NCBI GenBank assembly: GCA_000002445.1
Contig: CM000207.1
Span: 1,824,001-1,888,000, forward strand
DNA from: Trypanosoma brucei
Taxonomy: Eukaryota
Length of the DNA: 64,000 nt
Direction of reading: 5' to 3'
Shown: positions 1-64,000 of the stretch, one piece after another
Layout of the letters: each line of letters opens with the position of its first letter
Position numbering within the stretch: position 1 is the first letter of the stretch
Program-made: the position numbers and the translations under genes
Notes under the pieces: model-generated
What the model was told of the DNA's origin: nothing
The model's input: the letters and a program-made list of their open reading frames with translations, nothing else
Databases searched by the model: none

Positions 1-1
1 G

Positions 2-358
2 TACGCGGGTGAAGAGGGACACATGATACCAGTGGTCACAGATGAGGATTTCATGGTTTGGATGCGCGCTTCTCCCCTCCCAAATGTCCGTAAACTCTAT
101 CGCATCATCCGAACGGACCTTCGTGCCGGCAAATATGTCATGAAAATTCGCCAAAACTACAACACAAAGCCATACGGCGGCGAAAAATCGTTCATATTTT
201 TGCAGCCCTCCATGTTGGGCGGGAAACTCACTTCGCTTTCCATCACTTACTTTGCTGTTGGTGGTTTGGCGTTAATATTCACTGTGCTAGTTTTATTCGC
301 TAGTCATGTGTGGGGTCATCACTCCTTTGCGGTCGTGGAGCGATTGCTAACAAAATAA
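2..358 (+). CDS. C-terminal fragment of a CDC50/LEM3 family protein (P4-ATPase beta subunit). The gene starts upstream of the window.
   Basis: The frame is open from the window edge. '...DEDFMVWMRASPLPNVRKLYRIIRTD...' matches the conserved CDC50/TMEM30 C-terminal motif ([23 protein letters not shown], recalled from memory). A hydrophobic TM helix (LTSLSITYFAVGGLALIFTVLVLFA) follows, as in the second TM of CDC50 proteins. Confidence 0.6.
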   Translation, partial: YAGEEGHMIPVVTDEDFMVWMRASPLPNVRKLYRIIRTDLRAGKYVMKIRQNYNTKPYGGEKSFIFLQPSMLGGKLTSLSITYFAVGGLALIFTVLVLFASHVWGHHSFAVVERLLTK

Positions 359-1500
359 TCGGTACATTAAGGCACCTTGTGTTTCAACGCTTGTTTCATT
401 TTTTTCTTTATAAACTATGAAATTTGACAAAATACAGAGGGAACAATATCGCCAAAAGAGGAGAAAGGTCGAAAAGCTAACATCACGGAGAGTAAAAACG
501 ACCAGCGAAAGTATTAAAAAGGACGAGGAGAAGGACGTGATGGGTAAACTTCTCTTCCCACTTAGTTACCGCTTTTATTTCCCTTTTTTTTTATTTTTGC
601 TTCCTTGGTATACATATACGCGTGTACGTAAACGTGTGTTTCTGCGCGTCTGTGGTGTGCCTTTGGATTTGCTGATATGAAATCGATTTTAACTTGTACG
701 TGGAATTAAAGTTTGGCCCTATAAGACAGCTCCGGCGGAGGGAAGGAGGAACAGCATATGGGAGAATGTGAGGGAAGCGATGTTTTTGTTTGCGCGTGTT
801 GTTGTTTTCCACCTGGTGACTGTTGTTTTGTCTATGTGTTTCAGTTGCAGGAGCTAGAATTGTGTGAGGCAGATGATAATTTGTGCTTACGCTCCCCAGC
901 ATAGACCCCTATACCCATTGGTCGCTCCCTCAAGTTGTTATTTCTATTATTTCTATTATTCCTTTTCTCCTTTGTTCCATATATTCCTTCCTTTTCCACT
1001 CTTTTTTTTTTAACTCCGCATACATATATACATGTCTGTATATGTGTATATATATAAATATATAAATATATACATATGTACTGTGTTAGCTATCTTTGTT
1101 TGTTTTTACGTTCTTGTTTTTCTGTGTTTCCCATTCTCATACTCCTGAGGCGTTTGTTTCGTCTGTTGCAGTGTGGTTTGTGCCAATACGCCTTTTTCAT
1201 AGGTAGTCTCTTGTGGGGTCCCAATGGCTGTTTTTATTATTTTGCTACCTTTCTTTCCTTTTCAAAAAGAAAATATTATTAAAAGAGGAAAAAAACTCTC
1301 TATCATCTCCCGCTGAAGCCTCTAAGCTGCCGTCAGGTAGCCGCGCAAAAGGGCTTTCTGTATTTCAAATTTAAAGATTAATTATTTCCACTTTCCAACG
1401 GAACTATTTCGCCCTCTTTTGTTGTTGTTGTTGTTGTTTGCTTATACTTTTTCTACACTTTCTGTATTTCATTTAAAAATTTTTTTTTGGCACCGAGTCG

Positions 1501-2106
1501 ATGGATTTAGATATCGTTGACGATGCGGAGGTATATGCCAATTCTCTTCGGGATGCACGCATAGAAATTATGAGAGGCATGAGCAGTACTGGAGACGGGA
1601 AACTGGGGGAGAATTGCCATCCATTTCTAAAGGAAGTTGTGGTGGATGGGAGGCGGCAAGCAGAACAGCAGGCTGCGGTATTAGCCGCCACGGAATTTTT
1701 TATTAATGAACTTCTCACGTGCCTTGAATGCGGTATGGTTCTGAATGGTGTAAAAGAAAGTGAAGCTACGCAATGGCGCGTGTGGTTTCGCATATTTTTG
1801 TCTCTCTACGAAGCGTCGCCAGCTCCAACGCAGGCGCAGTGGGAGCACGAGATGCGGTTACAGAATTGTGAAACTTACTTCGGCGAAACTCTTGACTCCG
1901 GTTCAGATAATAATGACTGGGATGAAGAAGACGATGGCTCCAATGTGGAATTCCACCTTAGAACATTGGTCACTCACTGCCTCGCGGCCGCTCGAACCTG
2001 GCGTAGGCAACGTTGTGAAGCGGGAAATACCGAGCTCATGGCAAAATTGCAGCGTGCTACGTCTATTATGTGCGCCTTCGTGGAACCGCATTCACTGGAC
2101 TGGTAG
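1501..2106 (+). CDS. hypothetical protein (201 aa)
   Basis: A non-low-complexity + strand ORF in the same orientation as its neighbours. It has an acidic patch (DNNDWDEEDDG). No family recognised. Confidence 0.4.
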   Translation: MDLDIVDDAEVYANSLRDARIEIMRGMSSTGDGKLGENCHPFLKEVVVDGRRQAEQQAAVLAATEFFINELLTCLECGMVLNGVKESEATQWRVWFRIFLSLYEASPAPTQAQWEHEMRLQNCETYFGETLDSGSDNNDWDEEDDGSNVEFHLRTLVTHCLAAARTWRRQRCEAGNTELMAKLQRATSIMCAFVEPHSLDW

Positions 2107-2584
2107 TATTAACTTTTCATTATTTATTACGGGTCTTATCACTTATGTGACAGACGCTATTGTTAGCGCATGTTGCGATTTCAGATGAGTGACGCTCCAG
2201 TTGGCGAAGAGGTGCGTGTTATTTACTCCAACGTATACTGTTACCGTTGTTTATTACTCGTTGAGCACATTTGACGCGAACTGTTTCTGTGCAAAAATGC
2301 CTATCTCTCCTTTGTGCTCGACTGTTTTTTCTTCTTCCTTCTCACCGCACTTCGTCTGCTTGCTCCTTTCCTGCCTTGCTGCTGTTACACTTTTGTACTT
2401 CACTTTACGCAAGCGTTATGTTCCTTCCTCCTTACACTTTTAGTTTTCCTCTTTTTTCCCCCTTAAAAAAATCTGTTCCCTTATTTTCCACGCTTAATAT
2501 ACCGCCGTTAGTTTTTTTTTGCTTTGCAAATTTTGGCTAGTTTGGTTGGGTGATACCCCTGCCCGGCAGGGAGTGTAGGCGTTT

Positions 2585-2618
2585 CCATTTTTTTTTTACT
2601 TAGTTTTTTTTCTTTTTA
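2585..2618 (+). promoter_or_regulatory. polypyrimidine tract, putative trans-splicing acceptor signal for the downstream methyltransferase gene
   Basis: A run of T/C (ttccattttttttttacttagttttttttctttttac) about 50-80 nt upstream of the ATG at 2667, followed by AG dinucleotides. This is the standard kinetoplastid SL-addition signal architecture. Confidence 0.4.
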
Positions 2619-2666
2619 CGAAAAAAGAAAAAAAAAACACGTCACTTCCTCCTTTGCTCGTGTGCG

Positions 2667-4208
2667 TTGGTTATGTATCCTAGTCTTTTTAAGAAGCGAC
2701 CCCGTGATGATGATGCAAAATCAATATCGTTGAGTTTCCCCCCTGCCGTGGTGGAGCACTATCCATCAAAGCTTTCTTTTCCAGTTATTATTGACGCCAA
2801 CTTTCCCGCGCAGGAGTACTGTTCCCGCGGTGCTAGCGTGAAGAGCTCCATTCACTGGGGTCAACGGAAGCTTTTGCTTTCAGAGATTCAGCTGCTTTGC
2901 CTCTACGCACGACCAGATGTCTCATATCATATCGTATACGCCGGTTCTGCCCCTGGTACGCACTTGGCGTATCTTGACGAAATGTTTAGGGGACGACATA
3001 CATGGGAGCTTGTAGATCCGGGAAAGTTTGACCGCCCCGTGCTGGAGAAGCACCCTAACTTTACATTGCGAAATGAATTTTTTACTAATGCGACGGCATA
3101 TGGAATAAACGCTCGCCGTCTGTCGAATGTTTGCCCGGCACTCGGTGCTATTTACGAGCATGTAGCAGTTGACAGTGCAGATCCGCGTTTGAAGGACCTT
3201 CATCAAAAGTTACAAACCGTGATAGGAACGCATGACGTCGCCCGGGGGACGGAAAGCATCCCGTCTATGTATGAACCGCAGCGCCAGCTTCCTGTGGGTT
3301 TTGAGTTATTGTGCGCTGTAGCGAGGGAACGGGAACGGCCATTGTTGTTCATATCAGACATCCGTTCAGGGAGTGTGAACCTCCCGAACTTTGAGGATCA
3401 CGTGGCAGAAAACATGAAGGCACAGAAATGCTGGTGTCAGATCCTACAAGGTGAATTTAGCATGTTGAAATTCAGGTTGCCGTATACCCACAGAGGCAAA
3501 GGGGTTGGAGAGGGGAGGAAGAAGGTGCCTTCACACCTTATTGGGAAGGATGGCACCGTTACGTACCTCAAGGGAGACCTTCTACTCCCCATATGGACAC
3601 GCCCGACGAGCACTGAGGGACGTCTTGTGGTTGCTTGCGGCGCGCCGCAGGTATCGTACAATGTCCAATATGTGGAAAACCAATTCTTTTTCTTCAACGC
3701 GCACTTGCGGGAGAGGGTTCACTTCAATCATTTACTTCCACCTGATCTGGACCTCGACCATCACTACGACGCAGCTGCCGAGGTGAACTGTCTTCTTGCG
3801 TATCTGAAGTTTATTGATCCGAATTTAAGGAATGCCCCGGCCGACGTTTTGGCGCGTGAGGTGAAACGTGTTTCTTCTTCCATAACAGCGCAACTGCGGA
3901 CTACATTTCAAGACGCCATTCGGCGGAGGGATGCCCTCGTACTGAAGCACGCGCGCGGTGGGAACCTCGATGATGAAGATGGCGGTGAGAGCGACGGTGA
4001 GGAGCCTGGCGATTCTCCGCAATGCGCTGCTGATCACCAACGTCATAACAAGAACGGTTGTGCAGGCTCACCTATGGAGGAAATGGCGAAGGCTTTGATA
4101 GCAGCGGCTGCGAAGGAGAGGGCGCGGGTGTTGTGGAAGCGCAATGTGGAGGAGTCGGAGACGGATCCGCTTAGTGGGGTTTGGGTAACAACAAAAATGA
4201 AACAGTAA
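2667..4208 (+). CDS. mRNA cap-specific nucleoside 2'-O-methyltransferase, poxvirus VP39-like. Its size (513 aa, about 57 kDa) matches the T. brucei cap methyltransferase MT57 (also called TbMTr3).
   Basis: 'HWGQRKLLLSEIQLLCLYARPDVSYHIVYAGSAPGTHLAYLDEMF' aligns with vaccinia VP39 'HGQLKLLLGELFFLSKLQ...VVYIGSAPGTHIRYLRDHF' (Rossmann SAM-binding G-x-A-P-G motif). There is a downstream '...ISDIRS' (VP39 'LISDVRS') block. The acidic C-terminal extension has no VP39 counterpart. Confidence 0.8.
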   Translation: MVMYPSLFKKRPRDDDAKSISLSFPPAVVEHYPSKLSFPVIIDANFPAQEYCSRGASVKSSIHWGQRKLLLSEIQLLCLYARPDVSYHIVYAGSAPGTHLAYLDEMFRGRHTWELVDPGKFDRPVLEKHPNFTLRNEFFTNATAYGINARRLSNVCPALGAIYEHVAVDSADPRLKDLHQKLQTVIGTHDVARGTESIPSMYEPQRQLPVGFELLCAVARERERPLLFISDIRSGSVNLPNFEDHVAENMKAQKCWCQILQGEFSMLKFRLPYTHRGKGVGEGRKKVPSHLIGKDGTVTYLKGDLLLPIWTRPTSTEGRLVVACGAPQVSYNVQYVENQFFFFNAHLRERVHFNHLLPPDLDLDHHYDAAAEVNCLLAYLKFIDPNLRNAPADVLAREVKRVSSSITAQLRTTFQDAIRRRDALVLKHARGGNLDDEDGGESDGEEPGDSPQCAADHQRHNKNGCAGSPMEEMAKALIAAAAKERARVLWKRNVEESETDPLSGVWVTTKMKQ

Positions 4209-5519
4209 TCATATGATATTTTGGTGGTTTAGTTATTCCGCGTGTTAAATGTACATGTGACCGTTTGTGAGCTGCAAAGAGCAATTTCCTGCTCGTAATA
4301 CGAGCGAAGGGGAACCCACAAAAAGATAAATGGGAGGAGGAGGAGGGGCAAATTTCCCCGCAGTTTATTCCGTTAGTTTTACATGGTGTTGCCGACCGTG
4401 CTTTCATGGAGCATATTCCATTTAATTTCCCTCTTTCCTCACTGGTGTGGGTGGTTGTATCGTTTGAATTGACTTCTTCCAAAAGTGGAACTCGCGTAAA
4501 GATATTCCTATTCCCTACTTTTACTCCCTAAACGATGAGTTGTCAGTTTGGTTGATGTTGTGGGGCGTACTTGGAATGTAAGGCCTGTAATGGTAGTGGC
4601 GGTGGCGGCGGCGTTAATGCATTGGGTTGGTACCAGTTTATTTCGTGTTGTACCATTTCTTTACCGGCACTGTTCCGTGAGTGATCTCGAGCGTTTTTAC
4701 TTTGCTCAGGTTCCCCCTTTTTCCCCTTTTGCAAAAGCAAAAGATAAATAAATAGTCTGATAAACCGTTGTCTGTCATTTTCCTCCCCTCTTTTCTCGCC
4801 TGCCCTTTCCCCCGATTGCTGCTGTGGTATGCCAAAAAGCGATGTGTGCGGGAGGATGTGTATGCGTACCACTGCGTGGCAACATTTTCCGCTGCTTTCG
4901 TGCGGTTCCCCCACATCCACTGGTCAACACTGCTGCTGTTCATGAATTATTGGGCGAGCAAATGCATAACTAAACAACAAAATGTTGTTAATTAAATATG
5001 TAAATGTGTAAATAAACAAACACTTATTTATTTACGCATACATGTACATACATATGTGAGTGTGTTGGGATACTTTGTTTGTTCATTTGTCTTGTTATTT
5101 TCGTATGGAGTGAAGAGCGAGAACGAATATATAAGTAAAAAAAAAGAAGAGAGAAAACAACAAGGAATACACGCCTTAATTCCTTTTTTTGTAAAAGGCG
5201 TCTATCAGAGCAAATAACTTTAAAAGAAAACTAGGTGAAGAAGTGGAGCAAAAGGGTTTATTTTGTTGTTGGAAGGAAAGAAAGCAGCACAGATAGCGCG
5301 CGTGTGTTGGTTCCTTTTGTGTAGGAAAGCGCACTGAAGTAGGGTAGAAAGAGAAAAAGAAAACGGAAGTGAGGGTGAATAGGGTGACGCTGACACGTGC
5401 GTGTGTGTGTTGTTTGGTTGCACCAAAGTAGCTATTTAGTGGAAGAAAATCCAGTTATTTGAATTGTCATCCCTCTAATTGGGGGAAGTGGGAAATCAGG
5501 TAAGTTGCAATTAGGGAGA

Positions 5520-8507
5520 ATGGCTAGTGCCCCCCGCCTTGGTCGCAAGGGAGGGAAAATTACTGCCTCACCCATTATCCCTACGCATGCGCTTACGCCT
5601 GGAAGTTCCACGTCGCCAGTTTCGCTTCACACACCCGGTGAGGGTACCACGATTATTGGCGACCCCAACGCTGCTCATCCTTTCGGCTCCGATATGCTCA
5701 CTGTTACGAAGAAACAAACCTCCGCGGAGGCTAATGTTCTTCAATTTGACGTGGGTGCAATCCAATTACTGGGAAAGGGTGTTGTTGTTGGAAGGGCAAA
5801 ACAGGCTCGGACACGGACGTACCAACCGCAATCCGATGCTACGGAGGTAAGACAGCGGTTGCATGGAGTTTTCTCAACGCGGCGAAGCAAGGTTCCGCAT
5901 CGCGCCGCGTCTGCAGGATTGGACGCACTTCAAGAGAGCGAAGTCGTTGCCACGCGAAAGTCGCAAGATACGTTATCACTTGTGGCTGCTTTGCTGTCTG
6001 CTGATCGAATGGCGAACATTCTCGTTGTTGTCTCCAAATACTACGAGCTGAGTCACGTCAGGTCGAGTGTTGAGGCCATTTTACGAGAAGAGGGAGAAGA
6101 TACTCAAAGTGTTGGTGTACTTTTTGGGCAAACTTTCGAGGGTAGCAAATCTACTCGCGCGTGGGTGATGACCGCGGATATGGCCCTCCTCTACATGACA
6201 CAATTGGGGAGTCCCGCTCCCTTTACGCATGTAGTTGTTCCTTGTTGCGTCGACACAACCTCGTCACTATCATGCTTTCTCAAGATGCTTGGTGGGTGGA
6301 TGATGAGTAACACACCTCGCTCCCAGTCCGTGCGGCTTGTTGTCACAACGGACTGCAGCAGCGATGGTCATGTTGCTAGGACAATTGGTGTACCGAGAGT
6401 CAAGATTCTGGATGACAAAGTAATCCGCCTGCACGAATTCTCGTACAATGAGGTGTGCGCTCTACTTGGAAAGCAAACCATGGAAATGGATAAGGATGCC
6501 GCGGGGAAATTCCCCAGCCCGCCGAAGCGACTTGTTGACTACACCGCGGATGTTGCCGCTGAGCTTGTGCGTTATGTTGTTACTCACACCCCTACGGCAC
6601 AGATCTTTTCTATATTTACCGCGGATGTTCGTGAAGTACTTACCGCCCTGCAGGGGGCCAAAATTGAGGATTGCACCGTGTACTCTACGCTGAAAAGCGC
6701 TGCTGACAAGGTTGAAACGAAACATCGTGTGCACGTCATAAATCATGTGAGTCATGCCTTGGATACCGAAAATGAATTCACAATGGTGCTAGACATGGGG
6801 ACCATACGGCGTTCATCTGTACAACACAAGTCGGAGAGTTTCATAGCGGCCAGCACTACAGAATGGGAATCCAAAGCTGAGCAGGCCGAACGCAAGTCTA
6901 TTCTTGGCGAAAACACCACTTGTTGCTACTTTGCCCTCTTTCAGGATGATGTCGGTGCCTCTTTCCAAGACGAAGCCCAGTTCCTTCCGGACATATTCAA
7001 TGTGGAGAACGCCTTCGTGCAATGCGCACGACTGAACCTTTCGGTATGTGAGGTGGGTCGCTTGTTACCCTCCGTTCCACGTGATGTTGTTGATCAAGTG
7101 ATGCAGAAGGTCGCAGAAAAATGTATGATTTCGACTCCGGACAGTCTTGACATCACGTTTCTTGGTGAAATAAAGTCACGACTGCCGGTTGAGATAGACG
7201 TTGCGTATTTGATAATGGGTGGTTGCAGCCTGGGGCTCGGAGAGGCAACACTTGTGGTTAGTGCAGTGATTGCGCTGCCCTTCCGATCTACTGCACCTCC
7301 TACCTACACCGTGAACCGTTGGACTGAGGCTACTCAGGAAAGTCGGAAGAGATGTGCTGGCGATATTGCATTATCTAGTGACCTTCTCGCTGATGCGTTC
7401 GTGTTTTTGGAGTGGCTTAGGCTCCGTACTACCGGTGCAGCGACAGCTACCTTCCTTGAGGCGTTTCTTGTGCAGGAATTCAAGTTTGAAAAAATAGAAG
7501 GATTGATGAACCACATGAGAGATCAGTTGATGAACTACGCGTTTTTGGATCGCCTGGATGACGTGGACACCGTAAATAAGGTTGCAGAATCCTTGAGGGA
7601 GAATGCATCGACGATGCTCATGTTGTTGTCTATGGCTCTCTCTCGTCGTGCGGCGTTTATTCGTGATGCGGGCCACATAAACGAGAAGGATCGTCACGCC
7701 TCCATGGTATTTGTGCGTACTTCTAAGCAGCTAGTGGTTCATCCATTTATCCCTTCAGGTGCCAGATGGGAGACAGGCGGAATCGTGATCCCTGTGATTC
7801 TGAAGAACAGTACCACAATTCTGGGGGGAATGTTTTCCCTTGTGGACACTTCACTTTTCTTTGCATCTCTGCTACTACTTTACCCACAAATTGAATATTC
7901 CAGGCCGGTGACAACCGAAAGGGGCCGCGTAGTGTACTTCGGCGTTGCGTGCAACTGGCAAATGAAGCGTTTCGTTGTTTCTATTGATGATGCAACACAA
8001 ATTCTTGATTTCAGGGAGAACATCAACACAGCAATAGGGTGCATGCGGGCGCTGCGTATGCTCCCCCACCCCATTTCAAAGACTAGGTTTGCCATAGCGC
8101 TGAAGGAACACGACCGCTTCTTTGACATGGAAAGACTTCACAGAGAAACACAGCGCCGACTCCACAGTCTCGCCGCTGCTCTGAACGTACAGGAACACCA
8201 AGGTAGTTTTGAAACGTTCGCAAAGCATTACACCGCGCCGAAGGAAATAATTCCGTTCAATGATGTGGCGGCAACGGATGTATTGTTGCTTCGTCGCTTT
8301 GCCGACGGCACGCTATGGGACGAACAGCGGCCTTCGCCGCAAAGCGCACCGGCAATTGGGTCAAGTCCCCAAAAATCAGCAGTATTAACTCCCTTCGATA
8401 CCGCTATCCCTGCACCGTACGACGATGACGACGATGACGTGCAAATCATCCAAAACTCCTACTTTATGCTGCATGGACCACTCATTGAGGATGATGACGA
8501 TGATTAA
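5520..8507 (+). CDS. hypothetical protein (about 995 aa) with a poly-Asp C-terminus. The alternative ATG at 5505 is in frame.
   Basis: A long uninterrupted + ORF of non-repetitive composition. The C-terminal 'DDDDDDVQIIQNSYFMLHGPLIEDDDDD' is a hydrophobic V-x-I-I core flanked by acidic runs. Confidence 0.6.
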   Translation: MASAPRLGRKGGKITASPIIPTHALTPGSSTSPVSLHTPGEGTTIIGDPNAAHPFGSDMLTVTKKQTSAEANVLQFDVGAIQLLGKGVVVGRAKQARTRTYQPQSDATEVRQRLHGVFSTRRSKVPHRAASAGLDALQESEVVATRKSQDTLSLVAALLSADRMANILVVVSKYYELSHVRSSVEAILREEGEDTQSVGVLFGQTFEGSKSTRAWVMTADMALLYMTQLGSPAPFTHVVVPCCVDTTSSLSCFLKMLGGWMMSNTPRSQSVRLVVTTDCSSDGHVARTIGVPRVKILDDKVIRLHEFSYNEVCALLGKQTMEMDKDAAGKFPSPPKRLVDYTADVAAELVRYVVTHTPTAQIFSIFTADVREVLTALQGAKIEDCTVYSTLKSAADKVETKHRVHVINHVSHALDTENEFTMVLDMGTIRRSSVQHKSESFIAASTTEWESKAEQAERKSILGENTTCCYFALFQDDVGASFQDEAQFLPDIFNVENAFVQCARLNLSVCEVGRLLPSVPRDVVDQVMQKVAEKCMISTPDSLDITFLGEIKSRLPVEIDVAYLIMGGCSLGLGEATLVVSAVIALPFRSTAPPTYTVNRWTEATQESRKRCAGDIALSSDLLADAFVFLEWLRLRTTGAATATFLEAFLVQEFKFEKIEGLMNHMRDQLMNYAFLDRLDDVDTVNKVAESLRENASTMLMLLSMALSRRAAFIRDAGHINEKDRHASMVFVRTSKQLVVHPFIPSGARWETGGIVIPVILKNSTTILGGMFSLVDTSLFFASLLLLYPQIEYSRPVTTERGRVVYFGVACNWQMKRFVVSIDDATQILDFRENINTAIGCMRALRMLPHPISKTRFAIALKEHDRFFDMERLHRETQRRLHSLAAALNVQEHQGSFETFAKHYTAPKEIIPFNDVAATDVLLLRRFADGTLWDEQRPSPQSAPAIGSSPQKSAVLTPFDTAIPAPYDDDDDDVQIIQNSYFMLHGPLIEDDDDD

Positions 8508-10053
8508 AGTTGAGGACGTTTCCGTGTGGATCCTTTTGCAACGTTGTTGCTCAAGCTTTTGGGGTTACATAGACTTGCAGACACCTCCTCTGTTTCCCTT
8601 CCGCGCAATCTTTGTAGCTGGCACTTCTGCGACCACATCAATAGGTGACGTAAAAAGGGGTACACGGGATGAATATACAAATGTCTCTGAAGTCAGAGAG
8701 GTACTGAGGGGCTGGTGCAGAGGGATCAGGGACTAGGAAAGAGTGTGGTCCCGGCGATGAGCAGAAGGATAAAAATGGGGAATGTGAGTGTTATTGATTG
8801 ATGATGAATGTGTTGTTGTTGAGGCAGAGGGGAGAAGAGCGGGGTAGATATTACAGGAATTTGAAAGAAGGAAGGGGGAGGAGTGTGAGAGCGTGACTGA
8901 TTTATATTGTGGAATATGCGCTGTGTCGTGGGTATATTCGTGTGTGTGTATGTGTGTTTGCTAGTGCGTTGGGTGGAAGGGGAGCAAGAGGGGTGATTTG
9001 TTGAGGTGACGCCTCTGAGTGTGCGGATGTTTCGCGGCACTGGTAAAAAAGCCCACAAACGGGCGTATCGTTTTCTTTTTTTTCTTATTTATTCCTTGTT
9101 CGGTCTCTCCTACTGGGTTGCGACTCCAAGGGCGAGAAGATATACGGAAAAAAAGAATGCCAACTCAAAAAGGTTGAATATTTAAGTTTCTTTATGTATA
9201 TACGTCCCTTGATTTTCGCACGTTTTGATGCATCAGTCAATTACCGTCGTTTGGGGGGTTCTCCTTTATTTTGGAGATTGCACCACATGGGGGTTGAGGT
9301 GCCTGGAGTGTATCGTCCGAATAGCCCCTTACGTCCCCTAGGCATTTTGTTACCCCTCCTTTTTTTAAAGTGACGCATTGTTGAAACTCTACTTACACGG
9401 ATCAAGCGCCCGCTCATCTCGTTCTCTCCTTTTTCTTTTTGTTAACCGTTTTACTTCTCTGCTCGTACTCTGTCCTTCGATTTTTAAAAATCCCCCACCG
9501 CTGGGTTTTTTTTCTGTCTGACATTTCAATGAGGCCACTTGTTATTGTCTAAGGCGCTTGCGATTCTCTATGTTTTGTGTGCATGTCCCTTATATCACTG
9601 CTGTGCCTTTGCAACTGTCTCTCTCTCTACTACCTTTTCTTTTCTGCACTGTTCCATTTTACCAAACTTCTACCGTAAGCGATCTTCGTAGTTGAGTACT
9701 TCACGTACGCAACACGGGGGGTACGCATATATCCAACAGCCGCTTTGAATAAGGCGTTAGGGAAGGAGACATTACAAGTGGTAAGTGTAAAGGGTTTAGA
9801 AACTCCTGAAGGGGGACTGGAGAAATCCGTCTGCGTCGGCTCTTACCCCCTCCGTCACTTTGAAAGCGAACTACTCTGACACATTTTAGGAGAGGGAACA
9901 CATAACTTACCATTCAGGCATTACGCTCGCACTCTTCCACCGGCAAATCCACACAAAGTGAGTTGACATTACGTTAACAGAAAGTAGGGGGTATAGGTGG
10001 TGCTGCATACCCGAACCTGTTATTTGAATGATAGTTTCGTGTGAACCCGTACG

Positions 10054-10605
10054 ATGAGTTACCTACCCGACGCGGAGATTGACGCACTCATTCGTGAGGA
10101 CGAGGAGCGGCGCGCCGGCCGCGGCAACATTTCCATAGCCGAACTATTTAGTGTGCCAACGCCACCGGCTGTGAAGCCACCGACTCCACCACCTCCGAAG
10201 AAGAAGTTAAGAGGCCTCATCTGTGAAATGCTACCAGTAGAGGATGAGGAGTTTTTATGTGATGAATACGATGAACTGGCCCGTTCCCCTAATGATATGG
10301 ACAGGTGGGTGGGACATCATCGGGATCCTCCTCCGCCGCACTACAGTGGCCCGGTGCTGACTCTTAAGTCATGGGGGCCGTACACCCGTTTTGAAGTTTT
10401 GTCGAGCCTTCCCCCGGTGCCACCACGATTCGATGGAAAGAAGAAGGTTTGTAATCGAAGTCGGCATTACCCTAGACCCGCCCTTCCAAAGTGTAATAAA
10501 TCTTTAGACCAGAAAAAACAGTCTAATTCTTTGTGGTTGTGGAAGCGTAGCATGGGTTTTCTTAGCGAAGAGAATCGGTCAACTGGTGTGACTGAAAATC
10601 AGTAG
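10054..10605 (+). CDS. hypothetical proline-rich protein (183 aa)
   Basis: A + strand ORF with PTPPPPKKK and PPPPHYSGP stretches. No family recognised. It could be a real small gene or a UTR artefact. Confidence 0.35.
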   Translation: MSYLPDAEIDALIREDEERRAGRGNISIAELFSVPTPPAVKPPTPPPPKKKLRGLICEMLPVEDEEFLCDEYDELARSPNDMDRWVGHHRDPPPPHYSGPVLTLKSWGPYTRFEVLSSLPPVPPRFDGKKKVCNRSRHYPRPALPKCNKSLDQKKQSNSLWLWKRSMGFLSEENRSTGVTENQ

Positions 10606-11034
10606 TAATCGATTATTCTGTGTGAGTTTTACGCCGCGTGTGCTATGTACTACTATTTTGTTCTTCTGTAGGTGATGTGATTTTGCATCCTTTTGTTTGC
10701 TTGCTCTTCTACGCCCAATTCCTGCTTTCCTTATTCCACTCTTATATATGTGAGTGACGTTGCGGAATGCGCTAATATCGGTGGGGCCATTTTATTTCGT
10801 GATATCTGTCATGGATTCTCTAGTGCTGCAGCTCCTCTACGTCGATTTCCCCCTTTTTTGTTGTTCTTTTCCTTTGCATCTCCTTCTAACCGGAACTACC
10901 AAAACATGAATGTTTTGTGCTTGTGTGTCTAATATACGTTTGGAAAATGGTCAAATGCATTTACAATATAGATATACTGGGCGCATTTGTCCCAAGATTT
11001 CAAAGTGGTGAGAAAGAGGTTTAAAAGTTAACGT

Positions 11035-14000
11035 ATGTCGAACGAGTACACGACGGCTGCAAGATTGCAACAACATCATCTTTCATCGGGTAGCGCCAAC
11101 ATGGACATGTGTGTTTACTCGAAATTGTTGGAGGGGTCCTCGACAATTCTGCAGGCAATCAACGCATTAACGCCACTGGCCCCGAAGGCAGCAAACATTG
11201 TTGAACGCGAGATCGTAAATTTTATGCGTGCGGCGACGCCCGAGCACCGCGTTCGATGTATATCGCAAATAACGGGTGCGCTTCGTGAACCAGCATTCTA
11301 CAATCAGCGTCATAAGAGGGGGTGTGCCACCTTTCTGCATAAACTTGCGGTACATTTTGTGTTTCCGCTTCTGTTGCACTCTTCCGTGCGGTATCTTCAC
11401 CGAGCCCTTGCCACCCTTGTCCGCACGGTGTACGTCGTGAGTGAGGATCTTGAGTTGTGTTTTCAAGAGGCATTTGTTACCGCGCACATAAAGCCTTGGT
11501 TTCGCGACGGGTGCCGCCCTAGTTTGTTGCAGCATCTTGACTCCACCGAACTGTCCCTGTTGAAGGATCCCATTATGAACTGGGTAAACTGCATAGATGG
11601 CACAATGTGTGTTGCCGTTCCGCTCTTTCCAGCAGTGTTTGCTAACACATTTTTCGACGTTGTTCCGCTTCTGGGCGACAGCCTGCAGTGGATGGTAGAC
11701 AATGCCTGCGCTGGATGTTCCCAGTCAGAATGTGGGAAAGGCAACAGCGGCATGCTTCTGGGCGAAGATTTGTCGTATGTCCGCTATGGCATCCGTGTTG
11801 TAACGACATATGTTCATAAATTTCTTCATCTTCTAGGTGATGTCCTGCATGAAGGGGAGGAACAAAAGATGGCTGAGGTGCAGGAGGATATATGCAAACT
11901 TTTCTCTTCTTCCTTGAGGATGCTTTCATCGGCAGTATTTCCAAAAGATGTTCTTAACGGTGCTGGACTCCTTGTATCCTCGCTTTTGACAATCCGCACG
12001 TGCGACGCATCGTTTTTACTTGAGATCTGTCGCTACTGCGGCGCCAGTGAAGTCCGTAAGGAGTCGAACTTCACTTCGGTTGCTGACGACGATGGTTGTA
12101 GCAAACGATGGACGGAAGAGTACGTTAGGGAGTTTGTGCAACTTGTGTGTTCCAGTGACCCTCAGCATGAGATATTGCAACGCTCCTTTTCACGAGACTC
12201 GTTGCGCCGAATATTCTATTCGTTCACTGCAAATGGTCGTTTCGCCTTGATGAAGGGTTTACTTGCGCATTTATCGACCCCTCTGCGCGGTAACATTGGT
12301 TCTGTTGGTGTGCTGCTGAAACCTGTTGTCCCTTTATTGGACAATCTCAGTTCCTATGCCGCCAGTGGGCGGCCCTTGGTTGCGGTGTACGACGTCATAA
12401 TTCCAGCTGCTATTTCTTATTGCTCCGCCCTCCATGTCCCAGACACGCGCTTCATGGCCATTCAAACTATAGATTCTGTTGTTCGACACCTTTCTTCTGT
12501 GTTTACATGCATTGCTGACCTACTCGAAACCACGCTTGAAGAAAGCGTCGTCGAAGGCACGACGCGTGTAGTGAAGAGGGGCGTGCAGCGTGCTGGCGGA
12601 GTTGGGTTACTGACTGAAACTGATCGCAAGGCACTAAGCGCACTGTGCGCAAATACTTCTGGACTTATGCGAGCGCTAAGCGAAGCAACAGAGGTAATCA
12701 TGGGGATGTGGGACGACAGTACACAGCATGTGGCCGGGCCGCTATATGGAGCATACAGCGAAATACTTGCTGTCCATTCCTCTGTTAGACGTTGCAACAC
12801 CCTTTTGTCGCAAGGTTCTGGTGCACCAAACCAGGAAGTCGATGCACTGGATGTTGCGGAGACCCTACATGTAATTCTGCCAATACCCAATGAAAGGAGA
12901 GGTAAGTACCACGCACTTTTGGCCCTTCTTGACGTTGTGCAGGTACCTCAGTTTCTCTTGGAGCTGCGTCAACATCGTGCTAAATGCAGCAAAGAAGGCG
13001 CTGCTGATTATTGTTCTGCAGTGACGCCCGATGATGTTTCAGAAGTTGATGCGCTCTGCGAATTCAGCAGAATGCTTCTTGGTGGCGCAATAAATCCCAA
13101 GGTAGGGAGCGCTGCTGGTGAAGTTTTTGCGAAAACGGCCAATTATATTCGTCTTTCGAGCGGTACTGAAACAGAAACTGAAAAACTGTTTTTTGGGGGT
13201 GTCATTGAGCCGTTGTTAAAGTCAATTGTGGTTCCCGGATATTGTGCACCTTTGCACGTCGAAGATGCGACACGTATCTCAAACATTGTGACACACATGA
13301 TCTCTCCGTGTCTGAAACGTGACGAGTCATACCTCCCAACCCTGTTGTCGCGTTTAGCAACGATGGTCGAAAGCGGGGATTGCTATTTCCGGCTGGGTCA
13401 AAGTATTGTTGAAATTTTACACCGTGCTCGTGTTGCTGGCAGGGATGTGAGCACTTATATTCATCCCAGAAGTCGCCTTTTCAAGGTTGTCCTCTCGAGT
13501 CTACAATCACATTCAAGCGAACTTCGTTATACCGCATTGGGTCTGTGCGTGCTCACCATGAAGAAGGCCGAGCCTGTGCATTACTGGCAGTGTCGCCTCA
13601 TGGAATGGTACATTAGTACTAATATGCACTCGGGAGGTGATTCGGCGGCCATGCGAAACCTTTTAGAAGTATACAAAAAATGGGCTCAGCGGCTGGTTGA
13701 CAGTTGTGCGAGCAAGTGCAGCAATCGTCGCAGGAAGGCAGAAGGGAACGAAACGAGCGATCAGTATAGAGATCTTGTCACCAAACACTTCGTTCGAACC
13801 GTGTCGTACATTGCACCGCACATTGGTGAGTCTGTAGAGTGGTGCCGCAATCTTTCGCTTGAACGACGCGTGACAGCGATGATGATATACTCATGCCTCC
13901 TCCGAAACTCCACTGAGGTTTTCACAGATACACAACTTCACGAACTTCAGGAGCAGTTACTTCCCGAAACCCTTGTCGAAGGTTTGCTAGAGTGTCTGTC

Positions 14001-17000
14001 ATCAGGTTGGGTGAAAGCACGCGAGTGTGCGTTTGGCATCCTTCAAACGTATTGCAAGTATGCTGCCAGCGCTGTATTTTCTGAGCGCCGCTTGGGTAAC
14101 CCGGTGGCGGCTAGTGATGCGAAGGCAGGGCTTTCCCATGCTCGCACGTACAAAAAGGCGGAAGGTGAGGTGTTGCGATATGTATTGGCCACATATTTCA
14201 CACCCGCTGCTAGGAAAGCGGCATCCGAGGACCCACAAAGAGAGTGCAAACGGCGGCTGGAATTAGTAAAACTCGAGATTGCTGCACTTCACGGCAAATT
14301 TGTCGGACTATGCCAATTGGGTACTAAGAAGGCATACCAACTTGTCAAACTTCATCCATTTCACGGTTCTCTTTCGCTTTGTGCAGCATTGCTATCAAAT
14401 GTCAAGGAGGTATGTACCACTGCTGACGGACTGCAAGAGTCGTGTAACCAGATGCTTCTGTGCTGCAATCAGGCTCTACAGAATTGTTCCCTACTTGTTG
14501 GGGGGGAGGCCAGCGGCTCTGCAAATGAAGGTGATGTGGACGTGGACTGTCGCGGGCACGCATTCGACAAAGGGAACCCTTGCGAGGAGGCGAGTATGCG
14601 TGCAGTTGTGAACAACACATGGCTCTGTATCCGCACAGCCGCCGCCGCAGTTGAGCGTGTCGTGGCTCTTGTCAGCATTGACAGTCTCGACTTCAAGGTT
14701 GTTCGTGGGGTGTGTTACGTGCTCGTGGAGTCTCTCCTTCGGACTAAGCACAATGGTGTGATGCGTGCGGTGCGTGGAGCACTGAAAACGATTGCTGCTG
14801 CTCTTCTTCGCTCGCGGGATGTAACCTGCCATACTCTCCCTTCTGAGATTCTGGAGTTTCTGTTGGGACCAGATGGCGTCACCTCCGTAAGTGTAGCGCG
14901 CATGCTGCGGCGCAGCCAAGGGTTGCCACATGCCCTGCTTGCTGTGCTTGAGGCGGAAGACATAGGCGTTCCTGCTACCCTCTTTCCCCAAGCTATGAAG
15001 AGGCTTCTTCATGTGGCAACCAATGCACATAGCAACGAGGGCGGCCCAGATTTGTGCCCCCCAAACGGTAATGATGAGCGGCGGACGCCCGAAGCTGATG
15101 GGGAGATTCGTCGTAGCCAGCGTTCAAACGCTCTGAACGTTTTGAAGTTTATATTTGAAAACAAATCATTTGCATCGCGCTCCGTGTCACACCTTGAAGA
15201 TGCATTTTGGATAGCGGCGTCCGGGTTCGATGATCCCAGTTGGGGCATACGGAACAGCTCACTGATGCTCTTTTCAGCTGTACTTCCCCGTTTCGTTGGC
15301 GAGCATCCCTCTACCGGTGGTGTAGGAGTGAACACCTCTCTCCACGACATTGCTATTCGTGCTCCCCGCGCAGTGGCCTTTGCGTACGAGGAGTTGGTTA
15401 AGAGCTTCACGAACCCCTCACCGAGCTTGGGAGTGTTTCCACTTCTGCAGATGCTTTCTATGCTAGCTCCCGATCCCCCCCATGTTATCACAAAGGCAAC
15501 TACGGTAAACCTGGAGGGAGAGGAACAAGAGCAACCTGACTCACAGCGCATCGTGAATGCAGTGGTACGCTGTGGTTCTTCAAGGAATCTCATGATTCGT
15601 GCTGCCTGCAGTGTCGCACTGACATCGCTTGTGCCACCGACTAACCTTGAGGGATTGTTTGCAGAGTTTTGTTCAGCGCTATCTGCATCACGAACCGCAG
15701 CGAACGCCTTACACGGCGTGTTGCTGCACCTTCAGCAGTTTCATACTTTCTACGTTGGAACGCTTCGTCGTCACGTGAAACCAAGGGCACTGAGCAGCAG
15801 TGTGACACCCACTGTGCAACTGCTTGTTAGCCGCCTTACTGTAGAGGGCCTTACTATTTCTCAGGGGAATTCTGCGCAGGAACCGGTGCTGTCACGGGCT
15901 TGTGTCCGCTGTCCAACAATAGCCGCCACCTTCTTTAGTGTCGCATCTGATGCACTATACCATGCAACAGTTGGTATGAAGGGCATTGAAAAAAAAGATA
16001 TCACCGATTCCGTCCGGTCGCTGGTGAACATTGGTGTTTCGACGCTACACTCTATACTGTGTACCGCCACCCCGCTGTACAGCCTTTCGCGCGCCTACCA
16101 TGCGGCTGTTGTGGAAAATATCACCCTTTTTGCACTGCTCGCTGTGCATTATCTGTCGGATATCACCACCCATCATGGAACACATGACGCATTATGGGTT
16201 GCGTTGCGCGATGTTTTCGCTTGCGATGCGAGCAAAATAATCATGTCTCATACCATGAACCACATAAGCTACCTAATGTCGAAGAATTGGTGGTCGAGTG
16301 AGATATCGGTTGGCGTTGTGAAGCAATTTGCTGTACGTATGAAGTGCGATCTTGTACACGCGGCTTTAACGATGTTGCGGGAGAGCCTTGGCGACGACAG
16401 ACATGTGAAAGGTCTGTCGTGCTTGGAGCTGTTACGTATGCAGTCTCAGTTGGAGTTTGTTGTTACCATGAGTAAGGAGGGGCTCATGTGTCTAGAGGCG
16501 CACAGTGAATTATTTGACGCAGTAGAGGACCTACTTCTACGGCGCATGGACCCCAGTGCTAAGCATTTTCTGCGCAATGCAGATGTGCATAGTTGGGCTA
16601 TTCGCTTTCTTGGTCTCCGTTGTACTTGTCATATGCCACACAACAAAGCCGTCTTGGAGATCATTACACATTACTGTCTTCCCACAGTGAATGTACAGAC
16701 GCGATTAGCGGTAGTGGATTCACTGAATGATAGTTTCTTGGCGGGTGTCGTAACAAGCCCCGCTGCCGCCGCTACTACTTCTACATTTACTAAGCAGCGA
16801 TCTGTTTACCTCCTTGTTTTGCTTCAGCTCCTGTTCGACGACGCCTATGATGTGCGCACTGCTGCTTGCCGTGTCGTCTCACGTCTCGTATTGGCGGCGG
16901 CTTTGCCACTTGACCACACAAGTTGTGTGATCGCTCTCGTGTCGCTTCTTCGCTCGTATTGTTCCACTGGGGAGTTGTCACCGGTGATGGTAAAGCAACA

Positions 17001-17295
17001 TCTTCTAAAGAATACGGAATGCTGTCTTTCCGGCTCTGCAAATAAGGATACGTGTGGTGACGATGATGATGAAGGGAGTGATGAAGAAGGCGTGCTCTTC
17101 GAAAAGGAGGCGGATAACATGTTTGCCGAGGGTTCGTTGCTTGCCTTTCTTGCAACCGTAATTACACGGGAGGGGGCTGACTGCGTGCCGGTTTTTTCGG
17201 TGTACACTGAACTAGTGAACGTTTCGGAACGGTGCGGTAACCCGGCGGTCATGTACGGTGCGCTGCTGGATGAGCCGTCGCCATGTGGCGCCTGA
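11035..17295 (+). CDS. giant (2086 aa) alpha-helical HEAT/ARM-repeat-like protein. It is possibly THADA-like, but the family is not confirmed.
   Basis: A 6.3-kb uninterrupted ORF, Leu/Ala-rich with periodic helical-repeat character throughout. It has an acidic tail (GDDDDEGSDEEG). All antisense ORFs within it are short. Confidence 0.7.
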   Translation: MSNEYTTAARLQQHHLSSGSANMDMCVYSKLLEGSSTILQAINALTPLAPKAANIVEREIVNFMRAATPEHRVRCISQITGALREPAFYNQRHKRGCATFLHKLAVHFVFPLLLHSSVRYLHRALATLVRTVYVVSEDLELCFQEAFVTAHIKPWFRDGCRPSLLQHLDSTELSLLKDPIMNWVNCIDGTMCVAVPLFPAVFANTFFDVVPLLGDSLQWMVDNACAGCSQSECGKGNSGMLLGEDLSYVRYGIRVVTTYVHKFLHLLGDVLHEGEEQKMAEVQEDICKLFSSSLRMLSSAVFPKDVLNGAGLLVSSLLTIRTCDASFLLEICRYCGASEVRKESNFTSVADDDGCSKRWTEEYVREFVQLVCSSDPQHEILQRSFSRDSLRRIFYSFTANGRFALMKGLLAHLSTPLRGNIGSVGVLLKPVVPLLDNLSSYAASGRPLVAVYDVIIPAAISYCSALHVPDTRFMAIQTIDSVVRHLSSVFTCIADLLETTLEESVVEGTTRVVKRGVQRAGGVGLLTETDRKALSALCANTSGLMRALSEATEVIMGMWDDSTQHVAGPLYGAYSEILAVHSSVRRCNTLLSQGSGAPNQEVDALDVAETLHVILPIPNERRGKYHALLALLDVVQVPQFLLELRQHRAKCSKEGAADYCSAVTPDDVSEVDALCEFSRMLLGGAINPKVGSAAGEVFAKTANYIRLSSGTETETEKLFFGGVIEPLLKSIVVPGYCAPLHVEDATRISNIVTHMISPCLKRDESYLPTLLSRLATMVESGDCYFRLGQSIVEILHRARVAGRDVSTYIHPRSRLFKVVLSSLQSHSSELRYTALGLCVLTMKKAEPVHYWQCRLMEWYISTNMHSGGDSAAMRNLLEVYKKWAQRLVDSCASKCSNRRRKAEGNETSDQYRDLVTKHFVRTVSYIAPHIGESVEWCRNLSLERRVTAMMIYSCLLRNSTEVFTDTQLHELQEQLLPETLVEGLLECLSSGWVKARECAFGILQTYCKYAASAVFSERRLGNPVAASDAKAGLSHARTYKKAEGEVLRYVLATYFTPAARKAASEDPQRECKRRLELVKLEIAALHGKFVGLCQLGTKKAYQLVKLHPFHGSLSLCAALLSNVKEVCTTADGLQESCNQMLLCCNQALQNCSLLVGGEASGSANEGDVDVDCRGHAFDKGNPCEEASMRAVVNNTWLCIRTAAAAVERVVALVSIDSLDFKVVRGVCYVLVESLLRTKHNGVMRAVRGALKTIAAALLRSRDVTCHTLPSEILEFLLGPDGVTSVSVARMLRRSQGLPHALLAVLEAEDIGVPATLFPQAMKRLLHVATNAHSNEGGPDLCPPNGNDERRTPEADGEIRRSQRSNALNVLKFIFENKSFASRSVSHLEDAFWIAASGFDDPSWGIRNSSLMLFSAVLPRFVGEHPSTGGVGVNTSLHDIAIRAPRAVAFAYEELVKSFTNPSPSLGVFPLLQMLSMLAPDPPHVITKATTVNLEGEEQEQPDSQRIVNAVVRCGSSRNLMIRAACSVALTSLVPPTNLEGLFAEFCSALSASRTAANALHGVLLHLQQFHTFYVGTLRRHVKPRALSSSVTPTVQLLVSRLTVEGLTISQGNSAQEPVLSRACVRCPTIAATFFSVASDALYHATVGMKGIEKKDITDSVRSLVNIGVSTLHSILCTATPLYSLSRAYHAAVVENITLFALLAVHYLSDITTHHGTHDALWVALRDVFACDASKIIMSHTMNHISYLMSKNWWSSEISVGVVKQFAVRMKCDLVHAALTMLRESLGDDRHVKGLSCLELLRMQSQLEFVVTMSKEGLMCLEAHSELFDAVEDLLLRRMDPSAKHFLRNADVHSWAIRFLGLRCTCHMPHNKAVLEIITHYCLPTVNVQTRLAVVDSLNDSFLAGVVTSPAAAATTSTFTKQRSVYLLVLLQLLFDDAYDVRTAACRVVSRLVLAAALPLDHTSCVIALVSLLRSYCSTGELSPVMVKQHLLKNTECCLSGSANKDTCGDDDDEGSDEEGVLFEKEADNMFAEGSLLAFLATVITREGADCVPVFSVYTELVNVSERCGNPAVMYGALLDEPSPCGA

Positions 17296-17691
17296 CATTA
17301 CGATGTGACACGTAGCGTTGTTAATTTAATAAAGAGGTGCAGCGAGCATCTACACATTGTGAGAATCGATTAAGGAAGTGGCTCCTATGAGCCTCTGTAC
17401 GATTTTTTACAAACAACTTTTTAACCGCTGTGGTATGTGGCGTTACGATGGCTCTTGCATTTCCCTGTGCGGGGTGGAAGAATTGCAATGCCAACGCTAT
17501 CCGTGTAGTGTGCGGATACCACAAAGTGGGCCACATTTGAATGTGTTCGGTGGTATTTTTACTAAAAGTTGTACAACGTACTTGATCGTAACTTCACGTA
17601 CGCCCATCATCTGGTCCGTATGATTTTCTCCTATATATTTTTTTTTCGTGGGGTTACATGGGATTTTATTACTAGAAACTGAGGGAAGTAA

Positions 17692-18987
17692 GTGGGTTTG
17701 GGGGAAGACATATCAAGTCTGAATTGGCAAATGTCTGTTTCTAGTCAAATAGGCATAAGGCGACACGCCTTGTTGCCCTTTATCGGGAGTGTTGCAAGCC
17801 GCCGTAGCTTTCGAGGATGCCAATGGACTCATCACAGTTGCCGCTTCATGTCGTCCTGCAACCCTCTTCGTGGGTCCTTCAAATATCGTCACAACAGAAC
17901 ACTCCCTGAAGATGCAGTTAATCCATTAACGACCCCAACAAACGTCGACGCGGGAGTTCTTCACGTTGTTTCCGTGCCTATTGGTAACTTGAAAGACTTT
18001 TCTATTCGTGCACTTGATGTACTTCGACAAGTGGATTACATTGTAACGACGGACCGCCCTGCAACAAAGACACTCCTTGACCTTGTTCAAATTGAGTCCC
18101 AGGGCCGCTTAATTCATTATTCCCGTAGCAATCGCACGACAACGAAGGAGAAACTAGTTGAGCTCCTGTTGGGGGGCAGGAGAATGGCATTGGTGTGTAC
18201 GAGCGGAACACCATGCGTGGGTGATGTAGGCGGTGAACTGGTGCGGGAGATGCAGGCTGAAGGTGTTCGTGTCGCGGCGGTACCCGGGTCATGCGCTCTG
18301 ACATGTGCATTGGCTGTTGCTGGTGTCACAACTTCCCTTCACGAGGTTAGTGCGACTGCAGACACGAATCGGGCATGTGCTGCCAAGCGGCCGAGGATTG
18401 GCTCTCTCCGTGACGGTTCTTTTTACTTTGGAAATGTGCTTCCGGAATCTCATGGTGAGCGGTTGCGGGTCCTTCGGACGGCTGTAGGAGAGGCAACTCA
18501 CCCATGTGTTTTTTATGAGGTTCCCCGGCGTCTTTTGTCGGTTTTACAGGACATCGCACTCGTCCTTCCCAAACGACGCGTCGTACTAACACATGAACTG
18601 ACAAAGGTAAATGAATCTATACATGCAGATGTTGCAGAAAAGCTACTGTCTTTTTATTCGCGACAGGAGGCGAATATGCTGCTTAAGAAGGGGCAACTTG
18701 TCCTGATCATCGATGGGCCGGATGAAAACGAAATGCGGGAACGCTTAGAATGCGAAGCCCTAAAACGACAGCGACTGCGGAGGAGTTTTGCGTCGTTAAC
18801 CGGACGCTGTGGTAACATGGAGGAGAAAAATACTCACGATGTGGGGAAGACTAAAAGAATGAGGTTGTGCCGTCGGTCCTTATTGCGCAAGAAGCGGCGT
18901 GAGGCGCTTATTTCAAGAATAGAAAAAGAACAAGAGAGAATACGAATGACAATGTTGATTAACCGTACGGACGCAACAAGAGATTAA
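17692..18987 (+). CDS. RsmI-like tetrapyrrole (corrin/porphyrin) methylase-fold protein. It is a putative rRNA 2'-O-methyltransferase, likely organellar. Its C-terminal extension is basic.
   Basis: 'VVSVPIGNLKDFSIRALDVLRQVDYIVTTDRPATKTLLDLV...MALVCTSGTPCVGDVGGELVREMQAEGVRVAAVPGSCALTCALAVAG' parallels bacterial RsmI 'YIVPTPIGNLADIT.RAL.VL..VD.IAAEDTR....LL......ALVSDAGTP.I.DPG..LV......GI.V..LPG..A...AL..AG'. The N-terminus is R/S-rich (IGIRRHALLPFIGSVASRRSFRG), suggesting a mitochondrial presequence. The start Met is uncertain (17692, 17731 or later). Confidence 0.75.
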   Translation: MGLGEDISSLNWQMSVSSQIGIRRHALLPFIGSVASRRSFRGCQWTHHSCRFMSSCNPLRGSFKYRHNRTLPEDAVNPLTTPTNVDAGVLHVVSVPIGNLKDFSIRALDVLRQVDYIVTTDRPATKTLLDLVQIESQGRLIHYSRSNRTTTKEKLVELLLGGRRMALVCTSGTPCVGDVGGELVREMQAEGVRVAAVPGSCALTCALAVAGVTTSLHEVSATADTNRACAAKRPRIGSLRDGSFYFGNVLPESHGERLRVLRTAVGEATHPCVFYEVPRRLLSVLQDIALVLPKRRVVLTHELTKVNESIHADVAEKLLSFYSRQEANMLLKKGQLVLIIDGPDENEMRERLECEALKRQRLRRSFASLTGRCGNMEEKNTHDVGKTKRMRLCRRSLLRKKRREALISRIEKEQERIRMTMLINRTDATRD

Positions 18988-19050
18988 GCCCTACCCACTA
19001 AGTTTAGGTATGACTTGGGTATTTGTCTACACTGGCAACTATGATTGTAG

Positions 19051-19077
19051 TCTCTTTTTTTTTTTTCGTACACAAAT
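19051..19077 (+). promoter_or_regulatory. polypyrimidine tract upstream of 6PGDH (candidate SL trans-splice signal)
   Basis: tctctttttttttttttcgtacac is about 400 nt upstream of the ATG at 19482. Confidence 0.35.
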
Positions 19078-19481
19078 ATGCCCCGTTTCCTCGTCTTTGC
19101 TTTCACATTGTAACTATATATATGTATGAGCTGTTAACAAGGGGCCAGCTACATATTATTGTTTCACGTCAGTGTACGTGATTGTCCTTCATTTTTTTCT
19201 CGAGTGTTTCGTACCTCGTTTCACTTACTTGAACACATAAAAAGAATAATGCACATCAAGACTCCCCGCTTTGTATGTCATTCGTATTTTGAAAAAAAAA
19301 AGGAGAAAAGAACATAACCCTACACAAAGATTAAAGATAAGTTTTTATACATATATTTACTACCACATAAATTGTTGATATAATTACGAAGTGGCCTGTG
19401 GTGCAAACAACAGGAAACACCTGTGGAAAGGCATAAAAATAACTGTTGTTACTTTCAGGAAGGGGAAAAAGACGGAAGATC

Positions 19482-20921
19482 ATGTCAATGGATGTCGGTG
19501 TTGTCGGCCTCGGGGTGATGGGCGCGAACCTGGCCTTGAACATTGCGGAGAAAGGGTTTAAAGTTGCTGTGTTCAACCGTACGTACTCTAAGAGCGAGGA
19601 ATTCATGAAAGCGAATGCCTCTGCTCCATTTGCGGGTAATTTGAAGGCGTTTGAAACTATGGAGGCATTTGCAGCGTCACTCAAGAAACCTCGAAAGGCC
19701 CTCATCCTGGTGCAGGCGGGCGCGGCTACGGACTCAACAATTGAACAACTTAAGAAAGTGTTTGAGAAGGGAGATATCCTCGTTGATACCGGTAACGCGC
19801 ATTTTAAGGATCAGGGACGCCGCGCCCAGCAGCTGGAGGCGGCAGGTCTCCGGTTTCTTGGGATGGGCATATCCGGGGGCGAGGAGGGTGCACGCAAAGG
19901 GCCAGCCTTTTTCCCTGGAGGGACGCTTAGTGTGTGGGAGGAAATACGACCAATTGTTGAGGCCGCCGCAGCTAAGGCAGATGATGGCCGGCCCTGTGTG
20001 ACGATGAACGGCAGCGGCGGCGCGGGATCATGCGTGAAGATGTACCACAATTCGGGTGAATACGCCATTTTGCAAATTTGGGGTGAGGTTTTTGACATCC
20101 TTCGGGCAATGGGACTGAACAACGATGAAGTTGCTGCCGTTCTTGAAGATTGGAAATCAAAGAACTTCTTGAAGTCTTATATGCTCGATATCTCAATTGC
20201 AGCCGCGCGGGCAAAGGATAAGGATGGAAGTTATCTTACGGAGCACGTGATGGATCGTATTGGATCGAAGGGCACCGGCTTATGGTCCGCCCAAGAGGCT
20301 CTCGAGATTGGAGTCCCTGCGCCCAGTTTGAACATGGCTGTCGTATCGCGGCAGTTCACAATGTATAAAACTGAGCGTCAAGCGAATGCCAGCAATGCAC
20401 CCGGTATTACTCAATCCCCTGGATACACTCTCAAAAACAAAAGCCCCAGTGGGCCCGAAATTAAGCAGCTCTACGACTCTGTGTGCATTGCCATTATCTC
20501 ATGCTACGCTCAAATGTTTCAGTGCCTGCGTGAGATGGACAAGGTGCATAACTTCGGACTCAATCTTCCAGCTACCATTGCAACTTTCCGCGCCGGTTGC
20601 ATTTTGCAGGGCTACCTTTTAAAACCCATGACTGAGGCATTCGAAAAGAATCCCAACATTAGCAATCTCATGTGTGCATTCCAAACCGAGATCAGGGCAG
20701 GACTACAGAATTACCGCGATATGGTGGCACTTATCACATCAAAGTTGGAAGTGTCCATTCCTGTGCTGTCGGCCTCCCTCAATTACGTTACTGCGATGTT
20801 TACGCCAACACTCAAGTATGGGCAACTTGTGTCGTTGCAGCGGGATGTGTTCGGTCGGCACGGCTACGAAAGGGTGGATAAAGACGGCCGCGAATCATTC
20901 CAATGGCCTGAGTTGCAATAA
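19482..20921 (+). CDS. GND: 6-phosphogluconate dehydrogenase, decarboxylating (479 aa)
   Basis: MSMDVGVVGLGVMGANLALNIAEKG carries the NADP-binding G-x-G-x-x-G Rossmann motif. There is full-length collinearity with the 6PGDH family. The sequence matches the T. brucei 6PGDH N-terminus recalled from memory. The tracked ORF begins 12 codons earlier at 19446, but MSMDV is the conserved start. Confidence 0.95.
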   Translation: MSMDVGVVGLGVMGANLALNIAEKGFKVAVFNRTYSKSEEFMKANASAPFAGNLKAFETMEAFAASLKKPRKALILVQAGAATDSTIEQLKKVFEKGDILVDTGNAHFKDQGRRAQQLEAAGLRFLGMGISGGEEGARKGPAFFPGGTLSVWEEIRPIVEAAAAKADDGRPCVTMNGSGGAGSCVKMYHNSGEYAILQIWGEVFDILRAMGLNNDEVAAVLEDWKSKNFLKSYMLDISIAAARAKDKDGSYLTEHVMDRIGSKGTGLWSAQEALEIGVPAPSLNMAVVSRQFTMYKTERQANASNAPGITQSPGYTLKNKSPSGPEIKQLYDSVCIAIISCYAQMFQCLREMDKVHNFGLNLPATIATFRAGCILQGYLLKPMTEAFEKNPNISNLMCAFQTEIRAGLQNYRDMVALITSKLEVSIPVLSASLNYVTAMFTPTLKYGQLVSLQRDVFGRHGYERVDKDGRESFQWPELQ

Positions 20922-21527
20922 CATACTTTGCCTCATATTCTCTTCGTCCTTTCCTCTGTTCTATTAACAGAAATCTACGATGTGACATGGAGCGATTGTG
21001 TGATACGAGGGTTGATCGGATGTACACGCGCGTATTTTCATACACAATTTGTCGTGCAACAACCTTGTGGAACAACCGAAGGGGAAAAGGAGAGAGACAA
21101 AAGGTGTCGAAGGGGGAACGGAAAAAATGTGCGTGTGGGCAAGGCGGATGTGCAAAAGGTAGCTGAATAGCGGAAGGGGAGAGGAGGGTTGTGGTTTATT
21201 ATTATACTGGTGCAAAAGTTGGGAGGGAGAAGAGTGACATTGGGGTTCTTTCTTTTTCCTTTTTCAATGCTCTGAAGCACCTTCCGCCTTCTCACTTCGC
21301 CGATGTCGTGCACATCATAAACCCCTTTTGAGTAATTAACTTTTTATTTTGCCGTGGGAAAGTACTGTGTGGCGCTGATTTTTCTTTTACCATTACAATT
21401 TATTATATTATTTTGAAAAAAAAACGCCTGGTGAATTTTCTAACGACATGTTTGTTTAGTTTGTCTTTTTCCAACACTATTTGGAGTACTTTGTTTATGC
21501 CCCTCCAGCATATGCATGTTCTCTGCT

Positions 21528-21650
21528 ACGATTTTTTTCTTCACCGCCACTTTATGTAGCAAACACGTTTCCCTTCACTTTCCTTCCATTTTCTTGTCTA
21601 TTCTTCCCTTTCCTCACTTTCTTTGATGTATGCCATGTGGTTTGTATTTT
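21528..21650 (+). promoter_or_regulatory. extended polypyrimidine region upstream of the mitochondrial carrier gene
   Basis: C/T-rich sequence (ttcccttcactttccttccattttcttgtctattcttccctttcctcactttctttg). The tracker translates it as a spurious F/L-rich ORF, 21481..21822. Confidence 0.4.
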
Positions 21651-21940
21651 CTACCCAAGGCACAATATGGGCGGTGATTCTCTTAATTTAAAGCGGCCGA
21701 ATATAAGGCGGCTGGGCCCCTTCGAAAATTCGACGCTCTGTTACTTTCTTTTTTCACGTTACACCTCGGTTAAAATACAAGAAAATAACAGTGACAACAA
21801 CAACTTCCCAGCGTTAAGGTGAGGCAACGAACATTACACATCGATAATCATTTGCTACCTGCAGCGCATTCGCACGGGGCGTTCAATCGTTTTCGCTTTC
21901 CCCTTTAAGTGGTAACCAATAGGGACGATTAGGTGCTAGT

Positions 21941-22936
21941 TTGATGGATGCAACACTTCACGATAAAAGCACGCGGCAAAACACTGCACCAACCTGTCTA
22001 TCCAAAGCGGAGACAAAACCATCGATTCATGCGGCGGCGGGTCTCCTTGGTGCCTCCATATCAACGGCAATGTTTTATCCACTAGACGCTCTTCGCACGC
22101 AAATGCACGTTTGTAAAGGAGGAGACGTCAACCAACTCTCATCGCTGCGTCAGGTTGTTCGACAAAAGGGGTTGCGAAGATTATACGCAGGTTTCGCTGT
22201 ATCTGTCACCTCCTATGGTATCGGGTGGGGAGCTTACATGGCCGTCTTTAAATCTGTACAGCAGAACCTCTCTGCGTACGTTTCGAGTAATCAAATAGGC
22301 GGAGGCAGTGGAAGCGCTAAAAGCGGCAGTGTGACAGCTGGGTGTAACGTTTTGAGTGGTTGCGCCGCTGCCATAACAACTGGAACTGTTGTTACGCCAC
22401 TTTGTGTTATAAGGACTCGACAGCAACTGTTCGATGGGAGCAATGGCGCCAAACCACAGAACTGCTGGCAGGGATTTAAGGCAATAGTAGAAAACGAGGG
22501 ATGTGGCGCCCTCATGCGGGGCATGATACCCCAGATTCTGATTATGGGAAATACCATCATCCAAATGGCCATTTATGAGGAGCTTCGGCATTACATTGTG
22601 GAACAGAAAATTCAACCCACTTCTTTTGATGTGGCATTGATATCTTCTGTTTCTAAAGCTGTGGCATCAGCTCTGTTCAACCCGATTGAAGTTGTGAGGA
22701 CTCGCTTGCAGGACAAGCGTAATTGCACCTCCCCTGAGTACCGTTCCATGACCGTGGGATTGCGTACCATTTGGCGCACGGAAGGAATTCGTGGCCTTTA
22801 CAGGGGCGTTTGGGTGAATCTTTGCCGTGTCGTTCCGACAACATCGGTGTCTTTTATTTTGTACGAGAAGTTCCTAGCGATACTTTCACATCACAACGCG
22901 CGTAGGGCGGCGTGTCTTCCCTTGGTGGCAGACTGA
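21941..22936 (+). CDS. mitochondrial carrier family (SLC25) protein
   Basis: Three tandem carrier signature motifs: 'YPLDALRTQMH', 'TPLCVIRTRQQ' and 'NPIEVVRTRLQ' (P-x-[DE]-x-x-[KR]-x-[KR]). A six-TM tripartite architecture over 331 aa. Confidence 0.85.
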   Translation: MMDATLHDKSTRQNTAPTCLSKAETKPSIHAAAGLLGASISTAMFYPLDALRTQMHVCKGGDVNQLSSLRQVVRQKGLRRLYAGFAVSVTSYGIGWGAYMAVFKSVQQNLSAYVSSNQIGGGSGSAKSGSVTAGCNVLSGCAAAITTGTVVTPLCVIRTRQQLFDGSNGAKPQNCWQGFKAIVENEGCGALMRGMIPQILIMGNTIIQMAIYEELRHYIVEQKIQPTSFDVALISSVSKAVASALFNPIEVVRTRLQDKRNCTSPEYRSMTVGLRTIWRTEGIRGLYRGVWVNLCRVVPTTSVSFILYEKFLAILSHHNARRAACLPLVAD

Positions 22937-24012
22937 CGGAAGAGTGAACGTTTGCGTGTTTGTATTTGTGTGCTTGTTTGCATGTATGTGTGTAAGAACA
23001 ATACTCCCACTGTAATTGTGCGGGGTTGCCCTGTAATTGAAGGTTTGTGTGTGTGTGTGTGTCTAGTACTTATCTATAATATTGTGAAGACATAAACTGT
23101 AAGTTTATGTGGAGGGGAACAGTTTGTTTTCCACCCTGTTTTGCGGTTGTGCAGGTGCTTCAGTTTTTCGCAATTCAGCATTTTCGAGATCGCGTGTACA
23201 CGTATATACATAAATATGGCAGTGATGCGCACTCAGTTCAGTGCTACAAGTAGGGCTACAGGCGTAAAGTATTGTACTAAAATTACATTTGATAAAACTG
23301 TGTACATGTGCAGTTGCAAGGAAAAAAAAAGGAAGAGTAAGTGCGTCTTCATTAGTTTATCCTAGTTTTTTTGTTTTGTCCTTACTTATCTTTATTTCTT
23401 TCTTTTCTGGAACGTGTTGCCACATTGTGGATTTCTTGAGGGTTCCAGGGAAGACTGATAAGTCGAGTGTATGTTTGCAGAAACGTAAAGCCTACGGGGT
23501 CATCGACACCGTAAAGTGGGAAAGAAAGAAGGCAAGGAGAGATAGTGACTGATCGTACTTAAAGGTTGACAAATCAGAGCGGACGAGGAGTATGCTAATC
23601 GAGACTGGTAATGTTGTGGCGTCAGTTGCGTACCAGATGCTTAACCTGTATTTCTTCACTCCGTGTCGAACCGTTTCTGCGCGCATCCATGCGTATTTGT
23701 AAAGACGTTTTTATTCGCCTCTTTCCTCCCTTTTTTTTTCGAAAACATCAATAGCTCCCTTGGTTCCAGCAGGCTGTGTAGACTTGCATATATACACATC
23801 TAAATAGGTCAATATATACACAATTTACGTATAGGGAGGAAGGGAGGGACGGGAGGGTGATCGGTTAAAACGAAATAGGGGAATTTGTCGACAAAAAAGG
23901 AAATAAACAGGGAGTCGGCAGTGTATTGAACGTGCGTGTTTGTGGTGTGTTTAGGACTGAATTGTAGCCATACGCGCACGTACATATACGCATATATACA
24001 TACATTTCTCCC

Positions 24013-24621
24013 ATGCTCAACAGGGACGGTACCAGGAGCAACCGATCATCTGTGCGGTTAACCAGCGATGAGGGGAAGGTATCCCTTTCTGCATTTAGTT
24101 TTCTCTTCTCGGAGCTGTGCACTCGGGCCCATAGCACACCGACAAAGGCACGGGATATAGAGGAAATTGAACAGCGGTTGACGAGCCTCGGTGCAATTGT
24201 TGGTGCCAAGTTAATGATGTTATCCTCCCTTAAGGATCCTCTTGAGCTGCAGCGGAGACCTACAACAATTGACGAAGCTCTGAAGTTGCTGCAAGAGAAG
24301 TTCTGGACCAGATGGTTTGGCAAGGCAGCGAATGACCTGCAGCAGGAGGGCGAATCGACTCGCTACTTTCTCGTTGACAGTAATCCAATGGTGCTGCAGC
24401 ATGTTTATCCGTCTCCTGAGTATATGGATAGTGAAGGGCAATGGAGCATTAATTACGCTAGTTTTATGGGTGGCATCGTTGAAGGAGCGTTAAGGGCTGT
24501 TGGGTTTGACGCCGATGTGCTCACATATCACCACCCGGAACCCGACAAACCACAACAATCCATTTTTGCCATTTCCTTTGCCCAGCATGTACACGACCGA
24601 GAAAGGAGAATACGTGACTGA
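24013..24621 (+). CDS. TRAPPC5: TRAPP complex subunit, Bet3 family; best match TRAPPC5/Trs31
   Basis: 'VSLSAFSFLFSELC', 'WFGKAANDLQQEGESTRYFLVDSNPMV' and 'NYASFMGGIVEGALRAVGFDADVLTYHH' parallel human TRAPPC5 'VSLSAFALLFSELV', 'LFGKEADKLEQANDDARTFYIIEREPLI' and 'NCASFTAGIVEAVLTHSGFPAKVTAHWH' (recalled from memory). Confidence 0.8.
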   Translation: MLNRDGTRSNRSSVRLTSDEGKVSLSAFSFLFSELCTRAHSTPTKARDIEEIEQRLTSLGAIVGAKLMMLSSLKDPLELQRRPTTIDEALKLLQEKFWTRWFGKAANDLQQEGESTRYFLVDSNPMVLQHVYPSPEYMDSEGQWSINYASFMGGIVEGALRAVGFDADVLTYHHPEPDKPQQSIFAISFAQHVHDRERRIRD

Positions 24622-25113
24622 ACAGAAATACAAGAGGCTCTCCTTTCCTTCGCGGTTCTACCGAACGTGTTTAGAGCAGAGCGTAGGCGACTGCGTCGGC
24701 ATACATATGTATGTATATATCACATACGTTGGTTGCGGCCTCTGCACTTCCTTGGCATTCGCATGCAGTTGTCCAAGAGTGCGTTTGTGTGATGCATCTG
24801 CGTGGGTTGCATCGTTTTTTTGTTTTGCTTCACGTGTTTTTTTTACTGCTGCTGCCAGTGATGTCCGTTGTTGTTGCTGTTACCGTTCGTTCGCAGGTGT
24901 TTTTGTTCTTGTGTTTCTGTGTGCTGGTGATATTCTTCTGGTGTCTGCAGCTTTCTATTCTTCAGTTCGATGATATGGTTTGTAATTGCAGTGATGCGCA
25001 TTTGTCTCCCCGCCCCAATTTCTTTTTTTTTTTTTGGTACCGTCCTTTTACAACGATTCTCGCACCGGCAAAACGTGTTTATTCGTTAATATTAGCCCAC
25101 CGAGAGCGGTTGG

Positions 25114-26892
25114 ATGCGCCGCTTTTGTGGGGTTTCCGCGGTTTTGTTTCCTCCATGGCAATGGGTGAGGTTTCAAGGGACTGAAAGCACTGAAGCGTCC
25201 ATACGGCGGCGGGTTCAAGAAGCCATTCAAAAGGCTCGAAAAAGCAACCGCGTCACGTGGGTTCCCATTGCTTGCGTTTCATCATATCTTCCAGATGACG
25301 TCCGCGAGGAACTTGCGTCAGTAGGGGGTCTTGCGGGGTATTGCCGGAATCAACACCAAAAGCAGCAAGGACCACAAATGGGGGAGGGCTCAGGTGGTGC
25401 TCTTTTTGCTGTAAAAGTTGTGGATGGGATGCTTTGTGTGAAGATGACTGACGGCAACATCCGCAAGGGTTCCATGGGAGGACGTTTAGAAAACAGTAAC
25501 TTGGTTGTATCCCAGGAGTTGCTGCATTTTTTGAGGCAACTTCCCGATCAACCGGTAGCAATAGCGGCGTGTCAGCGTGCATGGGGTTTATCTTCCGAGG
25601 AAGCCGTCGAATGTGCCGTATGGAATGCGTTGAAAGAGTTGGAATGTAGTTTGCGGCGTAGGGAGGCCAACTTACCCAGCGTATCTTCCTATGTCCAGAT
25701 TGGTTTTGTGGGGAAGCGACCTGCGTTCATTTCACAGGGTCGCTGCACCATGGCGTTGCTTCGTGAAGAGGATCCTTCTACGGAGAGAGATACATATACG
25801 TGGTTTGATGAAGATTTTTCTCCTCAGTACGACCTTTGGCGCATGTCGCGGTTTCTTTTAACGGAGGATTTCACTAGCATTCAACATGTCGACATACAAA
25901 CTAGAGGTATCATTCAGACGCCGCTGCTGCAGGTAGCCATGACGTACCCTGAGAGGATATCGCTGCAATTGGGATCAACGGTTGACCGCAGCAATGCCGT
26001 TGAGGGTCGTTATTATGTGAATGGTCGATCACATCATGAGGTCGATGAGGTGATTGGATTGAAATTTATTTTATCGGAGGATGAGGTTGCGAAGCACCTG
26101 AAGTTTACCAACAGCCGACTAAGCAACCTCACTGAGGAAGAGCTAAGTGCGGAGCGGGCGAAGTTAAAAAATATTCCGCCTCTTCGAAGGAGTAAATTGC
26201 GTCGGGCTGTTGTTCGTGAGGAGTTCCGACGACGATTTCCCCTCGGTAATGTGTTTTTAAACCCAAATGTTGTGGCGTTTCACGTGTACGATTTGATGAC
26301 ACCGGGTGAGTGGCACAGCAACTCGGTACTGCGTGATACGGTGCTGCCTGACGGTGGTAAGGGTTGCATGCACGTTGGTGTGGATTTCTTTGACCAGTTC
26401 CCACATCTTTTCATTACTCAAGGGGTTTGCACAACCACTGTAAATGTGATGCGGAGGGAGCAGGGAATGGAAGCCATTTTGGGTGATGGAGAAATATGGA
26501 AGCGAACATCGTTCCGCGATGAAGATATTCTTCTTTCTATGCTCCAAAATGTGTCACACAAGTTGGACGAGTGGGCTGAGGGTAAACCGTTGTCGATATT
26601 TGTTTCCCGTCTTCCTCGGCATATGTTTAAGTACCTTCAGAAAAATGGTGGTGCGGCGATTGGGTTGGCGGGAATATTGAAGAAATATCCGGAGGCTTTT
26701 GAGGTTACTCCATGTGAGGGGGGAAATATGGAGTCAGATGTCAACCACTGGTTCGTCCGTCCGTTGCGTGATGGTGTTGAGTCCCTTGGAGTGCGACTCA
26801 TTAGTAAATTACAAACTACTGACGACCCGAAAGATTCATCCAAGGTGGAGGAGGATTTCGATTCTACACCGCAGGAGAGGGGGGGCAACTGA
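25114..26892 (+). CDS. hypothetical protein (592 aa), possibly organellar
   Basis: A long non-repetitive + ORF. The N-terminus (MRRFCGVSAVLFPPWQWVRF) is hydrophobic/basic, like a presequence. No family recognised. Confidence 0.55.
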   Translation: MRRFCGVSAVLFPPWQWVRFQGTESTEASIRRRVQEAIQKARKSNRVTWVPIACVSSYLPDDVREELASVGGLAGYCRNQHQKQQGPQMGEGSGGALFAVKVVDGMLCVKMTDGNIRKGSMGGRLENSNLVVSQELLHFLRQLPDQPVAIAACQRAWGLSSEEAVECAVWNALKELECSLRRREANLPSVSSYVQIGFVGKRPAFISQGRCTMALLREEDPSTERDTYTWFDEDFSPQYDLWRMSRFLLTEDFTSIQHVDIQTRGIIQTPLLQVAMTYPERISLQLGSTVDRSNAVEGRYYVNGRSHHEVDEVIGLKFILSEDEVAKHLKFTNSRLSNLTEEELSAERAKLKNIPPLRRSKLRRAVVREEFRRRFPLGNVFLNPNVVAFHVYDLMTPGEWHSNSVLRDTVLPDGGKGCMHVGVDFFDQFPHLFITQGVCTTTVNVMRREQGMEAILGDGEIWKRTSFRDEDILLSMLQNVSHKLDEWAEGKPLSIFVSRLPRHMFKYLQKNGGAAIGLAGILKKYPEAFEVTPCEGGNMESDVNHWFVRPLRDGVESLGVRLISKLQTTDDPKDSSKVEEDFDSTPQERGGN

Positions 26893-27279
26893 AGTTTTTT
26901 TGGGCTGGGGAACTGTGCATTTTGAGGGTTGAGTAAAACGCTACCGTCCCGATGTTGCGGGAAGCATGTCGTCTCATTCCTCTCATTCGCGACTTGGACC
27001 CATTCTTCTTTGTTTTTTGTTTTTCATCTCGTCCTCTTGTTTTTTTTTTGTGTGCTGTCTTTGTTTCCATGACTGTAGTTGTTTATTTACCTCATGTGTT
27101 TGCGTGTGGACATGGTGGCGATCGTTAGACTCTGAAATCGGATGTGGGAGTAACCTCGAGTCGAGTGCTAACGCATCAGTGAGGCTATCGAAACTCTTTA
27201 CTGTTTCTGTCAATTAGTTTTAGTCCGTAGATGTATTCCTTTTTATTTCAATCATATTTTTCTTGGTCGTCACTTATAA

Positions 27280-28221
<942 letters not shown>

Positions 28222-31200
28222 CACGGAGATCAACCGGCATTCGTAGACAAGAAAAATGTGGTAAGTTTCATTTTTTTTTTGTTTTGTTTTGCCAGATGGT
28301 GAACTGATGGGTCTGCCTAATCCGAATAAAAAAAAGGGGAAATATTACCACAGATAAAATATGTAAAACTGAAAGGCGCAACTCCTCACTTCCTTATGGA
28401 TGGTAGAGAGAAACTCCCTCAATGGTGCAACCAGAGGAGGAGGGAAACCACGGAGGAATGCGGGAGACAAATGGTTTAGAGTACGTGGTGTCAATAACCA
28501 TGCAGTGAAAAGTAGTAATACTGTGGTCCTTGTGCTGTTTAATTTCTACATATATTTATACTCATTTATATGCTGATACACATATATTTGTATTTATACA
28601 TCTGTACATATATATATATATATATCTATCTGTGTATCTTCGCCACTCTTTCCTCCGTTAGTGTTTGCGTATGATTGAGTGAATATATATATATATATAT
28701 ATTTGTAAAGAAAGATTATCAGATTTGGCGTGTAAAGGCAAATTTCAGTGGTGAGGTGACGGCACACACGATTTCCATACCATCTGCGGGATATTTCTAC
28801 AGCTGTTTAGGCAGGCACACATATAAACCTGCTTAAATGTGTGAAGTGTATTCAGTGATGGGCTAACAATTCTTTCCTTTTTTTATTCTTTTTTTTTGTT
28901 TTTGAAGTAAAAAAAGTTTCCCCCTCCCTTCGATGTCCCCCCTTCCTTTTCTGGCTTTTTTTTCTTCTTTTCTTTTCTTTCCTTCCTTCCATTGTTTAGT
29001 AAACTGAGGTGGTTATTTAATTGATATGAAGAGAAAAAACAAAACAAACAAACAAAATCCGGAGGAGGGAAAGGGATGGAGGGGGAAAATAAAAAGAAAA
29101 AAAAGACGGAGTGAAGGAAAGTCCCACACGCTCACGCCTGAGAACCTGCACAGGTTTATCTGTATTCAATGCTTTTTTATCTTTATCTTTATCTTTATCT
29201 TTTATCTTTTTTTTTTTTGAGGATGAAGGGCTTTTTTTTTCAGTTGTTTTCTTTTTTCCTGTTGGGCGTATATTTGTGTTCGACTCATTTTCTCCCTTTT
29301 TGTTTTTTTTCTTTCTTTCTTTAGAAGCAGAGCGTAAGAGAGATGATTTTTCTTTTTGTTGTTCACAGTGTATGCATGTGTGTTTGTGTTGTTTTTTTTT
29401 TTTTTTGTAGGAACGAAACAACTGGTAAATTATCCAGCAATCTAAACAAAAAGCACAAAAAGTATATGAAATAAACGTCTATATCAATAGAAACGGAGGG
29501 GATATATTTCAAAATAAAAAGAAAAAAAGAAATTGAGGAAAGTTTCGAGAGAGTATGGAGACAAATATTGGAAGGAAGGAAGGAAGGAAGGAGCACACAC
29601 ACACAAAAAAAAAAATACCATCAAAAAAACAACAAAGAGGTATTCGGAAAAATTAAGAAAAGGAAAAGAAAAAGGAACATGTTTGATTCGTGTCTTATCT
29701 AAAGGGTTTAAGGGGGGGGAAGTAACATGAGGCAAACACAAGAAATTTAATATAATAACATGTAATGACACCATATGAAAAGGACATTTCACAAAAGCAA
29801 CTGCGAGTTGTGGTGTACGGGTGGTAATGACACAAGAGAGAAGTTATGGTGAAAACATATGAGAGAATAATCATATATATATATATATATGTATTCGTGA
29901 AAATATCTCCGATGATGTCTTGCTTTATTCCTCTCACTTACACGCTTACTCATTTCTTCTGCGTATTTCCTTCAGCGTTATTATATCTGTTTTATATTTG
30001 TTCCTTCTGAATTGATAAATGAATCAATGAGTGCTATGGCGCTGTGACACAAAGGAAATTATGGAATAAACCTGACGGAAAGGAAAGGAGGATGGGGGAA
30101 CAAATTGATGGAATTGCGTAACTTACGCAGTGGCGTTGCTGTACGCTTTTTTTTTGAAATTATGTTCGTTATATATATATATATATGTTTTTCCGTTTCT
30201 GCAGCTATGCTAAAAGTTTTTATTATTGTTTTTGTTCTTTACTGTGACGTTCGTTACTATTTTATTCTTCTCTCCTATTCTCACAACTACATGTTCGGTT
30301 TGTTGGTATCATTGTGCGGAAGTTTCTTCTTTTTTTTTTATTTGATGTGTCATCTTCCTTTTTCTGTTTTTTTCTTCGGTCCAATAATTTAGAACTACGG
30401 AGGCGTTTGTTGTAATGCAACGAAATAAAATGAGAAAATAACCGAAGAAAAGAGAGAAAAAAAATGATATATATGTATACACTGGGTGCAAAAGGTTGTA
30501 AATTAGAGTGCTTGCCGCATGAAAGTGTTTGTTTGTTTATATATATTTATTTATATATATACTTTCAAAAAAAAAAAACAATGGATGAGTTTTTATATTC
30601 CAGCCCATGTTTACACACGGGTTTGGGGTGGATGGTGGTATACTTAAGGGAGTTTGATATGCGAGGAATATTCCTGTCGCTAGTTATGAGGACATGTGCG
30701 ATATTTTTCCTGTTGTTGTTGTTGTTGTTGTTTTCCCTTCTTTTTTTTTTCATTTGTTCCCTCCATCTCTTCTTCATCTTTTCTTTTCTTTTCTCATTTC
30801 TTTCCTTCTTCTACTTCTTCAACTCTTTCATAATTCTGCTTTTTGATCTGTTTTTCTTTTTTTTTTTGTTTTGGAAAGAGTCCACTGTGCGTGAAGAAAA
30901 AAAAATTCTCCTTTTTGTCGAAATTGCTTCTCTTTTTTCTTTTTCTTTTTTCTTTTTTCATATTTTATTGTTATCATTATTATTATTGTTGTTGTTGTTT
31001 TCATTAATTTACCGTAGTTTCTTTCTATTATTCCTTCCCTCTTGTAGGGTTGGCTGCTTGGTTTGTGTTTTCTTTTATCTTATTTTATTTTTACTTTAAT
31101 TTTCACAAAATAAAACAAAAAGTGAAAAAAGAGGAAAAAAAAAAGAACAGAAAAAAAAACAAAGATAATAGAATCGAGTGCGAGTCAGGGAACACATACA

Positions 31201-31755
31201 AAAAAAAATCATGTAGAATGAACAACACGGAGGTTAATTGAAAAAGAAAAATAAATGGAAACGGAAAAAGAAAGAAAACGAATGTTAATGATTGTAAATA
31301 TGATTAAAGGCAGAAACAGATGGAGAAGAGAGGAAAGAAAAGAAATGAGAAAAGAAAAGAAGAAAGAAATGAAGGAAAGAATAGAAGGAAAGAATAAGTG
31401 TATTATGTGTTGGATAAGAGGATTTTTAGAGAAGGAAGATGAAAGGATTAAGTTTTTGTTTTGGTTTGTTTTGTTTTGTATATGTGTGTTAAACAATTGA
31501 ACGGGGAAAGCGAGGGATGTGAGTACGCTGACAAATTGACGAAATTGTTTCTTTTTCTTTTTCTTTTTTTGTTTACCTTTTTTTTTTTGCAGTTTCCTCT
31601 TTGTTGCAACAGTACCCCATCTCCCCAATACATTAGCGTACACAATCTGTCACCCCACAAATGAGGAGATTTGCATTATTTGAAGGGGTTTGCCTTCTCA
31701 TGCTCTTCCCTTTCATTTTGTTTGTTCCTTTCTTTTGCTTGTCTTTTCTTATTAT

Positions 31756-31791
31756 TGTGTGTATGTGTGTATGTGTGTGTGTGTGTGTGTT
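31756..31791. repeat. (GT)n microsatellite
   Basis: The run reads gtgtgtatgtgtgtatgtgtgtgtgtgtgtgtgt. Confidence 0.9.
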
Positions 31792-32711
31792 TTGTTTGCT
31801 TCCGTCCCGTCTGTTGGTTTCTGCATTTTTGCGGTATATAAATATATAAGTAAATATATCTAAAAATATACGTGATGTTGGTGATGGTGATGGTAGTGAT
31901 AATGACTCTTGTTTTCATGCACGTGCGCATGCCTGTGTATATGTTTGCCTGAGCGCACTGAAGAAAAAAATAAGGAAGGGTGAAACTACAAGAAAAAAAA
32001 AGATTGAAAAAGGAAAAAAAAAGAATGGAAATAGCAGGTATTATTTCCTCTTTTCTTTTCACTCCATTTATCATCTTGTTCTTAGTTTCACATGCTACTC
32101 CTTTTCTACATATAATGACTACGGTAACCGCGGTGGTGAAAACAACTGCTTGCTTTAATGAGTCAACAACTATGCCAATTTTCATCACAAAGGTATCAGA
32201 TAGAAATGATGAAGAGGATATTGTGGAATCTCCTTGCGTTTCCGCACTGCATTATGTGTTTATCACGATAACATGTCTGTTTGCGTTTCTTCTTTTTTTT
32301 TTTTCCTTTTCATTACTCCTCACTTCCCTCATTCGTTCCTTCTACATATATTTGTTCTTCACTTTTTCACTGTATTTGTCCTCATCGTTCACGAAGAGAA
32401 GAAAAGAAAAAAAAACAACAACAAGTATCCTCACTGCTGTACTCCCCTCTTTCCTCCGTCTATGCGATGCACAAGAAAAAGAATAAAGGATGTGTAACAT
32501 TAATAATGTTACACACTAAGTTATTCTCCTTCGTGCGCAGTATACCTTGTGATACCACTTGAGGTATATCTTGATATCTTTCTTCTTTCTTTTCTTTTCC
32601 TTTTCGTTGTGTTGTGATCTTTTGGTGCTTAACCGATTCTTATCGTAGGGGAAAGGCAGCGATAGTCAAACAGCAGAGAACTAAGAAGGAAGAAAAAAAA
32701 AGAGCAACAAA

Positions 32712-33278
32712 ATGACTCGCGCTGGATTTAAGGGTAAGGTGCTCGGTAAGGAAAAGAAACTTGCGCTGCTTGAGGCCCGAAAGAAGGCGGCTGAAGCTCG
32801 CAAGTCACGCGATGACCGCCGTTGGAAGCGCGTGTTGGCGAAAATGGACCCCGAGAAACGCAAAAAGTACCACGGCGTGGGAAATACGGCTGAACACTCT
32901 CGTGTCCGCGGTTGCACACGCGCATCACTTTTCAAGAGAACTGGTCGCAAACCCGATAACATCGTAATGGAAGCGTCCATTCATCTCTCAAAGCTTCTGA
33001 AGAAGAGGACATTCCACAAACGCGCACCCATCGCTATTAAACGCATTCGCTCATTTGTGGGTAAACTGATGAAGACGAAGGACAACCGCATTGATGCATC
33101 CCTGAACACCTTCATTTGGCATAAGGGCGTGAAGGGTGTTCCTGGCCGAGTTCGTGTACGTGTGGAGCGCAAATCCGAGACGATGGAAGGCGGCAAACGC
33201 AAGCACTTCTACACAGTCATCTCTCACATCCCAGTTCCTAGCTTCAAGAACCTGACAACTAAGGTGATTGAGCAGTAA
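32712..33278 (+). CDS. RPL31: 60S ribosomal protein L31 (eL31), copy 1
   Basis: '...NIVMEASIHLSKLLKKRTFHKRAPIAIKRIRSFVGKLMKTKDNRIDASLNTFIWHKGVKGVPGRVRVRVERK...' is the conserved eL31 core. The K/R-rich N-terminal extension is typical of trypanosomatid L31. Confidence 0.95.
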   Translation: MTRAGFKGKVLGKEKKLALLEARKKAAEARKSRDDRRWKRVLAKMDPEKRKKYHGVGNTAEHSRVRGCTRASLFKRTGRKPDNIVMEASIHLSKLLKKRTFHKRAPIAIKRIRSFVGKLMKTKDNRIDASLNTFIWHKGVKGVPGRVRVRVERKSETMEGGKRKHFYTVISHIPVPSFKNLTTKVIEQ

Positions 33279-33496
33279 AGCAGGGAGTACCACCGACACC
33301 TTTGTAAGTGTTATTACTGCTTTCCCCTATTAATTTCGTTGATTTACTTTGTGTGTTGTCATCATATTAATGTGTGAGCAGACGAAAAGATAACTAAGAA
33401 GAAACGACAATAATGTGTGTTGTTGCTTCTCTGTCGAAACTCCCCTACGCCACGTTCTTCTCGTTTGTTATGGCGTTGCAGTATAATGTAACATCG

Positions 33497-33540
33497 TTTG
33501 TCTTTTTTTTTTTTGTGTTTCCTTTTCCTTTCGTTTCGGT
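33497..33540 (+). promoter_or_regulatory. polypyrimidine tract upstream of RPL31 copy 2 (candidate trans-splice signal)
   Basis: tttgtctttttttttttttgtgtttccttttcctttcgtttcggtcc, followed by the AG at 33549..33550, about 20 nt before the ATG. Confidence 0.45.
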
Positions 33541-33571
33541 CCGAATTTAGAAGTGTTTGTGGTGCAGAGAA

Positions 33572-34138
33572 ATGACTCGCGCTGGATTTAAGGGTAAGGT
33601 GCTCGGCAAGGAAAAGAAACTTGCGCTGCTTGAGGCCCGAAAGAAGGCGGCTGAAGCTCGCAAGTCACGCGATGACCGCCGTTGGAAGCGCGTGTTGGCG
33701 AAAATGGACCCCGAGAAACGCAAAAAGTACCACGGCGTGGGAAATACGGCTGAACACTCTCGTGTCCGCGGTTGCACACGTGCATCACTTTTCAAGAGAA
33801 CTGGTCGCAAACCCGATAACATCGTAATGGAAGCGTCCATTCATCTCTCAAAGCTTCTGAAGAAGAGGACATTCCACAAACGCGCACCCATCGCTATTAA
33901 ACGCATTCGCTCATTTGTGGGTAAACTGATGAAGACGAAGGACAACCGCATTGATGCATCCCTGAACACCTTCATTTGGCATAAGGGCGTGAAGGGTGTT
34001 CCTGGCCGAGTTCGTGTACGTGTGGAGCGCAAATCCGAGACGATGGAAGGCGGCAAACGCAAGCACTTCTACACAGTCATCTCTCACATCCCAGTTCCTA
34101 GCTTCAAGAACCTGACAACTAAGGTGATTGAGCAGTAA
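33572..34138 (+). CDS. RPL31: 60S ribosomal protein L31 (eL31), copy 2
   Basis: The protein is identical to copy 1. The tracked ORF starts 5 codons earlier (33557), but MTRAGFKGK is the shared start. Confidence 0.95.
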   Translation: MTRAGFKGKVLGKEKKLALLEARKKAAEARKSRDDRRWKRVLAKMDPEKRKKYHGVGNTAEHSRVRGCTRASLFKRTGRKPDNIVMEASIHLSKLLKKRTFHKRAPIAIKRIRSFVGKLMKTKDNRIDASLNTFIWHKGVKGVPGRVRVRVERKSETMEGGKRKHFYTVISHIPVPSFKNLTTKVIEQ

Positions 34139-34530
34139 AGCAGGGAGTACCACCGACACTGTGATCTAATTTTTTTTTCATTAGTTGTATTTTTTGTTTT
34201 CTACATAACCCTTTTAATATTTGTTAGGGGAGGTGGCTTGACTGCCCGTGACGCTCCCTTTTACCTCTGTCTCACAGTCGGTTACTTTGTTCTGTTATCT
34301 GCAATAACGAGAGAAGTTACCCGATGCATTCTTCTTCCTCTTCGTCTACCTTGTCACCACGCACCGGCACGCGAGTTTCTTTATTGATCACCTCGTATAA
34401 AACACAATTTCCTCCGGTACCGTTACATTTTAGTTATTATTATTGTAATAATTATAATTATTTTTTGTCAGGGAAGTTAGTAGGGGCCAGCATCGGTGTC
34501 AGCAACCATAGTTGTGCACAGTGTGCATCA

Positions 34531-34929
34531 ATGGGTAGAAATGTAACTGCGGTTACGTCATCAGCCTCACCTGCTTTGGATGTTGAAACTGATGAGTTTG
34601 CGGAGGATAACGGCTTCTTTGATGATTTTTCTGCGGATGGGAGCAGCAAACTTTCGAAAAGAAAACGGAGCCGTCAGTCATATGAACAAAATCAACAGGT
34701 ACTGGAGGCAACGGTGGTGGAGGATGAGGTGTCTCGGAAGGAACGGGTGGAAGGAGCCCGAAGAAAAATAGCTGCAGCGGTGTTAGCGAGAGCAAGTCCA
34801 CGTGAGGTGAAGCAGGCGGTGATGAAGATGAAAAAGAAGAAGAAGGATAGGGAGTCAACAGAGGTGTTGCCCAAGGAAGGAAGACATAAACACGTAGAGG
34901 GCAGGAAAAAATCAAGGAGCAAAAAATAA
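34531..34929 (+). CDS. hypothetical small basic (Lys-rich) protein, about 132 aa. The tracker ORF begins at 34324, but its N-terminal 69 codons are low-complexity.
   Basis: MGRNVTAVTSS...KRKRSRQSYEQ...MKMKKKKKDRE...GRKKSRSKK. The acidic-then-basic layout resembles small nucleolar/ribosome-biogenesis factors. No family recognised. Confidence 0.4.
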   Translation: MGRNVTAVTSSASPALDVETDEFAEDNGFFDDFSADGSSKLSKRKRSRQSYEQNQQVLEATVVEDEVSRKERVEGARRKIAAAVLARASPREVKQAVMKMKKKKKDRESTEVLPKEGRHKHVEGRKKSRSKK

Positions 34930-35429
34930 CAGAGGGAGGGGATTTCGTCTTCTTCACCCTTACCTGCGTTTCAACCTTCTTGTTGTTGTTCACTTTCTAA
35001 AGAAGTTTCACTCTCCGGGAATATCTCCACTTCCACTTCTTTTCCATTACTTGTCTTTATGGCTACGGTTCCGATGAAGCAGTGGGAGGTAGCGGAAGAA
35101 CTCCCCATCCTTCTTGTACTTATATAAACATGGGCTCTGAAGATTTGTGCCGGCCTGAAGTTACTTTTCTCGCCTTTTTTTTGTCGCATTAATATGATCT
35201 GTGCTTGCCTCCATACAGACGTCTCTCTAGATGCCCGCGGTTTGTATGCTATTCCCGCACCGATGACGATTCCCACGTTTTTTTTTTTTAATTCATCTCC
35301 ACTGACATTTCCATGTCCATTCCCATTCTCGTTATTGTTATTATTAAATTTTTACTTGCTTATTTCATCTCGATCATGTTGCGGTGCACAACTTAAAGGC
35401 AGGGTGCTGTTTATAACTGCATGGTATAA

Positions 35430-36287
35430 ATGTCTCATCCCGACAATGACGCCGATTTGGATGCCCTCCTGGATGACTGTTTGAACACAATGGATGAACA
35501 GGAGCGTATACACGAAGAAAAGGCTCAGGAACGAGCGGCAACACGCGCAGTTGATCAAAAGAGTGCAACTGCAGAGTTGAACCCAGATGAGGCTACCATG
35601 ATCAACCTCCTTCGAACAATCATGGAGTCTGCGGGAAGTGATGAAAATACTGACGCCGACAACGTTGAAGAAAAGTTGGCGTCACAAATCGAGGAAATAA
35701 GCGCAATGCTGGCGGGGATTCCAGACATAACGCCGGAGGAGCGCCAGAGCTACGAACAAGTGCTGCAACTCGTGCAAACACTAAAGGATGGCAGCGCAGC
35801 GAGTTCAAAAGAAGGGGAGGGTTCCGGAACATCGTTATCAGATGGTGACGATGACAAACCGAGCGAAGAGGAGCTTGCCACAATTCGTAAGGTGAATGAG
35901 TTACTCATGCAGCTAGGCGAAGGCGAAGGCGTACCAGCGACTGAGGCGGGTTCCGCCGGTGCAACTGAAAACGCTGACTCCCCTGAGTTTGCAGCAGAGG
36001 CGTTGCTTAATGTTTTACTAGATCCACAGTTGGTGGAGCCCTTGCGACAAATGCGGGAATCGTACCCACTATGGTTAGCGGAAAATGAAAGCAAAACGAG
36101 TGCCGAGGACTTGGCGAGATATAAGAGACAACACGAAATTACCGTAAGTATTTGCGATTTTCTTGAATCGGGTGCTGTTGGTGCTCAAGATATGGAAAGG
36201 ATGAGCACTTTGGTTGCGTTGATGCATGAATATTCCTCACTCGCACCGCTTCCCCCAGGACTTGCCGATGTGCAACCATCAGTGTAG
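35430..36287 (+). CDS. PEX19: peroxin 19 (PEX19), glycosomal/peroxisomal membrane protein import receptor. It lacks a C-terminal CaaX box.
   Basis: N-terminal acidic 'DADLDALLDDCLNTMDE' matches the PEX19 'ELEELLESALDDFD' block. C-terminal 'LMQLGEGEG...LLNVLLDPQLVEPLRQMRESYPLWLAENESKTSAEDLARYKRQHEITVSICDFLES' is collinear with human PEX19 'GMDEGDGEG...IMQNLLSKDVLYPSLKEITEKYPEWLQSHRESLPPEQFEKYQEQHSVMCKICEQFEAE' (recalled from memory). Confidence 0.8.
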   Translation: MSHPDNDADLDALLDDCLNTMDEQERIHEEKAQERAATRAVDQKSATAELNPDEATMINLLRTIMESAGSDENTDADNVEEKLASQIEEISAMLAGIPDITPEERQSYEQVLQLVQTLKDGSAASSKEGEGSGTSLSDGDDDKPSEEELATIRKVNELLMQLGEGEGVPATEAGSAGATENADSPEFAAEALLNVLLDPQLVEPLRQMRESYPLWLAENESKTSAEDLARYKRQHEITVSICDFLESGAVGAQDMERMSTLVALMHEYSSLAPLPPGLADVQPSV

Positions 36288-37196
36288 TGTCACTGGCTGG
36301 TTGAGCTTGAATAGGATTAAAAAGGAAGTAGCTGAAATGTTCATGACCGTCAAAGCGTCGTGTTTTTCATTCAAGTATGAGGGAGTAATAACATTGAAGG
36401 AAGTGTCACATTCGGAAACCAGATGTAATTACGCGGTGCCGCTCCACGCCCCTGCTTTCTGTTTTACCGCTTTTCTTTCACTTCTGAGGTATGGGGTGTA
36501 GTAGTGGTGCGGTTGCATCTGCTGCGTGTGTGTATGTACGAGTGTGTGAATTGGGGAGGCGGAAGCGAAGCCAAGTGACATTAGATCCTGCGAAGCGAAC
36601 GAAAAAGGAAAAAAAAAAGAAAGGATGTAGTGGTGAAGCTTGTTGTGTTGTTAATATGATTTCCTCCTTAACATTCTGTTCGTAGTCGGGTGGGACAATG
36701 TTGCTAAGGAACAACGGATATCCACCACAGTTCCTTTGTAACAAATATATTGTTGATCGACTTTGGCGACGGTGACACCTCTGTCGTTATTAATATTATT
36801 TTTTGTTTTGGCTCTTCTTTTTTTAAAAAAATTGATTGTGTATTTAACCTTATGTTTCTCCTCCTCCAGTTGTTCCGTTTTCCTCTCCTTCACTGTAGAC
36901 AAGAAGGGGAAGGCGCAGCAGTTAGTAACAGTGTCGAGAAAGTAAGTTGGGAATTCACGACGCTAAATAGATTATAATAATTATAGAATTGTTTTTTTTT
37001 GTAAAAAAAAAAAGACAAGAAGACACAAAATTAGTGATAACATATCCAGAAATAATTCTCCTGTTTGAGGGGAGGCAAATATTCCCGTCAGAAGCGAAAT
37101 AAAAGGCGACAAGAAACGTTCGGGGGGGAGGGTGAGGGGGGACAAAGGAATATTAAGAGAGAGAAAAGGGAGGAGGGGGAGAAAAATTAAGCATAC

Positions 37197-38282
37197 GTGC
37201 CAGTCGTTATGACGGGAGAAGGCACACTGTCGAATGGGCAACCTGCGAAGAATAGTACACTTCCATGGGTGGAGAAGTACCGCCCCACTACACTTGATGA
37301 TGTGGTGGCACATGAAGAAATCCTTGACACCACGCGTCGCTTGATGAACAGTGGTAGCATGCCACATCTTCTTTTCTATGGCCCACCAGGAACCGGCAAA
37401 ACAACAACCATTAAAGCGTGCGCTCATCACCTATTTGGAAAAGAGCGTCTGCGGGCCAACGTACTCGAGATGAACGCGTCAGATGATCGCGGTATTGATG
37501 TTGTGCGTCAGCAGGTTAGGGAGTTTGCGAGCACAAGCTCTATATTTTTTCAAAACAACCCCGGAAACCAAACGGTAACGAATTTCAAACTCGTTATTCT
37601 TGATGAGGCTGACCAGATGTCCAGTGATGCGCAGGCCGCCTTACGCCGCATCATTGAAAAATTTACGAAAAACGTACGATTCTGCATATTGTGCAATCAC
37701 ATCAACAAAATCATACCAGCCCTACAGTCGCGGTGCACGCGGTTTCGCTTCTCTCCTGTGAAAAAATCAGCGATGCTTCCCCGCCTGAAGTTAATTGCCA
37801 GGGAAGAAGGTGTTCCCTTCACTGACGAGGGTTTGATATCTGCATTTCGACTTAGTGATGGCGATATGCGGCGTTGTTTGAATACTATGCAGGCCTCCTC
37901 TATGTCAGCAGGGGAAATTACAGAAGAGTCTGTGTATCGCACAACTGGCAACCCAACACCTACGGATGTGCGAGTAATGGTGGGAGACATGCTGTCGCAT
38001 AATTACGCCACATCATGGGAGAAGGTGCAGCAGCTGGTAGTGGACAAGGGCGTGTCAACGGCAGATCTGGTGAGGGAAGTGCACCTTATCGTGATGGCGA
38101 TGGATCTCCCACAAGACTGTAAATGTTTTCTTTTGATAAAACTGGCGGATGTGGAATACTACGCAGCAGGTGGTACCCGGGAGATGATCAACATTGGTGG
38201 GGTGCTTGGTGCATTTCAATTGGTGAAGGAAGCACTTACCCAAAATAAACCTATCTTTGAGCTCGCAGGTGGCCTGTGCTGA
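37197..38282 (+). CDS. replication factor C small subunit (AAA+ clamp loader). Best resemblance is to human RFC5 / yeast Rfc3.
   Basis: 'PWVEKYRP' RFC box II. Walker A 'GPPGTGKTT'. Walker B 'ILDEADQM'. 'SRCTRFRF' SRC arginine-finger motif. 'LSDGDMRRCLNTMQ' sensor 2 region. Confidence 0.9.
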   Translation: MPVVMTGEGTLSNGQPAKNSTLPWVEKYRPTTLDDVVAHEEILDTTRRLMNSGSMPHLLFYGPPGTGKTTTIKACAHHLFGKERLRANVLEMNASDDRGIDVVRQQVREFASTSSIFFQNNPGNQTVTNFKLVILDEADQMSSDAQAALRRIIEKFTKNVRFCILCNHINKIIPALQSRCTRFRFSPVKKSAMLPRLKLIAREEGVPFTDEGLISAFRLSDGDMRRCLNTMQASSMSAGEITEESVYRTTGNPTPTDVRVMVGDMLSHNYATSWEKVQQLVVDKGVSTADLVREVHLIVMAMDLPQDCKCFLLIKLADVEYYAAGGTREMINIGGVLGAFQLVKEALTQNKPIFELAGGLC

Positions 38283-38860
38283 GTTTTTGTAGCTATAAAG
38301 TTAAGCCGGGGTTATGAATTGTACCGCTGTACTTCGTGGAGAGCCACATGATGGCAGAAAAAGAAGTAAACGGGGTATGGCTGCGCGGAAGAATAACTTT
38401 CTTCACCAAATTGTGTCCCTTGCCTTTTTTGCCTCATGGTATATTTTATTTGTTTATTTATTTGTGTTTCACCAAGGAAATGCTTGGTGTTTGCCGCCTC
38501 CAACAGTGTAAGTCATTCTATTTTCCTCTTGTCATTTCCTTTTTTTTGTTTTCACGCACCGGAATCATTGGTTATGTTCACGTAGGCTTGACGCGAAAGC
38601 AAGAAACTTACCGCTGTATCGTTTTCATCACCATTGGATACTCGTAGATTAAGGGAAGGGGGAGAAGGCACCATTGAGAGGTGCAATCCATCGAAATATA
38701 TACATATATTTATTTATTTATTTTTACATCCAGGATCTTTTTTTTTGCTTTTTTCTTTTTGTAACGTGAAATACCACCGCTGCTCAGGCTGGATTTTTGT
38801 AAGGTTTCACGTGGTCTGTAGTTAACATTTTTTTTTATTTTTTGCGCTTCGGTTCGTCCA

Positions 38861-41458
38861 ATGGGATCTAGTGATGATGAGTGGCAAAATCCCCCAGTGT
38901 TCCCGGGTGGAAGGCGTCCTGGTGCTGGTGGTAGCGGTGAGAATGCCATGTTAGCTGCGCGGAGACGTGCAATGCAAGAAAGGCGGGAGGCGGATTCTTC
39001 ACAACGTGGTGGTTTGGCATCAGGACCGGTTGTACAACCAAGTGGTAAGGCTGTTGAGAGCTTGCCGTGGGATGATTCATCGGATAGTGTAAAACAACAA
39101 CCTCAGCGGCCACAAATGCAGGTGCAGGTGCCTCCCCCTCAGGCTGCCAGTGCTGTGACGGAGGAAATGCTTGAGACTCTACGACGTGATCTGGAGGCTA
39201 AGAAAAAAGTTTTGTCAGCGGCAAAGGAAAAGGAGGAGGCTTTGAGGGAGCAATGGCGGGCACAAAAGGCCCAGCGAATGGCTCAGATTGCCCAACTAGA
39301 CGAGAAGATTCGCCGCCAACAGGATGCCGTAGAGGATGTAAAGGCAGTAGCTGAGAGGGAGCTCCGTGATGCAGAAGCGGCACAGCAGCAGCGCCTAAGA
39401 GAAGAAAAGGAAAGAATGGAGATGGAGATTCGCGAGCAGTATGAGCCCCTAATTGCCGAGCAGCGGGCGCAACTAAAGGAACTTCAGGCGAAGGAGACAA
39501 AACTTCAAGCCGAACTCAACGCCGGCGATAATGCCAAGGATCTCGTGAACCGGTGCATAAGTAGTGCACTCGCCACTATATTGCAACGTGTGGAAGGAAT
39601 GTTTGCTGAGGACACATCCACGATGAACGAGTGGGAAAATGATGTTCAACGTCTTGTGCGAAACGAGGTTCGTTCCTCTTTTGCTGTAGCCAATGACACC
39701 GAGGCACAAAGGGAGCGGGAGGAATACCAGCGTTATTTTGAGGATACCCTTGATTTTTGGAGGCGGGCCGAAGCGGAACAACGGGAACGTGTGCTCAAAA
39801 TGGATGAGCAGCTACTTCTTGACCTTCAATCGATGGTGCACGATGACCTCGATCGACTCCAGCGGGAGGAATTCAACATGGAGGAATTATATGTACAATC
39901 CCGTGAGACTTGGGCGGAACAGCACCAGCAATTGTTACAACGCGAGTTGAACGCGGCCATGTCCCGTCGCGCAGCCGAATTTGAAGAGCAGCGTGCCGCA
40001 CGCCACGAGCTGCATCTTGAGCGGATGAAAGTTGCAGAAGAGAGACACCATGAAACGGTTCAAAAACTCCGTTGGTTCCATGAGAAACAAATGACGCTGC
40101 TGCGAGAGCAATACGCGAAGGAGCAACGTCTTGAGGAGCAGCGTATGATGTTAGCCTCTGCGGCACAGGAAGACGTCGCACGTGCGACAGAGGAATTTGG
40201 CCACGTTGCTGACGCAGTGGAGGGGTTATTGCAGTTGCTTAAAGACTATCGTCAGTCTGTTGACGAGGGCCGCGCATCCATCGACGAGGAGAGGCGCCGT
40301 ACGCTTGAAGCTCGGGAGGCGACACTTAATGCCTTGCAGGACATCGTTTCAAAGCAAACTGTTGCAACAAATGATGAATACACATCTCTCTCAACAACAC
40401 TGAACAAATTAGAAACTGTGCGTGCCATGGTGGAGCAACACCTTGAGGACGAACGCATATGGCTCGGTAAACAGGAAGCTTCCTTTGCACGCAGCAAAGC
40501 GGAGTGGGAGCGTGAGTACCGGCGCTGGAAACAGATGGTGGAAATGGAGAAAAGTCAGGTGCTTGAGCGTTATAACGGCGTACTAAGTGAGTTACACCAA
40601 GTTGCAACGCTTTTATCGGAGGAGGAACGTGATGTGCAGACGGAACAGACCTCCATTTCTTCGTGGCTGCGCCATGTTAGCGAGGAAGCAGGTGCCGAGG
40701 TGCGGCAACTACAAAAGCGGGAAGAGGACCTTAAGGAAAGGCAGATCAAAATGCAGGCTCTCGGAGACGAAGTACAGACCAAAGGTTTTCAACTAAACGA
40801 ACAATGGGAGAAACTCCGATTAGAACGACAACAGTTAGTAAACGAAGAGAATGTGCTCAGGGAGGATGAGGCGAAGTTGCGCCAAACGAGTCATTATCTT
40901 CGAATGCTTCAGGCACAAATTGAGGGCACTAAGATCGAATCGGTGGCGGCAAAAGATCGCGTACGTTCCCTTCAGTGCGAACTTTTGGCATCCAGGACGG
41001 CCATCGACCAAATGAGACAACCAAAAAAGTGTGACTTTCGTCATCGCGCCGAACCAATAGAAGTGCCTATTCGCAGACAGGCGCAAAACATTGAAAATGA
41101 CTCAACCCGGTTACCACTTCGTGTTTTGAACGAATTGCGGGAGTTACTCGACACCGAGGAGACATGCCGCGATCAAGGCCCAGTTGTAACCTTCTCAACA
41201 AATAGTAAGCTGCAAAAAGTTAGCCATGAAGCATTCTCCCCGCCACCAAGAGAGGAGGGTGGTAACACACAAAACAGGAGCAGACATCGTGAGGAGCGAC
41301 GTTCACGTACCGATAAACGAAAAACAAAGTACACAGATCCAGCTGACATCTCCCGTGATACGTTTTCTCAAACATGTAACTCATCAAACAACTTTACAAC
41401 TCTTATAGGATTTTCAGACTCAGAAGCTTTGCATGAATCAGCGACGCAATCACCCTAA
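38861..41458 (+). CDS. hypothetical coiled-coil protein (865 aa), E/R/Q-rich
   Basis: Long heptad-like stretches (EQRAQLKELQAKETKLQAELN, ERRRTLEAREATLNALQDIV and others). The N-terminus is Gly/Pro-rich and the C-terminus basic. Confidence 0.6.
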   Translation: MGSSDDEWQNPPVFPGGRRPGAGGSGENAMLAARRRAMQERREADSSQRGGLASGPVVQPSGKAVESLPWDDSSDSVKQQPQRPQMQVQVPPPQAASAVTEEMLETLRRDLEAKKKVLSAAKEKEEALREQWRAQKAQRMAQIAQLDEKIRRQQDAVEDVKAVAERELRDAEAAQQQRLREEKERMEMEIREQYEPLIAEQRAQLKELQAKETKLQAELNAGDNAKDLVNRCISSALATILQRVEGMFAEDTSTMNEWENDVQRLVRNEVRSSFAVANDTEAQREREEYQRYFEDTLDFWRRAEAEQRERVLKMDEQLLLDLQSMVHDDLDRLQREEFNMEELYVQSRETWAEQHQQLLQRELNAAMSRRAAEFEEQRAARHELHLERMKVAEERHHETVQKLRWFHEKQMTLLREQYAKEQRLEEQRMMLASAAQEDVARATEEFGHVADAVEGLLQLLKDYRQSVDEGRASIDEERRRTLEAREATLNALQDIVSKQTVATNDEYTSLSTTLNKLETVRAMVEQHLEDERIWLGKQEASFARSKAEWEREYRRWKQMVEMEKSQVLERYNGVLSELHQVATLLSEEERDVQTEQTSISSWLRHVSEEAGAEVRQLQKREEDLKERQIKMQALGDEVQTKGFQLNEQWEKLRLERQQLVNEENVLREDEAKLRQTSHYLRMLQAQIEGTKIESVAAKDRVRSLQCELLASRTAIDQMRQPKKCDFRHRAEPIEVPIRRQAQNIENDSTRLPLRVLNELRELLDTEETCRDQGPVVTFSTNSKLQKVSHEAFSPPPREEGGNTQNRSRHREERRSRTDKRKTKYTDPADISRDTFSQTCNSSNNFTTLIGFSDSEALHESATQSP

Positions 41459-41772
41459 TAGTCTGGAAAAGGGGGCAAATACAAGAATTTGAACGTAAAA
41501 TTTAAAGTACCAGTTAGCAAACACCTATATCTTTGACAACCATAGACGACATCATTACTAAGGAGCACGAACAGCACTTCCTTTAATTATTTATTAAAAC
41601 AAAAAAATACGCCCTACACTTGCCTTGAAAAAAATAAGCGAAAATTAATTACTCTGTCCTCTTATTTTTGCAAACGCATAAAGAATTAAAGACAAAAAGA
41701 TTCAAGAGGCACAAGAAGTGGATATCACTGTTTATGATTGTGCTGGTTTTGTTTCGTAAGCGCGTATACAAT

Positions 41773-41832
41773 ATTACTGATGTATAACACGATATTCAGG
41801 TAAAGATTATCAGGAGTAACTGACTGAGATAA
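41773..41832 (+). ncRNA. second candidate box C/D-like snoRNA in the repeat unit (copy 1). It recurs at +662 and +1324. The C box recurs at 43764 in the truncated fourth copy.
   Basis: C-like box TGATGT at 41778..41783 and D box CTGA at 41824..41827 ('taactgactgag'). It is short for a snoRNA, so boundaries are uncertain. Confidence 0.3.
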
Positions 41833-41966
41833 CATCATGCACCACTCTGACCAATACTTCTCCCCTACTGTGGTTATGGAATATGTTTCCCTCCATGATG
41901 CCATGACAAGACTATAAGAGCACAGTTTGAACTGACTTCACAAGACGGACGAGAACGTCGCTGCAA

Positions 41967-42045
41967 TATTCTGATGATTGGAAGGGCATATGGGTGAATA
42001 TATGTGACAGTGAAGCACAATTTACACGGATTCACCCTGACTTAT
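41967..42045 (+). ncRNA. candidate box C/D snoRNA (repeat copy 1)
   Basis: Canonical C box TGATGA at 41972..41977 and D box CTGA at 42037..42040 are 60 nt apart. Internal 'tgaag/gtgacag' are possible C'/D'-like elements. The motif positions are conserved in the repeat. Confidence 0.4.
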
Positions 42046-42628
42046 ATTTTAATGCCGGTGTTATCCGCCAGTGTTGTGCCAGATATATCAGCTGTTTCCT
42101 CTATGATGTTAAAAGAAGTTTTGTAGTAGGGTAAAATCTGACATCCGACCATGAAGGTACGAATTTAATGTGCTTTCATGTGCTTCTGCTATTGTGGTTG
42201 CACAGAGGCGCTATGTCTGAGAATTTCTATCTTTCTCCACTTCTTTTACTTACTTTCCTCCTTCACTGCTTTACTCCCACACTATTTTTTAATCGTTGTT
42301 ACAACTGCTTGGTTCGAGTGCCCTCAGGTATTGTGGTGTTTGTTGCTTATCGCCATCACAGGTTCAAGAGGCACAAGAAGTGGATATCACTGTTTATGAT
42401 TGTGCTGGTTTTGTTTCGTAAGCGCGTATACAATATTACTGATGTATAACACGATATTCAGGTAAAGATTATCAGGAGTAACTGACTGAGATAACATCAT
42501 GCACCACTCTGACCAATACTTCTCCCCTACTGTGGTTATGGAATATGTTTCCCTCCATGATGCCATGACAAGACTATAAAAGCACAGTTTGAACTGACTT
42601 CACAAGACGGACGAGAACGTCGCTGCAA

Positions 42629-42707
42629 TATTCTGATGATTGGAAGGGCATATGGGTGAATATATGTGACAGTGAAGCACAATTTACACGGATTCACCCT
42701 GACTTAT
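42629..42707 (+). ncRNA. candidate box C/D snoRNA (repeat copy 2)
   Basis: Same element as copy 1, shifted by 662 bp (C box 42634..42639, D box 42699..42702). Confidence 0.4.
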
Positions 42708-43290
42708 ATTTTAATGCCGGTGTTATCCGCCAGTGTTGTGCCAGATATATCAGCTGTTTCCTCTATGATGTTAAAAGAAGTTTTGTAGTAGGGTAAAATC
42801 TGACATCCGACCATGAAGGTACGAATTTAATGTGCTTTCATGTGCTTCTGCTATTGTGGTTGCACAGAGGCGCTATGTCTGAGAATTTCTATCTTTCTCC
42901 ACTTCTTTTACTTACTTTCCTCCTTCACTGCTTTACTCCCACACTATTTTTTAATCGTTGTTACAACTGCTTGGTTCGAGTGCCCTCAGGTATTGTGGTG
43001 TTTGTTGCTTATCGCCATCACAGGTTCAAGAGGCACAAGAAGTGGATATCACTGTTTATGATTGTGCTGGTTTTGTTTCGTAAGCGTGTATACAATATTA
43101 CTGATGTATAACACGATATTCAGGTAAAGATTATCAGGAGTAACTGACTGAGATAACATCATGCACCACTCTGACCAATACTTTTCCCCTACTGTGGTTG
43201 TGGAATATGTTTCCCTCCATGATGCCATGACAAGACTATAAAAGCACAGTTTGAACTGACTTCACAAGACGGACGAGAACGTCGCTGCAA

Positions 43291-43369
43291 TATTCTGATG
43301 ATTGGAAGGGCATATGGGTGAATATATGTGACAGTGAAGCACAATTTACACGGATTCACCCTGACTTAT
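43291..43369 (+). ncRNA. candidate box C/D snoRNA (repeat copy 3)
   Basis: Same element, shifted by 1324 bp (C box 43296..43301). Confidence 0.4.
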
Positions 43370-43907
43370 ATTTTAATGCCGGTGTTATCCGCCAGTGTTG
43401 TGCCAGATATATCAGCTGTTTCCTCTATGATGTTAAAAGAAGTTTTGTAGTAGGGTAAAATCTGACATCCGACCATGAAGGTACGAATTTAATGTGCTTT
43501 CATGTGCTTCTGCTATTGTGGTTGCACAGAGGCGCTATGTCTGAGAATTTCTATCTTTCTCCACTTCTTTTACTTACTTTCCTCCTTCACTGCTTTACTC
43601 CCACACTATTTTTTAATCGTTGTTACAACTGCTTGGTTCGAGTGCCCTCAGGTATTGTGGTGTTTGTGGCTTATCGCCATCACAGGTTCAAGAGGCACAA
43701 GAAGTAGATATCACTGTTTATGATTGTGCTGGTTTTGTTTCGTAAGCGCGTATACAATATTACTGATGTATAACACGATATTCAGGTAAAGATTAATAAT
43801 GAGTAAATGTATTAATTTTTCTTTACTATTATTTTAACTAATTAGCTGACGGCTGTGTGTTTTGAAGTCTGTGTGTTGTACTTGGTATGTATTGTTATTG
43901 TTTGTGT

Positions 43908-43950
43908 ATTCTTTTTTTCTTTTTCTTTTTTTCATTTTGTGAGGGAAAGC
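43908..43950 (+). promoter_or_regulatory. polypyrimidine tract upstream of the PLP-enzyme gene (candidate trans-splice signal)
   Basis: ttattgtttgtgtattctttttttctttttctttttttcattttgt immediately precedes the ATG at 43992. The tracker translates it as a spurious N-terminal extension. Confidence 0.45.
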
Positions 43951-43991
43951 TTTGCCTTATTTTTGTTTTGCTTTACTTTATCGAATCGAAA

Positions 43992-45224
43992 ATGTCTAAG
44001 CAGCAGCATTTGGTTTCTGATTTTGAAGATGGCTCTGGTTCATGGTCTAATATCGAACAGGGGTTTGATACTCTTCTTGTTCATGGGGGTGTGAAGCCGG
44101 ATCCAGTGACAGGAGCTGTGCTTACTCCCATTTATCAAAGCACGACGTTTGTTCAAGAGTCAATTGAACTTTATCAATCCAGGGGATTTAGTTATACCCG
44201 GAGTGCAAATCCTACCGTGAAGGCATTAGAGGAAAAGCTGTGCGCGGTGGAGAAGGGTGATTACGCCACGGTATACAGCACAGGTATGGCCGCCACTACA
44301 ACTGTTGTGTCTGCTCTGATGAATGCTGGTGATCATGCTATTGTCACTGACTGCAGTTATGGTGGAACGAATCGTGCGTGCCGTGTGTTTTTTACTCGAT
44401 TTGGTATGGAGTTCACATTTGTCGATATGCGTGATCTGAGCAATGTGGAGAAGGCCATTAAGTCGAACACAAAATTAGTAATCTCTGAAACCCCTGCCAA
44501 TCCTACGTTAACTCTCACTGACATCAGAGCACTGTCAAAGATATGCAAGGCAAAAGGTCTTCTTCATGTTTGTGACAACACTTTTGCAACGGCTTTCATC
44601 ATGCGGCCAATCGACCTTGGTGCTGATGTCAGCCTCATCAGCACAACAAAGTTTGTTGACGGCCATAACATGACGGTTGGTGGTGCACTCGTGACGAAGC
44701 GGAAGGATCTTGATGAGAAACTCCGACTGACGCAGAATATTCTCGGAAATGCCATGTCTCCGTTTGTGGCATTCTTACAACTACAGACAATGAAAACTAT
44801 GTCTCTACGTGTCACTAAACAAAGTGCCAACGCACAGAAGGTGGCGGAATTCCTTGAGACACACCCTATTGTTGATAAGGTGTCCTACCCCGGCCTCAAA
44901 AGCTTTCCGCAGAAGGAACTCGCTGATCGTCAACATTCCAACGGCAATCATGGCGGTATGTTGTGGTTTGAATTGAAGGGTGGCACGGCGGCGGGTCGCC
45001 GTCTGATGGATACCGTCCAACGCCCCTGGTCACTTTGTGAGAATCTTGGAGCAACGGAGAGTATTATCACATGCCCATCTGTCATGACACACGCCAATAT
45101 GACAACTGAGGACCGATTGAAGGTTGGAATTACGGATGGGTTCATTCGTGTTTCCTGCGGTATTGAAGACGCTGAGGATCTCGTTGCCGCTCTTAAGAAA
45201 GCGCTGGATGCCATGTGCCATTAG
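43992..45224 (+). CDS. Cys/Met-metabolism PLP-dependent enzyme (cystathionine gamma-lyase / methionine gamma-lyase family)
   Basis: '...GFSYTRSANPTVKALEEKLCAVEKG...' and '...ISTTKFVDGHNMTVGGALV...' (PLP lysine in the S-x-T-K context). There is full-length collinearity with the trans-sulfuration enzyme family. The tracker start at 43887 is an F/L-rich translation of the polyY tract. Confidence 0.85.
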   Translation: MSKQQHLVSDFEDGSGSWSNIEQGFDTLLVHGGVKPDPVTGAVLTPIYQSTTFVQESIELYQSRGFSYTRSANPTVKALEEKLCAVEKGDYATVYSTGMAATTTVVSALMNAGDHAIVTDCSYGGTNRACRVFFTRFGMEFTFVDMRDLSNVEKAIKSNTKLVISETPANPTLTLTDIRALSKICKAKGLLHVCDNTFATAFIMRPIDLGADVSLISTTKFVDGHNMTVGGALVTKRKDLDEKLRLTQNILGNAMSPFVAFLQLQTMKTMSLRVTKQSANAQKVAEFLETHPIVDKVSYPGLKSFPQKELADRQHSNGNHGGMLWFELKGGTAAGRRLMDTVQRPWSLCENLGATESIITCPSVMTHANMTTEDRLKVGITDGFIRVSCGIEDAEDLVAALKKALDAMCH

Positions 45225-46712
45225 TAAAGAGTGGCTGTGAAGTGGGAAGGGGATTATTAGGAATGAAACTGCACTGTAGTTTCGAAATTCCCTTCTTTAT
45301 TTTTTTTTATTCTCCCTTTTTTCCCCCTCCTCTTTATGTTTTTCTCAATGATTAGCTTCTCCCAGCTTTGAGTGATCATTTGAGTTGAATGTGACTTCAT
45401 ACCGCGTGACGGCAATATTTTCAAGGAAAAAACATTGTTCTTACCTCTATTCTTAGCAGATTCTTCAGGCGGCTATGATTGGAGGCGTGAATAAAAGTTT
45501 GTCAACAACACGATAAAAAAGAATAACAGTAGAGGGTTTCCTGTCGTTCGTGAATGATTATTTATGTAGGAATAAAAAGAAAATCAGTGAGTTGTGAACC
45601 TAATGATTCAAATTGTGAACACAAGCGGGTATTTGAGCAAACGTGTTCAGATAAATCACTTTTTGTTTGTTTGTTTGCCTTTGCTACATCTGCTGTGAAT
45701 CTTTTCGTTTAATTTGGTGTGATGCTCACTTTATTTTAAGGTCCAACTGTACGATCACTCGAAACTACGTTCGGACGCATCAAAAAAATAATAATAATCC
45801 AAGAAGCAAACAAAGCTATGGTAGAGGAAAACAGGAAGAGAATTAAATGAAATTAATATTAGGAGCAGCGAGAAGATGTGGGGGGGAAAATATCGACCGA
45901 CACCACATGGATTAAAAGGAAGGGGTAAAAGGTTTCAAACTAAAAGGAAGGAAAAAAAAAAAGACGGTCATCCACCCAATATTAATGATGATGGTTATCG
46001 TTATCGTTATCGTCTTTTTCCCCCCTCTCCCCTCCCTCAAATGAATAAATTCATTCATTTAATTTTGTTCTGTTACTTTTGGTCGCTAGTGCTGTTTTAC
46101 CATTTGGTTTCATCCCAATTTGATTATTGTTGTGAAGTTTTATCTTTGATTTTTTTTTAATTTTTATCATATTGGGTGCTCGTTCGTTATTTCTCACGTC
46201 AACATCCAATGACGTTTGTTCTTTTATTTTATCAAATAATTTATATTTAAGTTTGTACATGGGTGTGACCGCGTGGGTTGCATTATGTACATCATTTTCT
46301 TCTGTAGCAACAACAACAACAAAAGAGATGCTTGTGTTTTACCATATATTCCATCTTTTTCTTAAATTTTAAAGAAAAAAAAATAACACTTCATAATTCT
46401 CTGTTGTTTTATTTATCCTGTCTTTTTGTTGTTGTTTATCTTACGGGCACATTCATCCTTTCTTGTAAATTTCTTTCCCGTCTTTCTCCTCCTTTTTTTT
46501 TAATAATTTCTATTAACCTCCGTCGGATTACACTAAAGGAAACAGCTGTAGCGAGGGCTGTGGAAGGTCGGAGACAGTCCATTAACTAAGAAACGACTGC
46601 CACTACCGTTAAAACGAACAAGGCTAAATCTGAAAAGTAAAGGCAAAAGAGAAAAAAGAAACAGCAAAAATTGAGTAAATAAATAAAGGGAGCAACACCA
46701 ACAACATCAACA

Positions 46713-47228
46713 ATGCCACCAAAGCGTGCTGGAAAATCAAAAAAGAAGCCAAAGCCACCACCCCCTGTTGTGTTTTACATTTCTACAATCGAGGAATTCA
46801 GTGAAAAGGTGGAGAAATATGAGGGTTGTTGCCTTGTGGCCACTGTCGCGACTCACTGCAGCATGTGCTCCACTACTGTTGTACCATATCTGGAGAATCT
46901 CAATACCTCAAGACCAGCGGCGCTTGCCGCACTGAACATTGTGGTGATTAATGTCGACACCGAGTCTGCGGAATTGTGCAAGTCGCTTCAGTTTGGTGCC
47001 ATTCCAACTTTCTTTTCCTATTCATACGGAAAGCTGATGCACACTTTCTCCGGTAATAATATGGACAAGGCGTTGTTAATAGCGAAAATAGCTGCCCAGC
47101 AGGCTGAACTAGATAAGGCTGAAGCTGCAGCAGCGGCTAAGGAACTAGTAAATGCTGCAGGTGGAACTGCTCCTGACGGCGCTGCTGGCGTTGCAGATGC
47201 GGCCCCCGCACCGGCAGCAGTTGAATGA
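46713..47228 (+). CDS. thioredoxin-fold protein with an atypical C-S-M-C motif, a Lys/Pro-rich N-terminus and an Ala-rich C-terminus
   Basis: 'VVFYISTIEEFSEKVEKYEGCCLVATVATHCSMCSTTVVPYLENL...IVVINVDTESAELCKSLQFGAIPTFFSY..G' follows the thioredoxin topology (xxWCGPC replaced by THCSMC). Confidence 0.6.
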   Translation: MPPKRAGKSKKKPKPPPPVVFYISTIEEFSEKVEKYEGCCLVATVATHCSMCSTTVVPYLENLNTSRPAALAALNIVVINVDTESAELCKSLQFGAIPTFFSYSYGKLMHTFSGNNMDKALLIAKIAAQQAELDKAEAAAAAKELVNAAGGTAPDGAAGVADAAPAPAAVE

Positions 47229-48212
47229 AACGGTGCACCATGCAGTAGAGCTGGGCTCCGTTATGTATATGAATGTGCATGTTAGATGGTTGAAAAGTAT
47301 TTTAAGTTGGACTGTTGAAGGGATGAAAGACACTTTCAGGGGATGTAGAGCGTTTCTTACTGAGCCTGTTTGTTGTTCCTTTTTTGTTGTTGTTGTTCTA
47401 ACGGTCAAACTTAATACTTGATATGCCCAACTTGGTCGATTTTGCGCTTTGATGGGTGGGTGTAAACCCATTTCTTATACTTTGTTTTCTGTTTCTTGTT
47501 CACCTCTCCTTCAATTGTCTATTTCTTATTTATTTTTTTGTTGTGCTTTTCTTTTATATTCTGTCTTGCTGCTATATATTTTGTTTTACTGACCCCACGG
47601 ATTATACGTAAAGGGGGGTGTATATATGTATACGCTCACGTGGATTTGTAAGGTTATAAAACGCTTAAAGAATAGGTGATGAAAAATAATGAGTGCAAAG
47701 GAGGATGAAAACAGTCATATGAAGTAATCATTAATCTCATGGTCACTGCATTTGTAGCATGATGTCGCGCAATTTGGCCTTATTTCACGAGCTCATTTGC
47801 TGATAATTCCACTAGAAGCGTCGACGAACTCTCTTTTCTGTGCTGCTGATTGTATCTGCATGGCTGCGGGAAGAAGGGCTAATATGGAGGATATTACGCG
47901 AAGGACCCTCCGTACAAAAAGGTGCTTCTTTCATTTCCTGTTAAGTTACGGATTCTTTTTAATTCGTTTCCAATACTAATCTTTACTTTTCTTTTCTCTT
48001 CTTTTCTTTTGTAGAAAATAAAAAAAAAGGACTCCCTTGTCTATTGGCCACGGTTTGGTGGTCAGAGGGGGAGTGGGTGAGTGCGTGCGTGGGAAACAGA
48101 CACATACGGACAGGAGGGGTAACTTAGATAGGAGTGAGCAGAGAGAGAGAGAGAAGTCAAAGAAAAGAGGGGAAAGAAAAATAAAGGGAGGTTAAAGTTG
48201 AAAAAAAAGAAA

Positions 48213-50258
48213 ATGGCAACCACGAACCCCCAGCAGCGTCGGACCCACGCAGCGAAGGTTGTTCTCTCGCAGTTGTATGCTACATGGGTAACGAGCGAAA
48301 GTGGTATGACAGAAATAGAGAAAGCCATTGAGGAAATAATGAGCCTGCAGCAAAAGGGTAGGAAAACTAACGGTAGCCCACCAAATGAAAGTAGTAATGC
48401 AACTAACCGGCATTCAGCGGAGCCCCAGCAACAGCGCAACCCCGCTGACGCTCAAAATAATTACCACTCGGATCCCAACACAACTCCCGTCCAAGCCACA
48501 CCACGCCGTAGTTCTTCTCCGCAACCAACATCGCCGGGGAACGCGCGTCGTCGGCAAGGAGATGATGCACCGCGTTCGCCGAGTCCCGTACACAAAACAC
48601 GTTTATATGGCGTGGATGAACTCGACTTCTCCCATCGTGTGGGTTCCCCCGGTGGGACGACTACCGCTTCACCGGGCGGAATTCATCACGTGAAACCTGT
48701 CGTCGACCCGATGGCACCAGTGCCGCACTTGAGTAGTAGCACTGGTGTCACTAATAACAACATTAGTGGCGTCAGCAACAACAGTAACGTCAACGTAGCG
48801 TCGATTCAACCAACTACGCACTTCCTTAGCCCCGGTTCGCTGGATGTTTCTGTCACCTCTGTAGTTGTGCCAAATGAATCATTCGCTTCTATAGAAACGA
48901 GCGTTGCGGGGAGCTCGATGCCATCACAGCGTGTAGTGCATCTCTCAGGAAACTTCGCTTCCCTCCCTCCCGAGAATGTAGAGCGTGCTACACTTAACGA
49001 TATCCCGGTGTTTTATAGTGGTAAGGATCGAAAAGGTGGAAGAAAGTCGCTTGTAGAAGCGGAAGAGCATGCATTACGAAATTTCTTTGCTCTTAAGGGC
49101 TCGGCGGTGAACCGAAAGGTAGCGAAGGGCGCGGTGGCACCGATTGATGCAAGCAAAACCGTGAGAAAGGGCCAGTTTGGTAAACTTTGCCAGGATGTTT
49201 TTGGTGTGCCGACGTGGTTGAAGGATGCATTATTTCGCCGCATTGCGGTGACGTCTGGTGTCTCTGAATCGACCGCTCTCACATATGAACAGATATCGAC
49301 CTTCTACTACAATGTATTTGGGCCTCTTTCCATTAACAGACGCCTATTCGAGCTGCTGCGTAACGACTCGCGATCTGAGCACTTGACGCTGCAGAATCTC
49401 AAGGATGCCACACGTTACTTAGTCGACTCCCATCCAGGTCTTGAATTTCTTAAGCAACCGGAGTTTCAGGAGTATTACTGCCGAACAGTTGCGATTCGCA
49501 TAGTGTACTCTTTAGAGCGGCAGCAATGTGGTTTTATTAGTTGGTATGACTTCGATCGCAGTGATCTCCCCGAGGTTATGCAGGAGGTAGACGAAAAGGA
49601 CGTGAACGTAGTCCTTCAATACTTTTCTTATGAACACTTCTATGTACTGTACTGCAAGTTCTGGGAGCTGGATACTGATCGGGATCAACTGGTTGGTTTT
49701 GACGACATGTGTAAATATGGCCAGGGGGCTATTTGCCCATCTGTAATAAAGCGGGTTGTAGAGGGAGCTGGTCGTCCCCTCAAATCAGGAAAACCGGGGA
49801 AACTTGATTTCGAGGACTTTGTGTATTTTTGCCTCTCCGAGGAGGATAAGAACAGCCGCTCGGCGGTATATTACTGGTTTAAAGTGCTTGACGTTGATGG
49901 TGACGGCATTTTGAGTGGCTATGAGCTCTACGAATTTTTCCAGGAGAATCAACAGCGATTTTTAGAGTATTTTGAGTGCCCCGAGTCGGACCTTTCATAC
50001 CCTGATATGATGTGTCAGATGATGGACATGCTGGGCTTTTCGCATGTGTCGGAGGAGAAGTTTGGACTGAAACTGAGTGACCTGCACTCCTGTGCAACGC
50101 CAGCCAATTTCTTCAACATGGTGTTTAACGCGCACAAATTTATGCTCTTCGAACACCGCGATCCGTTCTTAGAGCATCAGCAAAAAGTGCGTCCCGAGAA
50201 AACAGAGTGGGATCGATTTGCTCGTGCTGAGTACGATCGTATGGCTAGTGAGGCGTAG
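48213..50258 (+). CDS. protein phosphatase 2A regulatory subunit B'' (PR72/PR130-like, EF-hand) with a long Ser/Pro-rich N-terminal region. The alternative in-frame ATG at 48198 is 5 codons upstream.
   Basis: '[28 protein letters not shown]' and EF-hand '[27 protein letters not shown]' parallel human PPP2R3 '[28 protein letters not shown]' and '[26 protein letters not shown]' (recalled from memory). Confidence 0.8.
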   Translation: [681 protein letters not shown]

Positions 50259-50351
50259 TAGTAGATTATAGATACGCATGCATGTGCGAATGTGGTGGGT
50301 TCCCAAAGGTGTTTACAGTGGAATCCATATTTGCATTTGCGTACATTCAAC

Positions 50352-50375
50352 GGTGGGGTGGGGTGGGGTGGGTGG
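50352..50375 (+). other. canonical G-quadruplex-forming motif (G4 T G4 T G4 T G3) in the 3' flank of the PP2A B'' gene
   Basis: The sequence reads ggtggggtggggtggggtgggtgg. It has four G-runs of 3 or more with 1-nt loops, about 95 nt downstream of the stop at 50258. Confidence 0.6.
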
Positions 50376-53300
50376 ATGTATTAATGAATCATTCGCCACA
50401 GAGTGTCTTGAGAAAATTGCTTTTTCCTCTCCCTTTGTTTTGATTTTCATTATCTCGTTAAATGTTCTGTGTTGTCGTTAGTGTTGTATTGCCAGGTTGC
50501 GACGTGTTTGATGGGTCTTAATCCCATGTGGGATGATGCTGGGAAAAAGGAAGGGGAGGAAATTATGATTAATACAATGATGAGGTGTATTGAGAGGGCA
50601 GTTGTCGGTGGATGCAATCATTGAGGTGGGGTTAGAGTTGAATGAAGTGAAGTGAAGTGAAAAAATGAAATGAAATGAAAGAAAAGTAAAGAATTCGATA
50701 CGGAATGGGGGGGAAGTAAACTGGATTGCGATACCTTCTTCTTGTTCTATAAATCCTTCTTTATTGCGCTCATCCTCCAACAACATTGTAAAGTTACGAT
50801 TAAACCTTTACTTTATTCGGTTGAACCCCGCCCCCCCCCTTCGTGGCCGACACTGTTTTATTCCTACAATTAGGGTTCGTTAATGGTTAAGCGAATGAAG
50901 AAGGAGTGAAGAAGGGAAAATAATGAGTTGAAGGTTGGGAAAATTAGCTGCTTTACGGTTTCCACCGCATTCGATACCTTCTTTCTTTCCTTGTTTATTT
51001 CCTTTTCCTCGCCTCCACCGCTACATTTTCTCTGCCTTTCGTTGTTGTTGTTGTTTCATTAGTTTGTTTGTGACACTCATTCATCCCAAACGGTATGATT
51101 ACATAAATTCGCGCGTTGACATGCGTGAGTTAGGCGTTTTTAGGTGATTTGTTTTTCGCATTTGCGGTGCTTCAGCTCAATCGACTCTCTTTCCCATTGT
51201 TCAGACTTTTGTTTTTATGCGGTGTTGTGATTTGCTCGCCTGTTTTTTGTTTGGTTTCCTGATTGCTGTCAACTCCACACGTTTTTTGTATGTTCTGCCG
51301 CATTCAGAGAGCAATATATATATATATATATATTTCGTGAGTATGCGGAATGAAAAAAAAAAAAGAATATACCATGCATTCACTGTCGCTCATTTTCCAG
51401 TTAAAAAAAACCGGTGGAAGGAATTAAACAGAGTAGGGAAACAAAGAAACAAACAAGCAAACACAACAGGAAAATAAAAGGAAAGAAAAAAAGACGGAAT
51501 ACACAATGAAAGTTATTGGAAGAGAGGGGCATGTGGGAGCGCAGTTGCTGTCTCTTTTTTTGTTTGTTTCTGCTATCATCATCATCACCACCATTTCATG
51601 TTTCTTCACGGACAATCGTATATATTTATAAATATTTATATATTTATACGTATATTTCTATATTTTGTTTATTTATTTGTGTTTTTTAGTTACACTCTTT
51701 TTGTGCGTGTGCGTGTATGCCCCATGTGAATTTGTTTCTATTCACTCTTTTCCTTACATGTGTTAACAAACAAGCATTGGGGCAAAATGATGCATTGTTG
51801 AATGGAAGGTAAGAAGATTCAAAGGACAACGGAACAGAAAGGAAAATTAAAAAAAAATGAACGAAAACAAACTGAATGCATCGAAAGATGGGAAACAAAC
51901 AAAAACAGGAACTACAACAGCAACAGGAACAAAAAAAAAGAAAGAAAAAGAAAACATCAAAATGGAAAGAAGTTTGCTGCTTTTCATTATTCCTTTCCTC
52001 ATTTCCCTCCCTCTTCCTCCTTTTTTTTTTTCGTTCCTCCTGTTGCTGTTGATCTCGCTGCGATTTATTCATTTTTCCCCTTTCCCAATATTTCCCCTCT
52101 GCGGTGTTTACTCCTTTCTTCTTTTTCTTTTTTTTTCTTCATATAAATATATTTTATTATATTTTATAGATAAATAATGTTAACATTAACAGTTAATACT
52201 CTTCCCATCCTTTATTGGCTGTTTTTTTTTAACCCTTCCATTATTTCCATATGTTTGTGTTTGTTGCTTTACTACGGTTAAAATTTTTGTTCATGTTATT
52301 TTATTACAAGTCTTAAACTCAACTTATTCTATCTCCTTTTCTTTTTTTCTTCTTTCTTTTTTCTCTTTCGCTATAATATAATTAACTTTTACTACTGCAA
52401 TATGTTGGTTGAAATTAGTTTCAGTCCCACTCGCACACGCTCACAAATCAATCATAAACTGAAGTGAAAGGGAGTAATAAAACGGAAGGTATAAAATAGA
52501 TCAATTCACAAGGAAAAGAAACTAAAATTATTTAAAATAACTTCCACATATTCATACATACATACACACACACACACAAAAAAGAAAAATAATTGAGAAC
52601 AAAAAAAATTCATTAAAGGGAGAAACGTCTTTACATCGGGTTAAAACCCCTCCCCAAGAAAATAAATAAAATCAAAGCAAAAAAAAACACTGTGTGAGTC
52701 GGTAACTCGACATTAAACGGGTTTGTTTATTTTTTCTTTGATTTTTCTTTTTTACTTTTTTTTGTTCCCCTTATTCCACCTTCAAAAAAAAAAAAACTTT
52801 CTCTCTTTTTTTTTTCCTCTTTACCACACAGGCTTCTGCGAGCAAGTAGAAACACCATTTGCTCTTTAAAAAAAAAAAAAAAATACAAAAAAAAAGAGAG
52901 AAAAGAGAAACAAAATAAAAAGCAACACATCAAAGGAAGCAAAAAAAAAAAGTACGGCGAGTCAAAACGTCAAATACAAAAAACAAAAGGTGCAACTAAA
53001 CTTTAAAAAGATTTTTTTTTAAAAAAAAAAGAAGGAAAAAAAACAAGAAGTCAGTCGATTCCACTCATTTCAAGGAGACAAAGAACGAAAAGACAACAAG
53101 AAAGAAAAAAGTAGTGCAGAAGGATTGAACCGCGGGGCCCGCCTACAAGGAGGACGAAGCAGGGAAAGTAAAACAAAAGGGATTTTTTTTAAAAAAAAGA
53201 AAAAAAAGAAAAAAAAGTTTATTTATATATTTGTTCATTTATACCAGTGGCCGAATTATACAAGTCAAAGCAAAGCAAAGCAAAGCAACAAGTAACAATA

Positions 53301-53528
53301 ACAATAGCAAAACACGCCCGCACAAAGTGCAAAGGAGGACGTTCAATACATTATTTTTGGTCACTGGGACTGGAAAATTGGATAAAGGAGGCTGAATCAG
53401 AGGACTTGCAGCGCGACTCCACCAAAAAATAAAAATTAAAAAAAATTAAAAAAAAATCAACACGCATACATTATAAAGCAAATCAAACAGGAAAAAAGTT
53501 TTTTAAAAAAAAAACAAAGCAAAGCGAA

Positions 53529-53530
<2 letters not shown>

Positions 53531-53569
<39 letters not shown>

Positions 53570-53577
53570 CACAAACT
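53531..53577. repeat. (TA)n microsatellite, about 23 units
   Basis: An uninterrupted 'atatat...' run inside the long A-rich intergenic region. Confidence 0.95.
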
Positions 53578-54965
53578 TTACCTTGCGCAGATACACATAC
53601 GGATCAGGGAGTAGGCGAGGCGGAGGCCGGGAAATATTTCATCATTTAGTGGCAGCGGCTGGCAACAAAAAAGGGAACGGAAAGTTGCGAAGGAAACTGC
53701 GACTGGTAGGCGAAGTCGCCAGCGGCCAGCAAATAACGGAAAGTATCGAAGCAGCAGCGGCAGCGGAGGTGGCGGCGGTGGCGGTCGTGGAAAAAACGAA
53801 AAAAAAAAGAGCACTGAAAATCCTTCACAAGGAGGGGAATAAACAAATAAATAAATAAAAGCAAAAGCATTTATTTATTTATTACCAAATCAACACCAAC
53901 AACAAAGAAGAACAAAGCGGTAACGGGAATTTGCAGGGGTTTACGGGACTTTTTCTTCTTTTTCTTCTTTTTTTTTCTTGATCTGTTCATTACCGTGCTA
54001 CCACCATTAATAATATTATTATCATCACTATTTATTATCGTTGTCGTTACTAACTCTGACTCTTGTTGGTTTTTTTTAAAATAATACAAAACAACAATAA
54101 CAACAACAACAGGAAGAAGAAACGACAACAAATCAAACAGGAAAAAGTAAGAAAAAAAGAAGAGAAAGCACACAAAAGGAAAGAAAAGTGAAGAGAGAAT
54201 AAGAAGGAGAAAGCGGTGGTGAAGAAAAGGGGGAACGTGTTGTTTACATCTCCCCAGACATATAAATTATTTAATATATATACATATATATATTATATTT
54301 ATATTTATATATCTGTATTTGTCTTTACGCATTTGCGTATTCCACTCATTTCCCTGCCGGACAGAAGGGTTACGAGGAAAAAAAAAGAGAAAAAGAGAAG
54401 ATAGAATATCAATACAAATTCATCAGTACCCAGTAGTTTTTTAACAAACTAAGAAAAGAAAAGAAAAGAAAAAAAAGGGACAACCTTATTCACGGACAAC
54501 AAACGGGGAAAAGAAGTAGCGATAAAAAAAAGAAAAGAGGTGCGAGAGTGAAAGAGGAAGAGAAGGAGAGTGGTTACATCCGATCAAAGGATTCAAATAG
54601 TATAAAAAAAATAAAATAGCAATAATAGTAAATAAATATATTAAAAAGAAGAGCACAATTAGAAAATACTGCTGAGGTAGAAGAAGGGGAAGGAAAAGGA
54701 GAAAACAACAGGGAACTTAACGGGGAGGAGAAAATATTACTTATATATTGCCTCTTTTGTTGTTTATTTCCGTGACGCCATCCTGTCAGCGTGACGTGTA
54801 AAGGGAGTTACTAGTTTTATTTTGTAGTTTGTTTTTTAATAGAGCAGGGCGGGGGGAAGTGATTAGAGGGAAAACAAACAAACAAATAAATAAAAAGAGA
54901 AGAAATCCTTTATAACTCAGCAGGTCCGTGGCAACAGCAGATAACTGCTGCTGCTGCTACTACTG

Positions 54966-55030
54966 TTATTGTTGTTTTCTTTTTTTCTTGAACTCTTCTT
55001 TTTAATTTTCCCATAGTTGTTGTTCTCGAC
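54966..55030 (+). promoter_or_regulatory. polypyrimidine-rich region upstream of the RRM/PAM2 gene (candidate trans-splice signal)
   Basis: The sequence is ttattgttgttttctttttttcttgaactcttctttttaattttcccatagttgttgttctcg. Confidence 0.35.
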
Positions 55031-55372
55031 TCGTGTGGTATTCCTATTGCTCTTGTAGTTGTTGTTTCTGCGATTGCACTCGATCTGTGGCGATAAAGGG
55101 AAAGGAGAAAACGTAGAAAAAAAAACTATTCGGTAACGTGAGGTGTTAAATTGGATATTATTATATAAACGGTAGAATTTTTTTATTTTTGGAGCTTAGA
55201 CCCGTGCTTTCACGTGTCGCAGTGACCTGTTTCCAGAGTTTAACGAATAGGAAGTGAATTCAGTAGACGAAAGAAAAAAAAAAGAGGATAAATTTCAAAA
55301 GCATATTAACGTTGTAGAGGAGTGCGTTTGAGTGGGAAGTTGGTTGATTAGTGGTGTTTAACTTTTCAAATT

Positions 55373-57055
55373 ATGGAGGGCACTGGCGGTAAAGTTAAGG
55401 GACTAAGCTCATTGGAACTCAAGGCTTTGAGTGTGCCCTTTGCGTTGCGTTTCCTTCTGGGTGTGGAGTGTGATGTTGTATTATGCGTTACAGAGGTGGG
55501 AAATCGGCGACCCTTCTCCATTAGATTTCCGAGCCTTTCCAATGCATTCAAAGAGTTGTTGCAGTTGTGCGCCTTACGGTATGACCTCTCTTGTGAGCAT
55601 TATGACGATCACAGCCTCTTTACGGGAATTCTAAAATTCCCAATACTTCGGTACATTGACTACATACCAGGTGCTTTACATATGGAAGAAGTCCTCGGGT
55701 GCTTAGGCGTGGAATCGATAAGGTCACCGAAGCGTTTGGGAGAATCCCTCCATGAATTTGTGGCGTCCTTCATCGACTACAAGGACTACCAGCCAGACGC
55801 GGCACTTGATCCGTTGAATAACGGACTGTATTTAACGTTAGACTACGGCCTTTCCACAGCCACGCACAGTCACCTTGTGGAAATACAGTTTCATAGGGGA
55901 TGGGATGTTGATGCAGCTCTGCGAGAGTTTGAGGAATTTAGCAGGTTGACAGCAAATGATATCCGCTTCATCGATGAAAACAATAGAGGAAGAGGTGGTG
56001 TGCTCGTAATGCCATCAACACAAGACGCATCAGATTTGTTTGAGCGTTATGAGGACGAGGACTCCGATGACGAAGGTGAATTGCTACCTTTTGTGCTTCG
56101 TCCTGTAGCCCCAATGGTGCCTGTTCCATCGGTGGAGGATTCAACACTGAGAAAACACCGTGAGCAGTACTGGAAGGAGATTGAAACCTTCTGGAAGCGT
56201 TTCCCGATATGGAGTAATACTGTGGTTGTTTCCAACCTCTACGATGGCGCTACACTGGAGGACGCGCTTCGGTTGTTTGATGGACTTGCCATTGCAAAAG
56301 CCACAATGGTGGAATGCGACACCCCCGCGCGCCGGCGGAAGTTGTATGTAACGTTTGAGACATCTGCCGTGGCGCGCACGGCTTTGTCGTCGGACAGCAT
56401 GAGCACGAAAGGAAAAACTCTCCGAGTTCAAGTTTCTCCCCCGTTCCTTAATGAGGAGAGACGCGGCCGTGTGATTGAAACGATTTCTTCGCCCACCTCA
56501 TCTCCATCATTGCGTAGTAAATGCTATCCCACCGGACTCACTGGCTCTCCTAACTGCACTACAGCAGAACCTGAGGGGGTACACAATGAACGGAAAGAGA
56601 CAGAAGGTCGTCGGCGGGATGCACACGCCGTATCGGGCAAAAGTAGAGACTCTGCGCCCGCGTTAGTGAATACTGAGTCTAAACATAACGCGTATACAAC
56701 GCCCAAGTTGAAACCCAAGACACCGGATGTAATGTGTCAAAGCCCTTCACCGGTATCGTCAACCATGAATGCAAACGCCAGAGAATTTGTCCCTTCGTCT
56801 GCCTTTCATGCATCCACTCCGACTACGAGCGCATATGTCTCACCTGTGCCTTTAGTGTGTGTGAGTGAAGTCCTTTTGTCTCCTCCTGCGTATTCTCTTC
56901 ATGGAAGTTCTGTACGGCAGGACGTTGGGTTGGGTGGGGGGCCTCCGCCACCTCCACCGCCGTACACTGCGCCTCCTCCATATGGCGTTGCTGCGGTGCA
57001 AACTGTTGGTATGTTTCCATCTCACGTGCTTCCCCCACCGCATCAGTCAGCATAA
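55373..57055 (+). CDS. RNA-binding protein with an RRM, a PAM2 (PABP-interacting) motif and a C-terminal PPxY proline-rich tail (560 aa)
   Basis: RRM-like 'TVVVSNLYDGATLEDALRLFDGLAIAKATMVECDTPARRRKLYVTFETSAVARTAL...KTLRVQVS'. 'STMNANAREFVPSSAF' fits the PAM2 consensus [LM]-N-x-x-A-x-E-F-x-P. The C-terminus carries 'GGGPPPPPPPYTAPPPYG' (two PPxY WW-binding motifs). Confidence 0.7.
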   Translation: MEGTGGKVKGLSSLELKALSVPFALRFLLGVECDVVLCVTEVGNRRPFSIRFPSLSNAFKELLQLCALRYDLSCEHYDDHSLFTGILKFPILRYIDYIPGALHMEEVLGCLGVESIRSPKRLGESLHEFVASFIDYKDYQPDAALDPLNNGLYLTLDYGLSTATHSHLVEIQFHRGWDVDAALREFEEFSRLTANDIRFIDENNRGRGGVLVMPSTQDASDLFERYEDEDSDDEGELLPFVLRPVAPMVPVPSVEDSTLRKHREQYWKEIETFWKRFPIWSNTVVVSNLYDGATLEDALRLFDGLAIAKATMVECDTPARRRKLYVTFETSAVARTALSSDSMSTKGKTLRVQVSPPFLNEERRGRVIETISSPTSSPSLRSKCYPTGLTGSPNCTTAEPEGVHNERKETEGRRRDAHAVSGKSRDSAPALVNTESKHNAYTTPKLKPKTPDVMCQSPSPVSSTMNANAREFVPSSAFHASTPTTSAYVSPVPLVCVSEVLLSPPAYSLHGSSVRQDVGLGGGPPPPPPPYTAPPPYGVAAVQTVGMFPSHVLPPPHQSA

Positions 57056-57463
57056 TTTTATTTCTCTTTTCTCCTTTCTTTGTTTGTTTTTTTCACTGTT
57101 TTTCGCAATCGCTTCATTTTTTCGTTGGGTTTGTCTCAAAACAGGGGGAGAAGGGAAAGAAAAAGGAGAAAAAGGACTCTTGTTGTGTGTGTATATATAT
57201 TGTGTAATTGTTTTTATTTGATATTTTTGTTACTTCCATGCCCTTCTTTTTTGTTTTTTCCCCTCCGTTTTGACTTCCTTTTGTGTTTTTCCACTACCTC
57301 GTTTCATAGCACTTTCTCAAAAAGAAAAAGTGAAAGAAAAACTATAAATATTTGTATTTATATTACCATCACTGTGTTGGTGTATGTGCTTGTTACTGTG
57401 TCAACTTTCCCTCTATTTCTTTCCTTCTCCTCTATCTCCCCCTAAGCTCCCTTTATATATATA

Positions 57464-57497
<34 letters not shown>

Positions 57498-58625
57498 CAA
57501 TTATACTGAGTGGTAAATATGTCAATACACTACGCGGGCAATCATCTTATATTAACTGTGCCGCCTTTTTTTTTTCTTGACGGTCGGTGTGTTTTTACGA
57601 TGTGAATATCCGAAATGTCATCTTTGGGTCAAGATTTATCTCTTGTTGGTTATTTCTTTTTTTTTTTTGCGCACGCATGTTTTCTTACGTGTGTGTCACG
57701 AGCGAAGGAAAAAAAAGATAAAAAGAAGGAAAATAAAGGTGTTTCCGCATATCAATATAATATTATACATATTTTTACACTTCTGTAATATGTGTGTATA
57801 TATTTATTTGTTTTGACATATGTGCATATTATATTATATCATATTATATTATATTATGTGACTATGCTTATGGTGACGGGAGCCGATGAGATGGTTTTGA
57901 GCACTTGTTTTTGTGCTGTTTTTCTTCATTGCTTGTAGGCAGTTTGATATCAGTGAGACTATTTGAAGTATTTCTCAGTAAACCTTTTCGCTCCCTTCCT
58001 TACTTTTTGTTTCTTCCATACTTCATTTTTTTTTTCCTTTTGATGCACATGCTTTCATGTTTTTCCTCCTCGACTTAAAAGGGGGAAAATTAATGAAAGA
58101 AAAAAATGGCAGGGGAGCTTGAAGAAAGGAAAGGGTGTTGATTAAAAAAAAAAGGATTCTGGAACAGAAGGAAGGAGGAAATTGATAAGTTAATCCGCAA
58201 AATAATAATAATATTTAATGGTCCTGGTTTTTCAAATCAGTTTCCATATAGACAAAGAACTGAATTGTGTTGAGATGTTTCTTTTGCTGCTGTTGTTGCG
58301 AGAGTTTAAGCACTTCCCTCACATCACTGGACTACACAGTGTGATTGTCTTCATTAATGAGTCTATCAACGACTTTCCTGTCGTTTCTTACATGAAGCTG
58401 TTGGGAATTACACTTATATTAGCATATTTATTCATATATTCTTTTGTGTCTGACTTTCATTTCTCCTGTGTGATGCGGAACAGGAGTTTATTTTCCCTTT
58501 TCCACATATACATACTCACAAGTATATACATATATAAATGCGTACGTTTGTTTCTAAAATGCCCCATCTTTACAGTATGCTTTTCTTAATTATGACTTGG
58601 TCTTGCCTAAAGGTGGAAGGCAAGG

Positions 58626-60110
58626 ATGTATGCTGATGAAGAGGAGAGTCGTTTCACTGGTAATATTCATACAATGCCTTCGATGACTGCAAACGGTAAG
58701 AATAAGGAATCCGCAACGGAAACGACAGATCTGCTCAGGAATGGCGGCTCCAAAGACGATGAAAATGTAGGTTATACATCAGTCTTCACGCAAACAATTG
58801 TCGTTATGCGACATGGGGAGAGGCGTGACGGGTCGGTGGATGCGGAACCGGAAGCGGATCCTCCTCTTACAGAACAGGGTTTAGCAAATGTGTCAAACGC
58901 AGCAACAGAGCTTCGTAACATTCTTGGAAGCAGAACAACACAGAATTTGCAGATTTTGACCTCACCGTTTTTAAGGACTATGCAGACAGCTGAGAGGCTG
59001 CAAAAGTGTGGAATAGGTGTAAGACGGCAGCGAATTGTAGACAACAACCTTTGTGAGGTGTACGGGCCATTGAGAATTAAAAGTAAAGAACCACCCCGCT
59101 TACCCGATGATGCTGTGGTGTCCGGACGTGGGTCGCTGCCTCTGTGGGGGGAGTCCCTCGAGTCAGCAACAAAACGGTTTGCTGATGCGTTACAAATGAA
59201 CTCACGCACATATTCGGAAGCGAATCTACTATTCGTAACACACGGCGATGCCTTAGGTGCTATCGTTTCTGCACTCTATCCAATGCGGATGGTTTATGAG
59301 GCGGAATACCTCTCTTTCATTGTTCTGCGGAAAAATAAGATAGAAAATAGCTTAGCAAGTGGATGCCGTGAGTTTGAACTTGTGGCTTCCAAAGGTGTGC
59401 AATGGATGGTTACAGGTCCGGAGGATTGCGACCCACAAGAGTCGGGTCATGCAGCTTCTGAGGATTCCGCTTTAGGCAAGAAGAGCGACCCTTTCGGGCA
59501 ACCGAGAGGTGATTCACCTCTTCACATTTCCCGCCGCCCCTTTGGAGCTGAAGACGGTGCGTCACCCATTAATTTACACAACCTCTCCAATGAGGAGGGC
59601 CGCGGGTGCTTACTGGATTTTTGGTTACTTTTTGTATTTCGCGTGTTGGCAGTGGCGTCGCAGGCACCTCTGCTTTTTTTCCTTGAGACAAACCTTAAGG
59701 ATGCTGGTACGTATATCACTGTTGTTTTGCTACTCGAGTTGATATTCTTTTATGCCTCCACCACTGACGAGAGATATTTTGGTTTTTATCAGGCGCTCGT
59801 AGCTGTTGAGAATTTTCCTGCAGTTTGTCGGCGAAGTTACAGGTCACTTTCCGGTGGTCACGGTGCGAGCACCCCTCGACCCAATGTACTGTTGGTACTT
59901 TGCGCCGCGAGCTTAAAGTGTTTTGCCATTTTTGCTATTGCTAGCGGTGCTGCCGCGTTTTTAAGCCTTTTCCCCGGTATCCACTTCACAATGTTTGATT
60001 CGTATAAGATGATATTCAACTCATTCTGGAGTGCGCTGCTGGTATTGTTTTTGCTCTTATTTAACTTTGTCCGTGTATACTGCTACGTGTCGGTAGCTTT
60101 GGCGGGTTAA
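58626..60110 (+). CDS. histidine phosphatase superfamily (phosphoglycerate-mutase-like) protein with a long hydrophobic C-terminal extension
   Basis: 'IVVMRHGERRD' is the catalytic R-H-G signature. A downstream 'LFVTHGDALGAIVSAL' provides the second conserved His. The C-terminal about 170 aa is rich in F/L/V/A with several predicted TM-like segments. Confidence 0.65.
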   Translation: MYADEEESRFTGNIHTMPSMTANGKNKESATETTDLLRNGGSKDDENVGYTSVFTQTIVVMRHGERRDGSVDAEPEADPPLTEQGLANVSNAATELRNILGSRTTQNLQILTSPFLRTMQTAERLQKCGIGVRRQRIVDNNLCEVYGPLRIKSKEPPRLPDDAVVSGRGSLPLWGESLESATKRFADALQMNSRTYSEANLLFVTHGDALGAIVSALYPMRMVYEAEYLSFIVLRKNKIENSLASGCREFELVASKGVQWMVTGPEDCDPQESGHAASEDSALGKKSDPFGQPRGDSPLHISRRPFGAEDGASPINLHNLSNEEGRGCLLDFWLLFVFRVLAVASQAPLLFFLETNLKDAGTYITVVLLLELIFFYASTTDERYFGFYQALVAVENFPAVCRRSYRSLSGGHGASTPRPNVLLVLCAASLKCFAIFAIASGAAAFLSLFPGIHFTMFDSYKMIFNSFWSALLVLFLLLFNFVRVYCYVSVALAG

Positions 60111-60487
60111 TGGTTCCATTGGCGCGTGTGTTTTTGATCTCAATACTCCCAGAAAATAACGCAGCTATGCATTTAGAAAAGGAAAATGAATAAGGCGGTG
60201 GGGTGCACTGCACATGGTATAGTGAAAAAAAAAAGGAACAAAGGTAAAATACGAGTGAGGGTATCTGAAAGCACCGGGCGAGATTATTATTATTATTATT
60301 ATCATTATTTTTTGTCGAGGTGCCGCCCGTATTTTGGGTGCATACGTTTGTTTTCCGCAGTTCGAGACGCGTTGGGAAGACGGTGGTCACCGTTAGAGAA
60401 TTAATGAAAAAAAAAGCAAGGGGGTCTTAGTGTTTTACAGAGAAGACGGACAATGAATGCATGCTCACGAATGCATATGTGCGTCTT

Positions 60488-60499
60488 TCCTTTTTTTTT

Positions 60500-60539
<40 letters not shown>

Positions 60540-60546
60540 CGCGCGC
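60488..60546. repeat. compound microsatellite T(n)-(CT)n-(GT)n-(GC)n
   Basis: The run reads ttttttttttctctctctctctctctctctctgtgtgtgtgtgtgtgcgcgcgc. Confidence 0.9.
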
Positions 60547-60808
60547 ATATGTGCTTGTATATATATGATGGAGCTCACTGTTGACGGTTGCACTTTTATT
60601 TATGTTAAGTCATGTGTCACACCCCACTTATTATTTCATTTTTCTTTCAGCATTTAGGTAGGGAGGATTTTCAAGCGCTTAGGTAAATAGAAAGCTGGGA
60701 GAGTGGTGTCGCCCGCTTGTTACAGTAAAGTAGTTTGCATTTTGTGTGTGTGTGTTATACCTCCTTTGGCTCTCATATAACGCTCGATTATACTCCAAAA
60801 TTCTCTTC

Positions 60809-61420
60809 ATGCAAACCAATGAACGTGTCGTCACTACTGTGGACGAACTGACATCTCGTGTTGCGCAGCGTTCAAACCTTTCCGGCGACGCCGTTCCCTT
60901 TACACCTTCATTTCTTCAAGTTCCAGCAGCGTCAACAACCGTACCAACTACAGTAACGCAGCAATCAGGAGTAGTAACGGTGGCTCATGTGCGTGAAAAC
61001 GGAGGGAAAGGGATGAGTGAAGAGGGAAAATTAAAGAGGAGAAACCACAACAGCAAAAGCGGCAATAGAAAGGCAAACAGAGACAAAGATCGCAAAGATG
61101 TCTCCACGATTTCACCACAACAGCATGGTGGGGAGAGTGGTGGGGATTTGGAAATGTGTCAAGAGGAAATTGTCAAAGCTTTGACATTGGTAGCACCCAT
61201 TTACAATGCACTGGAGGGTATGACTGAAGACGAGAAGTTGCTTCTTGAGGGTTACTTATGCAACTCGGGAACGAACAATGAAAGCGAAACATACGACATT
61301 GACGAAGATGATCGTTTATTTGTTAACGACGATGATGGGATTAACTCGGAGGAGGAAGTGTGGATACTCCAACAGATGATGGACGCGGATGCACGGGTGT
61401 GTGAGCAACACGAAGAGTAA
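60809..61420 (+). CDS. hypothetical acidic protein (about 203 aa). The tracker ORF starts at 60746, but its first 21 codons (MCVLYLLWLSY...) read through a pyrimidine-rich leader.
   Basis: A non-repetitive ORF with an acidic C-terminus (DIDEDDRLFVNDDDGINSEEE). No family recognised. Confidence 0.45.
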   Translation: MQTNERVVTTVDELTSRVAQRSNLSGDAVPFTPSFLQVPAASTTVPTTVTQQSGVVTVAHVRENGGKGMSEEGKLKRRNHNSKSGNRKANRDKDRKDVSTISPQQHGGESGGDLEMCQEEIVKALTLVAPIYNALEGMTEDEKLLLEGYLCNSGTNNESETYDIDEDDRLFVNDDDGINSEEEVWILQQMMDADARVCEQHEE

Positions 61421-62837
61421 AATTTATGAGGATAATTATGGGTTTTGTGGAAGTGAAAACGCAAAATAAACGGTAGGAGGAGTTGGCGAACGAATTAGAA
61501 GTGATGTCCATAGAGATGTTGTTAATAAAATTATGATGTAGGTGAACATTACCATTGAAAGGTGCATGCTGGGGCCGAGGATTTTCTGTTGTGTTTTCTC
61601 CCTTGCATTACAAACTCTGGGTTGGCGATGGTGATGAATTGGACTCCGTGTGTGTGTGAGAGAGAGAGAGATATCGTTGAAAGTACAAACTAATGACGAT
61701 AATCCCTTTTATTGTTAGTTAGTTATTTTTTGGTTTCGTACGCAATTGAATTATTGGAGGTCTGCCCTCACTTTTGTTTGTGGGTTCCTTCAAGCGGTAT
61801 CATAGAAGGGGAAGAAGCACATACGTATTTTTGGTTGTCTATTAGCCACATATTGGAGCAATGTTCACAAACAAGTGAGAGCAAGCAAATACGTACAAAA
61901 GGGAAAGAAAACAGTGCATAAAATAATTGCCGGGCTTAAACCCTATATATATATGTGCGTGTGTGTGTGTGTGTGTATTTTTTCATATTTATTCCGGACT
62001 TTCTCTTCCCTACCGTAAACTGTTCAGATGCAATCGTTTAGTGGATGCTAGTTCAGGGCCAACCACCGATTATTGGTTTACATTTCATTTGAAATGTTGT
62101 TCCCGTGACACAATCCATATCGTGACGCTGCATCTTGTTTGTGCAAAGCAAAATATGGTTTTCGAACCTTTCCCTCACTAAAACGTCTTGTTTTCAAGTT
62201 TAATTGCTGTTTGCCTCGTATTTTTCCTCTTTGTGTTTCGTTGTGCTCTTTAGCGTTACTTTCCGACTGTGTCACCTCACTCTTAAAGTTTCGGCTGTTC
62301 ACTCCCTTCCCCAACATGACGCACAACAAACCTTTCCCCTTTATATCATGAAATGATGAGTTGCGCGTACGGAACTGCAAAATGTTGCACTTAGTTATTT
62401 AATCTCTTCGGTATATGTTTTCTACTTTTGAATAGACGAAGCTTAAGTAATAGAGGAAGCATATAACACTAAAGACGGGTTGGTGGTTGTTAAACATTCA
62501 TTTAACCCCCTTCAGGCTACCCCGGGCCCTATCGGGAGAATTATATATATATATTGTTCTGTGTGGTGGTACATTGTGACGAGTAAAAAAAAGCTTCTGT
62601 TGACGGCAAGAGGGGTGAAACGTTTATATTTGTGGATAGGACGCGGGTGGGAGCGAAAGAGTGACCAACTATATAGGTATTTATAGTTGAGTGTTAACGT
62701 CGATTTTATTTTTTCTTAATCTTTATTTTTAAACAGGTTTTTTGTACATTTGTTGTTGGCTTGAGAACAAGCCCTCCACCGTTCTTTGACCACTTTTCGA
62801 AAGCCAGTCACTGGTGAGGTTGGGGCAATCTCAGGTG

Positions 62838-64000
62838 ATGTGTGCCTTAAGGGATATCGCGTCAACTTCGCCTTTAGGTGATGCCATTCGTGACCGCATT
62901 AAGGGAGGTATAATTATTACTACTGGTGAGGGAGCTGGTTCTTCTCCAGCCTCCACAATAAACTCGAGCCCACTTGGGATGGGTAGAGGAAGTGATGATA
63001 GTGCACACAGCCCCCGCTCTGGGAATCCGCTCGGGTGGGAGGGGCTGGAGGGACAGTCCTTGCCGTTCTTTGGCACGAGGTCACGGGATGGGACGGATAC
63101 CTGTATTCACTCACATTCATATGACCAACCACATGTCTGCCCAATATCTATGGAGAGAAACCTGAGGCCAAGCAGTAGCGTTTCGTGGTTATGTGATGAA
63201 ACCTTGTCGGAGGGTTTAGCCGGCTCACCGAAATCATCATTCTCTCCACTGGTTGCTTCTCCACGGTTCGTCAACCTTCGCGATTCTGTGGTTGCGGCCT
63301 CACCATTGGACTATTCTGAAGAGCACTCACCGCGTTTCGCCAGTGGCCCTTCTGAACGAGGCGGTTCATTTTGTTCACAGTTTTCAGACAACATTGCATT
63401 AGGAAAACAGTTGCAAGGTGCCCTCGCAAACCCAACTCTGTGGTGCTCCAAGGAGGAATCACCTCGTAGCACTGCGGCGTCGCCGCACTCTCCGCGTGTT
63501 GGCTGTTCGGGAAACTGTCTGGAGAGTCCTGATCTCAAAGTTGCCTCCGCTTCTCAACCAGGTCCCGCAGCCCCCTCGCATGATCCATGGAAGAAAGCAC
63601 TACGTTGTCTTACAATTACTGCTACATTGCAAATGCTTTTATTCGTAGTGGTATTTGCGACTCATTACTTTGTGACTACATGGGTCTTAGTACAGATTCA
63701 GGCAAAATGCACAAACAGCAGTTTAGCACCAGCGCGTTGCCACACATTTATTGGGGACCGCCGGCCTCACCGTCTTGGATTCATCACCACGGAAAACTTC
63801 ACTGTTGTTGGCACATTGTCAGGTTTCGTAGCCACAGCTCTTGGAGTGATGATACTGCGGTATCTACTGTGGCATACGCTGCGTTCCTTTTCGATGGGGA
63901 CAGTAAGTTTGATTTGCCGTGTGGCGCCTTTACTACAACAAGACAAGGATGCAATTGTTTACCAACTGCAGGTGGCGACCAGTTTTTCAAGGAAAGAAGC
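62838..64000 (+). CDS. 5' part of a hypothetical protein (387 aa or more, continues beyond the window). It has a Ser/Pro-rich N-terminal region followed by hydrophobic helices.
   Basis: A manual frame walk shows no stop codon from the ATG at 62838 (first ATG after the in-frame TGA at 62787) to the window end. The six-frame track omits it only because no stop falls inside the window. Predicted TM-like segments include 'LTITATLQMLLFVVVFATHYF' and 'FTVVGTLSGFVATALGVMILRYLLW'. Confidence 0.5.
   Translation, partial: MCALRDIASTSPLGDAIRDRIKGGIIITTGEGAGSSPASTINSSPLGMGRGSDDSAHSPRSGNPLGWEGLEGQSLPFFGTRSRDGTDTCIHSHSYDQPHVCPISMERNLRPSSSVSWLCDETLSEGLAGSPKSSFSPLVASPRFVNLRDSVVAASPLDYSEEHSPRFASGPSERGGSFCSQFSDNIALGKQLQGALANPTLWCSKEESPRSTAASPHSPRVGCSGNCLESPDLKVASASQPGPAAPSHDPWKKALRCLTITATLQMLLFVVVFATHYFVTTWVLVQIQAKCTNSSLAPARCHTFIGDRRPHRLGFITTENFTVVGTLSGFVATALGVMILRYLLWHTLRSFSMGTVSLICRVAPLLQQDKDAIVYQLQVATSFSRKE

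What the first reader, a model, noticed from the sequence alone, without database searches (positions are those of the whole stretch)
2667..4208. Poxvirus VP39-like cap 2'-O-methyltransferase with a unique acidic C-terminal extension
The N-terminal two-thirds aligns block-by-block with vaccinia VP39, including the G-S-A-P-G-T-H SAM-binding loop. This fold is otherwise restricted to poxviruses and kinetoplastids, where it builds the hypermethylated cap 4 on the spliced leader. The C-terminal about 130 aa (DDEDGGESDGEEPGDSPQ...) has no VP39 counterpart and could mediate protein interactions.
Basis: partly seen in the sequence, partly recalled or inferred. Interest (0 to 1): 0.55.

Follow-up and report, generated by a model that had tools for sequence, protein, structure and literature searches.

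The report
Known trypanosome cap-4 methyltransferase TbMTr3
This ORF is the already-characterised Trypanosoma brucei cap 2'-O-methyltransferase TbMTr3 (MT57, Tb927.9.12040), a VP39-like enzyme, and its acidic C-terminal stretch is a disordered loop shared in composition with the trypanosomatid and bodonid orthologues examined, not a unique feature.

Summary
The ORF is real. Its eukaryotic start is the ATG at 2673, giving 511 aa, not the TTG at 2667. The protein is identical, residue for residue, to T. brucei TREU927 XP_827457.1. That protein is TbMTr3 / MT57 / MT511 (Tb927.9.12040), the published cap 3/cap 4 ribose 2'-O-methyltransferase of the spliced leader.

The VP39 relationship holds on every test:
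- Pfam PF01358, E 7.6e-14.
- The K-D-K-E tetrad maps to K66/D229/K266/E315, invariant in the 48 aligned family members.
- The cap-stacking residues map to Y49/Y271/E335.

- The fold is not restricted to poxviruses and kinetoplastids. It is common in giant viruses and is reported in several protists.
- The C-terminal extension is not unique. It is a conserved MTr3-clade module: a helix at 412-427, then a helix and tail at 467-511, marked by F412/R483/W488.
- In trypanosomatids and bodonids a disordered, sequence-variable acidic loop (431-466) interrupts this module. Deep-branching orthologues have about one residue there.

An 81-aa internal insert (140-220) is also clade-specific. Verdict: already known and ordinary. 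The role of the C-terminal module is not addressed in the papers I could read.

The parts
2673..4208 (+). Coding sequence of TbMTr3 / MT57 / MT511 (Tb927.9.12040): 511 codons plus a TAA stop
   Evidence: ORF; ATG at 2673; stop. The sequence is identical to XP_827457.1 / EAN77127.1 of T. brucei brucei TREU927. The gene-name equivalence comes from PMC8311971 Table 2.
2691..2705 (+). N-terminal basic motif K7-K8-R9-P10-R11, a likely nuclear localisation signal (inferred)
   Evidence: R11 is invariant and K8/R9 nearly invariant in 20 orthologues. The enzyme is reported to be nucleoplasmic (PMC5750579). The NLS role itself is inference.
2754..3896 (+). VP39-like Rossmann-fold cap 2'-O-methyltransferase core (about aa 28-408, including the insert)
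2868..2870 (+). Catalytic K66, equivalent to VP39 K41, within HWGQRKLLL
   Evidence: Aligned and invariant in all 48 sequences. Also aligned.
2943..2963 (+). SAM-binding loop G91-S-A-P-G-T-H97, equivalent to VP39 G68-SAPGTH
   Evidence: Translation; alignments. G91, A93, P94 and H97 are invariant in 81 sequences.
3090..3332 (+). MTr3-clade internal insert (aa 140-220): three or four helices plus the conserved DVARGTE.IPSMYE motif. It is absent from VP39.
   Evidence: This region is 81 aa here against 11 aa in VP39 and 8-14 aa in MTr2-like and viral relatives. Helices H139-153, H155-167, H171-181 and H208-219 are in the model. Dix et al. 2022 describe extra loops above the substrate site.
3357..3359 (+). 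Catalytic D229, equivalent to VP39 D138, within FISDIRS
   Evidence: Invariant in all 48 sequences. Aligned.
3468..3470 (+). Catalytic K266, equivalent to VP39 K175, within MLKFRLPY. Y271 (equivalent to VP39 F180, cap stacking) follows.
   Evidence: Invariant in all 48 sequences. The F180 column holds Y, W or F in every sequence.
3615..3617 (+). Catalytic E315, equivalent to VP39 E207, within PTSTEGRL
   Evidence: Invariant in all 48 sequences in the family alignment that includes VP39 and in 81 sequences. hhalign put this segment out of register, so the assignment rests and on the published superposition.
3897..3962 (+). First half of the MTr3-specific C-terminal module (aa 409-430, helix 412-427)
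   Evidence: Helix H412-427 is in the model, where the 10-residue pLDDT blocks spanning aa 401-430 average 96, 94 and 88. F412 and R419 are invariant in 20 orthologues. The clade signature is shown.
3963..4070 (+). Disordered acidic loop (aa 431-466): 10 D/E against 2 K/R, with a CK2-like S440 in ESDGEE
   Evidence: Translation. pLDDT is below 50 for 434-452, with 10-residue block means of 44-50 across 431-460. Mean identity is 0.21. Loop length is 13-67 aa with net charge -1 to -11 in 18 of the 19 orthologues, and 2 aa in prokinetoplastid P0064. Deep-branching members have about 1 aa. The phosphorylation idea is inference only.
4071..4205 (+). Second half of the C-terminal module (aa 467-511): helix 467-483, a short helix 486-489, and the tail ...SGVWVTTKMKQ
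   Evidence: The pLDDT block means are about 91-96 over most of this segment, and the overall pTM is 0.90. R483 and W488 are invariant in 20 orthologues and present in at least 90% of 81 sequences. The signature is retained in Perkinsela and prokinetoplastid homologues.

Best explanation
Window 2673-4208 (+) encodes TbMTr3 (MT57/MT511, Tb927.9.12040) of Trypanosoma brucei. It is a nucleoplasmic, S-adenosylmethionine-dependent, m7G-cap-dependent ribose 2'-O-methyltransferase of the VP39 (PF01358) family. The proposed mechanism, inferred from VP39 structures and residue conservation, has three parts. The m7G cap of the spliced-leader RNA is sandwiched between Y49 and Y271 and read by E335. SAM is held by the GSAPGTH loop and D115. 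The K66-D229-K266-E315 tetrad activates the 2'-OH of a cap-proximal nucleotide for methyl transfer. Published genetics show that loss of the enzyme leaves cap 2 and removes ribose methylation at positions 3 and 4, so it makes cap 3 and is needed for, and probably makes, cap 4. Compared with VP39, the protein carries an 81-aa helical insert (aa 140-220) and a conserved C-terminal module (aa 409-430 plus 467-511). My inference is that these two elements reshape the RNA path so that nucleotide 3 or 4, rather than nucleotide 1, reaches the active site. The acidic stretch (aa 431-466) is a disordered surface loop inserted into that module in trypanosomatids and bodonids. It is most likely a tolerated low-complexity expansion, at most a regulatory or phospho-acceptor segment, and is not part of the catalytic machinery.
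Against: Direct in vitro cap 3 or cap 4 methyltransferase activity of recombinant TbMTr3 has not been shown. Only SAM binding and a preference for m7G-capped RNA are reported (PMC13393146). Whether it methylates position 4 itself is 'likely but not proven'. Dix et al. argue that the register of these enzymes may be looser than the names suggest. My assignment of register control to the insert and C-terminal module is inference. I had no model coordinates and could not see where these elements sit relative to the RNA groove. The two original 2006 papers on the gene (PMC1370885, PMC1489268) were not available to read.
Confidence: 0.95

Rival explanations
1. The acidic C-terminal stretch is a dedicated protein-interaction or regulatory module. 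It might be a CK2-phosphorylated docking site for SL RNP or capping factors, or an RNA-mimicking autoinhibitory tail.
For: Net negative charge is kept in 18 of the 19 orthologues despite sequence drift. Within the genus Trypanosoma a short E-E-x-G-D-E-S-D-x-E core, with a CK2-type serine, is conserved. Disordered acidic segments often act this way; that is general knowledge, not tested here.
Against: It is the least conserved segment, with mean identity 0.21 against 0.74-0.78 in the core. The model is disordered here, with pLDDT below 50 for 434-452. Length varies from 13 to 67 aa and drops to about 1-2 aa in prokinetoplastids, Neobodo, Perkinsela and other deep-branching members, which keep the flanking helices. 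The serine is absent in Leishmaniinae.
Confidence: 0.2
2. The protein is a catalytically inert cap-binding or scaffold protein that is merely required for another enzyme to methylate positions 3 and 4.
For: No in vitro methyltransferase activity has been demonstrated for TbMTr3, only SAM and capped-RNA binding.
Against: The SAM loop and the full K-D-K-E tetrad are invariant across the 81-sequence family alignment, which includes homologues of only about 30% identity by the local alignments, such as the Perkinsela protein. Such conservation is not expected of a pseudo-enzyme. The paralogue TbMTr2 and a medusavirus homologue are active in vitro. No other candidate cap 3/4 ribose methyltransferase is listed for T. 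brucei.
Confidence: 0.04
3. It is a poly(A) polymerase regulatory (processivity) subunit, as the Pfam family name and several database annotations say.
For: The Pfam family is named 'PARP_regulatory', and the NCBI name for the T. b. equiperdum protein is 'poly A polymerase regulatory subunit'.
Against: The name reflects the second function of vaccinia VP39 with its partner VP55. The published trypanosome phenotypes concern cap methylation only. This is annotation transfer by family name.
Confidence: 0.01

Closest known systems
TbMTr3 / TbMT57 / TbMT511 (Tb927.9.12040, formerly Tb09.211.3130), T. brucei cap 3/cap 4 ribose 2'-O-methyltransferase
   Same: It is the same protein: 511 of 511 residues identical to XP_827457.1.
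   Different: Nothing differs.
Vaccinia virus VP39 (cap 1 2'-O-methyltransferase and poly(A) polymerase processivity factor; PDB 1vp3, 1av6)
   Different: Identity is only about 18-22%. TbMTr3 has an 81-aa insert after the fourth core strand and a C-terminal module of about 100 aa. VP39 instead ends in a short basic disordered tail. The target is position 3 (and 4) of the spliced leader rather than position 1. No poly(A) polymerase role is known.
TbMTr2 / TbCom1 / MT48 (Tb927.11.4890), T. brucei cap 2 methyltransferase
   Same: It is a VP39-family paralogue in the same pathway. It is nucleoplasmic and m7G-cap dependent.
   Different: It is 417 aa long, methylates position 2 and is active in vitro. 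In my alignment, MTr2-like and viral relatives lack the long insert and the F412/R483/W488 C-terminal signature. I did not align the T. brucei MTr2 sequence itself.
Medusavirus Cap3MTase (YP_010801901.1)
   Same: It is a VP39-family enzyme with the K-D-K-E and Y-Y-E motifs, and it methylates position 3.
   Different: It is viral and 50.3 kDa. Its in vitro cap 3 activity has been demonstrated, which is still lacking for TbMTr3. I could not test whether it shares the MTr3 insert and tail.

Membership tests
VP39-like cap-specific mRNA (nucleoside-2'-O-)-methyltransferase (Pfam PF01358) | Profile match above the curated Pfam threshold | tested here: met
   51.8 bits against a cut-off of 25.4, E 7.6e-14.
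VP39-like cap-specific mRNA (nucleoside-2'-O-)-methyltransferase (Pfam PF01358) | Rossmann-fold methyltransferase core with VP39-type N- and C-terminal wrap | tested here: met
VP39-like cap-specific mRNA (nucleoside-2'-O-)-methyltransferase (Pfam PF01358) | K-D-K-E catalytic tetrad (VP39 K41, D138, K175, E207) | tested here: met
   K66, D229, K266 and E315 each align to the VP39 residue and are invariant in 48 of 48 sequences. A published superposition places them within 1.5 A.
VP39-like cap-specific mRNA (nucleoside-2'-O-)-methyltransferase (Pfam PF01358) | SAM-binding glycine loop and acidic residue (VP39 G68-SAPGTH, D95) | tested here: met
   G91-SAPGTH97 and D115.
VP39-like cap-specific mRNA (nucleoside-2'-O-)-methyltransferase (Pfam PF01358) | m7G pocket: two stacking aromatics plus Glu (VP39 Y22, F180, E233) | tested here: met
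   Y49, Y271 and E335. The 'Y-Y-E motif' is reported as conserved in TbMTr3.
VP39-like cap-specific mRNA (nucleoside-2'-O-)-methyltransferase (Pfam PF01358) | Cap-dependent 2'-O-methyl transfer demonstrated biochemically | not testable with these tools
   The literature reports SAM binding, a preference for m7G-capped RNA and a genetic requirement, but no in vitro activity for TbMTr3.
Kinetoplastid MTr3 / MT57 orthogroup (KEGG K18777) | Orthology to Tb927.9.12040 | tested here: met
   Identical to XP_827457.1. The nearest homologues are single-copy trypanosomatid proteins at 52-69% identity in the orthologue alignment, aligned over 95-100% of the query.
Kinetoplastid MTr3 / MT57 orthogroup (KEGG K18777) | Clade-specific architecture: a long insert after the SAM half, plus a C-terminal two-helix module with F412/R483/W488 (a diagnostic proposed here, not an established definition) | tested here: met
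   Both elements are present in every full-length MTr3-clade sequence sampled. The long insert is absent from VP39 and from every MTr2-like or viral sequence sampled, and none of those carries the full F412/R483/W488 signature.
Kinetoplastid MTr3 / MT57 orthogroup (KEGG K18777) | Required for ribose methylation at spliced-leader positions 3 and 4 in vivo | not testable with these tools
   This comes from the literature only: knockout and RNAi cells accumulate cap 2.
Poxvirus poly(A) polymerase regulatory subunit (the second function of VP39) | Heterodimerises with a VP55-type poly(A) polymerase and confers processivity | not tested
   I did not search for a VP55 homologue, and no such role is reported in the papers I read. 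The database name is family-name transfer.

The most novel reading that the evidence does not exclude
The 81-aa insert and the split C-terminal module are inherited together throughout the MTr3 clade and are missing from cap 1 and cap 2 relatives. Together they may form the structural 'ruler' that moves the methylation register from nucleotide 1 to nucleotides 3 and 4. They might also recognise the spliced-leader RNP. Under this reading, the trypanosomatid acidic loop could act as a phospho-regulated or RNA-mimicking lid on that ruler. None of the papers I could read describes the C-terminal module.
Probability: 0.25. Interest if true: 0.4.

Novelty: already known. Interest (0 to 1): 0.1.

Why it matters
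The gene was identified and knocked out in 2006 and has been reviewed repeatedly, so the finding adds nothing new about what the gene is. It remains a good example of a virus-type cap enzyme recruited for the hypermethylated trypanosome cap 4. Two questions are still open: its in vitro activity, and whether it methylates position 4 itself. The one modestly useful by-product here is a clearer anatomy of the parts VP39 lacks. These are a clade-wide internal insert and a conserved C-terminal module, split in trypanosomatids and bodonids by a disordered acidic loop that deep-branching orthologues lack. That anatomy tells anyone designing constructs for biochemistry or crystallography which segment can probably be deleted (aa 431-466) and which probably cannot (aa 409-430 and 467-511).

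Tried and rejected
(1) The two primary papers (PMC1370885, Arhin 2006; PMC1489268, Zamudio 2006) are not held. Their content is cited only through later papers.

(2) A literature search for 'TbMT511/TbMT417/MT511' returned only unrelated accession numbers.

(3) The AFDB50 fold library was unavailable. The distribution of the fold therefore rests on BFVD, the hit list and Werner et al. 2011.

(4) hhalign of the orthologue profile against VP39 aligned K41, D138 and K175 correctly. It put the E207 segment out of register, placing E207 opposite G301. I rejected that local register in favour of the 48-sequence MAFFT alignment, where E207 pairs with the invariant E315. This agrees with the strand order of the model and with the published superposition.

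(5) Model coordinates are not exposed to the script sandbox. I could not measure tetrad geometry or see where the insert and C-terminal tail pack.

(6) I considered that the ORF might be TbMTr2/MT48. I rejected this on length (511 against 417 aa), the exact identity to Tb927.9.12040 and the K18777 labels.

(7) At E up to 1, the full-length protein gives no second Pfam domain that could explain the C-terminal module.

Full report
**Observation.** The window has an uninterrupted + strand ORF at 2667-4208. The tool used bacterial start rules and so began it at a TTG. The sequence reads ...gcgTTGgttATGtat..., so the first ATG is at 2673, and the stop is TAA at 4206-4208. The eukaryotic product is 511 aa. 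Upstream lie long polypyrimidine tracts. All 20 ORFs of at least 200 aa in the 64 kb window are on the + strand, which is the pattern of a trypanosomatid polycistronic unit.

**Identity.** An exact-sequence look-up finds this 511-aa protein in T. brucei brucei TREU927 as XP_827457.1 / EAN77127.1 / Q38DJ3. Its 90%-identity cluster also holds the T. b. gambiense, T. b. equiperdum and T. equiperdum proteins.
- A review table equates MTr3 = MT57 = MT511 = Tb927.9.12040, the cap 3 (and probably cap 4) ribose 2'-O-methyltransferase (PMC8311971).
- Hall and Ho describe the same locus under its old name, Tb09.211.3130, as the 57-kDa VP39-like protein.
- Homologues carry the KEGG label 'K18777 MTR3, MT57; cap3/cap4 methyltransferase'.
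- The neighbours are ordinary housekeeping genes: a CDC50 fragment, THADA/Trm732, a diphthine-synthase-like methylase, 6-phosphogluconate dehydrogenase, a mitochondrial carrier, a TRAPP subunit, CFAP410, Pex19, an RFC subunit and a Cys/Met PLP-dependent enzyme.

**The VP39 relationship.** Sequence and fold evidence agree.
- Pfam PF01358 scores 51.8 bits (cut-off 25.4), E 7.6e-14.
- VP39 chains are the only significant PDB sequence hits: E about 3e-6 with the single sequence and 2.7e-9 with an orthologue profile.
- hhalign gives 97.3% probability over 216 columns.
- An AlphaFold2 model built from 81 homologues has mean pLDDT 89.1 and pTM 0.90.
- Foldseek places 21 VP39 chains first, at E about 1e-14 and TM 0.79 normalised to VP39.

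**Catalytic and ligand-binding residues.** I checked that the VP39 sequence I supplied is the PDB one. I then aligned it with TbMTr3 and 46 family members.

| VP39 residue | TbMTr3 residue | Role | Conservation in the 48 sequences |
|---|---|---|---|
| K41 | K66 | catalytic tetrad | invariant |
| D138 | D229 | catalytic tetrad | invariant |
| K175 | K266 | catalytic tetrad | invariant |
| E207 | E315 | catalytic tetrad | invariant |
| Y22 | Y49 | cap pocket | Y in 46 of 48 |
| F180 | Y271 | cap pocket | always Y, W or F |
| E233 | E335 | cap pocket | E in 42 of 48 |
| G68 | G91 | SAM binding | invariant |
| D95 | D115 | SAM binding | invariant |

hhalign placed the E207 segment out of register. 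I prefer the family alignment, which fits the strand order of the model. It also fits the published statement that the tetrads of VP39, TbMTr2 and TbMTr3 superpose within 1.5 A (PMC9479742).

**What VP39 lacks.** The VP39-equivalent core runs to about aa 408, because VP39's last helix aligns with helix 390-408. Two additions stand out.
- **Internal insert.** An 81-aa helical insert (aa 140-220) contains the nearly invariant motif DVARGTE.IPSMYE. The same region is 11 aa in VP39 and 8-14 aa in MTr2-like and viral relatives, but 50-103 aa in every full-length MTr3-clade sequence.
- **C-terminal module.** It consists of helix 412-427, then helix 467-483, a short helix 486-489 and the tail ...SGVWVTTKMKQ. 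The 10-residue pLDDT blocks over most of this module average about 88-96. F412, R419, R483 and W488 are invariant in 20 orthologues, and F412, R483 and W488 are present in at least 90% of 81 sequences. Perkinsela and prokinetoplastid homologues also carry F412/R419/R483/W488.
- **Acidic loop.** The acidic stretch (aa 431-466) sits between the two halves of this module. It is predicted disordered, with pLDDT below 50 for 434-452. It has the lowest conservation of any segment, with mean identity 0.21. It is 13-67 aa long with net charge -1 to -11 in 18 of the 19 orthologues, and 2 aa in prokinetoplastid P0064. In prokinetoplastids, Neobodo, Perkinsela and other deep-branching members it shrinks to about one residue.

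The extension is therefore a family trait and not unique. Its acidic part is a lineage-specific loop expansion and not the conserved functional element.

**Distribution of the fold.** The claim that it is restricted to poxviruses and kinetoplastids is wrong.
- BFVD matches at E 1e-20 to 1e-13 include Mimivirus-, Pithovirus-, Tupanvirus-, Orpheovirus- and Hyperionvirus-type proteins, with weaker (about 1e-7 to 1e-6) matches to cedratvirus proteins.
- The sequence search finds PF01358 proteins in Euglena transcripts and in many metagenomic contigs, some fused to a second methyltransferase domain.
- Werner et al. 2011 list TbMTr2-branch members in Naegleria, Paramecium, Perkinsus and Monosiga.
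- A medusavirus homologue was shown in 2026 to be a cap 3 methyltransferase.

**Mechanism.**
- *Shown by others:* loss of the gene leaves cap 2 and removes ribose methylation at positions 3 and 4. Translation falls. Loss is not tolerated in combination with loss of MTr1. The protein is nucleoplasmic. The recombinant protein binds SAM and prefers m7G-capped RNA, but no in vitro methyl transfer has been shown.
- *Shown here:* all catalytic, SAM-binding and cap-binding residues are conserved within a VP39 fold.
- *Inferred:* the enzyme uses the VP39-type mechanism, in which the tetrad activates the 2'-OH while the cap is clamped by Y49 and Y271. The conserved N-terminal KKRPR motif is the nuclear localisation signal. 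The insert and C-terminal module set the register to nucleotides 3 and 4. The acidic loop is dispensable or, at most, regulatory.

**Verdict.** Interest is low. The only residual novelty is the undescribed role of the conserved C-terminal module.

Noticed in passing
window 1-64000: All 20 ORFs of at least 200 aa lie on the + strand, with pyrimidine-rich intergenic regions. The window is one polycistronic transcription unit of T. brucei chromosome 9. Its genes include a CDC50 fragment (23-358), a diphthine-synthase-like methylase (17692-18987), 6PGDH (19446-20921), a mitochondrial carrier, a TRAPP subunit, CFAP410, Pex19, an RFC subunit, a Cys/Met PLP-dependent enzyme, an EF-hand protein and a histidine phosphatase.
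   Followed up: partly
window 11035-17295 (+): A 2086-aa THADA/Trm732 homologue (DUF2428 at E 1.5e-36, plus the Trm732 C-terminal TPR) lies two genes downstream of the cap 2'-O-methyltransferase. In yeast, Trm732 is a partner of the tRNA 2'-O-methyltransferase Trm7. The proximity is probably coincidental in a polycistronic genome.
   Followed up: no
window 5505-8507 (+): The 1000-aa ORF immediately downstream of TbMTr3 has no Pfam match and ends in aspartate runs (...PYDDDDDDVQ...IEDDDDD). It is a conserved-hypothetical type of protein.
   Followed up: no
window 38861-41458 (+): This 865-aa ORF gives only a sub-threshold Pox_A3L match (20.4 bits against a cut-off of 25, E 5e-4). The match is most likely chance and should not be read as a second poxvirus-like gene.
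   Followed up: no
window 28001-32000 and 52001-54000: GC content drops to 0.32-0.36 against about 0.46-0.49 elsewhere. These are long AT-rich stretches with few or short ORFs.
   Followed up: no
proteins P0099, P0115, P0116, P0117 (hits): These 570-705-aa metagenomic proteins fuse a class-I SAM methyltransferase domain (PF13847/PF08241 type) to a PF01358 VP39-like domain. They sit on contigs of up to 117 kb. They may be two-step cap-modifying fusion enzymes of giant viruses or protists.
   Followed up: no
protein P0101 (hit): A 328-aa PF01358 protein is labelled 'MAG: Nitrososphaerota archaeon'. A VP39-type cap enzyme in an archaeon is implausible, so the contig is probably viral or eukaryotic and was mis-binned.
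   Followed up: no
It comes from applying bacterial start rules to a eukaryotic gene.
   Followed up: yes

What the first reader, a model, noticed from the sequence alone, without database searches (positions are those of the whole stretch)
17692..18987. Bacterial-type RsmI-like methylase with a presequence-like N-terminus and a basic tail
The core (VVSVPIGNL...TSGTPCVGDVGG...VPGSCALTCALAVAG) is collinear with bacterial 16S rRNA C1402 2'-O-methyltransferase RsmI (tetrapyrrole-methylase fold). Eukaryotes typically use this fold only in organelles. The R/S-rich N-terminus suggests mitochondrial import. Kinetoplastid mitochondrial rRNAs (9S/12S) are extremely reduced, so which nucleotide this enzyme would modify is an open question. 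The C-terminal about 110 aa (KRQRLRRSFASL...RKKRREALISRIEKEQERIRM) is highly basic, with no bacterial counterpart.
Basis: partly seen in the sequence, partly recalled or inferred. Interest (0 to 1): 0.55.

Follow-up and report, generated by a model that had tools for sequence, protein, structure and literature searches.

The report
Trypanosome mitochondrial RsmI-like methyltransferase, remodelled
This is Trypanosoma brucei gene Tb927.9.12100, a mitochondrial descendant of the bacterial ribosomal RNA methylase RsmI that keeps its cofactor pocket but has lost two of three catalytic metal ligands and the ribosome-docking domain, so whether it still methylates is unknown.

Summary
The ORF is real. 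The eukaryotic CDS is 17731..18987 (418 aa). It is identical to XP_827462.1, which is Tb927.9.12100 / Tb09.211.3170. The GTG start at 17692 is an artefact of the bacterial genetic code.

RsmI is clearly the best match by profile, sequence and fold: E about 1e-38, against about 1e-3 for CysG/CobA and diphthine synthase. The score stays below NCBIfam's equivalog cut-off.

Mitochondrial localisation was already published in 2010 (C-terminal GFP). Several trypanosomatid genomes already auto-annotate the orthologue as RsmI.

What is new here comes from comparison with the 2026 RsmI-30S structure:
- All 46 kinetoplastid-type homologues lack the essential Mg2+ ligand E44 (T107 here) and D92 (T157 here).
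- 131 of 131 of the nearest canonical RsmI representatives keep E44.
- The nine SAM-contact positions, D100, K200 and R174 are retained.
- Trypanosomatids have also lost the essential C-terminal HTH domain. In its place is a conserved basic helix (aa 371-417).

My reading is that this is an RsmI-derived factor acting on helix 44 of 9S rRNA in the small mitoribosomal subunit. Whether it still methylates or is a pseudoenzyme is open. It is a new variant of a known kind and of moderate interest.

The parts
17731..18987 (+). Coding sequence of Tb927.9.12100 / Tb09.211.3170 (418 aa plus stop). RsmI-like protein.
   Evidence: Exact match to XP_827462.1. TrypTag primers flank the start and stop. RsmI profile hits.
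17692..17730 (+). It is 5' UTR, not coding.
   Evidence: The GTG start arises only under table 11. The annotation and the tagging primers use ATG 17731.
17624..17675 (+). Pyrimidine-rich tract (17624..17647) and the first downstream AG (17674..17675). Putative trans-splice acceptor. This is inference only.
   Evidence: Read directly from the sequence. The small upstream ATG at 17658 lies before this AG.
17731..17871 (+). Variable, basic, acid-free N-terminal presequence (aa 1-47). Probable mitochondrial targeting signal.
   Evidence: Net charge +7 with no D/E. pLDDT below 50. Column conservation 0.26. Mitochondrial with a C-terminal GFP tag but cytoplasmic points with an N-terminal tag.
17872..17955 (+). 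Kinetoplastid-specific conserved N-terminal motif F[KH]YR..R...EDAVNPLTKP..ID (aa 48-75). Function unknown.
   Evidence: Conserved from Trypanosoma to Perkinsela and absent from bacterial RsmI.
17956..18330 (+). RsmI N-terminal domain (aa 76-200). Contains the PIGN loop, T107 (= E. coli E44), R109, T157 (= D92), the GTP motif and D165 (= D100).
   Evidence: Alignments. pLDDT mostly 84-96.
18049..18057 (+). Codons T107-D108-R109, replacing bacterial E44-D45-T46. The essential Mg2+ ligand is lost and a clade-specific arginine is gained.
   Evidence: Position 44 is T/S/I/V/Y in 46/46 kinetoplastid-type sequences, against E in 11/11 and 131/131 canonical RsmI. Position 46 is R in 45/46. E44A is nearly inactive in E. 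coli.
18199..18225 (+). Loop TSGTPCVGD (aa 157-165). T157 replaces the Mg2+ ligand D92. D165 (= D100, a SAM and Mg2+ ligand) is retained.
   Evidence: Position 92 is T/P/N in 46/46. D100 is invariant in all 57 aligned sequences.
18331..18420 (+). Trypanosomatid-specific, poorly conserved insertion (about aa 201-230) at the junction of the two RsmI domains.
   Evidence: Absent from bacterial and bodonid-like sequences. Conservation 0.37. pLDDT 51-55. Splits the RsmI match in two.
18421..18723 (+). RsmI core (Rossmann-like methyltransferase) domain (aa 231-331). Contains Y262/E263, R267, H288, ELTK (K292) and Q322.
   Evidence: Alignments. pLDDT 73-97 per 10-residue block, mostly 85 or above.
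18724..18840 (+). Helix aa 332-358 plus a low-confidence linker aa 359-370. The helix overlaps the position of bacterial CTD helix 1. The rest of the bacterial HTH domain is missing.
   Evidence: AF2 secondary structure. No Pfam RsmI_C hit. hhalign probability 0.3% against the bacterial CTD.
18841..18981 (+). Conserved, strongly basic C-terminal helix (aa 371-417) with motif RKKRRExLIxxIEKEQExIRM. Proposed rRNA-docking or dimerisation element.
   Evidence: pLDDT 97-98 for aa 381-410. 17 K+R against 6 D+E, pI 11.7. Shared between trypanosomatid and bodonid-like sequences: hhalign probability 94%, E = 1.3e-7. No PDB sequence match.

Best explanation
Tb927.9.12100 is a nuclear-encoded protein imported into the mitochondrion, descended from bacterial RsmI.

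Proposed mechanism:
1. The protein enters the mitochondrion through its N-terminal presequence.
2. It binds S-adenosylmethionine in an intact class-III methyltransferase pocket.
3. It engages the 5' strand of helix 44 of 9S rRNA, at the equivalent of bacterial C1402-A1408, in a late small-subunit assembly intermediate.
4. It does this using the retained RsmI residues N86, P83, R267 and K292.
5. It most likely still transfers a methyl group to the ribose 2'-OH of the C1402-equivalent cytidine. It would do so through a remodelled active site that no longer depends on a metal ion. The bacterial Mg2+ ligands E44 and D92 are gone, and clade-specific R109 and H288 have appeared.
6. Docking on the protein-rich kinetoplastid subunit is provided by a lineage-specific basic C-terminal helix. 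This helix takes the place of the bacterial HTH domain that reads h23b.

Shown: family membership, mitochondrial localisation (from the literature), the residue pattern, and loss of the C-terminal domain.

Inferred: the substrate, the timing, retention of catalysis, and the roles of R109 and the tail.
For: **Family.** RsmI is the best profile, sequence and fold match.

**Localisation.** Mitochondrial. Gene identity was verified through the tagging primers.

**Cofactor pocket.** All nine AdoMet-contact positions of E. coli RsmI (I21, T95, I98, D100, A124, Y169, E170, L198, M228) are kept or conservatively replaced across 46 homologues. D100 is invariant.

**RNA-holding residues.** Residues that hold nucleotides on the 3' side of C1402 are retained:
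- K200, in 44/46 (R in the other 2); K200A/E cripples E. coli RsmI
- R174, in 41/46
- N23, in 46/46
- P20, in 46/46

**Purifying selection.** The core is strongly conserved (0.81-0.85 column conservation).

**Target helix.** h44 and h45 are among only three 9S rRNA helices well preserved in sequence and structure. The A1492/A1493 equivalents exist as A576/A577.

**Metal site.** In E. coli, Co(NH3)6 3+, which cannot engage in proton transfer, stimulates RsmI. The authors conclude that the metal positions the 2'-OH rather than transferring a proton. A fixed guanidinium such as R109 (R in 45/46) could plausibly do the same job.

**Correlated losses.** The residues that contact h23b, h24a and the h24a-h45 interface are lost (CTD, Y103, D137, K148). 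This parallels the degeneration of most 9S helices other than h18, h44 and h45.
Against: - E44 is invariant in 131/131 of the nearest canonical RsmI representatives, and E44A nearly abolishes E. coli activity without affecting SAM binding. It is replaced in 59 of about 60 kinetoplastid-type sequences by varied residues (T, S, I, V, A, C, Y). That variety looks like loss rather than substitution.
- D92 is also lost. The G1405 and C1403 networks (R196/W202, F144) are altered.
- Deleting the C-terminal domain kills E. coli RsmI, and trypanosomatids lack that domain.
- The NCBIfam score is below the equivalog cut-off.
- The protein matches no chain in solved structures, including trypanosomal mt-SSU assembly intermediates if their chains are in the copy searched.
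- Catalytically dead modification enzymes are common in euglenozoan mitoribosome assembly.
- No methylation of 9S rRNA at this site has been reported in the papers I could search.
- I could not inspect a 9S rRNA sequence.
Confidence: 0.5

Rival explanations
1. The protein is a pseudo-methyltransferase. It still binds SAM and the h44 strand but no longer transfers a methyl group. It would act only as an assembly factor or checkpoint that holds or unwinds h44 during late maturation of the small mitoribosomal subunit.
For: - Loss of the essential Mg2+ ligand E44 and of D92 across the whole clade, with variable replacements.
- Loss of R196/W202, F144, K148, Y103 and D137, and of the essential C-terminal domain in trypanosomatids.
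- Precedents in the same system: inactive pseudouridine synthase mt-LAF4 and a diplonemid TFB1M lacking catalytic residues.
- Bacterial RsmI itself massively reorganises h44, which suggests a chaperone-like capacity.
Against: - The SAM pocket is fully conserved. In the diplonemid TFB1M precedent most catalytic residues, including SAM-binding ones, are lost.
- D100, next to the sulfonium, is invariant.
- K200 and R174 are kept.
- The clade-specific invariant R109 and H288 suggest a remodelled site rather than an abandoned one.
Confidence: 0.35
2. The protein is an active or inactive RsmI-fold factor that has changed substrate. It would act on another mitochondrial RNA, such as 12S rRNA, imported tRNAs, guide RNAs or mRNAs, rather than on h44 of 9S rRNA.
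For: - The GFP signal was punctate, 'similar to' the guide-RNA-binding proteins GAP1/2.
- Most bacterial platform-recognition residues and the C-terminal domain are replaced by lineage-specific elements.
- The protein is absent from solved mt-SSU intermediates.
Against: - The residues that thread the h44 strand (N23, P20, R174, K200) are the ones retained.
- h44 is the best-preserved part of 9S rRNA.
- No evidence links the protein to editing complexes.
- The authors themselves note that the punctate pattern may be an over-expression artefact.
Confidence: 0.12
3. The protein is not an RsmI relative. It is a diphthine synthase or a uroporphyrinogen/precorrin methyltransferase that happens to share the tetrapyrrole-methylase fold.
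For: It shares the Pfam family PF00590. There are weak hits to CysG, CobA, CobM and diphthine synthase.
Against: - Those hits have E = 5e-4 to 0.1, against 1e-38 for RsmI.
- Foldseek gives E = 2.6e-21 for RsmI against 9e-12 or worse for the other classes.
- RsmI-specific motifs (ELTK, PIGN, FYE.P.R) are present.
Confidence: 0.01

Closest known systems
Bacterial RsmI (YraL), 16S rRNA C1402 2'-O-methyltransferase (E. coli; PDB 5HW4, 9PZG)
   Same: - Two-domain class-III (tetrapyrrole-methylase) fold.
- 35% identity over the core.
- Same SAM-contact residues.
- D100, K200, R174, N23 and P20 are retained.
- Collinear apart from one insertion.
   Different: - Has a mitochondrial presequence and a conserved N-terminal motif.
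- E44 and D92 (Mg2+ ligands) are lost.
- T46 is now R, R47 is now P, R196 is now H and W202 is now N.
- The contacts K148, Y103 and D137 to h24a and the h24a-h45 interface are lost.
- A 30-aa insertion is present.
- The C-terminal HTH domain is absent in trypanosomatids and replaced by a basic helix.
- The score is below the curated equivalog cut-off.
Plant RsmI-like protein AT1G45110 (candidate plastid RsmI)
   Same: It is a eukaryotic, nuclear-encoded RsmI homologue presumed to serve an organellar ribosome. It is also uncharacterised. Kimura and Suzuki noted that rsmI orthologues are rare in eukaryotes 'apart from some plants'.
   Different: It is described as closely similar to E. coli RsmI (63% similarity) with an uncertain targeting signal. 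The kinetoplastid protein is mitochondrial and divergent at the catalytic centre. I did not examine the plant sequence directly.
METTL15 (RsmH orthologue), mitochondrial 12S rRNA m4C839 methyltransferase
   Same: It is a bacterial-derived methyltransferase acting on the C1402-equivalent of mitochondrial SSU rRNA late in assembly. Its loss stalls mt-SSU maturation.
   Different: It has a different fold (class I) and a different chemistry (base N4 rather than ribose 2'-O). [quoted passage not shown]
Catalytically inactive modification-enzyme homologues in euglenozoan mitoribosome assembly (mt-LAF4 pseudouridine synthase; diplonemid TFB1M)
   Same: These are bacterial-type rRNA-modifying enzymes retained as assembly factors after losing catalytic residues. 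This protein has lost a catalytically essential residue too.
   Different: In those cases the active-site or cofactor residues are degraded. Here the SAM pocket is fully conserved and only the metal site is remodelled. This protein has not been seen in any solved intermediate.

Membership tests
RsmI (16S rRNA C1402 2'-O-methyltransferase; TIGR00096 / PRK14994) | Two-domain tetrapyrrole-methylase (class III) fold | tested here: met
   Pfam PF00590, E = 8e-22. AF2 core pLDDT mostly 84-97. Foldseek probability 1.00 to RsmI structures.
RsmI (16S rRNA C1402 2'-O-methyltransferase; TIGR00096 / PRK14994) | RsmI is the best match among all tetrapyrrole-methylase subfamilies | tested here: met
   RsmI models score 1e-38 and 3.7e-37, against CysG at 5e-4. 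PDB RsmI scores 3e-31, against diphthine synthase at 2e-3. Foldseek gives 2.6e-21 against 9e-12.
RsmI (16S rRNA C1402 2'-O-methyltransferase; TIGR00096 / PRK14994) | Score above the curated equivalog cut-off | tested here: not met
   TIGR00096: 128.2 bits against a cut-off of 167.9. PRK14994: 133.3 bits against 502.
RsmI (16S rRNA C1402 2'-O-methyltransferase; TIGR00096 / PRK14994) | S-adenosylmethionine-contact residues (I21, T95, I98, D100, A124, Y169, E170, L198, M228) | tested here: met
   All nine are identical or conservatively replaced in T. brucei (I84, T160, V163, D165, A189, Y262, E263, L290, L323). They are conserved across 46 homologues.
RsmI (16S rRNA C1402 2'-O-methyltransferase; TIGR00096 / PRK14994) | Catalytic Mg2+ ligands E44, D92 and D100 (E44 is essential) | tested here: not met
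   E44 is T107 and D92 is T157. Only D100 (D165) is kept. The same holds in 46/46 kinetoplastid-type sequences, whereas E44 is present in 131/131 canonical representatives.
RsmI (16S rRNA C1402 2'-O-methyltransferase; TIGR00096 / PRK14994) | Residues that capture the h44 strand on the 3' side of C1402 (F144/R174, K200, R196/W202, N23/T201, T19/P20) | tested here: inconclusive
   Kept: R174, K200, N23, P20. Changed: F144 to V/M, R196 to H (46/46), W202 to N/H, T19 to V.
RsmI (16S rRNA C1402 2'-O-methyltransferase; TIGR00096 / PRK14994) | C-terminal three-helix HTH domain (Pfam RsmI_C, PF23016), essential for h23b docking | tested here: not met
   RsmI_C hits E. coli at 6.6e-18 but none of the kinetoplastid-type proteins scanned, including the window protein. 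hhalign probability is 0.3% for trypanosomatids. Bodonid-like relatives show a weak remnant: probability 44%, and a Foldseek alignment to 9pzg that is about 60 columns longer than to 5hw4.
RsmI (16S rRNA C1402 2'-O-methyltransferase; TIGR00096 / PRK14994) | Contacts to h24a and the h24a-h45 interface (Y103, H104, D137, K148) | tested here: not met
   Y103 is G, D137 is S, and K148 is S in trypanosomatids. K or R is kept at position 148 in 9 of 12 bodonid-like sequences.
RsmI (16S rRNA C1402 2'-O-methyltransferase; TIGR00096 / PRK14994) | 2'-O-methylation of the C1402-equivalent on an assembled small subunit | not testable with these tools
   Needs RiboMeth-seq, mass spectrometry or an enzyme assay. 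No 9S rRNA sequence was obtainable with these tools. The literature says only that h44 is well preserved.
RsmI (16S rRNA C1402 2'-O-methyltransferase; TIGR00096 / PRK14994) | Functional homodimer | not tested
   The tools predict single chains only. Conservation of the dimer interface was not analysed.
Other tetrapyrrole-methylase-fold enzymes (diphthine synthase Dph5; uroporphyrinogen-III / precorrin methyltransferases) | Best profile or fold match to these subfamilies | tested here: not met
   E = 5e-4 to 0.1. Foldseek E = 9e-12 or worse.
Mitochondrially imported proteins with an N-terminal presequence | Basic, acid-free, poorly conserved N-terminal extension, with localisation dependent on a free N-terminus | tested here: met
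   No D/E in aa 1-59, net +7 in aa 1-47, disordered, conservation 0.26. From the literature: a C-terminal GFP fusion is mitochondrial and an N-terminal fusion gives cytoplasmic points. No dedicated targeting predictor was available.
Structurally defined trypanosomal mt-SSU assembly factors (mt-SAFs) | Presence as a chain in solved T. brucei mitoribosome or assembly-intermediate structures | tested here: not met
   phmmer against all PDB chains returned only bacterial RsmI-type and other methylase entries, with no trypanosomal chain.

The most novel reading that the evidence does not exclude
The kinetoplastid RsmI lineage is a SAM-binding but catalytically dead 'reader' of helix 44. In this reading it has kept RsmI's ability to pull the C1402-A1408 strand out of h44. 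It uses that ability, together with SAM occupancy, as a late checkpoint that couples small-subunit maturation of the mitoribosome to the mitochondrial SAM supply. The bacterial h23b-reading domain would have been exchanged for a basic helix adapted to the protein-rich kinetoplastid subunit.
Probability: 0.3. Interest if true: 0.6.

Novelty: new variant of a known kind. Interest (0 to 1): 0.45.

Why it matters
[quoted passage not shown] In the human mitoribosome the corresponding 2'-O-methylation is not conserved. A conserved mitochondrial RsmI lineage in kinetoplastids, which include major parasites, is therefore an unusual retention.

The 2026 RsmI-30S structure makes the lineage informative. 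It keeps the cofactor pocket and the h44-strand-binding residues. It lacks the metal ligands and the docking domain that are indispensable in E. coli.

Either outcome is useful:
- If the protein is active, it is a natural metal-independent version of a metal-dependent ribose methyltransferase.
- If it is inactive, it adds a decoding-centre pseudoenzyme to the trypanosomal mitoribosome assembly pathway, at a late h44-maturation step that the solved intermediates leave open.

The question can be tested directly with existing trypanosome genetics.

Tried and rejected
- **9S rRNA target site.** I could not obtain a 9S rRNA or maxicircle sequence to inspect the C1402-equivalent. The DNA collections are bacterial, viral or metagenomic, and I had no reliable exact 14-nt seed. 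This stays untested.
- **Taxon names for the deeper homologues.** None could be obtained. The listing of cluster members returned no organism names for P0062-P0071 or for the extended canonical RsmI representatives. A profile search with A5 returned only short unnamed hits. One such homologue lies on a groundwater metagenome contig. The origin (mitochondrial ancestry or horizontal transfer) is therefore undecided.
- **AFDB fold search.** The afdb50 library was not available.
- **C-terminal tail.** Searched alone against PDB sequences, it found nothing.
- **RsmI_C in bodonid-like proteins.** Pfam did not detect it. Only hhalign (probability 44%) and the longer Foldseek alignment suggest a remnant. 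I treat this as suggestive, not established.
- **Promoter and terminator scan.** The scan of the upstream region is irrelevant to a trans-spliced eukaryotic gene and was ignored.
- **Literature.** Full-text searches for 'RsmI + Trypanosoma', 'tetrapyrrole methylase + trypanosomatid' and the gene identifiers found no functional study.
- **Diphthine synthase or uroporphyrinogen methylase.** Considered and rejected.
- **Alternative start at ATG 17848 (M40).** Considered. Orthologues have comparably long N-terminal extensions, and both the annotation and the tagging design use 17731, so I kept 17731.
Full report
**Observation**

The 17692 start is a GTG that counts as a start only under the bacterial code used by the ORF lister. 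The first ATG is at 17731.

The 418-aa product from that ATG is identical to XP_827462.1 / EAN77132.1, 'hypothetical protein, conserved', of Trypanosoma brucei brucei TREU927. In T. equiperdum the same sequence is named a tetrapyrrole methylase.

The TrypTag supplementary table lists Tb927.9.12100 = Tb09.211.3170. Its C-terminal tagging primer matches window 18905..18984 exactly. Its N-terminal primers flank ATG 17731. That fixes both the gene identity and the start codon.

The neighbouring genes fit T. brucei chromosome 9:
- a VP39-like cap methyltransferase, Tb09.211.3130
- Tb927.9.12070
- a THADA/Trm732-like protein
- 6-phosphogluconate dehydrogenase
- CFAP410, Tb927.9.12170

All are on the + strand.

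A pyrimidine-rich tract (17624..17647) followed by the first AG (17674..17675) is a plausible trans-splice acceptor upstream of ATG 17731. This is inference from the sequence.

**Family**

| Search | Best RsmI result | Next class |
|---|---|---|
| Pfam | TP_methylase over aa 90-315 of the 431-aa frame, E = 8e-22 | none |
| NCBIfam | RsmI equivalogs, E = 1e-38 and 3.7e-37 | CysG, CobA and precorrin methylases, 5e-4 or worse |
| PDB sequences | E. coli RsmI (9PZG, 5HW4), E about 3e-31 | diphthine synthase 2e-3; uroporphyrin methylases above 0.1 |
| BLASTP against E. coli RsmI | 35% identity over 272 columns, E = 3e-36 | not applicable |
| Foldseek on the AlphaFold model | 9PZG and 5HW4, E = 2.6e-21 to 2.3e-20 | other tetrapyrrole-methylase classes, 9e-12 or worse |

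Both NCBIfam scores (133 and 128 bits) are below the curated cut-offs of 502 and 167.9. The AlphaFold model has mean pLDDT 76.5, with the core mostly 84-97.

That is not met, so the family assignment stands.

**Distribution**

One orthologue is found in every named trypanosomatid sampled: Trypanosoma, Leishmania, Leptomonas, Phytomonas, Angomonas, Novymonas and Porcisia. One is also found in Perkinsela, and there are unnamed environmental sequences. Several genome projects already name it '16S rRNA (cytidine1402-2'-O)-methyltransferase'.

I ran an exhaustive profile search of 1.84 billion cluster representatives. It shows a discrete kinetoplastid-type group of 19 representatives scoring 584-221 bits. 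Below that lies a plateau of ordinary bacterial RsmI of about 280 aa, at 200 bits or less.

**Localisation**

Zhang et al. 2010 tagged Tb09.211.3170 with a C-terminal GFP. They found co-localisation with Mitotracker in a punctate pattern, and enrichment in the mitochondrial fraction. TrypTag obtained only the N-terminally tagged line, annotated 'cytoplasm[points]'. That is what one expects if an N-terminal presequence is masked.

The sequence agrees with this:
- no acidic residue in aa 1-59
- net +7 in aa 1-47
- poor conservation
- predicted disorder

**Comparison with the mechanism of bacterial RsmI**

The 2016 crystal structure defines nine AdoMet contacts. It also shows that D100K and A124L abolish SAM binding.

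The 2026 cryo-EM study of RsmI on the 30S subunit shows several things:
- A Mg2+ ion is held by E44, D92, D100, the C1402 2'-oxygen and the C1403 phosphate.
- E44A is nearly inactive with normal SAM affinity. D92A is tolerated.
- The 42-aa C-terminal three-helix domain docks on h23b, and deleting it abolishes activity.
- K200, R174/F144, R196/W202, N23 and T19/P20 hold the unwound h44 strand.
- Y103, H104 and D137 contact h24a, and K148, K150 and H173 contact the h24a-h45 interface.

I aligned authentic E. coli RsmI (taken from NC_000913) with the window protein and 55 homologues.

| E. coli residue | Role | T. brucei | Kinetoplastid-type (46) | Canonical RsmI |
|---|---|---|---|---|
| E44 | Mg2+ ligand, essential | T107 | T/S/I/V/Y, 46/46 | E in 11/11 and 131/131 |
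| D92 | Mg2+ ligand | T157 | T/P/N, 46/46 | D in 11/11 and 122/131 |
| D100 | SAM and Mg2+ | D165 | D, 46/46 | D in 11/11 and 130/131 |
| K200 | holds C1404 | K292 | K in 44, R in 2 | K in 11/11 and 130/131 |
| R174 | holds C1403 | R267 | R in 41/46 | R in 11/11 |
| N23 | holds C1407 | N86 | N, 46/46 | N or Q |
| P20 | A1408 pocket | P83 | P, 46/46 | P in 11/11 |
| T46 | near C1400/G1401 | R109 | R in 45/46 | T in 11/11 |
| R196 | holds G1405 | H288 | H, 46/46 | R in 11/11 |

All nine AdoMet-contact positions are identical or conservatively replaced. The further kinetoplastid-type representatives P0061-P0074 show the same losses, with one exception that keeps E44 (P0070).

Other positions have also changed. 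W202 is now N/H and F144 is V/M. Y103 is now G/S/A and D137 is S. K148 is S in trypanosomatids.

**C-terminus**

Pfam RsmI_C (PF23016) matches E. coli residues 240-285 at 6.6e-18. It matches none of the kinetoplastid-type proteins scanned, including the window protein.

A profile of trypanosomatid C-termini shows no similarity to bacterial C-terminal domains (hhalign probability 0.3%). It shares a 30-column motif with bodonid-like sequences: RKKRRExLIxxIEKEQExIRM, probability 94%, E = 1.3e-7. The bodonid-like group aligns collinearly, though weakly, with the bacterial HTH (probability 44%, P = 2.3e-4).

An AlphaFold model of the bodonid-like P0037 (mean pLDDT 87) has extra helices after the core. 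Its Foldseek alignment to full-length 9PZG is about 60 columns longer than its alignment to the CTD-less 5HW4. The T. brucei model shows no such gain.

My reading is as follows:
1. The kinetoplastid ancestor had a presequence, an N-terminal motif, the RsmI core, a degenerate HTH domain and a basic tail helix.
2. Trypanosomatids then lost the HTH domain.
3. Trypanosomatids also gained a variable insertion of about 30 aa at the domain junction (aa 201-230, pLDDT about 51-55).

In T. brucei the tail helix spans aa 371-417. It has pLDDT 97-98 for aa 381-410, 17 K+R against 6 D+E, and pI 11.7. The basic region from KRQRLRR is 74 aa, not about 110.

**Target**

I could not retrieve a 9S rRNA sequence, so the C1402-equivalent was not inspected. 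The literature gives three relevant points:
- Only h18, h44 and h45 of trypanosomal SSU mt-rRNA are well preserved in sequence and structure. A further 12 helices are reduced to single-stranded 'helix-mimics'.
- A576 and A577 correspond to the bacterial decoding adenosines A1492 and A1493.
- h44 is the last element to mature in late assembly intermediates.

The residues the protein has kept touch the h44 strand. Those it has lost include the bacterial contacts to h23b and h24a, on a platform that has largely degenerated in 9S rRNA. That correlation is my inference.

**Interpretation**

The shown facts are these:
- It is an RsmI-family protein.
- It is mitochondrial.
- It is under strong purifying selection in the core.
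- Its SAM pocket is intact.
- Its metal site is dismantled.
- Its docking domain has been replaced.

Two readings remain.

*Active enzyme with a remodelled centre.* In E. coli, cobalt hexammine, which cannot engage in proton transfer, stimulates RsmI. The authors conclude that the metal positions the 2'-OH rather than transferring a proton. A fixed arginine might therefore substitute for it. The charge bookkeeping is neutral:
- Bacteria: E44 (-1), D92 (-1), R47 (+1) and Mg2+ (+2), net +1.
- Kinetoplastids: R109 alone, net +1.

I favour this reading slightly, at about 0.5, because the cofactor pocket and D100 are invariant.

*SAM-binding pseudoenzyme acting as an h44 chaperone or checkpoint.* There are precedents in euglenozoan mitoribosome assembly. 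I put this at about 0.35.

A change of substrate is less likely, at about 0.1.

The protein matches no chain in solved structures. I found no functional study of it.

**Novelty and verdict**

The gene, its family label and its mitochondrial localisation are already in databases and in a 2010 paper. As originally stated, the finding is therefore largely known.

From established knowledge, cytosolic diphthine synthase shares the fold.

The residue-level comparison with the 2026 RsmI-30S structure adds three points:
- clade-wide loss of the essential metal ligand
- retention of the SAM and h44-strand contacts
- replacement of the essential C-terminal domain

Published surveys say RsmI orthologues are lacking in most eukaryotes. 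In the human mitoribosome the 2'-O-methylation at this position is not conserved.

I classify it as a new variant of a known kind, of moderate interest, with clear experiments available to settle the mechanism.

Noticed in passing
window 2667..4208, 11035..17295 and 17731..18987: Three genes connected with RNA ribose 2'-O-methylation lie within 17 kb on the same strand. They are a VP39-like cap methyltransferase (Tb09.211.3130), a 2086-aa THADA/Trm732-like protein (DUF2428 plus the Trm732 C-terminal TPR, the partner type of the Trm7 tRNA 2'-O-methyltransferase) and the RsmI-like gene. This is probably coincidence, because kinetoplastid polycistrons are not operons.
   Followed up: no
window 1..64000: Every ORF of 200 aa or more is on the + strand, which fits one directional polycistronic transcription unit of T. 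brucei chromosome 9. The identified genes are Tb927.9.12070 (5505..8507), 6PGDH (19446..20921), a mitochondrial carrier (21941..22936), a TRAPP subunit (24013..24621), CFAP410 (27346..28221), Pex19 (35430..36287), an RFC small subunit (37197..38282), a Cys/Met-metabolism PLP enzyme (43887..45224), an EF-hand protein (48198..50258) and a histidine phosphatase (58626..60110).
   Followed up: partly
window 28001..32000 and 52001..54000: Two stretches have markedly low G+C (0.32-0.36, against about 0.47 elsewhere). The first contains a pyrimidine-rich 44-nt repeat of 2.2 copies at 30737..30828 and an ORF (30464..31099) with no Pfam match. These are probably long intergenic or UTR regions.
   Followed up: no
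window 19446..20921: The 6-phosphogluconate dehydrogenase ORF, like the RsmI-like ORF, is listed with a non-ATG (TTG) start because of the bacterial code. The real start is probably the ATG of MSMDVGVVG, a few codons downstream.
   Followed up: no
L002 6001..7590 (ENA ERZ1292633, groundwater metagenome contig of 26.8 kb): A divergent kinetoplastid-type RsmI-like gene (P0065, 529 aa, E44 replaced by A and D92 by P) lies on an environmental contig whose six called genes all run on one strand. This suggests an uncultured free-living kinetoplastid-like eukaryote.
   Followed up: partly
P0061 (3890 aa; match at residues 3529-3882): One representative carries the kinetoplastid-type RsmI-like module at the end of a 3890-aa predicted protein. 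This is most likely a gene-model fusion in an unannotated assembly rather than a real multidomain protein.
   Followed up: no

What the first reader, a model, noticed from the sequence alone, without database searches (positions are those of the whole stretch)
41699..43795. 662-bp tandem array carrying repeated C/D box pairs, a probable unannotated snoRNA gene cluster
Between two protein-coding genes lies an array of about 3.2 near-identical 662-bp units. Each unit contains at least one canonical C box (TGATGA) placed 60 nt upstream of a D box (CTGA), plus further TGATG..CTGA pairs. The array has no credible coding potential: the tracker's repeated 93-aa and 73-aa ORFs are Leu/Phe-rich and repeat-derived. 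In trypanosomatids, snoRNAs are encoded as tandemly reiterated clusters of mixed C/D and single-hairpin H/ACA-like RNAs inside Pol II polycistrons. This architecture fits that exactly. The specific guide targets, the number of RNAs per unit, and whether the cluster matches a catalogued one all remain undetermined.
Basis: partly seen in the sequence, partly recalled or inferred. Interest (0 to 1): 0.8.

Follow-up and report, generated by a model that had tools for sequence, protein, structure and literature searches.

The report
Known T. brucei snoRNA cluster TB9Cs3

Summary
The array is real: it has a 662-bp period and runs from 41698 to 43795, with three full units plus a 112-bp partial fourth. 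The units differ at only 2-6 positions. It is a snoRNA gene cluster, but a known one. Rfam places TB9Cs3H1 and TB9Cs3H2 in every unit, well above the gathering scores. Eleven published TB9Cs3 oligonucleotides match the window exactly. The adjacent gene is 100% identical to a T. b. brucei TREU927 protein.

Each unit encodes five RNAs on the + strand, in the order C1, C2, H1, C3, H2. That makes 15 genes. I derived each RNA's target from the sequence, using kinetoplastid rDNA pulled from metagenomes. All five predictions coincide with published, experimentally mapped modifications: SSU Gm1676, SSU Am2096, LSU-beta pseudouridine 1280, LSU-beta Um1435 and LSU-alpha pseudouridine 939.

The same cluster lies at the syntenic position in T. 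congolense, T. grayi and, in part, L. major. Boxes, guides and pockets are invariant there, while spacers drift.

The cluster is catalogued, so it is not a new discovery. The one 'canonical' TGATGA-60 nt-CTGA pair it cited is spurious, because it runs from the D box of C2 into the H1 hairpin.

One small loose end remains: an invariant 15-nt block in C1 has no assigned target.

The parts
41698..43795 (+). Whole tandem array: 3 full 662-bp units plus a 112-bp partial unit. It starts inside the 3' part of an H2 copy and ends inside the 5' part of a C1 copy.
41698..41719 (+). Left edge of the array: a truncated 3' fragment of H2 (AGATTCAAGAGGCACAAGAAGT). It has no hairpin 5' half and is presumably non-functional.
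   Evidence: Sequence compared with H2
41770..41856 (+). TB9Cs3C1, copy 1 (box C/D; ends approximate). C box TGATGT at 41778; D'/C' region CTGACTGAGA at 41820-41829; D box CTGA at 41847. The D guide CAUGCACCACU pairs with SSU GGUGG*UGCAUGG and gives Gm1676. Copies 2 and 3 lie at +662 and +1324 (42432-42518, 43094-43180).
   Evidence: weak Rfam snR55/Z10 match at 41774-41852
41788..41802 (+). Invariant block CGAUAUUCAGGUAAA inside C1. It is identical in four Trypanosoma species and has no assigned target.
41890..41980 (+). TB9Cs3C2, copy 1 (box C/D; ends approximate). C box TGATGC at 41896; D' CTGA at 41932; D CTGA at 41971. The D' guide GCACAGUUUGA pairs with SSU UCAA*ACUGUGC and gives Am2096. 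Copies 2 and 3 lie at 42552-42642 and 43214-43304.
42013..42087 (+). TB9Cs3H1, copy 1 (single-hairpin H/ACA-like RNA with an AGA box). Its pocket pairs with LSU-beta GAUAACUGGC-U-UGUGG and gives pseudouridine 1280. Copies 2 and 3 lie at 42675-42749 and 43337-43411.
   Evidence: Rfam RF01555, 77.7 bits against a gathering score of 45; published probe matches exactly at 42067-42086
42099..42223 (+). TB9Cs3C3, copy 1 (125-nt box C/D). C box TGATGT at 42104; D' CTGA at 42138; D CTGA at 42217. The D' guide AGUAGGGUAAAAU pairs with LSU-beta GUUUU*ACCCUACU and gives Um1435. Copies 2 and 3 lie at 42761-42885 and 43423-43547.
   Evidence: The published '1-20 nt' sense primer and the antisense primer define both ends
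42224..42314 (+). Pyrimidine-rich spacer (78% C+T) between C3 and H2. Its sequence is not conserved in T. congolense. It may be a processing or trans-splicing signal (inference only).
42315..42381 (+). TB9Cs3H2, copy 1 (single-hairpin H/ACA-like RNA with an AGA box). Its pocket pairs with LSU-alpha GGUGAAC-U-A-UGCCUGA and gives pseudouridine 939. Copies 2 and 3 lie at 42977-43043 and 43639-43705.
   Evidence: Rfam RF01556, 81.5-82.1 bits against a gathering score of 50; published primers
43756..43795 (+). Right edge of the array: a truncated 5' fragment of a fourth C1 copy. It has the C box and the conserved block but no D' or D box, and is presumably non-functional.

Best explanation
The array is the Trypanosoma brucei chromosome-9 snoRNA cluster TB9Cs3. 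Each 662-bp unit carries five small nucleolar RNA genes on the + strand, in the order C1, C2, H1, C3, H2. There are three intact copies of each, which makes 15 genes.

Inferred from established trypanosomatid biology: RNA polymerase II transcribes the array as part of the surrounding + strand polycistron, and the individual RNAs are then cut out of the precursor.

Shown here by sequence and matched to published modification maps: the three box C/D RNAs base-pair with rRNA through 11-13-nt antisense elements that end next to a D or D' box. They direct 2'-O-methylation of the nucleotide paired to the fifth position upstream of the box. C1 gives SSU Gm1676, C2 gives SSU Am2096 and C3 gives LSU-beta Um1435. 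The two single-hairpin, AGA-box H/ACA-like RNAs hold a target uridine in a bipartite pocket 14 nt upstream of the AGA box. H1 gives LSU-beta pseudouridine 1280, in the peptidyl-transferase-centre sequence GAUAACUGGC-psi-UGUGG. H2 gives LSU-alpha pseudouridine 939.

From the literature, not tested here: RNAi against C3 and H2 also impairs LSU pre-rRNA processing, in particular the release of srRNA1. C3 additionally contacts ITS3 and srRNA1.
For: Rfam and published oligonucleotides:
- TB9Cs3H1 scores 77.7 bits against a gathering score of 45, and TB9Cs3H2 scores 81.5-82.1 bits against 50. Each occurs three times at a spacing of 662.
- Eleven published TB9Cs3 oligonucleotides match exactly.
- They include the '1-20 nt' and antisense primers that delimit C3, and the 81-101 nt biotin probe at the expected offset.
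- The RNAi primer ATCTACTTCTTGTGCCTCTT matches only the variant in the last partial unit (43690-43709).

Source organism:
- The downstream gene is 100% identical to 'cystathione gamma lyase, putative [T. brucei brucei TREU927]' on a 3,057,547-bp contig.

Guide and pocket tests:
- A position-aware scan against six kinetoplastid rDNA units finds conserved duplexes only for the C1 D guide (12 bp including 2 G-U), the C2 D' guide (11 bp) and the C3 D' guide (13 bp). All three end at offset 0-1 from the box.
- Anchored on published primers, the C3 site maps to LSU-beta 1435 in 9 of 10 loci.
- The H1 pocket site maps to exactly LSU-beta 1280 in all 6 loci checked.
- The H2 pocket site maps to about LSU-alpha 935.

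Published mass-spectrometry and sequencing tables (PMC10662448 supplement):
- Gm1676 lies in GG(Um)G(Gm)U and is assigned to TB9Cs3C1.
- Am2096 lies in CUCAUCA(Am)ACUG and is assigned to TB9Cs3C2. Its alternative number 2068 equals my anchor estimate of 2068-2075.
- Pseudouridine 939 lies in AAC-psi-AUG and is assigned to TB9Cs3H2.
- LSU-beta pseudouridine 1280 is assigned to TB9Cs3H1.
- PMC9283944 lists LSU-beta Um1435 under TB9Cs3C3.

Geometry, function and conservation:
- Both pockets start 14 nt before the AGA box.
- RNAi, northern blots and primer extension for C3 and H2 are reported in PMC6411936.
- The cluster is syntenic in T. congolense (695-bp unit, about 3.2 copies), T. grayi and, in part, L. 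major. Boxes, guides and pockets are invariant there, with a few compensatory stem changes.
- Five of the seven positions that vary between copies lie in spacers or at the array edge. The other two lie in C2 two nt upstream of the guide and in the H2 loop. None touches a box or a guide.
Against: Nothing contradicts this reading. The caveats are as follows.
- T. brucei's own rDNA was not available. Complementarity was tested on related kinetoplastid rDNAs from metagenomes and on short published rRNA fragments.
- The H2 site maps to about 935 rather than 939 by primer anchoring. Small indels or primer-label numbering would explain this.
- On their own, the H1 pocket match (9 bp) and the H2 pocket match (12 bp) are not above the shuffled-pocket maxima. 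Their weight comes from coinciding with the published sites.
- The published second target of H2, SSU pseudouridine 2116, could not be reproduced with the simple pocket.
- The ends of C1 and C2 are approximate.
- Expression and transcription by Pol II were not tested here and rest on the literature.
Confidence: 0.97

Rival explanations
1. The array is a non-functional satellite, or a fragment of a retroelement, that happens to contain C/D-like motifs.
For: Short motifs such as TGATG and CTGA are common.
Against: Rfam covariance scores are 30 bits above the gathering scores. The array matches published snoRNA probes exactly. All five predicted targets coincide with mapped modifications. The gene blocks are conserved at a syntenic position across genera while the spacers diverge.
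Confidence: 0.01
2. The repeated 93-aa and 73-aa ORFs encode real small proteins.
For: ORFs at 42168-42449 and 42178-42399, and their copies, are open in every unit.
Against: They have no Pfam match. They run through the pyrimidine-rich spacer, the H2 gene and the start of C1. That spacer is not conserved in T. congolense, whereas the RNA genes are. The third copy of the 93-aa ORF is cut to 71 aa by a single substitution.
Confidence: 0.01
3. It is the known cluster, but it carries one further functional element that has not been assigned. The invariant C1 block CGAUAUUCAGGUAAA would pair with a target that is not in the current modification maps, such as a pre-rRNA spacer, an accessory pairing site or a non-rRNA substrate.
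For: The block is identical in four Trypanosoma species, while the 15 nt directly upstream of D' vary. The modification tables I read assign only one Nm to C1.
Against: No complementarity above background was found in eight kinetoplastid rDNA units: the score was 14, against a shuffle mean of 13.6 and maximum of 16. No recognisable D'-like box follows the block. It could instead be needed for snoRNP folding or protein binding. Liang et al. 2005 could not be read and may already discuss it.
Confidence: 0.15

Closest known systems
T. brucei snoRNA cluster TB9Cs3 (credited to Liang et al. 2005 in PMC4855143; studied functionally by Chikne et al. 2019, PMC6411936)
   Same: It is the same locus. 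Eleven published oligonucleotides match exactly, the five RNAs and their targets are the same, and the chromosome-9 context in TREU927 fits.
   Different: Nothing differs. Only the copy number (three full units in this window) could not be compared with the original description, because that paper is not held.
Rfam RF01555 (TB9Cs3H1) and RF01556 (TB9Cs3H2)
   Same: The matches are full length, at 77.7 and 81.5-82.1 bits. Orthologues in T. congolense, T. grayi, T. theileri and L. major also score above the gathering values.
   Different: None.
Yeast snR40 and snR55, and plant Z10 (box C/D guides for 18S Gm1271 and Um1269)
   Same: C1 targets the same universally conserved SSU sequence, GGU*GG*UGCAUGG. 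The best weak Rfam match for C1 is snR55/Z10. The yeast site numbers and guide names are from my own knowledge.
   Different: C1 scores only 25.1 bits against a gathering score of 50, so by score it is not a member of RF00472. In T. brucei a different snoRNA, TB10Cs3C2, guides the neighbouring Um1674. C1 also carries a conserved extra block that has no counterpart I know of.
Canonical two-hairpin eukaryotic H/ACA snoRNAs (such as yeast snR34, which I recall as guiding the homologous PTC pseudouridine)
   Same: They share the bipartite pocket, the target uridine 14 nt from the 3' box, and a conserved rRNA target site.
   Different: H1 and H2 are single hairpins of about 67-75 nt with an AGA box instead of ACA. 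This is the trypanosomatid 'H/ACA-like' form.

Membership tests
TB9Cs3 cluster of T. brucei (identity) | The sequence equals the published TB9Cs3C3, H1 and H2 primers and probes. | tested here: met
   11 of 11 oligonucleotides match exactly, in every unit where expected. The oligonucleotides come from PMC6411936 Table S1, the PMC4855143 supplement and PMC9841430 Table 1.
TB9Cs3 cluster of T. brucei (identity) | Located on T. brucei chromosome 9. | tested here: met
   The adjacent gene is 100% identical to a T. b. brucei TREU927 protein on a 3.06-Mb contig. The chromosome number itself is inferred from the cluster name and the contig size.
Rfam RF01555 / RF01556 | Covariance-model score at or above the gathering threshold. 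| tested here: met
   77.7 bits against 45, and 81.5-82.1 bits against 50, with three copies of each.
Box C/D methylation-guide snoRNA | A C box (RUGAUGA-like) near the 5' end and a D box (CUGA) near the 3' end. | tested here: met
   C1 has CUGAUGU...CUGA, C2 has AUGAUGC...CUGA and C3 has AUGAUGU...CUGA. The last position of each C box departs from the consensus. The boxes are invariant across species.
Box C/D methylation-guide snoRNA | An antisense element of at least 10 nt that ends next to D or D', with the modified nucleotide opposite the fifth position upstream of the box. | tested here: met
   Duplexes of 12, 11 and 13 bp lie at offset 0-1. The predicted nucleotides G, A and U equal the published Gm1676, Am2096 and Um1435.
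Box C/D methylation-guide snoRNA | Stable small RNA bound to fibrillarin/NOP1, NOP56, NOP58 and SNU13. | not testable with these tools
   The literature reports northern blots and RNA-seq abundance for C1 and C3 and sucrose-gradient snoRNP fractionation for C3 (PMC6411936). Nothing was tested here.
Trypanosomatid single-hairpin H/ACA-like snoRNA | A single hairpin with an internal pocket and an AGA box about 3 nt from the 3' end. | tested here: met
   Shown by the Rfam structure alignments and RNAfold. The AGA box is invariant in four species, and some stem pairs show compensatory changes.
Trypanosomatid single-hairpin H/ACA-like snoRNA | Bipartite complementarity flanking a target uridine that lies 14-16 nt upstream of the box. 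| tested here: met
   H1 pairs 6+3 bp at LSU-beta U1280 and H2 pairs 5+7 bp at about LSU-alpha U935-939. Both pockets start 14 nt before the AGA box. The sites equal the published pseudouridines 1280 and 939. The pairing scores alone are not above the shuffle maxima.
Rfam RF00472 (snR55/Z10) | Score at or above the gathering threshold of 50 bits. | tested here: not met
   C1 scores 25.1 bits, E = 0.32. It resembles this family in its target region only.

The most novel reading that the evidence does not exclude
The most novel reading my evidence does not exclude concerns the invariant 15-nt block CGAUAUUCAGGUAAA in TB9Cs3C1 (41788-41802 and its repeats). It would be a second functional antisense or accessory-pairing element, whose partner is missing from current modification maps. 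The partner could be a trypanosome-specific pre-rRNA spacer or a non-rRNA substrate.
Probability: 0.15. Interest if true: 0.3.

Novelty: already known. Interest (0 to 1): 0.08.

Why it matters
The finding adds little that is new. The cluster has been in the literature since 2005 and is in Rfam. Two of its RNAs have been silenced and characterised, and all five of its modification sites have been mapped by sequencing and mass spectrometry. The result is useful in two ways. It shows that a sequence-only reader can recognise trypanosomatid snoRNA arrays. It also gives a worked example in which the guide targets were recovered independently from the sequence. The only open thread is the conserved, unassigned block in C1.

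Tried and rejected
- TRF did not report the array, because its longest period is 500. The repeat finder did report it.
- Liang et al. 2005 (PMC1370750) is not held. The rDNA sequence supplement of PMC9841430 is not held either. I therefore used a metagenome scan for kinetoplastid rDNA instead.
- Exact look-ups of window proteins found nothing on record, including the TREU927 protein P0001. The window could therefore not be compared base by base with the reference.
- A naive 11-mer antisense scan was too noisy. Shuffles gave as many hits, and 90 of 200 shuffles had a segment shared by at least 10 loci. I replaced it with a position-aware test.
- No conserved rRNA target was found for three elements: the C1 D' guide, the C2 D guide and the C3 D guide. 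PMC6411936 reports only a 9-bp pairing to srRNA1 for the C3 D guide, with no methylation detected.
- The published second H2 target, SSU pseudouridine 2116, was not reproduced with the Rfam-structure pocket.
- The bacterial promoter and terminator scan is irrelevant here and showed no enrichment.
- The T. theileri 'unit' of 1001 bp was rejected as evidence for array structure. It contains a run of Ns and a duplicated fragment of the downstream coding gene.
- Satellite, retroelement and coding readings were all rejected (see the rival explanations).
Full report
**Observation.** The array is real.
- The repeat finder reports direct repeats starting at 41698, 42360, 43022 and 43684, with an exact 662-bp spacing. 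That is three full units and a 112-bp partial fourth ending at 43795.
- The full units differ from each other at only 2-6 positions.
- TRF missed the array only because its maximum period is 500.
- The repeated 93-aa and 73-aa ORFs exist and have no Pfam match.
- The array lies between an 865-aa coiled-coil protein gene (38861-41458) and a Cys/Met-metabolism PLP enzyme gene (43989-45224). Both are on the + strand.
- All 15 ORFs of at least 250 aa in the 64-kb window are on the + strand, as expected for one trypanosomatid polycistron.

**Identity.**
- A gathering-threshold Rfam scan of the whole window gives exactly six matches. TB9Cs3H1 (RF01555, 77.7 bits, gathering score 45) lies at 42014-42082, +662 and +1324. 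TB9Cs3H2 (RF01556, 81.5-82.1 bits, gathering score 50) lies at 42317-42378, +662 and +1324.
- TB9Cs3 is a named T. brucei cluster with members C1, C2, C3, H1 and H2 (PMC6411936; PMC9283944; credited to Liang et al. 2005 in the PMC4855143 supplement).
- Eleven published oligonucleotides match the window exactly in every unit where expected. They are RNAi-construct primers, northern primers, the 81-101 nt biotin probe for C3, the H1 probe, and the C3 probe of PMC9841430.
- The '1-20 nt' sense primer and the antisense primer delimit TB9Cs3C3 as 42099-42223 (125 nt).
- One RNAi primer matches only the sequence variant of the last partial unit (43690-43709). This suggests it was designed on this same reference sequence.
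- The downstream gene is 100% identical to 'cystathione gamma lyase, putative [Trypanosoma brucei brucei TREU927]' on a 3,057,547-bp contig.

**Anatomy of one unit (copy 1; add 662 or 1324 for copies 2 and 3).**

| RNA | Coordinates | Features |
|---|---|---|
| C1 | about 41770-41856 | C box TGATGT at 41778; D'/C' region CTGACTGAGA at 41820; D box at 41847 |
| C2 | about 41890-41980 | C box TGATGC at 41896; D' at 41932; D at 41971 |
| H1 | 42013-42087 | single hairpin, AGA box |
| C3 | 42099-42223 | C box TGATGT at 42104; D' at 42138; D at 42217 |
| spacer | 42224-42314 | 78% pyrimidine |
| H2 | 42315-42381 | single hairpin, AGA box |

- About 445 of the 662 nt are RNA genes.
- The array starts with a 22-nt 3' fragment of H2 and ends with a 40-nt 5' fragment of C1. 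It therefore holds three intact copies of each of the five genes.
The TGATGA overlaps the D box of C2, and the CTGA lies inside the H1 hairpin.

**Independent test of function.**
- T. brucei rDNA was not available. I scanned the metagenome collection with a published SSU primer and obtained 66 rDNA contigs.
- Many of these contigs carry the fragmented LSU that is typical of kinetoplastids, and they match the published T. brucei rRNA primers.
- The test was position-aware. For each CTGA I measured the best duplex ending 0-2 nt upstream of it, and compared this with all 662 positions of the unit treated as pseudo-boxes. Three guides stand out consistently in all six representative rDNAs:
  - The C1 D guide pairs with GGUGGUGCAUGG (12 bp, including 2 G-U).
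  - The C2 D' guide pairs with UCAAACUGUGC (11 bp).
  - The C3 D' guide pairs with GUUUUACCCUACU (13 bp).
- The fifth-nucleotide rule then predicts Gm in GGUGG*U, Am in UCAA*ACUG and Um in GUUUU*ACCC.
- Anchored on the published LSU-beta 1236 primer, the C3 site is position 1435 in 9 of 10 loci. The published and RNAi-verified site is Um1435.
- The mass-spectrometry tables of PMC10662448 list Gm1676 in GG(Um)G(Gm)U for TB9Cs3C1 and Am2096 (alternative number 2068) in CUCAUCA(Am)ACUG for TB9Cs3C2. My anchor estimate for the C2 site was 2068-2075.
- For the H/ACA-like RNAs, a pocket scan puts H2 on GGUGAAC-U-A-UGCCUGA at about LSU-alpha 935 in all five rDNAs. The published site is pseudouridine 939 in AAC-psi-AUG.
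- The same scan puts H1 on GAUAACUGGC-U-UGUGG (top-ranked in four of the five rDNAs, second in the fifth). This is exactly LSU-beta 1280 by the primer anchor, and the published site is pseudouridine 1280.
- Both pockets begin 14 nt before the AGA box.
- The pocket scores alone are not above the shuffle maxima. The weight of the evidence comes from the coincidence with mapped sites.

**Conservation.**
- The gene order RFC subunit, 865-aa protein, gap, Cys/Met enzyme, thioredoxin, EF-hand protein is conserved in T. congolense, T. theileri, T. grayi and L. major.
- Rfam finds H1 and/or H2 in the gap in every one of these species.
- T. congolense has a 695-bp unit, also in about 3.2 copies. T. grayi has a 617-bp spacing between two C1 copies. 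L. major has H1 and the C3 guide, with no tandem repeat.
- Alignments show that the boxes and the rRNA-matching guides are invariant, while the other parts vary.
- In the hairpins, the pocket strands and the AGA box are invariant, the loops vary, and a few stem pairs show compensatory changes.
- A whole-unit alignment of T. brucei and T. congolense shows no conserved block outside the five genes.
- Five of the seven positions that vary between the T. brucei copies lie in spacers or at the array edge. The other two lie in C2 two nt upstream of the guide and in the H2 loop. None touches a box or a guide.

**Mechanism.**
- Shown here: the gene content, the structure, the guide registers and their agreement with mapped modifications.
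- Taken from the literature: expression, snoRNP sedimentation, loss of Um1435 and reduction of pseudouridine 939 on RNAi, and LSU pre-rRNA processing defects (srRNA1 release) on silencing C3 or H2 (PMC6411936). [quoted passage not shown]
- Inferred: the pyrimidine-rich spacer in each unit may serve that processing.

**Verdict.** The interest is low.

**Loose ends.**
- An invariant 15-nt block in C1 has no assigned target and no rRNA complement above background in the rDNAs available.
- I could not reproduce the published second H2 target, SSU pseudouridine 2116, from the simple pocket.

Noticed in passing
window 41788-41802 (also 42450-42464, 43112-43126, 43774-43788): An invariant block, CGAUAUUCAGGUAAA, lies inside TB9Cs3C1. 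It is identical in T. brucei, T. congolense, T. grayi and T. theileri, although the nucleotides directly upstream of D' vary. No modification is assigned to it, and it has no rRNA complement above background in eight kinetoplastid rDNAs.
   Followed up: partly
window 43887-45224: The TREU927 protein on record for the downstream gene is 445 aa (P0001). It starts at 43887 with a Cys/Leu/Phe-rich 34-aa extension (MYCYCLCILFFFFFFSF...) that is read through the pyrimidine-rich intergenic tract. All but three of the roughly 40 closest homologues listed (74-85% identity; the named ones are trypanosomatid) are 408-414 aa and align from MSKQ (43989). The annotated start is therefore probably too far upstream.
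   Followed up: partly
L067:929-3127 (T. congolense IL3000, CAEQ01002037.1): The orthologous array has a 695-bp unit and the same copy number of about 3.2. It lies in the same position upstream of the Cys/Met enzyme gene. Either the array structure predates the split between T. brucei and T. congolense, or both assemblies collapse the repeat in a similar way.
   Followed up: partly
L068:6636-7636 (T. theileri, NBCO01000004.1): The apparent 1001-bp repeat unit contains a run of 10 Ns and a duplicated fragment of the downstream Cys/Met enzyme coding sequence. The 194-aa gene called at 7000-7584 lies within it. This looks like a scaffolding or assembly artefact rather than a real larger unit.
   Followed up: partly
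L069:5036-8001 (L. major Friedlin chr 35 record FR796431.1): The syntenic gap in Leishmania holds H1 (6548-6614) and the C3 guide with its box (6993). No H2 scored above the Rfam gathering value, the C1 and C2 guide motifs are absent, and there is no tandem repeat. The cluster composition therefore differs between the genera.
   Followed up: partly
literature numbering; compare SSU sites around L044:3115 and 3517: Two SSU numbering systems offset by 28 nt coexist in the T. brucei papers (1648 and 1676; 2068 and 2096). The primer labelled 'SSU 1660-1678' in PMC6411936 follows the lower system. This can mislead site comparisons.
   Followed up: yes
window 42315-42381 (H2) against SSU ...ACGUCCC-U-GCCAUUUG: The literature assigns a second, bloodstream-form hypermodified target (SSU pseudouridine 2116) to TB9Cs3H2. 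With the Rfam-structure pocket I find only 1 bp on the 5' side of that site and none on the 3' side. That assignment is therefore not explained by the canonical pocket.
   Followed up: partly
window 28000-32000 and 52000-54000: There are two AT-rich stretches (GC 0.32-0.36, against about 0.46 elsewhere). They contain no ORF of at least 250 aa. The first holds a degenerate 44-nt pyrimidine-rich tandem repeat at 30737-30828. They are probably long intergenic or UTR regions and were not examined.
   Followed up: no

What the first reader, a model, noticed from the sequence alone, without database searches (positions are those of the whole stretch)
55373..57055. RRM protein combining a PAM2 motif and two PPxY motifs
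The ORF encodes a central RRM-like domain. It also has a sequence matching the PABP MLLE-binding PAM2 consensus (MNANAREFVPS; L/M-N-x-x-A-x-E-F-x-P) and a C-terminal poly-proline tail with two PPxY motifs (PPPPYTAPPPYG) that could recruit WW-domain proteins. This combination suggests an mRNA-fate regulator that docks on poly(A)-binding protein. In kinetoplastids nearly all gene regulation is post-transcriptional, so such adaptor proteins are functionally important.
Basis: partly seen in the sequence, partly recalled or inferred. Interest (0 to 1): 0.6.

Follow-up and report, generated by a model that had tools for sequence, protein, structure and literature searches.

The report
RBP35: mRNA-binding adaptor with PABP-docking motif
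The ORF is the already named but barely studied Trypanosoma brucei gene RBP35 (Tb927.9.12360), an mRNA-binding protein whose disordered tail carries a deeply conserved poly(A)-binding-protein docking peptide (PAM2) and three PPxY motifs, and whose unannotated N-terminus turns out to be a degenerate R3H domain.

Summary
Window 55373-57055 (+) encodes a 560-aa protein. Published cloning primers match both ORF ends exactly, so it is T. brucei RBP35 (Tb927.9.12360).

The PAM2 peptide MNANAREFVP (aa 465-474) lies in a predicted disordered tail. It is present in 43 of 46 full-length family members, from kinetoplastids to diplonemids, with Ala, Phe and Pro invariant. It shares 7 of 10 residues with the Leishmania eIF4E4 PAM2 crystallised on PABP1.

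T. brucei has three PPxY motifs, not two (P = 3e-4 by shuffling), and they are conserved.

New here: the best-conserved part (aa 10-280) contains a degenerate R3H domain (aa ~31-86), probably followed by a second RRM-like fold.

Not new: a 2024 NAR paper already lists RBP35 as a PAM2 protein. Binding to PABP or to WW proteins has not been tested. The "repressor" label could not be traced to primary data.

Most likely it is an mRNA-bound adaptor that docks on PABP. It is a solid but only moderately novel finding.

The parts
55373..57055 (+). RBP35 (Tb927.9.12360) coding sequence, 560 aa plus TAA stop
   Evidence: ORF listing. 100% identical to XP_827481.1 / Q38DG9. The Erben 2014 Table S6 primers for Tb927.9.12360 match exactly at 55369-55386 (+) and 57038-57055 (-). 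Gene order from Tb927.9.12320 and .12330 agrees.
55400..56212 (+). Conserved folded N-terminal module (aa 10-280), previously unannotated
   Evidence: It is the most conserved part of the family. AlphaFold pLDDT is about 85-90. Only 33 relatives were found among 1.84 billion representatives.
55463..55630 (+). Degenerate R3H-like domain (aa ~31-86); the R-x3-H signature is K60...Q64 in T. brucei
55865..56107 (+). Probable second, RRM-like (ferredoxin-like) fold (aa ~165-245), ending in the near-invariant acidic stretch YEDEDSDDEG (aa 226-235, nt 56048-56077)
56216..56440 (+). Diverged RRM (aa 282-356): RNP2-like VVVSNL, RNP1-like K-LYVTF preceded by a conserved basic PxRRR(K/R) stretch
   Evidence: Only one of the three canonical RNP aromatic positions is kept (Y326), judged from the alignment to the PABPN1 RRM.
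56492..57052 (+). Predicted intrinsically disordered C-terminal tail (aa 374-560)
   Evidence: pLDDT is below 50 over almost all of 374-560. Conservation is low except at the motif islands.
56765..56794 (+). PAM2 core MNANAREFVP (aa 465-474); the Pfam match covers aa 462-476 (nt 56756-56800)
56882..56893 (+).
   Evidence: The position is conserved as PP(A/S/P/C)Y in the orthologue alignment.
56954..56983 (+). PPxY motifs 2 and 3 (PPPYTAPPPY, aa 528-537)
   Evidence: Conserved as PPYxLPPPY across kinetoplastids.

Best explanation
The ORF is RBP35, a cytoplasmic protein that binds mRNA and is built in two halves.

The folded N-terminal two thirds (degenerate R3H domain, a probable pseudo-RRM, then a diverged RRM) contacts mRNA and may also mediate self-association.

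The disordered C-terminal third carries short linear motifs. The PAM2 peptide (M465-P474) inserts F472 and M465 into the hydrophobic pockets of the MLLE domain of a trypanosome poly(A)-binding protein, as the near-identical eIF4E4 PAM2 does on PABP1. The three PPxY motifs recruit WW-domain proteins; the WW-containing CCCH regulators ZFP2 and ZFP3 are the obvious candidates.

RBP35 would therefore couple its bound mRNAs to the PABP at the poly(A) tail. Because it uses the same MLLE site as the cap-binding factors eIF4E4 and eIF4E3, the likeliest net effect is to modulate translation or stability, probably dampening it, during starvation and differentiation.

Shown here: gene identity, domain architecture, motif presence and deep conservation, predicted disorder, and published RNA binding.
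Inferred: PABP binding, WW binding, and the direction of regulation.
For: Identity: primer matches.

RNA binding: RBP35 is in UV-crosslinked mRNA-bound proteomes. It was positive on 5 of 6 RNA-probed protein-array slides.

Folds: RRM. R3H-like.

PAM2:
- Present in 43 of 46 full-length family members, with Ala7, Phe10 and Pro12 invariant.
- Retained in the diplonemid Sulcionema specki, where it is duplicated and passes the Pfam gathering score at 28 bits against 20.
- It is an island of conservation inside a predicted disordered tail.
- It shares 7 of 10 residues with the crystallised Leishmania eIF4E4 PAM2. These include the Met that fits the pocket formed by Phe525 of the PABP1 KITGMFLE motif, and the Glu-Phe pair shown by mutagenesis to matter.
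- The only PDB hit of the peptide is the PAIP2 PAM2 bound to the PABP C-terminal domain.
- An independent HMMER survey lists RBP35 as a PAM2 protein conserved in all trypanosomatids.

PPxY: enriched over chance and positionally conserved. WW-domain mRNA regulators exist in trypanosomes and bind proline-rich partners through the WW domain. Their WW regions resemble those of Nedd4-family ligases.

Biology: the protein is cytoplasmic, and TcRBP35 rises under the starvation used to trigger metacyclogenesis. [quoted passage not shown]
Against: No direct evidence that RBP35 binds PABP1 or PABP2. It was not found in the held part of the T. brucei PABP proteome table, but that file was cut when stored, so this says little. 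It is not mentioned in the Leishmania PABP interactome paper.

The T. brucei PAM2 scores below the Pfam gathering threshold, at 16.8 bits against 20.

The RRM keeps only one of the three canonical RNP aromatic residues. The R3H lacks its signature Arg and His in T. brucei. RNA contact through the canonical surfaces is therefore uncertain.

The tethering columns in the Erben 2014 summary read 0 for both up- and down-regulation. The 'repressor' label could not be traced to primary data, and Lueong 2016 is not held.

No PPxY-WW pair involving RBP35 has been reported.
Confidence: 0.6

Rival explanations
1. RBP35 is a positive factor. By holding PABP on its target mRNAs through the PAM2 motif it stabilises them or promotes their translation, as LARP4, ataxin-2/PBP1 and PAIP1 do, and does not compete with eIF4E3/4.
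For: The PAM2 evidence is the same as for the best explanation. PAM2 proteins of both signs exist (background). The Erben screen gave no enrichment in the repressor (PGKB) selection.
Against: The same screen gave no enrichment in the activator (BLA) selection either. A later paper labels the protein a post-transcriptional repressor. Knockdown gives a growth advantage during differentiation, which fits a brake better than a general activator.
Confidence: 0.2
2. The proline- and tyrosine-rich tail is not a set of WW ligands. It is a low-complexity region that drives partitioning into granules or condensates, or that binds other proline readers such as profilin, SH3 or GYF domains. The PPxY matches would then be a by-product of composition.
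For: The tail is predicted disordered and contains a run of seven prolines. The number of PPxY copies varies from 2 to 8 among relatives. The one full-length diplonemid sequence (Sulcionema specki) has PAM2 but no PPxY. The literature search found no trypanosome WW-PPxY pair beyond ZFP1-ZFP2/3.
Against: Three of the four tyrosines in the T. brucei tail sit in PPxY, P = 3e-4 against composition-preserving shuffles. The motifs align positionally across kinetoplastids as PPxY ... PPYxLPPPY. At least two copies are present in 43 of 46 full-length members.
Confidence: 0.3
3. The PAM2-like peptide is conserved for a reason other than PABP binding, for example as a docking site for another partner or as a degron.
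For: The T. brucei match is below the Pfam threshold. No binding data exist.
Against: The substitutions seen across the family follow the PAM2 consensus. Position 1 is only Met or Leu. Position 7 is Glu, replaced only by Pro or Ala. Ala, Phe and Pro are invariant. The peptide closely matches two PAM2 peptides solved on MLLE domains. In the diplonemid the motif is duplicated, as PAM2 motifs often are.
Confidence: 0.1

Closest known systems
Trypanosomatid eIF4E4 and eIF4E3 N-terminal PAM2 motifs (Leishmania eIF4E4-PABP1 crystal structure; T. cruzi eIF4E3-PABP1/2 pull-downs)
   Same: The PAM2 core is nearly the same: MNPNATEFMP against MNANAREFVP, 7 of 10 identical. Both start with Met where most PAM2 motifs have Leu, and both sit in a disordered region of a cytoplasmic mRNA-metabolism protein of the same lineage.
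   Different: RBP35 is an RNA-binding protein, not a cap-binding factor. It has one PAM2 where eIF4E3/4 have two or three. Its binding to PABP has not been tested.
Human NFX1 / yeast FAP1 (PAM2 plus R3H); also PARN (R3H plus RRM)
   Different: There is no zinc-finger array and no nuclease domain. The domain order differs. There is no detectable sequence homology outside the R3H fold, and the R-x3-H signature is lost in T. brucei.
[quoted passage not shown]
   Same: A non-canonical RRM lacking some RNP aromatic residues, an R3H domain and long disordered regions. Pin4 is reported to bind mRNA 3' UTRs, to respond to nutrient depletion, and to have an R3H domain suggested to dimerise. TcRBP35 likewise rises on starvation.
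   Different: The order is reversed: RRM then R3H in Pin4, R3H then RRM in RBP35. No PAM2 is mentioned in the Pin4 preprint (0 occurrences). Homology was not tested here.
PAIP2, Tob and GW182-type PAM2 repressors; LARP4 and ataxin-2/PBP1-type PAM2 stabilisers
   Same: A PAM2 short linear motif in a disordered region targets the PABP MLLE domain. The RBP35 peptide aligns to PAIP2 (VKSNLNPNAKEFVPGVK) as its only PDB hit.
   Different: The other domains differ. The sign of the effect for RBP35 is unknown.
Trypanosome ZFP1-ZFP2/ZFP3 system (proline-rich ligand and WW domain)
   Same: It shows that WW domains on kinetoplastid mRNA regulators read proline-rich motifs on other RNA-binding proteins and act in differentiation.
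   Different: RBP35 has never been tested as a ligand. ZFP1 is a small CCCH protein unrelated to RBP35.

Membership tests
RRM (Pfam PF00076 RRM_1) | Match to the family profile | tested here: met
   The T. brucei sequence alone gives no hit at E <= 10. However, 17 of 20 orthologues hit RRM_1, best E = 2.2e-8. The family profile also finds solved RRMs by sequence: RBMY 2.6e-5, Mip6 2e-4, eIF4H 6.6e-3.
RRM (Pfam PF00076 RRM_1) | beta-alpha-beta-beta-alpha-beta fold | tested here: met
RRM (Pfam PF00076 RRM_1) | RNP1 and RNP2 aromatic residues on beta3 and beta1 | tested here: inconclusive
   From the alignment to the PABPN1 RRM: RNP2 is VVVSNL, with Val at the aromatic position. RNP1 is K-LYVTF, keeping Y326 and F329 but losing the position-3 aromatic. 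A conserved basic RRR(K/R) stretch precedes beta3.
PAM2 (Pfam PF07145; ligand of the PABP MLLE domain) | Match to the family profile at the curated threshold | tested here: inconclusive
   T. brucei scores 16.8 bits against a gathering score of 20, E = 0.0054. Six of 20 orthologues match at E <= 0.01. The Sulcionema orthologue scores 28 bits and passes.
PAM2 (Pfam PF07145; ligand of the PABP MLLE domain) | Consensus residues: hydrophobic position 3 (Leu or Met), Asn4, Ala7, Glu/Pro9, Phe10, Pro12 | tested here: met
   M465, N466, A469, E471, F472 and P474 are all present. Across 43 family instances Ala, Phe and Pro are invariant, and the first position is only Met or Leu.
PAM2 (Pfam PF07145; ligand of the PABP MLLE domain) | Located in an accessible disordered region | tested here: met
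   pLDDT is below 50 over aa 430-522.
PAM2 (Pfam PF07145; ligand of the PABP MLLE domain) | Physical binding to a PABP MLLE domain | not testable with these tools
   No published test was found.
Class I WW-domain ligand (PPxY) | [LP]PxY motif in a disordered region, conserved in orthologues | tested here: met
   PPAY 504, PPPY 528 and PPPY 534. P = 3e-4 against shuffles. At least two copies in 43 of 46 full-length relatives.
Class I WW-domain ligand (PPxY) | Binding to a WW domain | not testable with these tools
   The candidate readers ZFP2 and ZFP3 are known from the literature only.
R3H domain (Pfam PF01424) | Match to the family profile | tested here: inconclusive
   T. brucei gives no hit. 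The orthologues P0050 (Sulcionema specki), P0051 (Diplonema japonicum) and P0053 (source organism unknown) pass at 42.4, 39.7 and 27.0 bits against a gathering score of 26.8. They are linked to the kinetoplastid N-terminal profile at E = 5e-23 to 4e-12 over profile positions ~10-265 (P0053: 11-227).
R3H domain (Pfam PF01424) | R3H fold | tested here: met
R3H domain (Pfam PF01424) | Signature Arg-x3-His | tested here: not met
   In alignment A4 the Arg position is K60 in T. brucei, Q in T. cruzi, and R in Leishmania and the diplonemids. The His position is Q64 in T. brucei, and Ser, Glu, Ala, Arg, Phe, His or Asp in the other aligned sequences. I therefore call it R3H-like.
MKT1-binding proteins (H(N/D/E)PY motif) | HNPY-type motif and MKT1 association | tested here: not met
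   No H[NDE]PY occurs in the sequence; the nearest is HNAY at aa 438-441. The Erben 2014 summary lists MKT1 association as 'none'.

The most novel reading that the evidence does not exclude
RBP35 is a kinetoplastid-specific antagonist of the closed loop. Bound to selected mRNAs through its R3H/RRM module, its eIF4E4-like PAM2 occupies the MLLE site of PABP1 (or PABP2) and displaces the PAM2 motifs of eIF4E4 or eIF4E3. At the same time its PPxY motifs bring in the WW-domain differentiation regulators ZFP2 and ZFP3. This would link starvation and differentiation signals directly to cap-to-tail communication on those mRNAs.
Probability: 0.15. Interest if true: 0.65.

Novelty: new member of a known kind. 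Interest (0 to 1): 0.38.

Why it matters
Trypanosomes control almost all gene expression after transcription, and their cap-binding factors eIF4E3 and eIF4E4 contact PABP directly through PAM2 motifs. An mRNA-bound protein carrying a nearly identical PAM2 is a natural candidate to tune that contact on specific transcripts.

RBP35 is conserved from diplonemids to Leishmania. It changes with starvation in T. cruzi, and its knockdown alters fitness during T. brucei differentiation. Even so, it has had no dedicated study.

The architecture established here (R3H-like domain, pseudo-RRM, RRM, PAM2, three PPxY motifs) gives precise point mutants to test: F472A, E471A, and Tyr-to-Ala at 507, 531 and 537. 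It also corrects the view that the protein is a single-RRM protein.

The gain is incremental, not conceptual. PAM2 adaptors are a well-known class, and the PAM2 motif in RBP35 has already been listed.

Tried and rejected
1. Pfam on the T. brucei protein alone found no RRM and no R3H. Scanning orthologues and using family profiles was needed.
2. The sequence profile of the N-terminal 280 aa against the PDB found nothing meaningful (xylose isomerase, E = 1.5). Only fold comparison and the diplonemid orthologues revealed the R3H.
5. RBP35 was not found in the Zoltner 2018 PABP proteome supplement, but the file was cut when stored, so this is uninformative.
6. I first took the 'd' code and the values 2.43 and 1.84 in Erben Table S7 for tethering data. 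They are the RNAi phenotype and the RNA-array ratios. The tethering columns read 0 and 0.
7. Lueong 2016, the likely source of the 'repressor' label, is not held.
8. The literature search for WW/PPxY pairs in trypanosomes gave nothing specific.
9. An MKT1-binding HNPY motif was considered and rejected: it is absent, and MKT1 association is listed as 'none'.
10. The overlapping + strand ORFs 56865-57221 and 57080-57445 are low-complexity read-throughs with no support.
11. UniProt accession Q38DG9 occurs in no held paper.

Full report
**What is there.** Window 55373-57055 (+) is a single 560-aa ORF. Its product is 100% identical to T. brucei TREU927 XP_827481.1 / UniProt Q38DG9. The Gateway primers published for Tb927.9.12360 (RBP35) in Erben et al. 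2014, Table S6, match the window exactly. The forward primer lies at 55369-55386 and spans the ATG. The reverse primer lies at 57038-57055 (- strand) and ends on the stop codon. Gene order agrees. The cystathionine gamma-lyase at 43887-45224 is Tb927.9.12320, and the thioredoxin-like ORF at 46713-47228 is Tb927.9.12330. So the finding concerns a named but hardly studied gene: only four papers in the library mention RBP35.

**Checking the observation.** All three elements are present.

(i) PAM2. SSTMNANAREFVPSS (aa 462-476) gives a Pfam PAM2 hit at E = 0.0054 and 16.8 bits, just under the gathering score of 20. The strict pattern is expected about 4e-5 times per protein of this composition, and it occurs once in all six frames of the window. 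The only PDB sequence that a 40-aa query around it finds is the PAIP2 PAM2 peptide solved with the PABP C-terminal domain, 1JGN_B.

(ii) PPxY. T. brucei has three such motifs, not two: PPAY 504, PPPY 528 and PPPY 534. Three of the four Tyr in the 84-aa tail lie in PPxY, against 0.19 expected from shuffles (P = 3e-4).

**Conservation.** The word-index search found 33 homologues across Trypanosoma, Leishmaniinae, Phytomonas, Angomonas, Bodo and uncultured relatives. A full HMMER profile search of 1.84 billion representatives with the N-terminal 280 aa also found only 33 proteins. These include the diplonemids Sulcionema specki and Diplonema japonicum.

Among 46 family sequences of at least 500 aa, 43 carry a PAM2-type peptide and 43 carry at least two PPxY motifs. 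Two of the sequences without PAM2 have aberrant C-termini that look like gene-model errors. The third (P0028) has MKVTAKEFVP, which the regular expression missed.

Over 43 PAM2 instances the logo is [ML]-N-x-x-A-[KR]-E-F-[VI]-P. Ala, Phe and Pro are invariant. The rare replacements of Glu (Pro, Ala) are those seen in other PAM2 motifs. Within the otherwise unconserved, predicted-disordered tail (pLDDT below 50 from aa 374), the PAM2 and PPxY sites are islands of conservation. The Sulcionema orthologue has two PAM2 copies that pass the Pfam threshold (28 bits) but no PPxY tail. PAM2 therefore looks older than the PPxY tail.

Independent sequence evidence agrees. The two diplonemid orthologues and the unidentified relative P0053 pass the Pfam R3H gathering score (42.4, 39.7 and 27.0 bits against 26.8) at the region that aligns with T. 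brucei aa ~31-86. They are tied to the kinetoplastid profile at E = 5e-23 to 4e-12. The signature Arg-x3-His is not kept: it is K60...Q64 in T. brucei. I therefore call the domain R3H-like.

**What is already known.** A 2024 NAR paper on T. cruzi eIF4E3 and eIF4E4 ran a proteome-wide HMMER search for PAM2. It lists RBP35 together with G1-IP1, G5-IP, CE1 and 4E-IP2, and says the motif is conserved in all trypanosomatids. It notes that the G1-IP1 and G5-IP PAM2 motifs are putative and their binding to PABP undemonstrated, and it reports no binding test for RBP35.

Other published data on RBP35:
- It is in UV-crosslinked mRNA-bound proteomes, and its level falls in a PRMT1 knockout.
- It bound labelled RNA on 5 of 6 protein-array slides.
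- It is cytoplasmic according to TrypTag.
- TcRBP35 rises under the starvation used to induce metacyclogenesis.
- MKT1 association is listed as 'none'.

The 'posttranscriptional repressor' label cites Erben 2014. But Erben's own summary sheet shows 0 for both the PGKB (down-regulator) and BLA (up-regulator) enrichments. The likely source, Lueong 2016, is not held. I treat the sign of regulation as unsettled.

**Mechanism.** The strongest functional clue is the similarity to the only trypanosomatid PAM2 solved on its partner. Leishmania eIF4E4 MNPNATEFMP binds the PABP1 MLLE (there 'MFLE') domain. Its Phe sits in a large pocket. Its first Met packs against the lineage-specific Phe525. Glu146 and Phe147 are important for affinity, whereas N143 and M148 are dispensable. 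RBP35 has MNANAREFVP, with 7 of 10 residues identical. All the important residues are kept, including the Met where other lineages usually have Leu.

[quoted passage not shown] Because eIF4E4 and eIF4E3 use the same site, RBP35 could compete with them on its target mRNAs. This is inference.

The PPxY motifs are class I WW ligands by sequence. Trypanosomes have WW-domain mRNA regulators, ZFP2 and ZFP3, that bind the proline-rich ZFP1 in a WW-dependent manner and control differentiation. A motif upstream of their WW domains is closest to that of Nedd4-family HECT ligases. They are plausible readers, but nothing has been tested.

**Comparison with known systems.** RBP35 works like the PAM2 adaptors (PAIP2, Tob, GW182, LARP4, ataxin-2, NFX1). 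By motif it is closest to trypanosomatid eIF4E4. NFX1/FAP1 also combines PAM2 with an R3H domain, and PARN combines R3H with an RRM (both from my own knowledge). Yeast Pin4 and S. pombe Cip2 combine a non-canonical RRM, an R3H domain and disordered regions, bind 3' UTRs and respond to glucose depletion, though the domain order is reversed and no PAM2 is mentioned in the Pin4 preprint. I did not test homology to any of these beyond the fold.

**Verdict.** The gene, its RNA-binding annotation and its PAM2 are already in the literature. The conserved PPxY cluster, the degenerate R3H domain and probable pseudo-RRM, and the extension of the architecture to diplonemids appear to be new, at least within the library I could search. 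Interest is moderate to low (0.38): a well-defined, testable adaptor of a known kind, not a new kind of system.

Noticed in passing
window 50259-55372: About 5.1 kb upstream of RBP35 has no ORF of 130 aa or more and is AT-rich (GC 0.33-0.39). It contains (AT)n arrays at 53531-53567 and 54274-54312. A polypyrimidine tract at 54975-54989 lies about 380 nt before the ATG. For a trypanosome intergenic region this is unusually long, which suggests a very long 3' UTR of the upstream EF-hand gene and/or a long RBP35 5' UTR.
   Followed up: partly
window 56048-56077 (aa 226-235): YEDEDSDDEG is the most conserved stretch of the whole protein (mean majority fraction 0.92). Its Ser231 is invariant and lies in a CK2-like S-D-D-E context. 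It sits at the end of a helix in the putative middle RRM-like fold. Its function is unknown.
   Followed up: no
literature on Tb927.9.12360: RBP35 is labelled 'posttranscriptional repressor' in PMC6299225 Table 2, citing Erben 2014. Erben's own Table S7 summary lists PGKB and BLA tethering enrichments of 0 and 0 for this gene. The annotation cannot be traced to that primary source.
   Followed up: partly
window 57026-57052 (aa 552-560) versus the Leishmaniinae orthologues in alignment A1: Leishmaniinae end in a fourth motif, LPPPY. In T. brucei the equivalent is LPPPHQSA (Tyr replaced by His), and in T. cruzi it is PPPPPSS. The last PPxY site has therefore been lost in Trypanosoma.
   Followed up: no
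P0010 (Leptomonas pyrrhocoris), P0024 (Phytomonas sp. Hart1), P0025 (Bodo saltans): These public gene models diverge from the family after the RRM and lack both PAM2 and PPxY, whereas close relatives such as the Bodo-like P0023 have both. They are probably frameshifted or mis-modelled C-termini in the deposited annotations.
   Followed up: partly
RBP35 mRNA (supplementary Table S7 of PMC9585242): Tb927.9.12360 mRNA appears about 7-fold enriched (1018.7 against 146.2) in one of the eIF4E3/eIF4E4 CLIP-seq comparison tables. I did not determine which factor or condition.
   Followed up: partly
window 35430-50258 and 58626-60110: Neighbouring genes on the same strand: a PEX19 homologue (35430-36287), an RFC small subunit (37197-38282), cystathionine gamma-lyase Tb927.9.12320 (43887-45224), a thioredoxin-like CxxC protein Tb927.9.12330 (46713-47228), an EF-hand_13 protein (48198-50258), and a histidine-phosphatase-family protein downstream (58626-60110). 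All ORFs of 200 aa or more in the window are on the + strand, as expected for one polycistronic unit.
   Followed up: partly
P0050 (Sulcionema specki), aa 578-613: The diplonemid orthologue carries two tandem PAM2 copies (GMNVSAKEFVP and GLNADAKEFVP) at its extreme C-terminus. It also has a long Ser/Pro-rich insertion between the N-terminal module and the RRM, and no PPxY motifs.
   Followed up: partly
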